The notes below the pieces were generated by a model that ran no database searches, had not been told where the DNA came from, and saw nothing but the letters and a program-made list of their open reading frames with translations. A stretch of 63,872 nt of DNA, filler included, from Reclinomonas americana ATCC 50394 (lineage: Eukaryota): assembly GCA_048213135.1 (NCBI GenBank). It is 10 parts of 6 records of this genome, joined end to end, with 100 filler letters (N's around TTAATTAATTAA, not from the genome) between each part and the next. Parts side by side here need not be neighbours in the genome. Positions count along the whole stretch, not along the records: positions 1 to 14,871 come from PS015309.1; 9 more parts are not named here. The stretch is one strand, 5' to 3'. Below, in pieces: positions 1 through 63,872 of the stretch. Position 1 is the stretch's first letter, and every line of letters begins with the position of its first letter. The translations under genes and the position numbers were made by a program.

Positions 1-5
1 CGCTC

Positions 6-7
<2 letters not shown>

Positions 8-86
<79 letters not shown>
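8..86. repeat. (CA)n microsatellite
   Basis: Uninterrupted CA dinucleotide run. Similar CA/GT and GA/CT tracts fill many introns in this window. Confidence 0.98.
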
Positions 87-88
<2 letters not shown>

Positions 89-463
89 CAATCGCACTTG
101 TCTCAGACACACACAGAGACACAGAGAGAGAGAGACGCACTTTTTCTTGTAAAACTCATTCTTCTTCTTCTTCTTGGCCGCTCTGCACACAATAGCAAGT
201 GAGTCACACGCACTCTCTCTTATTCTTGTCTCTCATTGTCTCACTGTTGCTCCTCAGTCATTGTTGACTTGGGCTGTCGCTGACCGAGTGTGGCCAGCAA
301 ATCACGGAAATCATCATTGCGGAGACCGCCTCTGTGCACACACACATGTGAGAAGAGAGAGAGGCACAAGAGAGAGGCAAGCACGCAACGCGTCCATAGT
401 TTGTGTGTTGTGTTTTCTACCGTCTGTTCCAGTCAACGGACTATCTCACACACAACGACTTTG

Positions 464-2306
464 ATGGACGCGGGCGAGGACCTGTGGCAGTCACTATTGG
501 AGGAGACTGCGCGGTCGACGACGCAGCAGAGTGCTGACTGGACGTTGGTGTTTGTTGGTGAGTGTGTGAGTGTGTGAAGATGGAGAGATGTCTGTGTGTG
601 TGCGCGCGCGCGTAAAAAAGTGCCACGCATTCACTCTTTTGTGTGTGCTTGTGCATGTGTGTGTGTGTGTGTAGGCGATGAGGGATGTGGCAAGGATGCT
701 ATCATTGCGCGGTTCTTGGCCACGGCGGGAACTCCAATGACAGGGACAACTCCTGCGCGTGACATGGCCTCCTCTTCTTCTTCCTCTTCCTCGTCTTCTT
801 CCTCGTCAGCTGCTGCTCCACCAGCAGCAGCAGCGGGAGGAGCAGCATCAGGTGCAACTGCTGCTGCTGGTGCTGCATCATTAGGCACACCTGCAACAGC
901 ATCAGGAGCAACAGCAGCGGCGCCTGCTGATGGAGGGGCCGCCAAGCTGATGGCGTTGAGTGGACCCGGTGTGGCTCTTGACTATCGCTTTTTTGAGAGA
1001 CCAGACGAGGCTGGAGGTGTGGCAAGAAGACGCACGATGCGAGAGCGTTTTTCATGATGTTGATTGCTGTTGTTGTGTGTGATGCGCACAGACAAGCAAC
1101 TGTTTCATGTGTGGCAAGTGGACTCGCCGGATCATCGCGATCTGCTGTCGCTGGCACTCAATCCGCGGACGCTGTCGCGAGCGGCGGTGCTGGTGGTGGT
1201 GGATGTGTCGCGACCGTGGCTTGTGCCATCGTTGGTGGATCGATGGAAGAACGTCTTGCTTCGACACGTGACCGATGTGTGCAAGCAGGTGCCGGAGAGC
1301 GTGCGAAGCGAGCTGGTTCATCGAGGTGTGCGAGGTCATCTGTCGAAATAGTTAATGGGATCGCGCTCACACGATTGTATTGCTCGTGTCGCAGGGAGCA
1401 CGGCCACGGGGCTCCCCGACGCAGCGTTCGAGTCGCCACTCTCGTGGATACCGCTGGTGTTTGTGGGTGCCAAGTCAGATTTGCATTCGCGTGCTTTGGG
1501 ACAGCTGGAGCCCTTCAAGAAGCCGGAGATGGAGATCACGCCGCACAAGATGATGCGATATGTGCAGCACTTTTTGCGAAAGAGCGCCTTGGATTGTTGC
1601 GGACCGAATTACTTCTTCGTTCGCGCCCCTCATCGCTCCTCCTCGCCGTCCTCATTTTCGGGTCGTGTGTAGCATGCGCTGGTGTCGTGTACAGTTCGGC
1701 TCTCGATGGCACCAACTGCTCGTCGCTGTTTGATTATGTGCGGTTGCGCCTCATTGGTCGACCATGGGGTGGAGTGCCACAACCAGGCAACCCCACCGCG
1801 CTCTTTGTTCCCGCCGGACACGACACACCAGAGTTGCTTCGAGACGGTCTCGATGGTCAGGCACTCCTGCAATCGGTGCTGGAGGAGGCAGAGAAGGCGT
1901 TGGCTCATCCCAAGGTGCGGACTTCCACCAGATCCCATCCACGTCTCACACGCTCACGCGCACACGCGCACGCAGGCCGCCGCCAAGGATGTGTATGTGG
2001 ACCCAATGGAGGTCTTCCTTTCTAGGCACTTTAACGAACTAGGCTCCATGCAGGTGCTCTCTCGCTTCGCTCCCCACCATCGGTGCTTCTGGGTTACTCA
2101 TTCATCGATTCGCATGTGCGCAGCAGGAGAGCCAGGCCGCCCGCATGCGACAGCTGGGCCNNNNNNNNNNNNNNNNNNNNTTGTCTCCCCGTCTCCATAA
2201 CTGCATGTCTAAACTCGTGTGGTCTGTGCAGCAACCACATTTGGAGAGTGTGGCCCAAAACTTCTTCCAATCGATGCTCAACAAGTACCAGAAGAATCCG
2301 AGCTAG
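464..2306 (+). CDS. DYNC1LI: Cytoplasmic dynein-1 light intermediate chain (multi-exon)
   Basis: Spliced translation: MDAGEDLWQSLLEE...LVFVG|DEGCGKDAII (P-loop-like), HVWQVDSPDHRDLL...VLVVVDVSRPW, IPLVFVGAKSD, QHFLRKSAL, ALFVPAGHD, and C-terminal helix VAQNFFQSMLNKYQKNPS*. These match LIC1/2 motifs, including the terminal FF adaptor-binding helix. Confidence 0.85.
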
Positions 2307-2586
2307 CCTTCTTTCGAAGTGGATTCGCGTGGAGTGTGTGCATGGGTGTGTGTGTGTGTGCGCGGTTGCAGGATGCGATGATTGTGAAGTGAAAAAAGTC
2401 GTCAGTTTGCGAAGGACTGACAATTCCGTTCATCTCCATCCGTGACCGACTTGAGGACAACACAGTGAAGAGGGAGAAGAGAGGAGAGAGACACTCCACT
2501 TGCTCATCGAAACAACGAAAAAAGTATTCGAACACACACGCCAGTCATCATCGTCCACAAAGGAGTGATCGTGAATCACACACACC

Positions 2587-2749
2587 ATGGCTGACGACAG
2601 CAAAGACGTGCCACTTTTGCAACGCACAGACACTCTGCTCAACATCGGCTGCATCTTTGCCGCCATCCCACTCGGATTCCTCTTCCGCCGTGTCACCGGT
2701 GAGTGACTGGAGAGAGAGCACAGCCTCACACACACTCTTGAGTGTATAC

Positions 2750-2782
<33 letters not shown>

Positions 2783-4258
2783 GGGAGGGTGTTGACTGTG
2801 ATGTCATCCAGATGTGAAGCTGCGATATCGACTGTCGTACGCGGTTGGCTTGCTCTTCTCCGTGCTGGTCTACAAATGGCACACAATTCAGTACGTGCTA
2901 GTCGCTGCTGCTGTGTACGGCGTGTGCGCAGTGTCATCGCTGCGATCGCGGGCGCACTTGCTGGCGTGGTTCATCACGTTTGGGACGCTGCTTGTTGGGT
3001 GAGTTGTTGGACGATTTCTGTGTCAGGAGAGGAGGGTGCAGCCGCGTGCTCATCATGTCGACCGACGTGAAACAGCAAGTACTACATGATGATGTACCGC
3101 TTCCTCGACTGGGCGCTCGATTTCACCGGTCTGTCTTTTGTGATGCGTCTCTGTGCTGGTGGTTTCGTCTCTCAACTCCGCGATGCGTACACAGGACCAC
3201 TGATGCTAATGGCACTCCGCATCATTGCCTTTGCGTACAACTATCGTGATGGACTGATGTGCGACAAGGAGAAGCCGGCGAGTGATGCCAAGCCTGTTGA
3301 GTTCACGCGTGGCGGGATCTCCGCTCGCAGCCTTGTCCATCTGACATGCACCTCGCTGTTGGTGTTCGTGATGCAGGGTGCTGTTCGCGTGTGGCAACGC
3401 CAGCGCGACTATGCGTTGGACAAGCTGCCGTCGTTGGAGGAGTACTTTGGCTACGTGTTCTTCTTCGGCGCGTATCTGGTGGGGCCCTTCTTCGAGTACC
3501 GCGAGTATCGCGAATTCATTGAGGTGCGCTGCGTGCGGTTCAGTGGTGTTGGTGGTGATTCCGTGCATCCACTGTGGTGCACCACACTCACGTGAGTGCT
3601 GCAGTCGAGGGAGCACAAGGTGGCGCCTGGCTGGCACATTGCCAAGATGACGCTGCTGGGCGTGGCGTTTTTGGTGCCAGCTGGCCTGCACGACTCGATG
3701 GCCATGGATTACTTTGGCACGGATGGACTTGCAGAGTTTCTCGCCAAGCCGCTGTACACTCGGTGTGTTGGGGTGGGGATTCCCGCGGGAGATGGGTGAA
3801 CAATGGTGGCACTGGTCTCACGGTTTTTTGGTTTGCAGGATGTTGCTGGTGTATCTCTCGTGTCTGTTCTTCCGCTCTCGTTTCTATGCCGCGTTGCGTC
3901 CGCAACCTATTAGTATCTCGTGCTCCCCTTGCACGCTTCTGATTGATTGTGTGTTTCTTCCAACTGGTGTAGGTGGCCGCTCGCTGAAGGTTTCGTCTAC
4001 GCATGCACTTTTTTCTCCATTTTTCAGACTCACCATGTGTTTGCTTGTTGGGCAGCCGGCTGCCATGCTGCTGGATTCGGCACTCGAATTGAGCGATCTG
4101 AGGATGGCAAGGAGGTCGTTAAGTACGACCTGTTGCGCAATGTGCGCGCCATTGAGATGGAATTGAGTCCGTCGACCAAGGACTGTGTGGGTGTCTACTG
4201 GAATATTCTCACGGCACGGTTCCTCAAGCAATGTTGCGCGGCCGATGTAGAAACATGA
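2587..4258 (+). CDS. MBOAT-family lysophospholipid acyltransferase (LPCAT/ALE1-like); 3' end lost in gap
   Basis: Hydrophobic N-terminus, then DFTGPLMLMALRIIAFAYNYRDG, LPSLEEYFGYVFFFGAYLVGPFFEYREY, RFYAA|WPLAEG, NVRAIEME and WNILTARFLK. Confidence 0.88.
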
Positions 4259-4362
4259 NNNNNNNNNNNNNNNNNNNNNNNNNNNNNNNNNNNNNNNNNN
4301 NNNNNNNNNNNNNNNNNNNNNNNNNNNNNNNNNNNNNNNNNNNNNNNNNNNNNNNNNNNNNN

Positions 4363-7300
4363 GGGCGCGAAGCTTGTCCAAATTCCATTCGGCTTCCGAA
4401 CGCGCCATGTCTGGTCCGAATCGTCCGGCAAACATACGCTTGGCGACTTTGCAGGCAGTGCGACCGACAATGCTGCGCACTTTCTCTCGCGTCCAGTTGC
4501 CAACGCCAGAGAGCACGCTGGTGGTAGAACAGGCAATGCTGTGCAACAACGCCGTGTCAGCTGCAGCCGGAAAGCAGACAGGACACGACACTAACGCAAC
4601 ATATCCACTTGGTGCATCTGCTCCGCCCGCAGCATGTCGCTCACCGACAGCGTCCACGAAGCGGAGGGCACATCGATCTTGTTGGCCACCACCGTATCGC
4701 ACACCATCTGATAACCGTTTCTTCTGAATCCCTCAATCATGGCCTTTTGGTGCCACTCCGACACGTCCTGCATTGCACAATGAGGTTTGGGCTGCCATCG
4801 CATGCAATACGTGTGTGACCTAAAAAAATCACCATAAACGATTTTCGATCGGCGACATCGTAGAGGAGCAAGAAGCCGTGCGCCTGTCGAAAGTACGAGC
4901 CGACAATGTGCATTGAACTGTCGCTCCCTGCATTCAACATAGTAACAACATGTGGGTGATGAGATTGCGCGAGCGGAGTGCAAAGGCGCACACACCTGGT
5001 GTATCGAGCAGCTGTCCACGGAAACCAAACGCGATACAGTCAGCAATAAAAGAGTGCGGTACAACAATATCGATTGCAGTGCGCACCCAGATTTCGTACA
5101 CATGCCCGCTGTCCACGCGCATATATAACCTGTGCAACTCGGCTGCAACAACCGAATGCTCATGTCAGCGAATTCACACACGCACGCGCACACACGCACA
5201 CACTACGCAACGGCCAATCGTAATGGTCTGTTGATCGCCAGCAACGCCACTGGCAGGAGCAAAACACTCGCAAAAGGTACTCTTGCCAACTGCCACAACA
5301 GTAAGCCGATAACATCGCGTCGACAGGCAAGCACGACAGAAATTCCGAACCACCACGCGAGCCGAGCACCAGCAACTTGATGGTGCAGTGCGGCGACGCG
5401 GTGCCCCACTCTGGTTGCAGTTCAGTCTGCGTCACGCGATAGATACACTCCAGTCAGTGTACACACGCTGTGTGGCGCATCACTACGAGTGCCATCGTAC
5501 CGAGTATTCGGCAATCGGATACGCAGCGCGTTCTTTCGGCCGTGCAAACAATCGTGGTCCACCTGTGCGACGCCGTGCATGAGCGACGAAAGCGAGTGGA
5601 GGAGTGTGATGCAGGCAGTCGATTACAACGCAACGACCGTGCTTCTCGCGGTGGCGATCAGTGAGTACCACGGTCGCACTGTGCAGGCGTGAATCCGCTT
5701 CACTCGCCGACTCCACGTCGCGCACATCGTCTTCGAAAAAGTTAATGTTGCGCAATCGCATGGGACCGATCGGCTGTACACCAATATTCGGCAGTGAGTC
5801 AACACCACAGAGTCGTGTGTGCACTGTGACTAGGCGGCGCACATTCTGACCGCCACCAAGTAGGAATGACTTGGTTGAAATCAAGTCCCGATAACGTTCA
5901 ATGACCGCGTCATCCTCGGCTGTGCGTTCACGTCGTGAGCCACTGGCAAGCACACCCAACCAAAGCGACGCACCTCGAGGGTTCTTGTCGAGCCAGTCCA
6001 AGGTATCCGCGAGTTTCTCCTGAAGCTGCTGGCGGTCGAGTAGTTTGTTTTTGCGCGTCAACTCTGCACCAAGCACAACGCTATCAGCGTCGACAGCAAG
6101 AAGTGCACTACCACCACCACCACCAGCAGTGCGCAACGGTGCTCGAGAAGCGACTGCAAGCAGCTGACGGTGTCCAGCAGCAGAGCGTGCGAGTCGGCGA
6201 GTTCCAGATACTTGCTCGAGTGGATGCGTGCGAGTCGCCGCTCGGCCTTGCTCTTCTCCGAACCCGTGGTCACCTCCAGCTCGCCACCCTCCACTTGCCA
6301 GTTGATATCGGAAGGAAGCGACATGTCAGCCACCTGCGCAGACATGTTTAGCGGAGACGTCACAGAGAGTGAGAGATGATGGTATAAACAATAACACGCA
6401 ACATCGTCTCGTCCGGGCTCCGGTACCATCAGGCGCATGTCACTTGGATCGGCACCCACCATGAGTCGCAGCTTGAACGAGGCCGGCGGTCTCGAATCTG
6501 GACTCTTCCACTCCACCGAGCACCAGATAACGGGGTACACGGTCTCGCAGAGGGTCACCGGCTTGTCGTTGCGCAGACGCCTCCATGTGTGCTCATTGAT
6601 ACCTGTGTGCCACGAGAGAGAAAGTGAGGGTGCCTGGACTGGTGAAAATTAGTGGGCAACACTCGGAGGAGCGAACCGCCGCGATGTTCGAGCACCACAA
6701 AGTTGAGTTTGCCGGGTTTCGGGCCGTGCGGAATGATGACATCGAGGAATTCGTCGGTCGGCTGGTGAGCATCCAGCAGGTACGCCTCCTGCTTGTCGCC
6801 TGCCTTCCTGGCAACCGGTACGCCAAAAATCTGTGTGCGCAGCGTGCCGGCCGTGGGTGCGGTGGGAGACAGAAAGAGACAGAGATCGCACTGACGCTGG
6901 TCGCGCACCTTGAACTTGCGGTCGTCACTTTCGACCACCTGCGCCACTGTGTACGCATGCGAGAGCGCATCATCAAACTCGAACGACGCTCCCGGGTGAC
7001 GTCCACTCAGTTTCGCTGCCAAAATGGCCGCCCCAATAGCCACTGCATCAGCCGGCTGCGGGACAAAGTGTGTTGTGTGCGCGAATGAGATCAAGCGTTG
7101 CGTCGACAACTCTATGTGGACGTGTACACCAACCTCCTTCAGCACCGAGATGTTCTCGTGGAAGAAGCACCGATCGAGAAGAATGTTGAGCAGGTGAGGA
7201 ATGTGGAACGCTCCGCCGCCAAGAATGACACAGTTGATGTCGCGTGGAGTTTTGCCAGCCGCACGCAGTGCATCGTGCACCGGTGTCAAGCAGCGACTGC

Positions 7301-8918
7301 ATGGAGCGAGTGTGAGGCGCAGTACCAGCATATGATTGTAAATGTTACACACAGCAGCACCTGTAAAGCGGAGCCGTCAGATCGTTGAACTGATCCCTCG
7401 TAATGGTCACCTCCAGCGACATGCCGTCGTACAGGTCGTTGATCGACACCGACACCGACACATCTGTCGACAGTGCGCTCTTGGTCTCGGCAGCATGGTG
7501 CAACAGGCGCACCATGGCATCGGCATGATTCCGAATGTCGAATTCGTGCTGCTTGCGAAACTCCTCGCAAAAGAACCTGTGCGCGTCGGGCAGGTTGAGA
7601 GATGAGGGGTTGAATGGTCATACTATGCACTGCATGAGTTGAGCGAAACTGCACGAGACAGTGATCGAAATCAAAGCCACCACACTTGTCGGCACCGGCC
7701 GTTGACAGCACTCGCACGCCAACGGGGGAGAACTCCACAATCGACACGTCGAGGAATGCGGCACCAATGTTGAAAACAAGACCAACACGGTATTCGTTTG
7801 CGTGATCCCAATAGTGAGCGATTGCCGACAGCGTCGACTCGGCCACCTGCGTGTATTGTCTATGAGCAGGCCACGTGCACACAAGGACTCCGTGCCCACC
7901 TGGACAACTGTTGCACTCACCAATGTGACACTGTGGAATCCGGCAAGTATGGCGGCGTCGGAGAGCGCACGTCGCTGTAGTGCCGAGAACACGACGGGTA
8001 CGCTGAGAACAGTGTGCCGAACTTGCTCGCCGGCCGCCCGACTTGCCGCCTCGCGTGCCTGCTCCAGGACCAGTGCCGTTACTGGGTGCAGTGAGAGGGG
8101 AAGAATGGGAGACAATGTGTGAATGAAAGCGATTGTCGACTGCGAGACAAGTGCCGCGGATCACCTTCCTCGAACGCCACGGGGATCTGTCCGCCGGCCG
8201 TCTTCACCTTGGCCAGTGGCTTGAAGTACTTGTTCTGAAAGATCTCGTACACCCAGCGATCCTGCCGCTTCTCCTCGGTCAGCGTCGGCAACAATGGATC
8301 GTCTGCAGGTCGCCGTGAGGAAGTCTTCAAACCCGACACACACACACACAGAGACGGGCACCCAACGAAAGCTGCGCCCGAGAAACATCTTGAAATCGTA
8401 CAGTGTGTCGGCAGCATGCCGCGCATGCCGCATGCGACTGAGGTAGCCCAACACGCGCGCTTGCTGACCAATGCCCGTAAACGTGATTTGCGTGCTCATC
8501 TCCACCGCCTGCGTCACAAGCGCATGACGAACGTGCCCAAGAGACTACCAGTCACACGCACACACACACACACACACAAGAACGCAACAGTGGTGTCGGG
8601 CACCAGGGGCTTATCAGGCGCCAAAGGATCCATGATCAGCGTCGGTCGCACCATCGCCGCACTTGCCGCACCTCGACCGCCTCCCTCATGTGCGCCAGTC
8701 GTCGTCCGCCGCACATGATCCTTCTTCAGCTCACCCACCCAAGGCAGCACGCGTGGCACCGGGCAGTCTGTGGTCTCTGGAGGCGTATCCACCAGTGCCA
8801 CTCGCGTGTACGCCGATCCAAAGTCAATGCCACACATAACAGGCGCAGCTGCGATGCCCGATGGACCCACTCCTTGTCCTCCTCCTCCTCCACTGCCACT
8901 GCCACTGGCACGTCTCAT
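4363..8918 (-). CDS. Divergent Hsp70 fused to C-terminal Rab-like small GTPase, copy A (tail lost in gap)
   Basis: Hsp70 nucleotide-binding domain: CGIDFGSAYTRVA, DFKMFLGRSFHDP, VLSVPVVFSALQRRALSDAAILAG, VAESTLSAIAH, CGGFDFDHCL, VILGGGAFHIP, PADAVAIGAAILAAKL. Lid-like LADTLDWLDKNP. Then, through in-phase GT-AG introns: YPIAEYS|TELQPEWG...IKLLVLGSRG|VGKST, TIG, LLDTPG, SYFRQAHGFLLLYDVADRKSF, VVANKID. Confidence 0.82.
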
Positions 8919-9017
8919 GATTTTCGCGCCACACGGTGATCGGATATCACAGTGCCCGTTGGTCTGGCGGGTGGTGGATTTGTGCGAAACTGGATTTTCT
9001 CATTTTCTTACGTAAAC

Positions 9018-11189
9018 ATGCCGCGACAAAAAGCTGACTCTTCCGGCGATGCCCCAAAGAAGCCCGGTGGTCCGTTCATTCAGTTCCTGCAGGAGGCGCG
9101 TCGCGGGCATATTCCAGTTGCGTGAAAAGAGCTTCTCGCAAAGCACTTCGGAAATGCGGCCGCGGCTGTGACAGGTTGGATCCTGATGGTTTTCTGCTTT
9201 TTTTCTCGTCGTCTCTGCACTCGGTGGATGTAGGCTCTTGCGGGAGTGGGTGGAGGTGATCTGGCAGTGCGCGCCGGCGAGGTGTGGCGCAGTATGACGG
9301 ACGAAGACAGGGAGGTGCGTGTGAGTGTGTGTGTGTACACAGCGCAGAGTGTCTCTCACTCACCATCGCTTTGATGGTGAAGCCGTACCTGGCCATGGTC
9401 AGAGAGGCGACTGAGCGCTACCACGAGTACATGGTGAGCTTGGGCGCGGCGGCAGCGGAAGGCAGCCACAGACCAGCCCGATCGAGACGATCACACGTTT
9501 CCAGACGAGGTGCAGATTCACCATTGCTTTCGTCGTCGTCGTTGTCGTCCTCGGCATCCATGTCGTCGTCCACCACGCCGCTGTTGGATCTGACCTTGGC
9601 GCGTGTGCCCCCACCACCAAAGGTGAGAGAGTGATTACGCATGCGCACCTCCTCTCCACACTGCAATCGCCGCTGCATATGGTGTGTGGTGTCCGGATGA
9701 AAAGAATCGTTGAAATCCTTTTCGCAGCCGCAGCCACTGACGACTGGCGAGAGGTCAAGCGCGAGGTCTCCGACAGCAGCACGTGGCAAGCCGTCGGTGA
9801 GCGTGACGACACCGCCGTCCGGGGCCAGAGTGATGAATGTATGTTCGATATTCATGATCACTCACCACCCACTGCACTCGTGCAGATGTTTGTGGGATCG
9901 GCGGCGTCGAGTGCTGCTGTGTCTGAGGTGACGCAGCCGTCGCCCTCCAGTGTATTCTCTTCGCCGACGCCGTCTCCACCGCCGCCGATGCTGCAAGCAG
10001 TGCCGAGACCAACAACAACCCTCTTGCAAATGCCACACAGATTGTCGACGACAACAACGCCAGAGGTGGTGCTTATTGGTGGTCTCTCGCATATTTTGGC
10101 AAGGGAATCAGTTGATACTCAAGTTGTCTCCGCGCAGCCGATGGAGCAAGGCGAGACCACGGCACGCAGTCGTGCAATCACTGCAAGCGCAGGGGAGGTG
10201 GATTATGTTTTCTTTTGCAATTTGGTCGCGATCACTGTCGTTGTCTCACTCCACACAATTGAACCACAAATAGGCAAGAGGAGCCATGGAGGTGCGCGCA
10301 GCCTCCCCAGCTGCAGCTGAGCGAGGGCAATCGCACTCGCTGTCAGCAGGGTCGTTCACAAAAGACGTGCGTTGTGTGTTTCTTGTCTTTGTTTGTCGTG
10401 TTGTTGTGCGATTGCGATTGACATCTGTGGTGGCGTGTCTCTCTCTGTGTACAGTGGTACAGTGTGGTGCGGCAGAATCTGGTGCGCGACAACCGGCGGT
10501 TCCTGGCCGAGTTGCAGCCGCTCGTGTACCTGCCACAGTCGAGTGCAACGGCCGGTCTCGTGCAAGTCTACATCATGTTTATGATTTGCAAGCGACTGCT
10601 GCAAGATGTCGACGGCACCCGGCTGCCGCCACCGACACCGGCAGTGGCACAGCTGTGGTGCGAGCACTCGGGGAATATTAACAGCTACACGGCGTTCTGC
10701 AACGCCCTCGCAGGGCAGACAATTGCCGTGCCACATGCAACTCGGGTTGAAGTGGCGTTGTCGATGATGAGTGTTCCCGGGCCCGTCGAGAGGACCGTGA
10801 CCGCGCAGCGGCTTCACGCGTTCAACTTGCTGCTTACCACCGAGTTTGACACATCGTACGCCGAGACTTTGGCTGCTGTTGGTACCGGTCGCACTCAGCC
10901 AGGTGCGTCGTCGAGCACCACCACCACGACAACGACGACAACGACGACGACGGCGGTGAAGCGTGTGGCCATTGTCGTCACGGCGGACGCACGAACACTG
11001 AACCTCAAGGTGAAACCGCTGTCGCTGATTCGGCAGTTGCTGAGCAAGCTGGCGGCACACTTGCATGTTCCGGAAAACATGCTGCAGTTGCAACGACCCG
11101 ACGGTGTGGTCCTGCAGCCAAGTGCGACGGTGACCGACTGTGGAATCGTTGACGGCGACCAACTGCAATGCGTCAGGCTATCGCTGTGA
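9018..11189 (+). CDS. HMG-box protein with DUF1399/GRDP-like middle domain and C-terminal ubiquitin/SUMO-like domain
   Basis: HMG box: APKKPGGPFIQFLQEAR...RAGEVWRSMTDEDRE|PYLAMVREATERY. S/P-rich linker. Middle domain: YIMFMICKRL...PTPAVAQLWCEHSGNINSYTAFC. Ubl-like end: VAIVVTADARTLNLKVKP...LQPSATVTDCGIVDGDQLQC. Confidence 0.68.
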
Positions 11190-11313
11190 CCTATTCCATC
11201 CTTCTTTTTTTTTGTAAGCCTCTCGCATTCTCTCCTCTCTGTTTCTCAATCCCGTGGGGTGCTCTCTCCTCTCTGTACAACCATTATTGCGAATCATGTA
11301 CATATAACAATGT

Positions 11314-14300
11314 TTAACAAGCGCACTTTTGTGATTGTTGTCCCTCGTCAGTTGGTTGTGTGGCAGGTCTTTCGAGCGAGATCGTATCCGACCTTTCCGT
11401 GTCGGCCACAGACATGAGATCCTGTGTGCGCACACAGGTTGTGAGCATGTGGAGCACATTCGGCAATGTGGGACGATAAAAAACACGCACCCTAAATCCA
11501 TTGTCGCGCCGTTGTTGCAGTTTCTCGCTCGCCCATTCCGCCTCCGACTGCGCCATTCCGGGACCAAAGCAATGCGCAAACATGCGCTGCACAACAGTCT
11601 CGACGGTGCGACCGACAATGCTGCGCAATTTATGCCGCGTCCAGTTCGGTCGCGTGTTGAACACTGCATCGGCACTGCACGAGATGCTGTGCTCGAACTC
11701 GCCGTCATCAGAAGCACGTGACACACGGTGATGAACGCGACACACACACACACACACCAGTCGACATTGTGCATCTTCTCAAAGCGAAGCAGGTCCGGGA
11801 TGGGCAGTGCCGCCGGCTGATCCACCTTGTTGACCACCACCGTGTCAAATGCAAGTTCGTAGCCATTGCGTCGGTACCCTTCGATCATGGCTTGTCGGTG
11901 CCACGCAGTCAAGTCCTACCGCATAGAATCACCACCATTATGAGTGCACAGTCATTGAAGTGCGTGCGCGCGCGTGTGTGTTTGTTTGACGAGCCTCAAG
12001 TGATTTCGGGTCGCTGGCGTCGCACATGAGAATGAAGCCATGCGCTCGACGGAAATACGAGCCGAGGATCCGCATCGAGGCATCGCCACCGGGAGTGTCC
12101 ATGAGCTGCAGGGGCATGCACGACCGTCTGTGAGGCCGACTGTCACACCAACCGGCAACGAGAAAGACGCACCCAGATCTCGTACACGCGGCCCTCGAAT
12201 GTGCGCATGTACAGTCGATGCAACTCGGCTGTACACACGCCCGACACATGAATCAGGTGCAGGTTGCAACAATCTTCGGTGAAGAAATGCGACGCAACGG
12301 CCAATAGTGATCAGATCATGCTCATCCGAGAGACCCGGTACTGGAGCAAAGCAGTCGCAAAACAGTGTCTTTCCAACTGTTCATCATCATCATCAACAAC
12401 AACAACAACAGTCAAAACCACGACGATGGCACTTGTCATGAGGGAAACAAATACCATTCTTGGAGCCGAGCACGAGCAGTTTCACCACACACTGCACCGC
12501 AGTGGCACCCCACTCGGGTAATATGGTCAGCTGTGCATCGGTGCGTCAGGGACACAGTACACAGCAGCACCGACAGTGGGCGATCTACGCAACCGAGTAC
12601 TCTGCCGTCGGGTACTTGACCCGATCGTGCGGGCGAGCAAAGAGAGCAAAGCCGGCACCAAATACGCGCTCCCTGTACGCCAGTGGATCCATGGCTTTCC
12701 TGACGTTGCGACCCGAACCATGACGTCGTCGGTTCCGGCCGCTGTGATGATCGGAGTGCTCCTTTGTTCGCAGTCGCAGCGGTGGTGACTGCAACAACAA
12801 AGTCGTGATGGGGCAATCCACGGCACACTTGCAGCAGACGCGACAGAACAGCCAGACGTACCACATCTACTTGCCCGAGGGCGACAAACTTGAGTCGCAA
12901 CAGGTGTGATAATCTCTCCATGACGTCGGCGTCGGGGGCTGCCGATTGGAGTCATAAGTTGCTGACCGAATATATAACGAGGAGCGGAAATCGAGCATTC
13001 ACACGAACCTTGTGGCATCGCCTCCAGCCACTCCAACGTGTCTTGCACTGCACGAGACAGTGCTGAACGCACTTCGTGGTGCGAGTGTCGCAGCAGCTCT
13101 GACAAATCGAATAGTATATGTCGAGAAGTGATAAGTGGTACACACAAAACACGCACACACAGCAATCAAGTGAAGTGAGTGCGTGTACGAACGAGTGAAG
13201 AGCGCGGACTCTATGGACGAGATGCAGTTGAGCAGGCGAAGTTGCGGAGCAGAAAAGCGCGCGGCGGACTCTTGTGCGCGACGGATTTGGAGACGGCGTT
13301 CGCGAATCTTACCCATCTTGGCGGGATGAAGGAATATCACACGGCCCTCGGCCACCACTGTGTCCTTCTCGTCGCCCTCGAATTTCTGGATCCCAACACA
13401 GAGAGCAATGACTTGTCAGCACACGAATACGCGATCACTGCCATCAACCCCCGAGTTTGTGACTTGCCGCTGAAAACAGCATATCAATGTCGCTCGGATC
13501 GTCTCCGACACGCAGGCGGATGCGGTATGACTGCGACTCAGGCTCCGCCTCCGTCTCGGTGGTCAGGCGGCCGTGGATAACGGGGTACACGGTTGATGAG
13601 AGCGACACAGGCTTGCCCCGAGAAATCAGTCGCCATGTTTCCTCTCGAATGCCTGCCATCACGTGTGATGAGTGTGAGTGATTCATCCTTTCCAAACACG
13701 GAAACAGCGTGCGCACTACCTCCGCGGTGCTCAAGGACGGTGATGAACGGAGACCAGTTTGGCTGGGCGGGCGATACTCGCAGATCCACTTCTCCGCCGG
13801 CAGCACGGTGGCCATCGAGCGGATAGCCGTGTTGTGCGTCCTCCTCTTGTGGCACACCAAATATCTGCAACATTGTTTCTCATTCCGTGCCGTCACAGAC
13901 ACCCCCGTCTTCTTCCTGCTTTTCTGACGCACCTCGTATTCGGTGGGCCCCACTCGCCGAGCCAATGTGTACCCGTGCGACAGAGCATCAGTGAACTGGA
14001 AATCGTCGGCTGGCGACAGCTGCTCGCTGAACTTGGCGCCCAAGATTGCGGCGCCCATCGCCACATCGTCGTCATCCTGCCGAGCGCACACGATGAGATG
14101 CACGTGGGACAAAGAAAGACTTGACGAACGATTCGCACGCACCGCTTTCATGACTTGAATGTGCGAGTGGAAGAAGCAGCGCTCCAGCAACACGTCGTGC
14201 ACTCGCGGAATATGCGACGCACCACCGCCCAGCACAACACACTCGATATCGTTGGGGGTGAGACCAGCATTGCGCAGCGCCTCGTGCACCGGTGTGAGAC

Positions 14301-14871
14301 ACGGACTGTGAGTGTCGACAGCAGTGAGCGAGAGAATGTGACATGAAAGGGCAGTCTCACATACTCACCTGAGCAGGTGCGCTGTGACCTCATTCATCTT
14401 GGCTCGCGTCAGCCTGTAGTTCAAGTCGAGGCCGTCGTACAGATCGGCCAGTCGCACAATGTCCACATCGTCCGACGACAGGATCTTCTTCGCCTGCTCT
14501 GCTCGCTGCATGAGACGGATGCGGGCCACAGCATCGGTTTTCATCGAGCGCCGATGCGCCGTTTGGAACTCCACACTCAACAGCCTGTGTGCGCACTGAT
14601 GAGATGCACGTCAAAGGCATGCATACATACGCTCACCACAGCCGCGTAACTCGGCAATGGCACTGTCGAATGCACGGCCACCGCAGTCCTCGTTGCCGGC
14701 CGTGCCCAACACTCGCATGCCCTGTCTCGTCATTTCCACGATCGACACACTGCAAAATCGCGCTCCGAGCACATAGACCAGCACCGTGCGCTGCTTGTGA
14801 CCGTGATCCCAGTAGTGTGTGACGGCAGCAAGTGTGCTTTCCGTGACCTGCAACGATGGTGGTGCATCAGT
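11314..14871 (-). CDS. Divergent Hsp70 fused to C-terminal Rab-like small GTPase, copy B (N-terminus cut by spacer)
   Basis: VTESTLAAVTHYWDH, CGGRAFDSAI, VVLGGGASHIP, DVAMGAAILGAK, VQDTLEWLEAMP, then YPTAEYS|LTILPEWG...VKLLVLGSKN|VGKT, LMDTPGG, SYFRRAHGFILMCD, VVVNKVD, ISCSA and tail ...TQPTDEGQQSQKCAC*. Several intron positions are shared with copy A. Confidence 0.82.
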
Positions 14872-14915
14872 NNNNNNNNNNNNNNNNNNNNNNNNNNNNN
14901 NNNNNNNNNNNNNNN

Positions 14916-14927
14916 TTAATTAATTAA
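14916..14927. other. Artificial contig spacer TTAATTAATTAA
   Basis: Six-frame stop linker flanked by 44 N on each side; recurs identically nine times. Confidence 0.97.
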
Positions 14928-14971
14928 NNNNNNNNNNNNNNNNNNNNNNNNNNNNNNNNNNNNNNNNNNNN

Positions 14972-15413
14972 TCTCCACGCAGCACGCTTAATCACCTTGA
15001 CCGCCACCTGCAACACATAAAAGAGAAAGGTTTGCATGAGGTGCTTCCCTCCTCTCTCACACACACCAGAGAGAGTGTGTGTGTGTGTGACGTACTTGCG
15101 CGCCAGCGGGTTGTCGTGGTCCGAGATCGACAAGTCGCTGCCCGAGGTACACCGTGCTGCACACTTGCATGTGAGCAGCTCATGCACACGTACTTGCTCT
15201 CTCTCTCTCTCTCACGAAACCACTCACCCTTGCACACCGCTGTGTGAACAAGACAGAGTGTGTGTTTTGTGTGAGATGACCATGTTCACAGACAGGCAGA
15301 CGCTCGACGCGTGTGTGCGCACACCTGCCGAGCTTCTTCAGCAGCTGGTAGTGATCATGGAAGGACGCGCGCACTGCTGATGCAGACGACGATGACGCCG
15401 AGGCAAGCGACAT
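14972..15413 (-). CDS. Ser/Thr protein kinase, N-terminal part only
   Basis: MSLAS...FHDHYQLLKKLG|SGVQG|TVYLG...|VAVKVIKR: Gly-rich loop (built with a 12-nt microexon) and VAVK lysine. Truncated by the spacer. Confidence 0.8.
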
Positions 15414-15503
15414 GACTGAGACAATGCTGACGAAGGACACGAGGACGCATTCATTTCCAGTCCCTTCCAGTCTTTCTCCACGCTTGTTGGGTTCTCTTCT
15501 TTT

Positions 15504-18168
15504 TTAGAACGGGCGGTCGGTGAGAGACGGCACGGGGCGTGCCGCGAAGAAATCAATCAGCGTGTTGACGTCGCGCACGATGCGGTCCTTGGTGAAGCCA
15601 AAGTGTGCCATCACATCCTGCGATGCATGGTGAGCACACTGTTTGCATGACATGCAGTGGCTGTGATAATGGCGTACCTTCAGCGGAGCACTGGCACCAA
15701 AGGTGCGCATGCAGTGCTGAGCATGTGAGTAGCGGTCCCAGCCTGTGCAAAGAATCGTGCAAGTCAGTCGGCAGTGACACAGGAGGGGAAGGAAGATCTC
15801 CTGGGCGCGCACCAACAGCGCTGTGGGCCTCGACTGCCAGCACCGGCACGCCAGCGGGGAACACTGTCTGCTTGTACTCCAGCGACTGCTCCTCGAAGAT
15901 CTCCCACGACGGCATGGAGACCACGCGCACGTTCTGTTCAGGGGTGAGACATGCATAATCAACAGCAACGAGTGTGCACGTGGCGGTGTACGCACCCGGC
16001 CGGCCTCCTTGGCAGCATCCACGCACAGCGACACCTCACTGCCCGACGCCACCAAAATCGCGTGCGGCTCACCGGCAAAGCTGTCGGTCAAAGCGTACGC
16101 TCCGCGGAAGACGCCCTCAATCGACGAGCCCTGCAGCTGCGGCAGAGCCTGGCGCGACAGTGCCAGCACACATGGGCCATGGCGACGCTCAATGGCCACC
16201 GCGTACGCACCCGAGGTCTCGTTGCCGTCGGCCGGACGGATGTAGTACATGCCCGGCATGGCACGCAGCATGGTCGGCACCTCAATCGGCTGATGTGTCG
16301 GTCCGTCCTCGCCGAGGCCAATCGAGTCGTGTGTGGCCACGTACACGACACCGTGGTGTGCGAGAGCCGACAGACGGACAGCGCCGGCGGCGTAGCCAAT
16401 AAAGTTGAGGAACGTGCCGCAGTACGGGATGAATCCACCGTATGCCGCCAGGCCGTTGCTGATGGCCGCCATGCCGTGCTCGCGCACGCCAAAGCGCAGG
16501 TAGCGACCCTCGTAGTGGTCCTGCGCACCACACAGGAGAGGTTCAGCAGAAGCACAGGGAAGTAAAATGCAGCGGACATCGAAAGCACCTTCTGGAAGTC
16601 GTGGCCGCCCTTGATCTCGGTCAGGTTGGATGGCGTCAGATCGGCCGAGCCACCAATCAGTGTCGGCAGGTGTCGCGCAATGGCGTTGAGGGTGAGCTCC
16701 GAGGTCTGACGAGTGGCCAGCGCCTTGTCGCCCGGGTGGTACTTGGGCAACGCATCGCGCCACGCAGTGCCGAGCTCGCTGCGAGAGAACGCCGCATAGT
16801 CGCCAGCCTGGTCCGGGTGCTCGGCCAGGAAACGATCGACGGCCGCATGCCACTCGGCCTCCTTGGCCGCACCACGCTCCGCCGCCTCGTGGAACGCCGC
16901 ACGCACACTGTCGGGCACCACAAACGACTGCGCCGGGTCGAAGCCAAAGGCGGTCTTCAGGGCCGCCAAGTTGGCGGGTCCAAGAGGTGCTCCGTGCACT
17001 TTCTCCGTGCCGGCCAACACCGAGCCGAAACCAATGGTGGTTCTGCGCGGAGAAGAATGAGAGAGAGAGAGAGAGAACGCGCGCGTGTGAGAAAGAGAGA
17101 GAGGCGACGCAACTGCAGACGAATGATCGACGGGCGGTCGGTGACGGCGCGCGCCTCGTTGATGGCACGTCGAATGCCTTCGAGATCCGTGTCGCCGTTC
17201 TCCACGTACTGCACATGCCAGCCAGCAGCGTGGAAGCGACCGTCCGTGTCCTCCGTGAACGCCAACTCCGTGCCGCCGTCAATGGAGATGTGGTTGTCGT
17301 CGTAGATGAGAACCAGGCGGCCGAGACCGAGGTGACCGGCCAGCGAGATGGCCTCTTGCGAGATGCCCTCCATCAGGCATCCATCGCCGCAAAACACATA
17401 CACGTAGTGATCGGCGACCTCCGGAGCGAAGCGCTTGGCCAGGTGGTGCTGCGCAATCGCAAAGCCCACCGCGTTGGCCAACCCCTGTCCCAGCGGACCC
17501 GTGGTGACCTCCACACCCGCCGTGTGGCCGCTCTCCGGATGGCCCGGCGTCCTACGCGACACGATAATGAGGAGACGACGAGAGGTAAACGAGGGAAACG
17601 GCGCCCTGTCTCTTGGTGTACGCAACAGAGAGCCGAGCGAGCGGAAGCGACGCAGCTGGTCCAGCGACACATCCTCGACTCCCATCAAATGCAACATCGT
17701 GTACAGCAACTGCACAATCACAACTCACTCAGCACTCCTCGAGACACAGCAGCAGAGGAGGCTGTCACGCAACTGCACAGCCGTGACCATTGGAGAGCAC
17801 GAAACGATCGCGGGCGTACTGCAAAAGAAGAGCACAATGTGAGCAATCAAAATCACAGATGCAAAGATGCGTTTTGTGTGATGGGGAGGCAAAGCAACGT
17901 ACCCACGAGGTGTTGCGCGGGTTGAAGTTGATGAACTCCTTCCACAAGACGTAGGCCACAGGCGCCATGCCCAGCGGCATGCCTATTCACACGCACACAA
18001 AGGAGACAACACACACAAAGACGTGAGAATCAGCTTCGTGTCTCTCTCTCCCCTGTGCGTGTACATCATGTGTCACATGCCTGGGTGACCAGAGTTGCCG
18101 GCTTGCACTGCGTCGGCGGCAAGCACGCGGATAGTGTTGATAGCCAGTGTCTCTGCCTCGGAAGCCAT
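15504..18168 (-). CDS. TKT: Transketolase
   Basis: [60 protein letters not shown]...[47 protein letters not shown]. Confidence 0.97.
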
Positions 18169-18751
18169 GATTGTGTATGCGGTGGAGGTGGTGGGGGAAC
18201 GGAGAGCGGGTGGTGTTGGTGAGTGCTCACAGCGAGACTCAAAGTATCAGTGAGGACGCAGGTCGATGTTTCTGCCGGGTCGCCTCGTCCTCGACGTAAA
18301 CGATGAAACTCCTGTCTTACACCCTCGTTGCAAGACAGTGCTTTTGTGCGCTTGATGGTGATGATGCGCTGTGGGCGGTGGTGGGAGGAAGTGAGGGGGA
18401 GAAGTGGAGAAGGAGAAGCGAGATCGATTGCAAGGTCGATGGAGGCCCGGAAGAATTCGCAGTTGTCGACGTTGCGCACGTGTGGAAACAAGGTATGCTC
18501 CATGGCTGTTGGAGCATCGTGCTCTACATTCGCAGCGTAAAGGAGGAAGCGCAGACGAGAGAGAGTGTAAAAAAACCCCTGCATGCATGTATACGCGTAC
18601 ATGTTCGGTTTTCGACCGCGGCGCGCAAGCAGACGGCACAGCTGTGGCCAGGTGCCCTCAGGATGACGATCCTCCGCTGCGCATGGCTGGACCACGCCCG
18701 CTTGTGGGAGGCAGCTGGGCGACTGCATCGAGTTCTGCGTGTTGGGCTGAT

Positions 18752-19349
18752 CTATGTCGCGTCCGTCTTGGCCATGCTGCTCTCCACGCGACGCTTCAGC
18801 TGCTCATTGAAGCCTGCGTACATGGCTTGCATCACCTCTGTGTCCGGCGATGTTTGGAAGAGGCGCTGCGCCACGCGACAGAAGCCCGTGGCCAGCGGAC
18901 CCTCAAACACCTCCTCTTGCAGGACGCGCGTCTGATTGCCCCCGTCGGCATGCAGCTGGAACGAGTGATACGCACGGAACAGACCGCCAGGCAGAGATGC
19001 TTGCCAAGCCACTCTCCCCTCCTGCGCTCGCTAAGTGGGCGACACTTGCGCGCGATAAGATCCGAACACACACACTCACCTGCTCCGAGCACTCCACCAC
19101 TCGCACTGGCACCGGCACCGCCGACAGCGCCGCCGCGAGCGCACGTGTGGCCACACTGGCACCCTCCTTTCGCGCCTCCAGCCACATGGCAGCGCGCGGC
19201 TGCAGCCACCACCATGACGCAGCCGCGGGAAACGCACGGAAACGCCAAAGCGTGCACCACTCGTCGTACGCAAGCCGATCAGTGACAAGAACACGCCACA
19301 CCTCGCTGCGTGGAGCAGCAACAAAGGTCGCCGCGCGGAAGACGAGCAT
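18752..19349 (-). CDS. SRPBCC/START-like (polyketide cyclase/dehydrase-type) protein
   Basis: FVAAPRSEVWRVLVTDRLAYDEWC...MAWQASLPGGLFRAYHSFQLHADGGNQTRVLQEEVFEGPLA...YAGFNEQLKRRVES; one intron. Confidence 0.78.
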
Positions 19350-19422
19350 CACGATCGATTCACCATTTCACTTAGTGAACCAACCTCACTCCCAACACAG
19401 AACATCACACATCTCGCACACC

Positions 19423-21475
19423 ATGGGGGACAGCGGCGACGACGACTGGATCGAGTATTTTGACTCCACGTCGCACCGGCCGTACTTCCTCTCGCTGCGC
19501 ACTGGCGCATGTCAGTGGAACCGGCCTCTGGCGGGCACAGCGCGCGTCATCCGCCATGTCAACTCCAACAGCGAGCACCCCCCGCCGCCTCCACCTCCTC
19601 CCTCACACCCACCAGCACCCGGCCAGCCGCACCATCCTCCTCATCACCACCACCACCACCAGCCTTCTGGTCCACCCCGCTCACTACCAGTGCCGCCACC
19701 GCCTGGATCGCGGCCCTCTTCCGGCTCCAATGCACACCGTGCGCTCTCCAGCTCCGCCGATCCCGACTCTCTGCGCAAGCCCGGTGCGGCTGCAGTGCCG
19801 CCTCCGGTGCCTGCCACTGCGCCTCCACCACGTCGACTCGGCGCCGACCGTCTCGCCATCTTTCAAGGTGTGTGTGTCTGCTTCCTGTGTGGTTCCATTC
19901 AATCATCTCAATCATCATCATTCAGCCGCGGCTTCATCGGCGGCTGCGCCCTCCAATGCGCCACCGACGAGGCAACGAGCACCGGCGGACTCGCATGTGT
20001 CGCCACCGCCACCACCGCCACCACAGGCGGTGGCAAGTGGCGAGAGTGCGGGGCCACGTGGTGGTGAGAGTGATGGGCAGGCATCTGAGACCGCCGCCCA
20101 GGCGCTGCTGAGGAGGCCACCGCCGCCAGTGCCGCCGCCGCGACGCTCTGCGGCGTTTAATGATTCGGCGGTGGGGACGCAACTGAGTGATGGTGATGGG
20201 AATGCGACGACGACCACCACCACCACCCCAGCAGCAGCAGCAGCAGCGTCGAGTGGATCGCCGTGGAAGTCGCCGTCGTTTGCTCCGCCTCCGGTCCCGG
20301 CACGCGCGCTGCCTGTTGGTACGTTCTCTCCACTCCCATCTCTCCCCTTGTTGCACACTGATTTGCATGTCGCCGGTACAGTCCCGCCCGTCGCCGCGTC
20401 TGATCCACCACCGCCTGCTGGTACGTGAGAGAGAGAGAGAGAGAGAGAATGAGAGATGGTCTCTGCGCCGTGCTGTGCACTCTTCCCTCACTTGTGTGCG
20501 TGTGCGCGCGCGCAGCAAAACCCGCGGTTGTTGGTGCAGCGATTCCGCCGGTTCCGCCACCGCGACCTGCAGCCGCACGGCCCATCCTTCCGTTCGTGGT
20601 GACACCAGAGGATGCGGGCGAGGATAGCAGCAGTGAGGACGAGGGCGACGACACATCGCAGTCGGACAACGACGGAGACAAGACACCGGCTTCGGCGGCG
20701 GCGTCCTCACCTGCACCGCAGCGACTTCTTCCGCCGGTGCCTGCCGTAACTGCAGGGTCGCGCGGTAGTGTGCTCAATCGCTGGCCCCTGGCGACGCAGG
20801 AGAGTGAGCCAGCTCCACAACAAAAGCCACGGCGCTCATTACCGCCGCGGCCTGTGATGCCCCGACTCACGGAGACTGTCGGACACGATGACGTGCCGGA
20901 CGATGTCTCGTGGACTCGTGAGCCCTCCATCGACGGCGACGGGCAGCGCACTACCACAGAACAACCATCGTCAACAGCAGCAGCAGCAGCAGCAGTCGCA
21001 ACTACTGCATCAGTGGAAACGGTGCGTGTGGACTGTACTCTGGCGGGTGGGTGGGAGATCGTCTGACTGTTTGTGTGTGTGTGCGTGCAGACGGGGGATG
21101 CCGAGCAGGAGGAATATGGAGCGGAAGACAGTACACCACAGCCTGCACAGGACGACGAGTCGGCTGCGGATGCACAGTACAGCCAGTCGACCCCAGCCGG
21201 TGCCTACTACTACGATTACGAACGTGGAGAGTGGGTGTGGATGGAGGGAGCGGCAGACGAAGCAGAAGCGGCATCTATGGCGGCGGCGGCGGCAGCAGCG
21301 GAAGCACAAGCAGAAGCAGAGGACGCAGCTGGAGGCGACGCCTATCTGGCGCAGTCGGTGTCGGCGTCGACCGATGGTGGCGCTGGGTGGGTGCCGGAGA
21401 TGCGTGTCGACAGCGATCATGACGATGGTGACGGCAGTGACGCCGGCCTGGCAGCTTCTGCCTCGGCAGAACCTG
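19423..21475 (+). CDS. WW-domain, proline-rich protein (probable N-terminal half of an ARHGAP39-like gene); runs into gap
   Basis: MGDSGDDDWIEYFDSTSHRPYFLSLRTGACQWNRP is a WW domain, followed by several exons of PPPVP-rich low-complexity sequence. Confidence 0.75.
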
Positions 21476-21774
21476 NNNNNNNNNNNNNNNNNNNNNNNNN
21501 NNNNNNNNNNNNNNNNNNNNNNNNNNNNNNNNNNNNNNNNNNNNNNNNNNNNNNNNNNNNNNNNNNNNNNNNNNNNNNNNNNNNNNNNNNNNNNNNNNNN
21601 NNNNNNNNNNNNNNNNNNNNNNNNNNNNNNNNNNNNNNNNNNNNNNNNNNNNNNNNNNNNNNNNNNNNNNNNNNNNNNNNNNNNNNNNNNNNNNNNNNNN
21701 NNNNNNNNNNNNNNNNNNNNNNNNNNNNNNNNNNNNNNNNNNNNNNNNNNNNNNNNNNNNNNNNNNNNNNNNNN

Positions 21775-23624
21775 TGTGAGACCAGGGAACGAGATGACAG
21801 CAAGCAGAAGAAGAACGGAACTACGAGGCAACTGGAATCAGCGGCTCCGACAATTGACGCATCCACAACTTGAACAGCGACGCGCTGACGTGTGCCCTGG
21901 TCTCCTCGTTGATCGCCCCCAGATTTCCCCTCATGCACTCTTCGCGCAGTGACCTTACACCGGCTGCATCACCAGGCACCCTGAGCAAAGGCAAAGGAGG
22001 TGAGTACCGATCGCGTCGCGTTGAGATCATCTCGCAAGACTGCTCGGCGCACCTAAAGAGTCCCTCCTCGGAGAAGCCGTTCAGTCGCTTGATAGAGTCG
22101 GTCAGCATGATCAAGATTCGCGGCAATCGTTCCTCGGGCCACACTGACGACTGCCACAATATGTGTTCCTCCAATGTACATCCAAAAATCGGCAACCATA
22201 TCGGCAGTAGCTGTGTGTGCATGCGCATGTTAATATCATTCTTGTCGCAGCACACAGACGACCTAACCCGCACAACTTACCAGTGCGGCCTCGACTTCTT
22301 CATCTGGTGGCGTTGACAAGCGGCCCGTTCCGCGTTCACATGACTTGATCAGGAATGTGAAACAGAGTCGTGCCACTCGCGACGTGTCGGGATCTGCATC
22401 ATCGGCGACACACGATGAGAGCACGCTCTCAAACACACTTAACAGCGGCTTCTGGGGAAAAGACTCCCGCACCTCTCTTCTCGGCACGTTCAGACAAAAA
22501 CCCCAGCAGCGAGTCCCGTAACCGGTCGGAAGGTGGAAACGATTTGCAAGCCAAACACAAGAGTTGCCATGCGCGCATCTCACTCGACCTGCCAGTGCAG
22601 GTGAGAAGCGGGCACGTCACGAGATGAGGAGAGCGGCGGTGGCGACTCACCGCTTCGGATTCTCGGTCGTGTGTCGACACAACAAACAAAACAACTCGTC
22701 GCGCAGCTCCGGTTCCTTGACGGCAGGCTCCAGCACCTCTCTGGCCACCGGAATCTCAGGTCGAGGATTTTTGGTTTCGCCACAGAACTCGGCAATCCGT
22801 AAGCAGCACCAACGCGAGGGGGAGGGGGAGGAAGAATGCCGCAAGTCAGCACCACTCAGAGAAGACGAAAAGAGGGAAATAAAGAGAGATTGCACATATC
22901 TGACGCCATATCCACGGCTGTCTTGTCTAACCGCGAATCAGACAACTTGTGTAATGGCTTGTCAAACGGCTGTATTGGGAGGCGTGAGCTCATCACGCAC
23001 AAGATACGCGAAGAGTGAGAGAGATATGCGACGCACCTTGCCCCACACAATGAGCTGTTCGCCCTTGATCTTCTTAAACATGCTGATTTTCTGCTTCCCA
23101 AACTGTACACGGGCATAATCGGCGAGGGTGACGGTGGAGCTGGAATGGACGCGCGAGGTGTGAGACCGGTGAAGAGAACAGGTGCACACCCACAGCACGC
23201 AACTGAAAGGCGATTTTCGGAAACGGGTCCATGTTGGACGGCATTACAAACGCGTTCGAGGAACTCCCCTATAAATAATAACACACCGTGAGCCGGCAGC
23301 AAGCAAGCACGCCCCACTCCCTTTCGCATGCATATGTGCTCACCGAACTGGCGGCCTGGTACGCTTGCACAGAGGCTTGACTCAGTCGATTGAGCTCGGC
23401 TGTGGTCAGATTCTGCAGCGTCGTCAAGCGCAGCTCGCGGCTGCGCGACTCGAATGCTTGCGCCACACTCTGTGCCGGATGTGCGGCGGCGGCGCTTTCG
23501 CCCATGCCGGCCACATACGGCTCGGAGAAGCTGCGTCCGCACTCGGCCGCCGAGACGCGTGCCGCACCGCGAACCGGAACCGGCGGCGGCACAAGCGCGG
23601 TCGGCTGGCGTGCCGACACTGGAA
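21775..23624 (-). CDS. MyTH4 + RhoGAP domain region (ARHGAP39/Vilse-like)
   Basis: MyTH4: PELRDELFCLLCRHTTENP, RAWQLLCLACKSFPPS. RhoGAP: IFGCTLEE, LPRIL, EEGLFR|VPG (arginine finger), ASLFKLWMRQLSEPLIP. Confidence 0.88.
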
Positions 23625-23644
23625 NNNNNNNNNNNNNNNNNNNN

Positions 23645-26159
23645 TGCAATGCGGAAGAGACCAGCTGTTTAGATTACAAGAGCAGAACCGTCGGCAGCGA
23701 GCACATGCACAACGCAACGTCGTCATGTACGGATCCACGAGCTTCTTTTGCGTGGCCACAATCTGACGCGCTGCAATCAAGGATGCCGGCTCCCGTGGCG
23801 TTGCGCGCGGAAGGGCAGCCACAGCGGCGGCCGACGTGGCCAGTGGGGGCACCACAGGCGCAGTGGCCCTGGCAGCTGCACTCGGCTCACTGGAAGGCTG
23901 AACGGTGCCGGCAGCAGCGGGAGCTTTCACGCTGGTGGTGGTGGTCGTGGTGGTCGTTGTGGTGGTGGTGTCCGACGGCGCTGGTGCAGGAGGTGCCGGT
24001 GGCGCAGTCACCGAGGGTCGCTTGTCCTCCTGCGCAGTGGGCGGCGGCGCAGTCTGCACTGCCGCATCGCGTGGTCCACGAATGGCAGGCGGCATTGATG
24101 CGCTGCGCAACTTGATAGCACGTGCGCGCCACGGATCCATGCCACCGAGTGATTGCATGAGAGTGTTGCGATACACGACTGTTGGGGAGGCGCGATGAAT
24201 GCCAGAGTGATTTTGGAATGGCACGAGAAGCAAGCCGTGCGTGCGCACCTTCAGAGTCCGGCTGCCGGCCATCCACGCGTGACATGCCACGGAAGCGGCC
24301 AGCATAGTCCACAGCATCGCGGCTGAGACCACGCAAGTACGAGCGCCGTCCGAATCCGATCTGCAAACGCGACGTCAGACGACTGATATAGTCGGATGCA
24401 GACAAATCCTGCTGTCTCGTCGTAACTCCTGCCGGGTCATTGCCGTACGCATCGAGCCAAGATGCGTACACGTACTCGGGCGACTCGACATCAACCGGCT
24501 GCGCGTGCAGACCAGTGTTGTAGCTCGGCAACAGGCCGGACTCCATCCCGTATCGATGATTCGGCACTCGCGGTCTCCGATGCACCCAGTCGTAGCTCCA
24601 CTCCTCAAAGGGTGGTGGTGGAGGCAACGTGCGGAAGCCTTGTGAGTGATCTCGATTGGTGATGCGTGTGCCGAGCACTGATTGCACAAGCAGGCAGTGT
24701 CAGGGTGCGCGTGTGAGGGAGAGAGAAAGAACGGGGGCAAGAGACGCACAGCTGTTGGAGACATCGAAGCGGTCTGCGAACATACAGGAACGCCAGTGAG
24801 ACCGACAGTTCATGCCGTCAACGCAATACAGACGGAAAGCAAAAACGAACCCATGTACTCGGTAACATAATGTGGATTAATCTGCATTCAATGACCATGA
24901 GCGGAGGGCGATAGGAAGCGATCGACAATTGTGAACTGTGGTGTACCTTGCGGTGCGTCAGCACCGACCATTTTTCGAGTTCGCCCAGTGGCTGATGCAC
25001 AGCGTCTGCATCTGACGCCGCTCCTGCGTACGATGAGACGAGTGCCTGTGATGGAGGCGCAGACTGCGGTCGTGATGGTGGCGGCTCGCGTCGCTCTTCC
25101 ACTTTGCGCTGCAACTGGCAATGCGCACACATGCACCGTCCTGCGAGTGTGGGGTGAGGGGGAGAGAGAAACCCATCTCCTATCATTAAACGGATAGAGT
25201 ACAGAACCTGTCGCATCGCGCTGGAAACCACGATACTTGGCATTCCACTGCATGGCACTCTTGTTGCCTCCCAACATGTATGAGGCGCGACCGAAACCCG
25301 TCTGCATGCACGGATCATGAGCTGCGCAATCGAGAACGCCGTCTTCCTGTTTCCATCCAACGCAACTCCCGGTGGATCGTTCCCATAAGGATCATCGGCA
25401 GCACGATATGTTCCGTCCTCGGCCAGCACACCGTAGCTGGAGCCTGGCCGCTCGAGTTTGGCCTCGGGCGGATCGCTCTCTTCAACAGCCGGTCGCAGCG
25501 TGCGATCAATGTGAGTGGCCTCGATCTCAGGTCGCGTGGAAGGCCGCTCGTAGTCCTTGCTCCACGTCTCCCACGATGGGCGTGGAGGGTGCACATATGA
25601 CGGATACACGCGCTCCCGTCGCATCTCCAGATCGCCGGCCACTGCGCGTGCGCGAATGAACACCCACATGAATCCACCACCACCACACCACCACCATCGC
25701 CACAAACGCACTACTGTTGGACCGGTCAAAGCGGTCCTGCGTCTCCGACACCCAGTGCGGGTTGATGCCGCGTCCCGTCCGCACGTGCCACTGTTCAAGA
25801 TCGCCAGCGGGCTGAGGCGGTCGCAATTTGCTCTTCCGCTCTGCAGATGGGTGAATCATCGTTCGTGAGGAGACGGAACACAGCGTATGTGATAGTGAAT
25901 GCGCACGCAGGCCACACCAGCTTCACGGCGCTCCACTAGTCGCTGCAGTTCCTCGCGGGTGATTAGTCGAACTCGCTTCCCGTCATGATCAACAATACTG
26001 GTGCCCACTGCATGATTCGTCAGAGAGAGAGAGAGAGAGCGTGAATCGAATGCCGCGCACGCAACACTCGGTGACTTCCGCTGTCAGAGGCCGTTGTGCA
26101 CGGTCCTGATCCGAGAGCGACACTTGCAGATCGGCAGCCGTTCTGCACGCACACCGTGT
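23645..26159 (-). CDS. Hypothetical protein with two copies of an internal repeat module (Mn/SAXO-like motifs)
   Basis: Duplicated blocks: LEQWHVRTGRGINPHWVSETQDRF / LEKWSVLTHRK|INPHYVTEYMGSF; PPRPSWETWSKDY / PPPPFEEWSYDW; YGNDPPG|TGFGRASY / YGNDPAG|IGFGRRSY. Confidence 0.6.
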
Positions 26160-26203
26160 NNNNNNNNNNNNNNNNNNNNNNNNNNNNNNNNNNNNNNNNN
26201 NNN

Positions 26204-26215
26204 TTAATTAATTAA
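26204..26215. other. Artificial contig spacer
   Basis: N44-TTAATTAATTAA-N44. Confidence 0.97.
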
Positions 26216-26259
26216 NNNNNNNNNNNNNNNNNNNNNNNNNNNNNNNNNNNNNNNNNNNN

Positions 26260-26970
26260 CAGCAGGAATGCACGTGCCTGGAACACGAGAAAGTTTCGCG
26301 CTCGAGTGTCGATGCCTCGCTCGCTCAGCGCCGCATTGTACTCGTCCCACGTGCGCTGTCGCCCGTCGATGCGATACTCACTAGCGCCTGCGGCTGTGAT
26401 GTGTCGCTCAAAGTGCGTCTCGCGATCACTGCTCTCCGACTCCTTGTAGACCAGTCGCACGTACGCCCGCTGCGGAGCACGCTGCGCACAACGAGTCGGC
26501 ATCGGCGCGTCAAACCGCACGAGACTGCCTCACACACAAACCTTGCCGCCGCCACCATCACCAGCATACACCAGATCCTTCAGCTGGTGCGATCGAAGTG
26601 CCGCCGCCCGCACTCCCATCACAAAGCAAATGGCGTCCATGAGGTTCGACTTGCCTGCGTCGCATCATCAAAGTGAGAGACGACCAAAGTCACACTTGGA
26701 CATGTCGGCAAACAAGAGACAACACACACACACACACGCGCACACACACGCACGCACGCACCGGCGCCATTGGGCCCCACGACAGCGGTGAACTGGCGAA
26801 AGGGGCCAATCACCTGGTGACCGCGGTAGCTCTTGAAGTTCTCGACCTCCAGGCGGTCAATGAACCCCTGTGAATGACAGGCAAAAGTGAGTGAATCACA
26901 CACGGAGAGAGGGCGCGAGGGAGAGATAGAGAGAGAGGGAGGAAGAGGGAGAGGGAGGCGCACACACCAT
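26260..26970 (-). CDS. SMC1: Cohesin subunit SMC1, N-terminal part
   Basis: [50 protein letters not shown]...[11 protein letters not shown]...SEYRIDG...RARNFLVFQ. Confidence 0.93.
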
Positions 26971-27061
26971 TCTCCGTCACACTTCAATCGACCTCGATGC
27001 GAAGGGTTTGCGTCGATTTCCCGCGTCGCGAGCACTCCCGCAATCTCCCTTGCTTTCGCCA

Positions 27062-27808
27062 ATGCCAGAGTTCTGGGTGCTGCGCTGTGCTCTGTGTGGC
27101 ATGTTCCAGGTGCAGCAGGCCATCAAGGCGAAAAACTGGGCCTGCCGCGTGTGCCACAGTCGCCAGTCGGTCATGAAAGTGTGGGGTGAGTGTCCATTCT
27201 GTGTGTGTGTTTGCTTGGCGTGTGTGTGAGCTGACACGCACGCACAGGCAAGGCGGAGCAGGCGAAACCCATGCGTGCGCTGGTGCAGGAGCTGAACATG
27301 ACAGCGGGCACTCTTCGCGAGCAGGTGACTGCCACTGCCGCACCTCCTTCACCATCTCCTCCACCTCCACCTCCTCCACCTCCTCCCCCACGATGGAAGC
27401 AGTTCGTCTCCTCAGAGGCGATGAAGAAGGAGGAAGAGGAGGAGGAAGAGGACACTGGCACTGTCGGCACCTACAAGGGTCTTCCAGTGGTCACCGCGTT
27501 GCCGTCGAGTGACGGCCACGCGCGTGTGAGTCGCCCGCGACAGCGCAAGAGTGCCACTGCCACACGACGACCCGCCGCATCACCGTCACCACCACAACAA
27601 CAACGGTCAGGGGATTCACCACCGCACAAGCGCGCACGACACCACCACGCCACTCTAGTGGTGGAGGAGACGTGGGATGTGCTCGCGGCGGATGAGCCAG
27701 CTTCGGCGGCGACACGATACGCTGCGCCTGCCTACGAAGATGATGATGATGATGGTGGTGATGATGTGGATCGCCAGCAAGCAGTAGCAACGGCAGCAGC
27801 GTATGAGT

Positions 27809-27841
<33 letters not shown>

Positions 27842-27915
27842 GCGGGAATGCAAACGTGACAGTGACGGCGGCGGAGTTGGCCGCGCTCTCGCGACGCAGT
27901 GGTGGTGGATGGTGA
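27062..27915 (+). CDS. MRNIP: MRN complex-interacting protein (UPF0544 zinc ribbon)
   Basis: [59 protein letters not shown] matches the MRNIP N-terminal CxxC...FQ..Q...W.CxxC..[KR]QS pattern; disordered tail follows. Confidence 0.82.
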
Positions 27916-27956
27916 ATAGTGTATAGCACGCCATGTGTGTAAACAGAGAGAGAGCT

Positions 27957-28145
27957 TCATTGCGGTTCTGTCCACAGCACGTACGCGAGACCGGCGATGA
28001 GTGACAACACGAATGTGGCCACCAGCACCTGGCCGATGAGACAGCCACGGTCGCTGCGTTCTTCTGCGCGCTGATACCGTAACCGCCGTCGCCTCTCTTC
28101 TTCTTCCACCTCATCGTCGTCGTCTGCGAAGCCCGCTCTCTTCAT
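27957..28145 (-). CDS. Small (62 aa) putative tail-anchored membrane protein
   Basis: MKRAGFADDDDEVEEEERRRRLRYQRAEERSDRGCLIGQVLVATFVLSLIAGLAYVLWTEPQ*: charged N-terminus and one C-terminal TM helix. Confidence 0.5.
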   Translation of the reverse strand: MKRAGFADDDDEVEEEERRRRLRYQRAEERSDRGCLIGQVLVATFVLSLIAGLAYVLWTEPQ

Positions 28146-28192
28146 TTGCGATGCAATCAAAAAACTTGTCGTCGTGTTTTGTCCGCCGACCG

Positions 28193-29183
28193 TCACTCGC
28201 CGTCGGTGAGCGACTGGAGCGCCTGGCGAATGTTTCGCCGCTGCAGCATCTTGGCGATCGTGTGGCTCATCTCGCGAATGTTGAACTCGACGCGAGTGCC
28301 CTCGAATACAGAGCGGTACTGGCGATAGGCAATCGCCATGCGACCGCACACGCAGTCGACGCCGTACAGCGCCAGGGTCAACGCAAAGTCGCGATGCACG
28401 TCGTCGCGGCTGAGGCGCACGCTGTCGTCGGCAGAGGCCTGCTGCCGCGTCTCTGCGTACAAGTCCAGCAGCTCGTTCTCCAGTTCCTCCGACAGCGGGT
28501 AGATGGTCGACAAGTAGAAGAAGAGATCGTACGCTCTGCGCGTGCGTGCAGCAACAGGGATGAGTGCGAGCGCAAAGGGGGCGGCAAGCACGTATACGCA
28601 ACCCGTTTCCAACACCGAAACCCTGCCAGTCGACCAGCACCGCCTCGACATTGCCGTCGTCCTTGTGCACGTACAGCGTGTTGTCGGGGCGCGGATCCAC
28701 GTGAATCAGCGTGGCCGCGTTGTCGCGGTTGAGGTGCGCAAAGGCACGCTCCCACAGCGGCGCGTCCTTGATCAGCAGCTCCAGCAGCGGCTCGATGACC
28801 TCAATCACCTCCGGGTCTTTGGTCTCGAACAACAGTCGCAAGTCACTGCGCACGTGGTTAGCAAGCACTCCGTCTCCGCACTGTGCGAGTGGCAACAAAC
28901 CTGGCCGCCGTCTGCTCGAGCGATACAAACGCCTCACGCATGCTCTGCGCCTCTCCATCGTCGCGATACCGCGCCGTCGCCCCGCCGCCAGTCACATGAT
29001 GCACAAACGGCTCGGCGCCACTCGCCAGCCGCGCAGTCTGCGTCGGACCCGCCCAGTGCGCATGCAGCGCCGCCAGCGAACGCATCACCGCCCTGTGCTC
29101 CTCCACCGACTGCCCCACGCGCTGATCGCCAACCCGCGCTCCACGCGCCTCCACGAGATTCTCCAGCACCAACGTGAACTCGT
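28193..29183 (-). CDS. Ecdysteroid-kinase-like / APH-choline-kinase family phosphotransferase (5' end in gap)
   Basis: FTLVLENL, MRSLAALHA, TLIHVDPRPDNTLY (Brenner motif), VLVDWQGFGVGNG|AYDLFFYL, NELLDLY. Confidence 0.85.
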
Positions 29184-29700
29184 NNNNNNNNNNNNNNNNN
29201 NNNNNNNNNNNNNNNNNNNNNNNNNNNNNNNNNNNNNNNNNNNNNNNNNNNNNNNNNNNNNNNNNNNNNNNNNNNNNNNNNNNNNNNNNNNNNNNNNNNN
29301 NNNNNNNNNNNNNNNNNNNNNNNNNNNNNNNNNNNNNNNNNNNNNNNNNNNNNNNNNNNNNNNNNNNNNNNNNNNNNNNNNNNNNNNNNNNNNNNNNNNN
29401 NNNNNNNNNNNNNNNNNNNNNNNNNNNNNNNNNNNNNNNNNNNNNNNNNNNNNNNNNNNNNNNNNNNNNNNNNNNNNNNNNNNNNNNNNNNNNNNNNNNN
29501 NNNNNNNNNNNNNNNNNNNNNNNNNNNNNNNNNNNNNNNNNNNNNNNNNNNNNNNNNNNNNNNNNNNNNNNNNNNNNNNNNNNNNNNNNNNNNNNNNNNN
29601 NNNNNNNNNNNNNNNNNNNNNNNNNNNNNNNNNNNNNNNNNNNNNNNNNNNNNNNNNNNNNNNNNNNNNNNNNNNNNNNNNNNNNNNNNNNNNNNNNNNN

Positions 29701-32458
29701 NATGCAAATATCAACGCAACGATGCTGGCTCGCGTCGACCACAATGCCTTTGAAACCCAACGAATGCGTGTGTGCGCCGCACAAGGCGCCCCTGTTGCGG
29801 TACGAGAACAAGAGGCCTGGCGCAGAAAGGAGAGGGGACACCAATTGAGTGCAAGTGACAAGAAAAAAGGGGGGAAAGCACTGCACACAACGCACCTGCG
29901 GCGGTCACTTGCACGGAAAAGAAAGCGAATGCCGAGTGAACAGCGGACACGCTCTCACACAGAAACTCCCGAAGCTGACAGTGGCGCACAGCAGCGGCAG
30001 CAGCTCGCCGATCGTCGGCACTCGACGATGGCTGCTGAGCTTTCCGGTGGCGACAAACTAGCCCAACGAGGGATTCGTCGTGCAGCACGGCCTCAGCATC
30101 ACACCCGAATCTCTCAAGGTGCTGCTCGAGCCGCTTCGTCGTCGACAAGACACGACCAAGCTGCTGGCGAGCGTTGCGGAGGAAGCGGCGTACACACGTG
30201 ACACCAAGCGGAACGTACAATCGGCCACGCCAACTGCAACTGCAGGTCGGCGCCATGTCGGCGTCGGCCGAACGGTTGGCAGGTGCGAGCGACGTCGGCG
30301 ACGTCAGGAGCGCCAGTGCCTCCAGTCTGTCGGTCATGATCACGGTGCGCACTGCCTCCGCAATGCGTCCACGAGGCGGCGACGATGGAAGCGCATTCTG
30401 AGTCGACAACCAGTCGTTCAGATTGCGTTCCAACGCTGCTGCCTCCTCACGCAGCACCAGAAGTTCGTTGACAATGCGTTGATCGTGCTCGGCATCAACT
30501 GTGCAGAGTGAGAGGGAGCGAGGTTAGTTGCTGCATCAATAATCAAGCTGAAGTTCACGGCCGGTGCGCAACTTGCACTGCTGCGCATGCGGCCGTGTGC
30601 GTCTCGCGATTGATCGTGTCCTTGCCCTTGCACAGCCGCCATGGTGTATTCGGTGCGGAGAACAGACAGAGCGGAGCGGACGAGATGTGCGAGCGACGTG
30701 GTGAACTCGAGCTCGAGCGTGNNNNNNNNNNNNNNNNNNNNNNNNNNNNNNNNNNNNNNNNNNNNNNNNNNNNNNNNNNNNNNNNNNNNNNNNNNNNNNN
30801 NNNNNNNNNNNNNNNNNNNNNNNNNNNNNNNNNNNNNNNNNNNNNNNNNNNNNNNNNNNNNNNNNNNNNNNNNNNNNNNNNNNNNNNNNNNNNNNNNNNN
30901 NNNNNNNNNNNNNNNNNNNNNNNNNNNNNNNNNNNNNNNNNNNNNNNNNNNNNNNNNNNNNNNNNNNNNNNNNNNNNNNNNNNNNNNNNNNNNNNNNNNN
31001 NNNNNNNNNNNNNNNNNNNNNNNNNNNNNNNNNNNNNNNNNNNNNNNNNNNNNNNNNNNNNNNNNNNNNNNNNNNNNNNNNNNNNNNNNNNNNGCTGCAC
31101 TCCTCCTCCTCCTCCTCATCCTCCTCGGTCGTCAGTGCACCATTCTCGCAGGCCTCGTATTCAGGATCGGCCACAAGCGGGTGCTCCTCGTCGCCGTGCT
31201 CGTCGTCGTGGTCGTGCTCGGGGCCAACATCGTCAACTCGCAACGGTGAATCCATGGGCAGTTGTTGCAGCAGTGTACGCTCATGTTGAGCGGCGGAAAC
31301 GAGACGGTGAACGTAGTCGACAGTGAATGCTTGACCACCACCAGCGGTCTCGGCGCACTCCACCATCCGTCGCACCAGGCAGCGTACGGCGCCACGGCAC
31401 TGTTGCCTCCAATGCTGGTGCTTCAAAGGAACCCCGGTGGTCTTGTGCACTCGGACGGCCACTCGTTCGGCCACCTCGAAGGCCAGACGCCGAACCTCGA
31501 GGGACAGTTGCGAAACAACTGCCTCTGCACTGCACTCCAGGAGCGATATCGACACNNNNNNNNNNNNNNNNNNNNTCCTCTCCTCTCCTCTCCTCCCCTC
31601 TCCTCTCCTCTCCTCTCCTCTCCTCTCCTCTCCTCTCCCCTCCTCTCCTCCTCCCCTCTCCTCCCCCTCTCCCCGTCCCTCTCACGCAACTCGCGCAGCC
31701 TGCATCCAGTGAACAGCGCACGTGCTGGCTGAACAGTGTCGCAAGGGACGACAACGCGACGTATCCACCGGCAGTGGCCCGTCGCATCCGAGCTTGAACG
31801 CCGGCCGAGGCTTGCAAGCCGTTCAGCAGTTGTGCACAGTGGGCCGAGTGGAGAGCTGAGTCGGCTCCGAGAAGCGAGGAGAGGCACAGCGCGTTGGAGA
31901 GCGTCTTTTGCAAGAGTTCACGCTTCTTCTCGTCTGCCTCATCGGTGACAGCGGAGAACTCAGTCTCAGCCAGAATCTTGAACACTCCTGCATCAGTGCA
32001 ACGCTGCTTGTCAGCAAAGCCACAACAACTGCAACTGTGCACGGATCCGGATCAATCAAGCGCTCACCAGCCTCGTTCAGAGCCTCGCCGAAATTGCTGG
32101 CCACAAGCTCGTTGCAATTGAGTGTGGCAGCGTCGACTGCAACGGCGCCAGTGCGGCTAACCACTGCGTCGTCGCCCACGCGAGCGATACGCCGAGCGTC
32201 AGACCACTTGAAGTCTGCAGTGACAGCAGTGGCGGCCACGCCTGTTGTCGGCACTGCAGGCGCCGGCAAAGGTGCAGGTGCCGCAGCACCTGGTTTTCAC
32301 ATACGAAAATGGTATCAGCACAAGCACACAAGCACAACGTGGTGCTCAGGGGTGGGCTCACTTGCGACAGTTGCAGGTGCGGCAGCCTTTCCACGACCTT
32401 TTCCAGTTGTGCTTGATGATGGAGCAGCAGCAGAACGAGCAGTCTTCGTCTTCGAATT
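29701..32458 (-). CDS. Hypothetical multi-exon protein(s), no family recognised
   Basis: Long coding-like minus-strand frames with plausible splice sites (e.g. GVFKILAETEFSAV..., SLEVRRLAFEVAERVAV...), interrupted by gaps. Confidence 0.4.
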
Positions 32459-32582
32459 CTGCAAAATCAAGTATCAGGAACTGCAGTGAGCAATACAAAA
32501 TAGCTAGGGGCGACGGTGAATAGTGAAAGACAAAACAGGACAGATTTAGATAGTACCACACAGCACACACACACATCACAGC

Positions 32583-32837
32583 AACATCACATGGAGTGCA
32601 CCCTCTCGCTTCTCCTCCAGGCTCTCCACCACTGTTCTCGTTGCCGTTCCCAGCCCATGCCCAGCTGTCTATCTACCTTTCACTCTCCGTCACACAACAC
32701 ACAGCACACACACACACAGCATAACATCACATGACGTGCACCCTCTCGCTTCTCCTCCAGGCTCCCCACCACTGTTCTCGTTGCCGTTCCCATGCCCTCT
32801 CTGCAGCTGTCTGCCTTTCACTCTCCCTCACAACACA
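32583..32837. repeat. Tandem direct repeat, 2 copies of about 140 bp
   Basis: acatcacatg...gtgcaccctctcgcttctcctccaggctc.ccaccactgttctcgttgccgttccca occurs near 32584 and again near 32724. Confidence 0.9.
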
Positions 32838-32881
32838 NNNNNNNNNNNNNNNNNNNNNNNNNNNNNNNNNNNNNNNNNNNN

Positions 32882-32893
32882 TTAATTAATTAA
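32882..32893. other. Artificial contig spacer
   Basis: N44-TTAATTAATTAA-N44. Confidence 0.97.
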
Positions 32894-32937
32894 NNNNNNN
32901 NNNNNNNNNNNNNNNNNNNNNNNNNNNNNNNNNNNNN

Positions 32938-33893
32938 GAAGGACGTCGAGCACCACCGCCGCTCGACGAATGTAGTTTTCGTAGGTATACGGAGCGTCCT
33001 TCGCAGCGGAATAGTCATCGTGCGTTCGGACGCAATCGATACTCGTGAAGGCGTAGTCGATCAAGTTGCTGCACAAAGCGTCATGCATGATCAGTCAAAG
33101 CAAGGAGAAGACAACCATAAATCTCTTCATGATCCACCACAAACCTCAATGGAATAACCAACAGAAACAGCAGTTCAACGTACTCTGCCCTCGGCACCTG
33201 GTTCTCCGGGTACTCGTTTGCGCGTCGGCACTGCGAACCGAAGCGTGGCTTGCCAGTGTCGCAGCAGACCAGCGAGATGATGCTGAGCGGCAATCCTGCA
33301 TTGCACGGAGAAGAGAAAAGGAAACCGAACAAACATGAATTCCAAAATGGCGCTGCGAAGCTACCGTTGAAGACCGTTACGAACCAGCTTCGACGAAATG
33401 CGGACTCGCTGCAAGGCACTCCAGAAGACCCAACACACGCGGATCTGCCTTCTCGCAGCGCTGCCGTTCCTCATTGAGTAGCGCGTCCTGCTCGTGGACA
33501 TGCATCGAAACAAAAGTTAGTCATATGCATTTTGTGCATCATAGAAAAAGGTGCGTCACTCACCGCTGCGAGCTGGAGGCACAGTTCGTGTCTGTCACCA
33601 TCGCCAATGTCGGTGGGTGTTGCTTGCTCTTTGAGAGCGATGCGATTGAACGAGTTCTCAAGAAGAGCCAACTTCACGAATTTTTGAGGAAGTGTGTTCC
33701 TGTCTCGCCCGCAGGCAAGAGCAAGGTGGATAGCGAAGCGGCGAGGCTTGTCTGTATCTGGATCCGCGGTCGCACCAGGACGCGGGGCGGCTGCAGCGCT
33801 TGCACTTGCAGACCCAGAGCCTGCAGGTGCCGCCGCAGCCGGCGCCGCCGTCGCGATCGTCGTCGATCGTGACCGCGACGGTCGTGTTGCCAT
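32938..33893 (-). CDS. Hypothetical protein
   Basis: MATRPSRSRSTTIATAAPAAAAP...RFAIHLALACGRDRNTLPQKFVKLALLENSFNRIALKE...; spliced, no family recognised. Confidence 0.4.
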
Positions 33894-35099
33894 AAACGCG
33901 TAAGTGCGTGTGTTTGTCGTAGGTGTCGTCGGTAGATCCAGAACATGCAGCCAGCTCTCACTCTCTCTTGACCAATGTAAAAAGATGTGTAAGGAAAGTA
34001 ACGTTTTAAACAACGGTCATGAAAACAGAAGCAATTGTAACGGTTTCGCCGTTGAGCGACGCGTACGCCACGCCAACAGAGGTCATGTACGTATACGGCG
34101 ATGAGGTACCGCGTACACCTGTGCATGTGGTTGTCGAGCCGCAGCGAGCCAATATTAATGATCTGATTAACATTCAAACACGAGTGGTCGAGGCGATATC
34201 GAAATCGATCGCAGTGGGCGTTAACGCACGTGCACGGTCAANNNNNNNNNNNNNNNNNNNNNNNNNNNNNNNNNNNNNNNNNNNNNNNNNNNNNNNNNNN
34301 NNNNNNNNNNNNNNNNNNNNNNNNNNNNNNNNNNNNNNNNNNNNNNNNNNNNNNNNNNNNNNNNNNNNNNNNNNNNNNNNNNNNNNNNNNNNNNNNNNNN
34401 NNNNNNNNNNNNNNNNNNNNNNNNNNNNNNNNNNNNNNNNNNNNNNNNNNNNNNNNNNNNNNNNNNNNNNNNNNNNNNNNNNNNNNNNNNNNNNNNNNNN
34501 NNNNNNNNNNNNNNNNNNNNNNNNNNNNNNNNNNNNNNNNNNNNNNNNNNNNNNNNNNNNNNNNNNNNNNNNNNNNNNNNNNNNNNNNNNNNNNNNNNNN
34601 NNNNNNNNNNNNNNNNNNNNNNNNNNNNNNNNNNNNNNNNNNNNNNNNNNNNNNNNNNNNNNNNNNNNNNNNNNNNNNNNNNNNNNNNNNNNNNNNNNNN
34701 NNNNNNNNNNNNNNNNNNNNNNNNNNNNNNNNNNNNNNNNNNNNNNNNNNNNNNNNNNNNNNNNNNNNNNNNNNNNNNNNNNNNNNNNNNNNNNNNNNNN
34801 NNNNNNNNNNNNNNNNNNNNNNNNNNNNNNNNNNNNNNNNNNNTGGCGGCGCCGGCACCGACTGGTCGCTGCATGGGCGCCAGGCATCGTCACGCACGTT
34901 TCTGGTGTGCAGTCTGGTCACTCGAAGTGTTGGCGACCGCACTGCGCGCCACTTTGCACGCGGTGTTCGAACACGACCCGCCAACACTGCACGAGTACGC
35001 ATCAACGTACTGACTGCAGCTGGTCAGCTTTGCAGTCGCGAAATCGTCGACCGATGTGCCTTCTGTATGCTCACACAGTCCACAGTCGACGTAAATCGT

Positions 35100-47708: not shown

Positions 47709-48741
47709 AGAGAGGAGGACGGAGGAGACGAGACGAGAGAGAGAGAGNNNNNNNNNNNNNNNNNNNNNNNNNNNNNNNNNNNNNNNNNNNNNNNNNNNNN
47801 NNNNNNNNNNNNNNNNNNNNNNNNNNNNNNNNNNNNNNNNNNNNNNNNNNNNNNNNNNNNNNNNNNNNNNNNNNNNNNNNNNNNNNNNNNNNNNNNNNNN
47901 NNNNNNNNNNNNNNNNNNNNNNNNNNNNNNNNNNNNNNNNNNNNNNNNNNNNNNNNNNNNNNNNNNNNNNNNNNNNNNNNNNNNNNNNNNNNNNNNNNNN
48001 NNNNNNNNNNNNNNNNNNNNNNNNNNNNNNNNNNNNNNNNNNNNNNNNNNNNNNNNNNNNNNNNNNNNGCTGTACCGTACATCCGCCGTTGGCCGTACAG
48101 CAGAGAGAGAGGCAAGGGAAGAAATGGAGAAGCCACAGCAGGAAGAGAAGGGAGGATCGAATGTGTAGACAAATGCAAGGGATGAGAACGGGAAGAAGGG
48201 GAGCAGAAGAGAAGGAGAGAATGAGAGCAAGAAATGAGGCGGAGGCGAAGCGATCAAGAGGACAGAGGAGATAGAAAGAACGGGAGAGGAGAGAAGACAG
48301 ACAGAGGAGACAGAAAGAACGAGAGAGGAGAGAGAAGACAGAAGCACAGAAGGAGTGGAAACGACAAGGAAAGGAAGGATGGGAGGAGGGCAGACAGGCA
48401 AGAGGGAAGAGAAGAGAGGAAGAGAAGAGAGGAACAGAAGGAGTGCAAGACACAGGCGATGGAAACAAGGAGAGAAGAGACTAGACAAGAGAAAGAATGG
48501 ACGGGAAGGGGCCAAGAGAAGTGATGGAAGAAGGAGAGAGGAGAAGCCAAGAGAAAGACTGCAGGGAGACAGAGAAGGGGTGGAAACTACAAGGAAAGGA
48601 ATGATGGGAGGAGTGGAAAGGGATCAAGGAAGGCAGAAAGAACGAAGATCACTCTGAGACAACAGAGGCAATGCATCAATCAATCTCTTCTCTCTCTCTC
48701 TCTCTCTCCCTCTCTTCCATCACACCTTAACCACAGTGGTA

Positions 48742-49552
48742 GGTGCAAACAACGTCCCAATCGGCGGCGTGTGCAGCAACACTCGCGGGAACAGAAACTC
48801 AGTCAGAAATGCCATGAATCGCGACGTCGCTCGCTCATACAAGCGCCACATCCACGAGGAACCGCGATCAAACACTCTGCACAAAACACAAGAGAGAGAG
48901 ACAAGCGAGAGTGAGAAGTCTCGAAAAACACTGAAACGCATCTTCAGGTGCGCACCTCTGTCGCACTGGGTATGCATCGCTCAGCCGCTGCGAGCGCACA
49001 GCGAGCTCCATTTCTGTGCGCGCGCAGAAGGGGGAATGTGTGATTATCAATGCACGTCGCCGTCCCACTGTCCCGACCGTTGCCTCAATCAAAAATTACG
49101 ATATCATGGCAGGCGAGTGCATTCCTCCTCTCTCTCTCTCACTCTGCCTCTGAGGATCTGTCTCTTCTCTCAGTGTTGCACTCATTCTTTCTCAGTCTCT
49201 CTCTCCTTCTCTCCGTCTCTCATTCTGTGTCAGCCTGTCTTCATCTTCTTCCCTGCCTCTTCTCACTCTCCCTCCTCTCCGTCTCTCACTGTCTCTCTCT
49301 GTCTCTGTCTCTTCCTCCCTGTGTCATCATATCTTCCATTGCCTCCTCTCTCTATCCCTTCTCGCCGTCTCACTCTCTCCTTCTCTCTCATCTCAGAGGC
49401 CGAAGATGTGATGCTGGACGAGGAGGCACGGGCCTCGCAGATGCGTATCAAGCAGCAGCAGGAGATGGAGACATTCGAGGCGCATTACTTTGATCCGCCG
49501 TTCTCGCATGGAGAGGGATCGTCGTTGAGGGATCCGCCAAAGGATATCAAGG
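48742..49552 (+). CDS. Cys/His-rich hypothetical protein fragment
   Basis: HWVCIAQPLRAHSELHFC...CDYQCTSPSHCPDRCLNQKLRYHG|EAEDVMLDEEAR...; exons flanked by CT-rich introns. Confidence 0.4.
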
Positions 49553-49820
49553 TGAGGGAGAGACAAAGGGCAACATGGGCTTCCTGTCTTCAATCAGTCT
49601 TGGGAGATGGATGTGTTGGCCTCGCAGATTGCCTCTTCAGTCTTGCACGCATACACACACAGAAGTGTGCTTTCAGATGCACTGCACACGTTCCAACCAC
49701 TTTGAATGGACACGATACACTGAGATGCATACAAGTGATCTCGAGTCGGGAGTAGTCTTGATTGTTTCCACGCAGAAGAGCACGCCTTGCTGATAGCTTC
49801 CCTTCTGTGATGCACGCATG

Positions 49821-50144
49821 CACAGAAGATTAGACCGCATCATGCAGACTCGTGCAGCAGGCAGCTCGACTCTCCCTCTCTCTTTCTTGCTTGCTTGCTT
49901 GCCTGTCATACAGTCCAGCCTGCAGAGCACACAGAAGTTGGCTTGTACCGTTTCATCATGCAGTCTGCAAGCAGCCACAGAAGATTGACAGGATGCAGGC
50001 TCGTGCAGCAGGCAGCTCGACTCACTCTGTCTCTCTCTCCTGCTGCTTGCCATGCACAACAGCCTGCAGAGCACACATAAGTTGGCTTGTGCTGATATTG
50101 TCACGCAGTCTGCAAGCAGCCACAGGCTCGTACAGCAGGCAGCT

Positions 50145-50150
<6 letters not shown>
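49821..50150. repeat. Tandem repeat, about 2.2 copies of a roughly 150-bp unit
   Basis: ctcgtgcagcaggcagctcgactc...cagcctgcagagcacaca.aagttggcttgt...gcagtctgcaagcagccacag recurs. Confidence 0.88.
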
Positions 50151-50187
<37 letters not shown>

Positions 50188-50329
50188 GTCTCGTCGTCGT
50201 CGTCGTACTCGTACTACGTCGTACTCGTCTCGTACGTCGTCGTCCGACGTACGTACGTACGTCGTTCGTGTCGTCGTCGTATCTANNNNNNNNNNNNNNN
50301 NNNNNNNNNNNNNNNNNNNNNNNNNNNNN

Positions 50330-50341
50330 TTAATTAATTAA
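50330..50341. other. Artificial contig spacer
   Basis: N44-TTAATTAATTAA-N44. Confidence 0.97.
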
Positions 50342-50385
50342 NNNNNNNNNNNNNNNNNNNNNNNNNNNNNNNNNNNNNNNNNNNN

Positions 50386-51702
50386 TCGAGGAGGAGGAAG
50401 AGGAGGAGGAGGATGTCGACGAGGAGGAGGAAGAGGAGACGTTCGCCGAGGCCGAAGAGGAGGAGGACGATATCGACGAGGACGATGAGACGGAGGAGGA
50501 GGAGGAGGGCAGCCTGCTCCTTGTCGAGGAGGAGGAGGAGGACTCTGAGGAGGCCGACCTCGAGGCGTTCGCCGACGACGAGGAGGAGGAGGACGAGGAT
50601 GAAGACGAGGAGGACGCGACCCTCGCCGAGGAGGAGGAAGAGGAGGAGGAGGATGACGAAGACGAGGAGGACGAGGACTTCGTCGAGCACGGCAAGAAGA
50701 AGAAGGCAAGAAGGGCAGCAAGGGCAAGAAGGGCAGCAAGGGCAAGCACAGCCGCGGCCGTCGCCACCGCCACGGACGCCGCCACGGCCGCGGCCGTCGC
50801 CACGGCCATGGCCACAAGAAGCATGGCCACAAGAAGCACGGCCACGGTCGCCGCCATGGCCACAAGCATGGCCACAGGCATCACCACCGCAAGCCGCTGG
50901 CCAAGCCTCGCCACCACCAGCACCCGAAGCCGCACCCCAAGCCGCACCCCAAGCCGGCGCACAAGCCTCACCACCACCCCAAGCCGACGCCGAAGCCGAA
51001 GCCCCACCCGAAGCCCCACCCCAAGCCGGCGCCGAAGCCTCACCACCACCCGAAGCCGACGCCGCACCCGAAGCCCCACCCGAAGCCGCACCCGAAGCCG
51101 GCGCCGAAGCCTCACCACCACCCCAAGCCGACGCCGCACCCGAAGCCCCACCCCAAGCCGCACCCGAAGCCGACGCCGGCGCCGAAGCCTCGCCACCACC
51201 CGCACCCGCACCCCAAGCCGATCCCGCCGAAGGTGAAGCACACTCCGCAGTGCAACGCCCTCAAGATCCAGATTGCCAACCTGGAGAAGAAGTGGAAGAA
51301 CACCTGCATCATCCCGACGCCGACCATTGTCCGCAAGGTTTGTTGTTTGTACAAGCCAGTTGGCACGCCTGCTGTTCTTTTCACTCACCACTGCCATCTG
51401 TGTGCAGGAGACTGCGGCCACCAAGAAGGCACTGAAGACGGCAAACAAGGAGGTGAAGAAGGCCATCAAGCAGGCCAAGAAGGCTCTGGAGAAGGTACGA
51501 ACTGTGTTGTCTGCATGTCATCACGATCCGCGTCTGCTCACCACCAGTTCGTCATCTCTTGCAGGCGAAGAAGGCGGCTCACGACGCCAAGGCCATCCAC
51601 AACAAGAAGCTGGCGAAGAAGGAGAAGAAGGAGATCAAGCAGGCGAAGAAGCTCATCCGTCAGCTGACCGGCAAGTGCGACAACAAGCCGCGCCGCAAGT
51701 GA
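50386..51702 (+). CDS. Acidic/basic block protein, paralog 1 (E/D tract, GKKGSK, His/Gly/Arg tract, PKPH repeats, Lys-rich helical C-terminus); 5' end missing, one frameshift
   Basis: C-terminal exons [19 protein letters not shown]...|[38 protein letters not shown]...[12 protein letters not shown] align with paralog 2, with the same intron positions. Confidence 0.72.
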
Positions 51703-52088
51703 GCGTGGACGCATGCATCGCAACGGCGTGCTCCACAAGGGCCGCCTTGGCATGAATGAAAAATCAGTCGTACAACAGAAAAAGCGCCACGATGTTGATG
51801 TCTCAGAAGGTGGTGTAGAGATGCAAAGTGGCCAAAAACCAACGGGTCGGATCTGCAGCTGGTTCCAAAAAGCACATTCGAGATCGAGATCGAGAACAAC
51901 AGCAATTCGTTCACCAACAAACAAGCAACAGCTGTCTTGATGACCAAGTTCTGCGTGAGATTGCTTACCCTGCCCACTGCATTCGAGCGAGTGTACATGT
52001 ACATCTTTCCTCATTCAAAGGAAAACCCCCGTTTTCCCGCCAGCTGTGTCCGTTACTAGTTCGTTCGCTTGTGCAGAGAGCAAGTCTC

Positions 52089-53481
52089 ATGAAGCTCATC
52101 GTCGCCTTATTCACTGTTCTTGTCGCCACTGTGTTGTTGCTGGCTGGCGTAGCACATGCACAAGTGGACATGGCAAAGTGCACCACCGCCGAGTGCAGTG
52201 CGTCACACACACACGCGCGCGTTACTCTTGTACTTGGCGACTCACTTCCTCGTCCACTCGCACCACCACACAGTGGCAAGCAACGCCGCGACTGCGGTGG
52301 AGGCTGAGGCTGTGAGCGAGACCACGGCTGGTGTGTTTCATTGCAACGTCATGACATTCTTCTTTCATTGTGCACTCATCGTGGTTTGCAATTTTGTATG
52401 TTTTGGTCGTGTGGAGCAGATACCACCACAGCCGGTGAGATGCCGTTTTCGTTGCCTCAACATGTTTATGCAGCGGTTGTTTCTCACATGTTTACAATGT
52501 GTGCAGAGACGGCAGTCGAAACGGTCCCCGGTGAGATTCACTTTCTTGTCTCGTACTCCTTTTCCCGTCTTCTGCTCATCGTTGTGTCTCTTGCCTCCAT
52601 GCAGTGCACCTGGCGACTGAGGCGACGAATCTGCCTGTTACCGACGTAGCAGCAGAGGTCAACGAGCAGGCAGAGGAGGGAGAGATGGTTTTCGAGGCCG
52701 CCGTCGAGGAGACTGAGACCGAAGAAGACGAAGCAGAGGATGAGGAGCAGCAGCAGCAAGACGAGCTCGAGGAGACCACCGACATGGACGAGGAAGAGGA
52801 CATGATGTTCGACTCGGGTGTGGTGGATGCCGACCTGGAGGTGGAGGAGATGGACGAAGAGGAAGAGGAGGAGGAAGAGGAGAGCTTCCCGGCAGTGCGC
52901 GAACGCAACAAGACCAACAAGAAGGCGGCGAAGAAGGCGCCGAAGAAGATCGCGAAGAAGGCGGCGAAGAAGATCGCGAAGAAGGCGCCGAAGAAGGCGG
53001 CGAAGAAGCAGACGGCCATCCAGAAGGGCCAATGCAGCCTTCTCAAGACGTACATTAGCGGCCTGAAGAAGCTGCACGCCGATCAGTGCACCGTGCCGGG
53101 CAGGCGACTGACCCCTGCCAAGAGACGCGTCATTGTGGTCAAGAAGGTGAGTGATGTGCGCCTCTTTCCCCCACCTCTCCGTCTCCACCACTCATCTCGA
53201 CAGCAGGAGGCCAAGCAGGCAAAGAGCGCGCTGAAGAAAGCCACGGAAAACGTGCAAAAGGCGCTGAAGGATGCCAAGAAGGCGATTGAGAAGGTTGCGT
53301 TTGTGTCTTTCCTCTCTATCTCCACTTGTCCCTCTCACTTCCTGTGAATGTTTTGCAGGCAAGGAAGGCCGCCCGTGATGCACAGACCATCAAGAACAAG
53401 CGCGTCGCCGGCAAGGACCAGAAGCTGGTCAAGCAGGCCAAGCAGCTGGCTCGCAAGCTCGAAGGCAAGTGCCGCAAGTAG
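52089..53481 (+). CDS. Secreted acidic/basic block protein, paralog 2
   Basis: Signal peptide MKLIVALFTVLVATVLLLAGVAHA, E/D-rich block, KKAAKKAPKKIAKK repeats, then CSLLKTYISGLKKLHADQC...|QEAKQAKSALKKATENVQKALKDAKKAIEK|ARKAARDA...LEGKCRK*. Confidence 0.8.
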
Positions 53482-53690
53482 GCACCCCACCGGAGAAGGA
53501 AATCGCTACCGCAGTGCGTGCAAAAGTAGTATTGTGCACCGCCTGCTGGCAAAGAAAAAACAGTGAACCAACCTGGTGTGTGCCAACGACACGAGAACAC
53601 ATGCCAGTTGTATTGCACACAAAACGCGACCCCACTGGCCCGCCCGACTGACTAGCTAGCTACATACAGACAACAAAACACACAACAGGC

Positions 53691-54354
53691 TCAGACGCCA
53701 TTGAGGAGTTTGAAAAAGTACTCCACTTCCAGTACACCGTCGCCGGGCAGGTCGGTGCAGTGGATGGCGTTCTTGACCTTGTCCTTGCCGTGCTGCGCTC
53801 GCAGCGTGTGCGGCCTCAACACCTGCAGCGGAGCACAATCAATCACGGCACTTCAAGCGGAGCAACGAGACAGCACCGCACCTTGCCAATGGCCGGGTCG
53901 GCGGGTCCACACAGTTCTCGGAACTGGCCCACCACATCGTCACTGTCTTTTCGCAGCTCCATGGCCAACACTGGTCCAGCCACCAGCTCGTCCAGCATGC
54001 CCTGATACTCGGGAATGACGCCCTTGTAGACCTCAATAAACTCCTCTNNNNNNNNNNNNNNNNNNNNNNNNNNNNNNNNNNNNNNNNNNNNTTAATTAAT
54101 TAANNNNNNNNNNNNNNNNNNNNNNNNNNNNNNNNNNNNNNNNNNNNGAGAGAAGGATAAGGAGAGGGAGAGGGAGAGGGAGAGGGGAGAAGGGAGAAGG
54201 GAGAAGGGAGAGGGAGAGACATGGAGGAGGAATGGAGAGAGGGAGAGGGAGGGAGAGAGAGAAGGAAGGGAGAGGGAAAAGGGAGAGGGAAAAAGAGAGG
54301 TGAGAGAGGGACAGGGGAGGGGAATGGAGAAACGCGGAGGGGAGACGAATCTCT

Positions 54355-54397
<43 letters not shown>

Positions 54398-55481
54398 AGA
54401 GAGGGAGAACCGAGAGAGCGCAGAGAAGTGAGGCACTACAATTGAGGAAAAAACTGCAGTGTCGTGGATACACACAAAATAATGGAAAGCAGCAACACTC
54501 CAGCAGAAGAGAGAACAGGAACGCAGTGATTCCAACACAGAAGAAATTTGCTCTCTCTCTCTCTCTTGCCTTCTGTGCTCCCCTCACTCTCTCCCTTCTT
54601 CCCTCCCTCCCTCCTCCTCCCTTTCCCTTTCTCACTCTCTCACTCACCATCGCGAATAGCGTGTGGTCGAACGACTGCACACGTGCAATCCTCAAACGTG
54701 GCCGTCGCCTCAAAGAACACCGAGCCACCAAAGAAGAAGTCAATCTCCCGCAGACCGCTCTCCACGCTGTCCGAGCCGTGCACAGCGTTGCGTGTGTTGT
54801 CGGTGCCAAACTGGGCACGAATGGAGCGCGGAGCGTCGTGTCGTGCCACCGACGTACTCGTCGGTCCAATCAACTGGCGCCACTTGGCAATCGCGTTCTC
54901 CCCGACCAGCTCCATTGCAATCACGTAGCCCGACGTCATAAAGTCGACCAGATTGCTGCACGCACACACACACAGGTGAGCAACACGGCTCACAGGCTCA
55001 ACAGTGTGCAGTGAGCGGTGCCTGTCGCGCAACTGGTAAAACTCGCGTCCACGATGCGCCTCGTAAAACGCCTCGGCATTGTCGCGCGTCAGTCGCACCA
55101 GTCGCATGTTGGCAATGGTGAGCCCCGTGTCGCGTTGCTGAATGGCGGCAATGATGCGGCCGGCATTCGGGTAGCCGTCGGGCTTGATCATGGCCAGAGT
55201 GCGCTCGCGGTTGCCCTCGGCCAACGCACGCGTGTAGTCGTCGGCGTAGGCCGCGATGCGCAGGTGGCGCGAGTACACCACCACTGTGTTGCCGAGGTAG
55301 AGATCGTCGCGTGCAATGTCGGGGTACTTGCAGCGCTTGAGGAAGACCTTGCGGTTCTTCACGTCGTACTGGGGGAGGCGAGGGGGGGGGAGGTGAGGGG
55401 AAAGGGTGGGGTGAGGGATAAGAGAGAAGACAATTCGTTCTGCAGCTTTTCTCTCTGTCTGGAGAAGACGAAGAGAACGGG

Positions 55482-55555
<74 letters not shown>

Positions 55556-55907
55556 CTCACAGCCTCAGCAACAGCCTGCAGAACAGCTTGCACTGCCTCT
55601 CGCCCTGTAATCTGCTCCCTTCTTCTTTGTCTTCTCTCTCTCACTCTCTCTCTCTCTCTCACGCTCTCTCTCTCTCTCTCACTCTCTCTCTCTCCTCCAC
55701 ACACTCTCTCTTACCATCTCAATCGTGTTGTCGGCCAAGAAGAACAGCAGCTGATACGTTCTCACCACATCCGCCAACTCATCGTAATACTCGACCACAT
55801 ACGCCAATCGCTCTTCTGTTGCCTGTGACTGTACAACCATACACACACAGACAGAGTGAGTGAGAGTGAGAGGAAGAGAGGCAAGGAGCAGAGGAGAGGC
55901 GAACCAT
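53691..55907 (-). CDS. NME7: Nucleoside diphosphate kinase 7 (DM10 + two NDK domains), spanning a spacer
   Basis: DM10: ERLAYVVEYYDELADVVRTYQLLFFLADNTIEM|YDVKNRKVFLKR. NDK-A: RTLAMIKPD...RNAVHGSDS, CTCAVVRPHA. After the spacer: EEFIEVYKGV...KNAIHCTDLPGDGVLEVEYFF. Confidence 0.93.
54092..54103. other. Artificial contig spacer (inside NME7)
   Basis: N44-TTAATTAATTAA-N44. Confidence 0.97.
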
Positions 55908-56470
55908 TTTGCGCGCAAATCAACACACAACGCTCGGATCGCCCGTTGACTGGAATGGGATGGTGGACTGGGGGGCGGCACAAAGCGCGCTGTGTTGCAG
56001 CACGTATTGTGCAGTGATACCAGCAAGAGAGTGAAGACGAGAGAGACGCACGTGCAGAGAGAGAAAAACGCAACATGCAAAAATTATGTCGACATCGACG
56101 CGTCGATATCGACTGTTGTGAGAAATAAAATCATCACTGCGCGCGCTGGAATCACTGCTGTGACCTTTGCTCACGTCTCCGCTCTCCATGCTGCATACCA
56201 CCGCACTCTCCAACGACGACACTCACTCAAAATCCGCGCGCGCGCGAAATTCGAACCCACTTGCACACATCCACACCTCGCGTGTCCTCTCCTTGCACGC
56301 GCACGCAAGCCGCAGCCGAGCACAGTGCCGCACGCTGCACAGCTCATTGCCTCCACCCCGTCGATCCATGCGGTTGTCCAACTTCTCGCAGCACAATTCT
56401 CGATAAGCTGTCCCGACAAGCTCCCATTTGACGCGCGCGCATACACACACACACTTGGCAAGAGAAGAGC

Positions 56471-57093
56471 ATGTCACTGCACGACAGCGATGTGGGCAAC
56501 ACGCTGTTCCCCACCAGTATGATCGCCGCACACGATGCCGCCCTGGTCTTTCAACAACAACAACAACAACACAAGCAACAACACGCGCGCTCTCCCACTG
56601 CCTCCTCCTCCTCGTCATCATCCTCGCCCACCAGCGAGCATCCTTTGCGCGGGAAGAGCAGCATGGATGACCTCGACTTGCGCGACGCAGCGTCACTGGG
56701 AGACGATGATGATGATGAAGCAATGATGAGTGTCGACGATGATGATGATGATGATGTGTTGCCGCGAACATTGCCGCGACGTCAGTCCCCGTCGCAGCGG
56801 TTCGCGACGTCGTGGGGAGGCACGGGAAAGGGAACGTCGCGTCTGCGGAATGGTCCTCCGCCGCCTGCATCGTCGGCGTCGAGTGGGAGTGCGCGATCGA
56901 CGGCGTCTTCGTCGACAGAGGGAACGGCTGCTGAGGGCAATAGTGGGGGGAGTGCGTCGGCGTCGGCCAATGATGCGGCCATTGCGCAGTTCTCGGCCGC
57001 GGTCAAGGAGATGACGGGGCAGTGTGCGCAGGTCGCGGAGATGGTGGCGTTTGTCGGCACCACCCGCGATTCGTCAATGCTGAGGGGGCGAAT
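56471..57093 (+). CDS. Syntaxin-7/12-like Qa-SNARE, first exon
   Basis: MSLHD... then a long disordered N-terminus and IAQFSAAVKEMTGQCAQVAEMVAFVGTTRDSSMLRGR, resembling the Habc 'LGTxxDSxxLR' motif. Truncated by the spacer. Confidence 0.6.
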
Positions 57094-57295
57094 GTGAGTG
57101 CCGCGTTGGTGTCTCTACTCCTCTTCTTTGCTCTGTCTTGCTGGGCTTCTCAGTTGGGCTGGCGTTACTTGTCTGGATTTTGAGATATCCGTGTTGTCAT
57201 TCAAGTTTTCCTCTTGTCTTCCCCTCGTGTTTCTTCTCTCTCTCTCTCTCTNNNNNNNNNNNNNNNNNNNNNNNNNNNNNNNNNNNNNNNNNNNN

Positions 57296-57307
57296 TTAAT
57301 TAATTAA
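57296..57307. other. Artificial contig spacer
   Basis: N44-TTAATTAATTAA-N44. Confidence 0.97.
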
Positions 57308-57414
57308 NNNNNNNNNNNNNNNNNNNNNNNNNNNNNNNNNNNNNNNNNNNNCTCTCTCTCTCTCTCTCTGTCTGTCTCTGCGTGTCTCTCACACGCCTGT
57401 CGTTGTTGGTGCAG

Positions 57415-59482
57415 CTGTGGCTGAAGTACGTGGAGCCGGTGTTGGGCCATCCTCGCGATCAGAGAGAGGACGCACAGACGACGGAGTATGTGGAGGCCAT
57501 TCTGGGGCTTGTGATTCAGTTGCACGACGTTGATCGCTTCATCGTGCCGCCGGTGTGTGTATTCCGTATTCCAGTGGAAAAGACATTCTCGCTTTTTTTG
57601 TTGACTCGATTGCAGGGCTCATTGGACGCGGCCGGAGGGCGGTTCTTCGCGTGCGGGCAGCAGCCACTCATGAGTCTGGCCGCGGGTCTGTGATCATGCA
57701 AAATAGCATCATTTGCTATCATTCTTCCTTCTCAACCACCGCCGGTCGGCCGCACAACAGGTCTCGAGTCGGTGCATGTGGTCGGCGGAGAGGGCGAGGT
57801 GCAATGGGAGCAGCGAGATGTGTTGATTCTGCGCTTCGAGGCAGTGGTGCGCGCGTATGTGCACCTGCATCAGACGAATGTGGCGCCAGCGGAGGAAATG
57901 GTGGCCACGTGGACGCTGACATTTGAGCAGCCGCATCGTTACACCTACATTCCCGACATTTCATCACGCGCAGCCATTACTCTTGAGCTGGTGCGTGCAC
58001 GCTGCTGTGCGGGTGCTCACTGACCGACCATCTTCAACTCACGCGGCTGTCCGCAGCGGCGAATGCTTCGCTTCTTTGTCAACCGATTCGATGATCTCGA
58101 TCTGGCGCCGGTGCTGCTGGCGGTATGGCAATTGCATTCGCTGGCCTGCATTGCGATTCTCTCTTGAGACTAACGCGATCATGCAGCGCAACGGCATCGA
58201 GTTGCTGCGCCCATTGTTCAAGCGCAAGGACGTGCTCCTAATCATTGGTGTGTGTGTGCTATGTTGATGGTGATTGGTGTGGGTTGCACTCACACGCATT
58301 CCCTTGTAGACTTGGTGATCATGACGGCGTGCTTTTGTCGCTTCCGTCGATTTGCGGCTGCATTTGCGGCCGCCGGTGGAGTGTTTCTGTTGTTGCAGTT
58401 GCCAAGGTTATACGGACTGCAGGGCGCGGTGGCCAGGTGCTTGGCCGAGATGTTGCATGTGAGTAGTCAGACTGCACAGTGTGCGTGTAGTCTCATCTGT
58501 TGCTTGCCGCTCACCCTTTCTCTACAGTCTCCTGTAATTGCGGAGCGTGTGTGCACCAGCCGTACGCTGCTGGGTTTGAATAATCGACCGTGGAGATCGG
58601 GGCAGCGGGGACCGGAATCGAGTGAGACGGGGGGCGGTTCATCATCGCGCTCCAAGCTTCTTCCGCCGCTGGTGGTCGACGTTGATCAGGCGTGGCACAT
58701 GCAAATCAGTGCTCCCTCGTCTGTGGTTGCCAAGCAAGGTGGCGCCGGGGCCAATGCACTGGTTGGATCGCCCGTGTTGATGCCTACTGGAGGTGGGTGT
58801 GAGGGTGAGAGAGTGAGAGAGGGAAATCGTTGCATCTACTGACGTGTGCTGTTGCAGGGGAGGCCAACACGGTGCGGCTAAGCATGCTGCTGGCTGAGTT
58901 TGCCATTGAGCAGGCCACGTCGCCTTCAGACGACGCTCGAAGGCATGCAGCCGAGTTGTTGCGCATTATGCTGCCGTATACGGCTGTGCTCACGCATTTC
59001 GATGAAAATGGCGGTCTCGACGTTCTTGTGGGTGAGCGACCGTTGTCCCTGTGCGTCGCTGTCGCGCGTGGCGAAGCTTATTTGGTAAATTCGTAGAGTT
59101 GCTGCGCCTCAGTCTGATGCGTGACAGCAGCGATGAATTCCAGGACAGTGCACTGGATGCGTTTGACATGTACTGCTACGTGCGCTTTGCACATGTGTGT
59201 CTGTGCAATGGTTTGTCGGAGGATGCTGTGATTCTTGGTTGTAAGCGATGCCGGAATACCTACATTTGTCCACGTCTGCAGGGTTTGCGCAACAGTCGGG
59301 CGCGACGGTTACTCCGCTGCCTACACGCCCGACTCCGCGGTACGCGCCAGTGGCATCGATTGACGTGCGACTTCGCACACAGCACAGATTACTTGCGTTC
59401 GCGTCGCAAACTCGCGGTAAGAAGCAGACGCAGTCGTTTGTTCTTCCGCCATGCGCCCTCATTTGACGCGTCCTTGTCCTTC
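57415..59482 (+). CDS. DCAF1: DCAF1/VprBP N-terminal Armadillo-like region (part 1)
   Basis: FRRFAAAFAAAGGVFLLLQLPR...PVIAERVC...ARRHAAELLRIMLPYTAVLTHFDENGGLDVLV parallels the DCAF1 N-terminal region. Confidence 0.68.
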
Positions 59483-59873
59483 NNNNNNNNNNNNNNNNNN
59501 NNNNNNNNNNNNNNNNNNNNNNNNNNNNNNNNNNNNNNNNNNNNNNNNNNNNNNNNNNNNNNNNNNNNNNNNNNNNNNNNNNNNNNNNNNNNNNNNNNNN
59601 NNNNNNNNNNNNNNNNNNNNNNNNNNNNNNNNNNNNNNNNNNNNNNNNNNNNNNNNNNNNNNNNNNNNNNNNNNNNNNNNNNNNNNNNNNNNNNNNNNNN
59701 NNNNNNNNNNNNNNNNNNNNNNNNNNNNNNNNNNNNNNNNNNNNNNNNNNNNNNNNNNNNNNNNNNNNNNNNNNNNNNNNNNNNNNNNNNNNNNNNNNNN
59801 NNNNNNNNNNNNNNNNNNNNNNNNNNNNNNNNNNNNNNNNNNNNNNNNNNNNNNNNNNNNNNNNNNNNNNNNN

Positions 59874-60674
59874 AAGAATGACACACCTTGACAGCCTCGA
59901 CTTGCGCTTGCAGCACATACAGCGATGGCTCTGCACACTGCAGCACGGACAGCAGAGTGCGAATGCCATTGTGTTGACGGAATGCGGAGAAGACTGTGCG
60001 ATCCATGTCCTGCATGCCAAACAAACAACAAAGGGTGTCATTGATGAAAACTGGCAAGGCAAAGGGAGACTTGCAGCGCACCGTCAGTCGACGCTTGTAC
60101 GACGGCGCAGCTGGGGCCGGATACACAGGCGACGAGTCAGCGGAGAGCGCGGCACGAGACGATGCGGCGGCAGTGGTCGGCGCCTCTTGGACCTACAAAA
60201 CAAGTCGTCACAGCCTCGAACGAGAAACATGATGGACAAAAGAAAAAGGCGCGTTACCAGTTGGGATCCAGGAGGTGCTATCAAAAATGTGAGCGCGACC
60301 AATGCTGCATGCAGCAACTCGTCGCCATTCTCGATCTCCGTCACACCCTCGGCATTGATGCAGCTGAGCACGAATTCCAGACCTGGGGAGGGGAACCAAC
60401 AGAACAAATGAGAAGCACAGAAAGAAGGAAAATACGGAATAGGGCCGGGGTGTACCAGTCTGGCCACTGTCCAACGTGGTCATGGTCATCACTTCGCGGA
60501 AGCGTGCTGAGAACAACAGGAGAGCCATAATGCGGAGAGCGACCACGAGGCGCGCATCAGTGCCGATTCTGTTCAACGAGTGAGCCACTGTCAGCACAAG
60601 CGTCAGGTTGCCGCGCGCGTCCAGGGATGAGACCAGATTCCAGTGTCGCAGAGTGGCAAGCACCGCTGGACCCA
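59874..60674 (-). CDS. DCAF1: DCAF1 middle region (part 2) on an apparently inverted contig
   Basis: ALRIMALLLFSARFR...GLEFVLSCI...DELLHAALVALTFLIAPP...VFSAFRQHNGIRTLLSVL corresponds to the DCAF1 'NNGIKVLLSLL' segment just before the LisH motif. Confidence 0.68.
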
Positions 60675-60719
60675 ANNNNNNNNNNNNNNNNNNNNNNNNN
60701 NNNNNNNNNNNNNNNNNNN

Positions 60720-60731
60720 TTAATTAATTAA
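60720..60731. other. Artificial contig spacer (inside DCAF1)
   Basis: N44-TTAATTAATTAA-N44. Confidence 0.97.
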
Positions 60732-60775
60732 NNNNNNNNNNNNNNNNNNNNNNNNNNNNNNNNNNNNNNNNNNNN

Positions 60776-62733
60776 CTTCTCCGACGCAGAGTTGCTTGAG
60801 GTCATTCGCGACCACCTGCGACAACGCGGTCTCGTGCACACCGCAGAGGCGTTGCAGCAGGAAGCGGTTGGTTGCTGTGTCGCATCCACTGTCGTCATGA
60901 CGCTGACTGACAATGTCGTCTCGTGCACGCAGAGATTACCTCGCTCCGCTGGCATGTTGACGGCGTCGCAGGAACCGCTGCCGTCACCTCTCGGCACGCC
61001 GTCCACGCCTCGCACACCCGGCACTCGATTCGGTACTGGAGCGCTCGGTTCCTTTGCCTCACCAAGTGTCCTGCCGCTGGCCTCCCCGGCTCCCATGTCT
61101 GCCACGGCCGCTGCTGGTGCCGCGGCACCTCCCTCTGCACCTCGACTGGCTGTGCGCTGGAAAGACCGTGCGCCGCTCGCAGCTGCCGGCGGAACCCCTC
61201 GTTCATCCCTTACACCGCTGCCATTGAGTGCCACGAAACACTCCACACCAGGCCACGGCGGTGTCATGAGTGGTGGCGATGCGGACCGCATGGGTTGGCC
61301 ATCCAGCGGTCCCACTCTCCTCGAGCAGATTGCCACGCAATACCTGCGGTGAGATTCATGTTGTCCACGGAAGCCAAGGATTACGGTCTCATCTCTCCTA
61401 TTGTTCTGTGTATGTATGTGCGCCTGCAGACAGCAGCATCGGAACTGCGCCAATCCAGTCAGCGTTCTTCCACCTCTCTCGTTCTTCCGCCCGCACGTGT
61501 GCCCAAAGCCACGAGAACGCACCGAGTTTGGCAATTTGGCCTACCGACTGCACCATCGCGAAGCGACGGGTCGATGGGGCCCGTTGGGAACGGCAGCACG
61601 ACAGCGTTCGTTTATCCACGGCCGCTTCCGCCACAAGCTGACAGTGTACGAGCCGGGCGAGTATCAGGGATACCTGGGGTTCACAACTGTGTGCTTCTTG
61701 CCGAACGGTGCGAATCGATCGTGGAGGATGATGTTTATCTTCTACCACGTCTCACCATGTTCACAGACCACGTTCTCATGGGATGCGACGATGGTTCGCT
61801 GTATGTGTACGAGGGTGACCGAGACGAGTTGGTGAGCACGTATTGTGTGCGAGTGATATTTACGCGCTTCTTGGGTGACTTGCTCGTCTTGGACACAGCG
61901 ACAATGTGACCCGTGGCCCGAAGCCGGCGACAAATCGCTCGATCACATGTCGTCCAGCTGGCCACGCTTCGACAAACGCGCACTGGTCAGTCTTGGCTGC
62001 TACGATCAAGTTGGTCTCGTGTCGAACGCGGATCTGGGCAAAATGTTATACTCGTTCGATGGCTACTATGTTGGTGAGTGGTGTGTGTGTGTGTGCGTCG
62101 TGGCAGCATGTTTGGTCTCATTTGTTGGTCTTGCAGGCGAGTTCAGCAGAGCCGGAGATATGCTGGTGACTACGAGCGAGAAAAACGTAGCAGTGCACTG
62201 CGTGGAGACGGGTGTGAAACTGCTGGTGTGTCTCGCTCCATGTGCAATCGGCATATACTCTCTGTGTTGTGGTTCTCTTTCCTTTTCTGACGTGTGCCTG
62301 CTGATGTAGGAATTGGACGAACCGAGCTTCTCCCACGATAGGGTGTCCTACTTTCATCCGCGCGACGATCTCATTCTCTCCGACACATCGATCTGGGATC
62401 CGCGGTCGCCGCCGAAACGCTTGCACAAGGCATGTCACGATTCTGTTGCGCTTCCATGTACACGGTCGTGTTCCGTTCGACTCACTCGGCATTCCCTTCA
62501 TGCACAGTTTGACAAACTGACGCAGTACGGCACTGGTGTGTTCTCGCCGACCGGTCTGGAGGTTATCATCAACAGCGCGGTGTGGGACTTGCGAACGTTC
62601 AAATTGCTGCGTACCGTACCCGCTCTCGACGCCACCATTCCGCTCTTTACGGCCTCGGGTGACGTGATTTACGCAAGTTGCGACTCGTACTTGGGCGAAG
62701 GGAGTCATCCTTCCTCCACTTGCACTCACTATC
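60776..62733 (+). CDS. DCAF1: DCAF1 LisH + WD40 region (part 3)
   Basis: ELLEVIRDHLRQRGLVHTAEALQQEA (LisH); TQYLR|QQHRNCANPVSVLPPLSFFRPHVCP; FHPRDDLILSD..IWDPR..RLHK|FDKL...GVFSPTGLEVIINSAVWDLRTFKLLRTVPALD. Confidence 0.92.
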
Positions 62734-62777
62734 NNNNNNNNNNNNNNNNNNNNNNNNNNNNNNNNNNNNNNNNNNNN

Positions 62778-62789
62778 TTAATTAATTAA
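62778..62789. other. Artificial contig spacer
   Basis: N44-TTAATTAATTAA-N44. Confidence 0.97.
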
Positions 62790-62833
62790 NNNNNNNNNNN
62801 NNNNNNNNNNNNNNNNNNNNNNNNNNNNNNNNN

Positions 62834-63482
62834 AGGAGGAGGAGGAGAGGGGGGGTGGAGGAGGAGTGGGGGAGAGAGAGAGAACAGCGCACCGCATCCG
62901 TAAAGAACACATCGCCATCATCCAACTGCACAATCGACCACGGAGCGCGGAACTGCGCCTCCGACGACACTCCATCCTCGCTGCCCTTGTCACCAGTGCT
63001 GCTACCGGCAAACGTACACACATAGCCGCGCCCAACATCCACAAACGACGTCGCCGATTCGTCAACAGTCAAGCTCGTGGAAGACGACAGCAGCAAGCAC
63101 AGTGGATACTGTTGCCAGCGAACAGTCAACACACAACACTCACTCACTCACTCATTTCCCTTGATCCCCCCGCAACTGTTCCCGGCGACACTGTCGCCAA
63201 ATCAAACTCCACGCGCACCACTGCATCAGTCTGCGACACACGCGAGACACGCGTGGCCTGCGCAACCACTCTTCCCGCCCACGTGGCACACCCTCCCAGT
63301 CGCACCGACTGCACCGCAGCGACCAGCACCGTCGCATCTTGCACACTCGCGTCGGAGAGCGACAAGGCCACTCGCTGTGAGTTGCGCGTGTATAGCGCGA
63401 GAGGAGAGGCGCGGTGGATTGACAGTGACTCAGTGGTGGCCACAAGCACAAGAAGAAGCAGCAGCGCACATGCTGCGCGCAT
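62834..63482 (-). CDS. Secreted/surface NHL-repeat protein, 5' part
   Basis: Signal peptide MRAACALLLLLVLVATTES; VCTFAGSSTGDKGSEDGVSSEAQFRAPWSIVQLDDGDVFFTD is an NHL-type blade. Confidence 0.68.
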
Positions 63483-63535
63483 CCCTGCTCACTGGACAAC
63501 AAATTTTCACTGTTAACACACTTAACACACACACA

Positions 63536-63872
63536 ATGAACGATCTCTTCTTGTGCGCTGCTGTGCGATCACTGCCTTACATCGTCTGTGCTGCTGCCAT
63601 CACGCCTGATGGTGAGCATCTCGTGTCGGGCTGCGTTGATAACAGTGTGCGCGTGTGTGCACTGGTGAGTGGTGCGCAAGTGCAGCGACTGCAGGGGCAT
63701 TTTCAGTCAGTGTGCGCTGTCGCGGTGACTGCGGATGGGCAGCATGTGGTGAGCGGAGGCGAGGACTTGACTGTGCGAGTGTGGTCACTGGCGAGTGGTG
63801 AAGAGGTGCGACGATTGCACGGGCACACGGGGTGGGTGTGGTCGGTGGCTGTCACTGCGGATGCGCAGTGCG
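63536..63872 (+). CDS. WD40-repeat protein, 5' part (runs off window)
   Basis: AITPDGEHLVSGCVDNSVRV...LQGHFQSVCAVAVTADGQHVVSGGEDLTVRVWSLASGEEVRRLHGHTGWVWSVAVTADA. Confidence 0.88.
   Translation, partial: MNDLFLCAAVRSLPYIVCAAAITPDGEHLVSGCVDNSVRVCALVSGAQVQRLQGHFQSVCAVAVTADGQHVVSGGEDLTVRVWSLASGEEVRRLHGHTGWVWSVAVTADAQC

Follow-up and report, generated by a model that had tools for sequence, protein, structure and literature searches.

Two Reclinomonas americana paralogues predicted to join a diverged Hsp70 to a Rab-like G domain in one protein

Two loci in the window, the whole 63,872-nucleotide stretch of Reclinomonas americana ATCC 50394 DNA that was analysed, indicate an unusual relationship between an Hsp70-type protein and a small GTPase. 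In our best explanation, to which we give a probability of roughly 0.7, each locus is one gene for a "large Rab" of about 1,100 residues in which a diverged Hsp70 is followed by a conserved linker and a Rab-like G domain, working by the mechanism proposed below. The sequence-only reading had claimed two minus-strand paralogues running from an Hsp70 nucleotide-binding domain (NBD) into a G domain, and tblastn and the assembled models bear this out (8918-4363 for copy A and 14847-11314 for copy B, both on a single N-free stretch, 4363-14871). Its expectation of Hsp70 and Ras-type domains on one spliced protein agrees with profile scans of the spliced products, in which a local Hsp70 profile scored 218.0 bits for A and 128.4 bits for B and a local Rab-like profile 63.8 and 47.8 bits. 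No relative, and no orthologue in another organism, was found in the protein and contig collections searched, and no description of an Hsp70-Rab fusion architecture was found in the literature searched; the sequence-only reading had likewise known of no such fusion family.

The gene models were built by hand, by enumeration of GT/GC-AG junctions guided by homology to Hsp70 and between the paralogues. A spliced path free of stops had been claimed, and one exists for each copy (Table 1). Neither copy is complete, because A is without its C terminus, which lies inside an assembly gap (4259-4362), and B is without its N terminus, about 260 residues of which are cut off by a contig-joining spacer (14872-14971); no additional exons of B were found elsewhere in the window. 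In each copy the intron that follows the DPSD block and the linker intron are ambiguous, and the last intron of B (11490-11422) is optional in the model. The two models together contain 36 introns of 54-94 nt; a GT donor is present in 35 of them and a terminal CAG in 35.

Table 1. Features of the two loci, in positions of the window
Feature	Position	Strand	Details
Copy A gene	4363..8918	-	ATG at 8918; 21 exons; 1048 codons without a stop, up to the gap (sequence, junction enumeration, assembled model)
Copy A NBD	6999..8834	-	Phosphate-1-like GIDFGSAYT to end of profile match; insertion of ~80 residues after phosphate-1; coordinates by hand
Copy A degenerate phosphate-2 loop	7748..7771	-	NIGAAFLD (DLGGGTFD in canonical form); residue-by-residue alignment to DnaK and local profile
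Copy A post-NBD region	5501..6998	-	~360 residues; FEFDDA linker-like stretch, unrecognisable β-region, lid-like helices, linker ending LFARPKERAAYPIAEYS
Copy A lid-like motif	5978-6007	-	DTLDWLDKNP; sequence
Copy A junction intron	5427..5500	-	Phase 0, 74 nt, GTACGAT...ACGCAG, stops in all three frames
Copy A G domain	4363..5426	-	7 exons; P-loop GSRG/VGKS split by a phase-1 intron; TIG/P/EL, DTPG/S, IACS
Copy A micro-exon	4996..5011	-	16 nt (LLDTPG), copy A only; in B the same codons lie within one 111-nt exon
Copy A NKID motif	4672-4683	-	Sequence
Copy B gene	11314..14847	-	5'-truncated at contig end; 17 exons; 788 codons plus TAA at 11316-11314
Copy B NBD	14020..14844	-	C-terminal 210 residues only; local Hsp70 profile; coordinates by hand
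Copy B degenerate phosphate-2 loop	14749..14772	-	VLGARFCS (DLGGGTFD in canonical form); profile alignment
Copy B lid-like motif	13013..13042	-	DTLEWLEAMP; sequence
Copy B junction intron	12531..12593	-	Phase 0, 63 nt, GTTGCGT...GCACAG, two in-frame stops
Copy B G domain and tail	11314..12530	-	6-7 exons; local Rab-like profile, PDB matches
Copy B GC-AG intron	11916..11994	-	Sole GC-AG intron of the models; no GT donor available there
Copy B C-terminal Cys-Ala-Cys (CXC)	11317..11325	-	Sequence and model

The passage from the Hsp70-like part to the G domain lies at a phase-0 intron in both copies, exactly as had been claimed from reading the DNA. With boundaries marked by slashes, copy A reads LFARPKERAAYPIAEYS/GTACGA..(74 nt)..CAG/TELQPEWGTASPHCTIKLLVLGSRG/VGKS and copy B reads LFARPHDRVKYPTAEYS/GTTGCG..(63 nt)..CAG/LTILPEWGATAVQCVVKLLVLGSKN/VGKT. 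The frame of A is uninterrupted from the lid-like motif to the junction donor (6063-5501) and meets a stop 5 codons beyond that donor. In boundaries, length and sequence, the two junction introns are typical of the set of 36. As to an independent start for the GTPase, neither in A nor in B do the unspliced ORFs of the first G-domain exon contain a Met or ATG ahead of the P-loop; the first Met of the G-domain ORF sits after switch I. An AUG in this exon therefore cannot start a free G domain. From these features we infer that splicing at the junction would yield one joined protein.

The N-terminal half contains an NBD that is homologous to and colinear with that of canonical Hsp70s (Hsc70/HSPA8, yeast Ssb1) and DnaK. 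Of the 14 stop-to-stop ORF pieces of copy A, 4 passed the cut-off of Pfam HSP70 (PF00012), with E values from 4.7e-5 to 7.7e-11; they span positions 112-345 of the 599 in the profile. The PDB matches of the copy A domain were to Hsc70, SSB1 and DnaK. The local Hsp70 profile, made from 57 viral Hsp70/DnaK ORFs (Pfam HSP70 confirmed all three that were sampled), was matched by spliced A over positions 45-382 of 624 and by spliced B over positions 173-382; none of 100 shuffles matched it at E<=10. Glu175 and the NPDEAVAxGAA positions are kept in both copies, and Lys71 in A only. In contrast to canonical Hsp70s, A and B each have a degenerate phosphate-2 loop, and A carries an insertion after phosphate-1. 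The catalytic residues of this loop (DxGGGTFD) are Asp199, Thr204 and Asp206 in Hsc70 numbering. As aligned, the loop is without the Asp and Thr required for normal ATP hydrolysis, and the actin fold of the NBD is still recognisable. The Hsp70 domain first proposed holds as a fold. Because the loop is degenerate in both A and B, it is doubtful that the protein runs the usual cycle of ATP-driven chaperoning or uncoating.

Beyond the NBD the resemblance to Hsp70 fades. The DTL[DE]WL motif stands at the place of the canonical lid helices, whereas the β-sandwich is unrecognisable, the EEVD end is absent, and both copies continue through a linker roughly 100 residues long into the G domain. A remodelled substrate-binding and lid region had been suggested. 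For the lid, there is a weak, colinear match: hhalign of the copy A post-NBD region to Hsp70 gave a probability of 4.4% (P 0.009), and in local mode query positions 198-258 paired with template positions 531-599 of 644, the lid. This pairing scored 28.5, whereas the highest-scoring shuffles gave 25.7 and 22.9 (0/30 shuffles reached the observed score in each mode). For the substrate-binding β-sandwich, nothing was detected in A or B with the local Hsp70 profile, whose match stops at position 382; a forced hhalign pairs VLEHRGG with IETAGG there, with an overall probability of just 4.4%. The post-NBD residues appear to retain at most a faint lid-like stretch.

The G domain was recognised by the local Rab-like profile, made from 105 giant-virus ORFs (Pfam Ras confirmed all six that were sampled). 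Spliced A matched with residues 841-997 at profile positions 8-155 of 203, G1 to G5 are colinear in both copies over positions 7/8-155/156, and 0/100 shuffles matched. On single exons Pfam Ras (PF00071) stayed under its 21.6-bit cut-off, at 20.7, 20.1 and 13.4 bits; the switch II exon accounts for the scores of 20.1-20.7 bits. Ten pieces of G-domain exons were scanned, and 8 of them had no GTPase family match in Pfam. The best 24 of 44 PDB matches of the copy B switch II exon were Rab1/Ypt1, at weak E values of 0.006-0.04; the G domain had no protein matches in large protein collections. Like Rabs of the Rab1/Ypt1 type, A and B show G1 (GxxxVGK[ST]), TIG, DTPG, NKxD and an xCS resembling SAK in the same order and spacing, and their SYFRxAHGF[IL]L stretch aligns with Rab1 SYYRGAHGIIV. 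The comparison covered the Rab-specific (RabF) stretches. The motifs listed in the sequence-only reading, DTLDWLDKNP/DTLEWLEAMP in the lid-like stretch and TIG, DTPG, SYFRxAHGF and NKxD in the G domain, are all present. The differences from Rab1/Ypt1 are also substantial: the domain is very divergent (only 48-64 bits to the Rab-like profile), about 830 further residues precede it on the N-terminal side, TIGPEL stands where Rabs read IGVDF, and Leu rather than the Rab Trp directly precedes DTPG. The G domain is complete from G1 to G5, with every motif for binding guanine nucleotide in place, and has lost the catalytic Gln after DTxG, which is replaced by Ser in A (DTPGS) and Gly in B (DTPGG). 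We describe the domain as Rab-like, a term meant to cover a Rab proper as well as another Rab-like lineage. In copy B only a tail roughly 90 residues long follows it, ending in QKCAC and a stop. CXC is a Rab motif of the geranylgeranylated kind. Because the C terminus of A falls in the gap, the GTPase can be called prenylatable in B only, and the CAC end of that copy suggests that the predicted fusion protein can probably be anchored in a membrane.

The two copies are ancient duplicates. When ORF peptides of A were searched against B, tblastn returned 17 HSPs, all colinear, of which 12 lie in coding frames (E 5e-5 to 1.8e-33) and 5 merely repeat that DNA in other reading frames. Seven exons have equal lengths in A and B (197, 216, 163, 90, 76, 78 and 56 nt), exons of 16 and 95 nt in A correspond to the single 111-nt exon of B, and intron phase is the same at 13 of 15 shared positions, the two mismatches being introns marked as ambiguous. 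Nucleotide identity is 63% in exons and 54% in introns, the latter against a shuffled baseline of 48%. Residue identity is 106/209 in the NBD, 15/25 just before the junction and 128/218 in the G domain. Synonymous sites are saturated (pS 0.69-0.82), and pN is 0.28-0.43 (NBD 0.34, β-region 0.40, last 25 codons before the junction 0.34, G domain 0.28), which places both halves under purifying selection; the lid-like stretch is the exception (pN 0.57, pS 0.62).

The same observations bear on whether each locus is really one gene. If the intron were instead an intergenic spacer, each copy would consist of an Hsp70-like gene ending shortly past ...AEYS and a small adjoining Rab-like gene, and a block duplication would have copied their adjacency without any selection for fusion. 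In-frame stops 5 codons (A) and 2 codons (B) after the proposed donor fit this arrangement, under which one would likewise expect the conserved sequence to run as far as ...AEYS, with stops close behind. Such a spacer would, however, measure only 74 or 63 nt and would leave the Rab-like gene without a Met before its P-loop in both copies. Its edges would also coincide exactly with GT and CAG, A and B would agree in phase there, and its length and sequence would be typical of the other 34 introns; conservation ends and restarts at these boundaries despite the saturated synonymous divergence. We consider two genes per locus quite improbable. We give about the same small chance to a fusion transcript accompanied by an internal promoter or an alternative first exon in the linker, from which a free, N-terminally extended Rab-like protein would be made, so that the two halves act partly separately. 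Copy B does have Met codons in its linker exon, and A has some farther upstream; large Rabs are reported to come in long and short isoforms (PMC8016136). No sequence feature demands an internal start, however, and the 25 codons leading up to the junction are conserved like the domains themselves.

Decay of one or both copies into pseudogenes, or an artefact of assembly, would account for the incompleteness of A and B, the degenerate ATPase loop and the B intron without a GT donor. Against decay, pN lies well below pS everywhere but in the lid-like stretch, and the spliced paths of both copies are stop-free. Both truncations fall at N runs rather than at mutations, and no gap interrupts the sequence around either junction; the two junctions match, an agreement that misassembly would not yield twice. 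This account strikes us as very improbable.

Taking each locus as a single gene, we propose that the G domain, once geranylgeranylated, would cycle on and off a membrane in the fashion of Rabs, probably with slow or only assisted GTP hydrolysis. The attached G domain would bring the Hsp70-like body to the membrane, where the body may serve as a built-in effector, a nucleotide-bound, slow or non-cycling module that binds clients or partner chaperones and not a classical ATP-driven foldase. Coat remodelling, suggested earlier as the function, is a guess. In multidomain Ras-superfamily proteins (such as Roco, Miro, RhoBTB, RJL and the large Rabs) the fused domain is a built-in effector, and each has for that reason shown which process its small GTPase controls. 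The present predicted fusion, so far confined to one genome, would offer a direct handle on the role of the link between Rab-like proteins and Hsp70 at the membrane. Both copies also represent an Hsp70 that keeps its fold under purifying selection despite the loss of its catalytic loop, the pattern of non-cycling Hsp70 relatives that serve as scaffolds.

Known multidomain GTPases offer two comparisons. Like the two copies, RJL/RBJ (DNAJC27) ties a Rab-like GTPase to the Hsp70 system in a single polypeptide. Unlike them, it bears a co-chaperone J domain at its C terminus, whereas A and B bear the Hsp70-like body itself, at the N terminus; none of the 14 ORF pieces of A had a DnaJ or J domain match in Pfam at E<=0.1. 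If our reading is true, the fusion is a second independent covalent link between a Rab-like protein and the Hsp70 system, after the RJL J domain. The RJL family has been described as Rab-like and ancient, and as showing a phyletic link to cilia (PMC4736243, PMC13393502). The window also codes for an NDK7-type ciliary protein.

We speculate that the fusion could be a membrane machine of a new class. A switch of the Rab type would come with an Hsp70-fold clamp, GTP loading and prenyl anchoring would deliver this clamp to one organelle, and there the clamp would hold clients or pass them to canonical Hsp70. It would then be a "Rosetta stone" for a wider coupling of Rab-like proteins and Hsp70 than the RJL J-domain fusion has suggested. 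We regard this extension as rather unlikely. The organelle might be the ciliary base, in view of the parallel with RJL and of the ciliary gene content. The large Rabs (Rab44, Rab45/RASEF and Rab46) share with A and B a long functional N-terminal extension and a C-terminal Rab domain, where the prenyl motif must sit (PMC8303950); their extensions, unlike the Hsp70 fold of A and B, consist of EF-hands and coiled coils. RASEF is itself among the PDB matches of the copy B switch II exon.

Two minus-strand paralogues, copies A and B, each read from an Hsp70-like part, comprising a nucleotide-binding domain (NBD) and a post-NBD region, into a C-terminal Rab-like GTPase of the Ras superfamily (the G domain). 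The sequence of each copy and the comparison between them support well a fusion of these parts in one gene, with predicted splicing of a phase-0 intron at the junction. When all minus-strand ORF peptides of 9100-4363 (A) were compared with 14871-11101 (B) by tblastn, 17 HSPs were obtained in an order that was identical throughout; 12 fall in the presumed coding frames (E 5e-5 to 1.8e-33), the other 5 being echoes in other frames. The sequence-only reading had described a two-copy Hsp70-Rab chimera, and its motifs and both junctions were found in the sequence exactly as quoted. Its observation is confirmed by the colinear HSPs, the motifs, the open spliced paths and the profile matches. The stretch that houses both copies (4363-14871) contains zero N.

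The gene models were obtained by enumerating every GT/GC..AG pair that leaves the frame open between adjacent coding blocks, and the choice of exon junctions was guided by Hsp70 homology and by the agreement of A with B. Canonical Hsp70 spacing is restored by the joins ...GGFDFDHCLVQ|FFCEEFRKQ... and ...FLGRSF|H|DPLLP..., and motif coordinates were worked out manually using the exon table and the printed sequence. The splice-site pattern of the modelled introns is unusual and rather uniform: the 36 introns of the two models are 54-94 nt long, 35 start with GT, 35 finish with CAG, and the donor heptamer GTTGCGT occurs in 7 of them. (GT)n runs open several modelled introns. A 35-nt intron at 4595-4561 was dropped for one at 4600-4539, which has the recurrent GTTGCGT donor and a phase matching B. 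The model of copy B requires one GC-AG intron (11994-11916), and its last intron (11490-11422) is optional. Seven exons have identical lengths in A and B (197, 216, 163, 90, 76, 78 and 56 nt), and 16+95 nt of A equal 111 nt of B. Intron phase agrees at 13 of 15 shared positions, the two mismatches being positions left ambiguous, one following the DPSD block and one within the linker.

Features of the two copies and of the surrounding DNA
Feature	Position	Strand	Remarks
Copy A	8918-4363	-	21 exons, 1048 codons, stop-free, enters gap
Copy B	14847-11314	-	17 exons, 788 codons + TAA, C-terminus QKCAC
GTTGCGT-donor introns (first base)	8588, 6402, 5634, 5211, 4600, 12593, 12298	-	
Rad60-SLD (SUMO-like ubiquitin fold) at ORF end	10422-11186	+	E 1e-6
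MBOAT acyltransferase fragment	3071-3592	+	E 1.6e-9
Transketolase gene	15507-17724	-	Pfam; split over several frames
SMC_N fragment	26622-27122	-	Below Pfam cut-off
NDK7-type nucleoside diphosphate kinase	54643-55710	-	With NDK7 N-terminal PH domain
WD40 β-propeller ORF	63026-63871	+	
Spacers	14872-14971, 26160-26259, 32838-32937, 44786-44885, 50286-50385, 54048-54147, 57252-57351, 60676-60775, 62734-62833		Artificial linker

A rival explanation holds that each copy consists of two adjacent genes that were duplicated as a block. Such a duplication would copy the adjacency as well, and it is not the duplication itself that counters this explanation but the absent start codon and the intron-like spacer between the halves. 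The first exon of the G domain starts directly after CAG in A and B alike and, read unspliced, encodes no Met ahead of the P-loop in A or in B; within the G domain, a Met first occurs beyond switch I. On the Hsp70 side, the frame of A stays open between 6063 and the donor at 5501 and meets a stop five codons past the donor, and that of B meets one two codons past it. The gap between the halves (74 nt in A, 63 nt in B) resembles the other 34 introns. Synonymous sites between the copies are saturated (pS 0.69-0.82). The NBD and the 25 codons immediately preceding the junction both have a pN of 0.34, the putative β-region has 0.40 and the G domain 0.28. The arrangement has therefore persisted in both lineages that descend from an old duplication, and both halves and the junction are under purifying selection. 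The lid-like stretch alone is near neutrality (pN 0.57 versus pS 0.62). The 13 intron pairs vary in length and share 54% identity, compared with 48% after shuffling, and the 8 exon pairs share 63% with conserved lengths.

For the Hsp70-like part, Pfam HSP70 matched 4 of the 14 stop-to-stop pieces of A, all above the curated cut-off and tiling positions 112-345 of 599; one other piece gave a sub-threshold Ras match (20.7 versus 21.6 bits), and nine gave nothing. A local Hsp70 profile, built from a DLGGGTFDV pattern (80 loci, 61 ORFs, 57 distinct; all three reference sequences sampled match Pfam HSP70 at 839-859 bits), scored 218.0 bits on A (positions 45-382 of 624) and 128.4 bits on B (positions 173-382), with no match among 100 shuffles. 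PDB matches of the NBD exons were Hsc70, Ssb1 and DnaK, and the first exon of A had no significant match there. Retained NBD residues are the Glu of NEPTAA, the GG of the adenosine loop and ...DAVAxGAA, together with the Lys of ...DAKRLIGR, which is visible in A only because the N-terminus of B is missing. The phosphate-1 motif GIDFGSAYT is present in A but unscored, and an insertion of ~80 residues comes next. The phosphate-2 loop DLGGGTFD, aligned to DnaK and the profile, has become NIGAAFLD in A and VLGARFCS in B. In an Hsp70 without the phosphate-2 Asp and Thr, hydrolysis is crippled, and this degenerate ATPase loop weakens the earlier proposal of a chaperone or uncoating activity.

The expectation that both domains would be detected in each spliced protein was borne out by the local Hsp70 and Rab-like profiles for the NBD and G domain, but the Hsp70 profile had no match beyond the NBD. 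When the A/B post-NBD region was compared with an Hsp70 alignment by hhalign, a weak match was obtained (probability 4.4%, P 0.009); it falls on the lid and is colinear (query 198-258, template 531-599 of 644), and in neither of two modes did any of 30 column shuffles reach its score of 28.5 (maxima 25.7 and 22.9). A lid in this region is thus faintly supported at the level of sequence, and a β-sandwich is not supported.

The Rab-like profile was derived with a degenerate WDTAGQER pattern from 121 giant-virus loci (114 ORFs, 105 distinct), and 6 of 6 sampled reference sequences match Pfam Ras at 167-209 bits. It scored 63.8 bits on A (E 1e-18 at Z=1000, residues 841-997, positions 8-155 of 203) and 47.8 bits on B, and none of 100 shuffled G domains matched at E<=10. 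Pfam scans of ten single G-domain exons gave two sub-threshold Ras matches and two chance matches (PsbH, BpsA_C). The switch II exon of B had 44 PDB matches at E<=1, of which Rab1 or Ypt1 make up the best 24 (E 0.006-0.04) and 42 are labelled Rab-family, the rest being rabphilin-3A and one unrelated entry. G1 reads GSRGVGKS in A and GSKNVGKT in B, the switch I Thr and DTPG are present, and NKID (A) or NKVD (B) is accompanied by xCS where SAK is expected. Leu, not Trp, precedes DTPG, and the position of the catalytic Gln holds Ser in A and Gly in B. With this Gln missing, GTP hydrolysis is predicted to be slow, or to occur only with assistance.

A C-terminal CXC in Rabs is geranylgeranylated, and membrane residence is set by the GTPase cycle. 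The most economical reading is that the protein would be a large Rab whose built-in effector is the N-terminal Hsp70-fold body, which may serve as a binding or scaffolding module carried to the membrane rather than as a cycling chaperone. Two ideas lie nearest to this fusion: RJL/RBJ (DNAJC27), which carries a J domain, and the large Rabs Rab44, Rab45 and Rab46. RJL/RBJ is described as a Rab-like family whose phyletic pattern ties it to cilia (PMC4736243, PMC13393502), and the large Rabs as having N-terminal EF-hand and coiled-coil extensions (PMC8303950). The Hsp70-Rab fusion is a new domain architecture made from two known kinds of domain, seen in one genome, and is of real interest for the evolution of the Ras superfamily and of Hsp70.

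A HMMER search of 6672-7298 of A against 1.84 billion representative proteins found no credible relative; three matches at E<=1e-3 were spurious, being long proteins built of repeats, each with 6-14 weak stretches. Word-indexed searches of longer proteins gave 59 candidates for the last exon of B, none scoring, 27 for the NKxD exon alignment, none of them a relative, and 470 for the NBD exon alignment, none at E<=10. One metagenome scan gave 597 pattern matches, 0 confirmed; a second gave 192 matches and a single locus (L001), which is a chance match on a bacterial contig carrying a Crp-like ORF. The lid-linker piece had no usable match in the ESM Atlas. Protists are thinly covered in these collections, so the absence of relatives is weak evidence of rarity. 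Full-text searches of the literature found no description of an Hsp70-Rab fusion; supplementary tables of Rab surveys might list one.

The window has ~55% G+C and many N runs, and is a draft eukaryotic assembly. Its contigs are strung together by nine identical 100-nt spacers (N44-TTAATTAATTAA-N44), each carrying stop codons in all six reading frames, so genes flanking a spacer need not be neighbours. Because the Rad60-SLD ORF lies between A and B on the opposite strand, the paralogues are not a strict tandem pair. Scans of the window with Rfam and for tRNA found nothing, so they do not point to a spliced-leader RNA gene here. The MBOAT fragment lies on the opposite strand just past the gap at 4259-4362 that removes the 3' end of A. 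Past the spacer that truncates B sits the transketolase gene (Transketolase_N E 3e-70, Transket_pyr E 5e-42 and the C-terminal domain), a piece of which matched only bacterial transketolase clusters in the ESM Atlas. The NDK7-type gene suggests that the organism builds cilia or flagella, NDK7 being a protein of the ciliary axoneme.

Follow-up and report, generated by a model that had tools for sequence, protein, structure and literature searches.

A probable Rab-type prenylation tail ending in Cys-Ala-Cys on a divergent Hsp70-like protein of Reclinomonas americana

Can a protein of the Hsp70 type carry a Rab module of its own, complete with the C-terminal cysteines on which Rab proteins are lipidated? 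The question is raised by a locus of Reclinomonas americana ATCC 50394 (GCA_048213135.1), for which an initial annotation had proposed that an Hsp70-GTPase chimera ends in a Rab tail with the motif CXC, that its GTPase came from a genuine Rab gene captured together with this tail, and that the whole protein is lipid-anchored. The window, by which we mean the whole stretch of 63,872 nucleotides that was analysed (filler included), is composed of small scaffolds that are linked by spacers of 44 N, TTAATTAATTAA and another 44 N, with further N gaps within the scaffolds. Its genes contain many short GT...AG introns, and the DNA is therefore eukaryotic; a search of Rfam returned 0 matches within the window. 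The Hsp70-like and GTPase coding sequences occur twice, in tandem on the minus strand, as copy A (from ~8918 to the gap at 4362) and copy B (from 14871 to 11314), and no third paralogue was found in the window. The region of copy B is free of gaps from 11190 to 14871, where its 5' part is cut by a scaffold joint. The kinase-like exons directly above this joint are part of another scaffold than copy B, and the one housekeeping gene searched, a transketolase at ~15504-17372 on the minus strand, finds its closest named relatives among Ichthyosporea and Mucoromycota (42-52% identity), which suggests that proteins of the organism itself are absent from the database. The features of the locus are collected in Table 1.

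Table 1. Features of the two tandem copies and their surroundings, in coordinates of the window
Feature	Position	Strand	Remark
N gap hiding the C-terminus of copy A	4259..4362	.	MBOAT gene (+) enters from the opposite side
Copy A GTPase exons: GSRGVGKS, DTPGSD, NKID, IACST	4363..5426	-	Frame open at the N gap
Copy A Hsp70-like part: GIDFGSAYT... start region, NBD exons, beta region, lid-like helices, linker	5501..8918	-	
Last ORF of convergent gene, ubiquitin-like (Rad60-SLD) C-terminus	10422..11189	+	Stop 124 nt from that of copy B
Copy B terminal exon, 35-residue polar acidic tail ending K-C-A-C and stop	11314..11421	-	ORF and curated model
Copy B candidate last intron, 69 nt, in frame, stop-free	11422..11490	-	Donor AGG/GTGCGT, acceptor CACAG/G
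Copy B exon 16: G5-like ISCSA, helix HKLRSIVGRTVETVVQRMF, extra segment GPGMAQSEAEWASEKLQ	11491..11686	-	59% identical to copy A
Copy B exon 15, G4 motif NKVD	11758..11915	-	60% identical to copy A
Copy B exon 14: G3/switch II DTPGGD (no catalytic Gln), YFRRAHG, beta4	11995..12105	-	Rab-type exon
Copy B exons 11-13: P-loop GSKNVGKT (intron-split), switch I ...ITIG, interswitch	12173..12530	-	
Copy B exons 7-10: lid-like helices (...QDTLEWLEAMPQ), linker to ...KYPTAEYS	12594..13411	-	Inter-exon gaps 52-94 nt
Copy B exons 1-6: Hsp70-like NBD (from about Pfam HSP70 position 167), beta-rich region	13464..14871	-	

Whether the CXC ending belongs to an Hsp70-like protein depends on the gene models, which were curated by hand for both copies, guided by the homology between them. 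Copy B was modelled with 17 exons, whose joined frame of 810 codons is uninterrupted between the scaffold edge and a TAA stop codon. Its 16 introns measure 52-94 nt, with 15 GT donors and one GC donor and with the acceptors CAG (14 introns), AAG (1) and TAG (1); the sole GC donor (GAG/GCTCGT, after exon 14) is required to hold the conserved exon 15 in frame. The model of copy A comprises 10 exons with an open frame of 540 codons, which starts in the beta-rich region that follows the Hsp70 ATPase and enters the N gap directly after ...EAEWNLDKLRA; its nine modelled introns are 61-75 nt long and all of the type GT...CAG. A 563-nt exon of copy A (6063..5501) runs from a lid-like helix (...LADTLDWLDKNP...) to the block ...LFARPKERAAYPIAEYS, which immediately precedes the first GTPase exon. 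From the lid-like region to the GTPase there is no non-coding stretch longer than 94 nt, and the first GTPase exon contains no Met in copy A and copy B alike. An in-frame Met does occur in exon 10 of copy B (...KAMDPLAY...), and the linker exons of this copy are weakly conserved against copy A. Because the frames of 810 and 540 codons are open, the gaps short and the first GTPase exon free of Met, the models support the view that the Hsp70-like part and the GTPase are made as one polypeptide. Of the earlier proposal of a single lipid-anchored protein, the single spliced frame is supported in both copies; the lipid anchor would depend on the tail.

The C-terminus of copy B can be read directly. 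A minus-strand stop-to-stop ORF of 154 amino acids (11778..11314) ends in ...NGFRVRVFYRPTLPNVLHMLTTCVRTQDLMSVADTERSDTISLERPATQPTDEGQQSQKCAC before the stop codon, and the terminal exon translates to DLMSVADTERSDTISLERPATQPTDEGQQSQKCAC and a stop, the last codons being Cys (TGC, 11325-11323), Ala (GCT, 11322-11320), Cys (TGT, 11319-11317) and TAA (11316-11314). Copy B therefore ends as the initial annotation had it, with a boundary after NGFR and a final CXC, and the boundary NGFR/DLMS coincides with the candidate last intron. The donor GTGCGT recurs in 3 and the acceptor CACAG in 4 of the other 15 introns of copy B, whose lengths are 52-94 nt, and since donor, acceptor and length all fit these introns, the candidate is credible. 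As the length of this intron is a multiple of three and it contains no stop codon, its removal or retention leaves the CAC end of copy B unchanged, and the tail frame extends upstream into the conserved exon 16. The convergent gene has its stop at 11189, only 124 nt from that of copy B, and there is consequently little space for another exon of copy B.

The tail itself is polar. The terminal exon encodes 7 acidic and 3 basic residues together with 5 Ser, 5 Thr, 5 Gln and 2 Pro, and a polybasic stretch is absent. Sixteen residues ahead of the first Cys is a triplet of the form hydrophobic-x-hydrophobic, ISL, presumably at about the place where Rab7 has the C-terminal interacting motif (IKL) that binds REP. 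Between the putative last G-domain helix (HKLRSIVGRTVETVVQRMF, assigned by eye) and the terminal exon lie ~25 residues (GPGMAQSEAEWASEKLQ...) that are kept in both copies and are not typical of Rabs. In total 60 residues of copy B follow the putative helix, or 84 if the intron is retained, a segment longer than typical Rab tails. The C-terminus of copy A is hidden by the gap at 4259-4362, which apparently conceals the 3' ends of two convergent genes, copy A and the MBOAT gene. A tail for copy A read from the DNA below this gap was rejected, being antisense to MBOAT-like coding sequence, and neither of the two short minus-strand frames found there ends in Cys.

How often would such an ending arise by chance? 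Among 1105 ORFs of the window (six frames, stop-to-stop, at least 30 amino acids, the copy B ORF included, with Cys making up 4.6% of residues), a CXC ending is found in 4, and 20 have one or other of the Rab-type di-cysteine endings (CC, CXC or CCX1-3). In copy B, the C-terminal di-cysteine motif (KCAC and stop) comes after a variable tail. That a terminal CXC is a motif of RabGGTase (GGTase II), as had been stated for this locus, agrees with PMC5902221, according to which CXC is among the motifs that RabGGTase recognises once REP has bound, the two cysteines are as a rule both modified, and carboxymethylation takes place on CXC ends but not on CC ends. Rab tails ending in CXC are textbook knowledge.

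The value of the motif depends on the domain in front of it, and we examined whether this is a Rab. Both copies have a P-loop of the form GxxxxGK[S/T], namely GSKNVGKT in B and GSRGVGKS in A, and the spliced domain has a switch I ...ITIG, with the switch I Thr present. The DxxG of G3 is kept and the catalytic Gln of DxxGQ is lost: the Gln of DTAGQ is replaced by Gly in copy B (DTPGGD) and by Ser in copy A (DTPGSD). G4 is present as NKVD in B and NKID in A, and G5 is degenerate (CSA and CST, respectively). When the switch II/beta4 exons were compared with PDB, that of copy B gave 86 matches at E up to 1, the best being Rab1A (E = 5.9e-4), and that of copy A gave 154 matches, again with rab1a as the best (E = 6.8e-5). 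The best 60 PDB matches of each search are of Rab type apart from 2-3 with uninformative labels, and carry the names Rab1, Ypt1, Rab2, Rab3, Sec4, Rab10, Rab26, Rab27, Rab35, Rab43 and RASEF; no Ras, Rho, Ran or Arf name occurs among these 60 in either search. The stretch aligns to Rab1A over 40 residues, and in these alignments YFRRAHG of copy B and YFRQAHG of copy A face YYRGAHG of Rab1A. We take the YYRGA stretch to be the RabF4 motif of Pereira-Leal and Seabra (2000).

This RabF4-like YFRRA/YFRQA is the only one of the five RabF motifs that can be recognised, and the positions of RabF1, RabF2 and RabF3 differ. REP and RabGGTase must recognise the Rab fold, and REP binding is uncertain because the RabF1-3 positions are not conserved. 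The switch II ORF of copy B scored 17.6 bits against Pfam Ras, under the cut-off of 21.6 bits, and Pfam reported no family for the other GTPase ORFs of copy B nor for the three ORFs scanned from the GTPase region of copy A. Of the copy B pieces compared with PDB, neither the G1/switch I exon nor the C-terminal ORF had a match at E up to 10, and the NKxD exon gave just 8 weak matches, none of them to a Rab. In the Rabifier scheme, as laid out in PMC3192815, membership of the family calls for one or more of the five RabF motifs and for best matches to Rabs over other small GTPases. Applied here exon by exon, the comparison finds Rabs as the best matches for the switch II exon. Having lost the catalytic Gln and most RabF positions, the module cannot be called a conventional Rab; the findings do support a module that appears to be Rab-derived and very divergent. 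The earlier claim of a genuine Rab origin is accordingly upheld for the switch II exon, which is Rab-like in both copies, and finds no echo in the other GTPase pieces queried from copy B, which had no Rab match in PDB. That the GTPase would have been captured together with its tail is a reasonable reading of a Rab module that stands at the C-terminus and has kept a CXC end, although the ~25 conserved residues untypical of Rabs intervene between G domain and tail.

The N-terminal part is recognisably Hsp70-like. Individual NBD exons matched Pfam HSP70 (PF00012; cut-off 20.6 bits) with 36.1, 29.5 and 26.0 bits in copy B and with 41.3, 33.5, 32.5 and 22.2 bits in copy A, the matches spanning positions 112-347 of the 599 in the profile. 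In PDB, the subdomain IIB exon of copy A found Ssb1/Hsc70 at 1.5e-8, the best 60 of its 94 matches all being chains of the Hsp70 family, and another ORF of copy A gave a weak match to DnaK. Past the NBD, no substrate-binding domain was matched in Pfam or PDB among the ORFs scanned; by eye, the NBD is followed by a block rich in beta strands and by a helix of lid-like type, ...LEWLE/LDWLD.... The phosphate-2 loop, which is DLGGGT in canonical Hsp70 proteins, is by eye degenerate in both copies (NIGAAF in A, VLGARF in B).

The two copies allowed us to ask how the locus has been maintained. A tblastn comparison of copy A ORFs with copy B gave 16 rows, 12 of them collinear in-frame blocks and 4 overlapping matches in other frames. 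Ten ungapped blocks, together 451 aligned codons, show 54% amino-acid identity between the copies, with pN of 0.31 and pS of 0.69; synonymous sites between them are saturated, and pN is below pS in all 10 blocks, Hsp70 and GTPase parts included. As pS is saturated and pN lower, the duplication is old and both the Hsp70-like and the GTPase part have been kept as protein, and both copies have been under purifying selection. In the GTPase part, the intron positions are common to the two copies except for one additional intron in A, which yields a 16-nt exon within DTP/GSD, and the P-loop of each copy is assembled across an intron at the identical position.

Taken together, we consider that the CAC ending is probably a genuine Rab-type prenylation tail, carried by a new multidomain protein that resembles a "large Rab". 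Copy B, and presumably its tandem paralogue A too, would encode one long protein consisting of a divergent Hsp70-like chaperone at the N-terminus, a linker of ~130-190 residues, a C-terminal Rab-derived G domain, a short conserved segment and a 35-residue tail ending in Cys-Ala-Cys. The Rab escort protein would hand the G domain over to Rab geranylgeranyltransferase, which would geranylgeranylate both cysteines; the terminal one would also be carboxymethylated, and the entire Hsp70-like protein would thereby be placed on the cytosolic face of a membrane. With respect to the nucleotide state, PMC6776491 associates Ser at the position of the catalytic Gln with loss of GTPase activity in Rnd1/Rnd3, and gives His at this position for the GTP-locked Rbj. 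Because the catalytic Gln is replaced, by Gly in B and in A by Ser as in Rnd1/Rnd3, the module is probably GTP-locked. A G domain of this kind would stay GTP-bound and could act as a constitutive address-and-anchor tag and not as a cycling switch. For the complete scheme, from a REP-bound G domain and a doubly geranylgeranylated and methylated CAC to an Hsp70-like protein tethered to the membrane by a GTP-bound anchor, we judge the chances to be slightly better than even.

We also considered that the C-terminus might be real and still not a substrate of RabGGTase, the G domain having drifted too far for REP and the cysteines being leftover, due to chance, or used for S-acylation or metal binding. 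Such drift would be in line with the unconserved RabF1-3 positions and the absent catalytic Gln, with the three of four queried GTPase pieces of copy B that had no Rab match in PDB, and with a Pfam Ras score below the cut-off; by chance alone, too, 20 of the 1105 ORFs carry a di-cysteine ending of one kind or another. CXC in the strict sense is rare, however, at 4 of 1105, it terminates a domain of which the best-conserved exon resembles Rabs specifically, in copy A as in copy B, and the tail that precedes it is polar, as expected of a Rab. We regard this alternative as unlikely, and the reading of CAC as a Rab-type prenylation tail as the preferred one.

A faulty gene model would undo this preferred reading at its base: the true 3' end or frame could be another, the GTPase could be transcribed apart from the Hsp70-like part, or copy B could be an unexpressed, decaying gene. 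It does need one GC donor, is truncated at the scaffold joint, has linker exons that are weakly conserved against A, and offers an in-frame Met in exon 10. Against this stand the open spliced frames of 810 and 540 codons with their uniformly short introns, the 563-nt exon of copy A that links the lid-like region to the pre-GTPase block, pN well under pS in 10 of 10 blocks, and a tail frame that is independent of the last intron. Since the gaps from the lid-like region to the GTPase are all shorter than 100 nt, there is moreover no space for an intergenic region, and we find a wrong model distinctly improbable. The fusion or its ending could finally have been produced by the assembly, through a chimeric join or a sequencing error in a small, gap-rich scaffold, and the window is indeed made of small scaffolds with many N gaps, one of which (4259-4362) apparently conceals two convergent 3' ends. 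An artefact of this sort would hardly be expected, given that domain order and intron positions are found twice, in copies that differ at 46% of residues, and that 11190-14871 contains no gap. The protein with an Hsp70-like N-terminus and a Rab-derived C-terminus therefore remains the reading that we carry forward.

To place this protein among known sequences, we searched for relatives with single exons or read-through ORFs, which limits the reach of the following results. No relative among longer proteins was found for the C-terminal ORF of copy B in 120 candidates, nor for an alignment of the NKxD exon in 27 candidates. A phmmer search with the 306-aa Hsp70-like ORF of copy B against 1.84 billion representatives gave no relative; its sole match (E = 7e-7) was set aside as an unrelated repeat protein when read. 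Among metagenome loci, one alignment (A1) gave 597 pattern matches with 0 confirmed, and a second (A2) gave 192, of which the 2 nominally confirmed were rejected, being matches by pattern only in off-frames of unrelated genes. The best score in the ESM Atlas was 0.80, which is uninformative. A full-text literature search found no description of an Hsp70-Rab fusion. No Rab module serving to anchor an Hsp70-like protein at its C-terminus was thus found in the literature or the sequence databases searched. Were the tail lipidated, the protein would be a natural example of a chaperone wired straight to a membrane-identity tag. It is tempting to go further and to envisage lineage-restricted membrane-anchored chaperones in which a GTP-locked, doubly geranylgeranylated Rab module provides the organelle address of an Hsp70-like ATPase, with two paralogues retained under purifying selection since an old duplication; we offer this as a tentative and somewhat doubtful extension.

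Several known systems resemble parts of this protein. With conventional Rabs, among which Rab1/Ypt1 are the best matches, it shares G1, the switch I Thr, DxxG, NKxD and a polar tail ending in CXC. It differs from them in that the G domain of copy B ends a protein of more than 800 residues, in the replacement of Gln by Gly or Ser, in RabF1-3 positions that are unrecognisable, in the additional conserved segment after the G domain, and in that the GTPase pieces queried from copy B other than the switch II exon have no Rab match in PDB. With cytosolic Hsp70 proteins (Ssb1, Hsc70), it shares NBD exons that in both copies score over the Pfam HSP70 cut-off, whereas copies A and B are far more divergent, have an altered phosphate-2 loop and lack a Pfam substrate-binding match. 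In layout there is a parallel with the large Rabs Rab44, Rab45/RASEF and Rab46/CRACR2A, which in PMC8303950 are described as having N-terminal functional domains followed by a C-terminal Rab domain with a prenylation site, and RASEF itself is among the PDB matches of the switch II exons. The likeness is one of layout only, as Pfam reports no EF-hand in any ORF scanned here; if its tail is lipidated, the protein would be a non-metazoan, non-EF-hand addition to the "large Rab" design. RJL/Rbj (DNAJC27), as presented in PMC6776491, is similar in another respect: its G domain lacks the catalytic Gln, is constitutively GTP-bound and is coupled to the Hsp70 system through a J domain (that of an Hsp70 co-chaperone) thought to engage Hsp70. 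In Rbj, however, the G domain is N-terminal and the J domain C-terminal, and the word "prenyl" does not occur in that paper, whereas here the Hsp70-like protein itself is fused to a C-terminal G domain with a CXC end. The anchored-chaperone family, should it prove true, would be a counterpart in cis to Rbj/RJL, where a GTP-locked G domain is joined to a J domain.

Copy A and copy B, tandem minus-strand paralogues encoding Hsp70-like and Rab-like GTPase sequence, differ in their introns. Copy A has one additional intron, absent from copy B, which produces a micro-exon. The intron of copy A homologous to the GC-donor intron of copy B has an ordinary GT donor. The GC donor could mark a true GC-AG intron, it could reflect an error in sequencing, or copy B could be in early decay. 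Throughout 4363-14871 (minus strand), GTTGCGT or GTGCGT are frequent donors, and runs of (TG)n/(CA)n or (CT)n occur in many introns; these features account for the spurious CVCVCV and SLSLSL peptides in read-through ORFs.

Features of the two copies and of neighbouring genes
Feature	Position	Strand	Remarks
MBOAT acyltransferase gene, with introns	about 2575-4258	+	match to Pfam MBOAT at 1.6e-9, covering positions 19-113 of the 337 in the profile
Micro-exon of copy A, 16 nt (…LLDTP)	4996-5011	-	within the G3 (DxxG-containing) GTPase motif
End of convergent gene, ubiquitin-like Rad60-SLD domain	10422-11189	+	
Intron of copy B with GC donor (GAG|GCTCGT)	11916-11994	-	sole GC donor among the introns of the copy B model
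Candidate protein kinase start, short exons	14972-15451	-	by-eye reading (…YQLLKKLG…, …VAVKVIK…)
Transketolase gene, introns in-frame	15504-17372	-	

Both copies face a convergent neighbour. The one downstream of copy B encodes a run of 12 threonines before its terminal domain, and its stop codon lies 124 nt from that of copy B, so the 3' UTRs of the two genes must either overlap or be very short. Copy A ends in a gap of 104 N that the MBOAT gene enters from the opposite side, and the 3' ends of both genes, which are convergent, must therefore lie hidden within the gap; its true length probably exceeds its written length.

Spacers of 44 N, TTAATTAATTAA and 44 N occupy 14872-14971 and ten more places in the window (for example 26160-26259 and 32838-32937), which shows that separate small scaffolds were strung together to make up the window. 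One such joint truncates copy B at 14871, and the sequence above 14972 bears no relation to it. The kinase-like exons just above this joint belong to a scaffold other than that of copy B. For the transketolase, no near-identical protein was found in a collection of 5.8 billion proteins, and its top named relatives, at 42-52% identity, are from Sphaeroforma, other ichthyosporeans and Mucoromycota.
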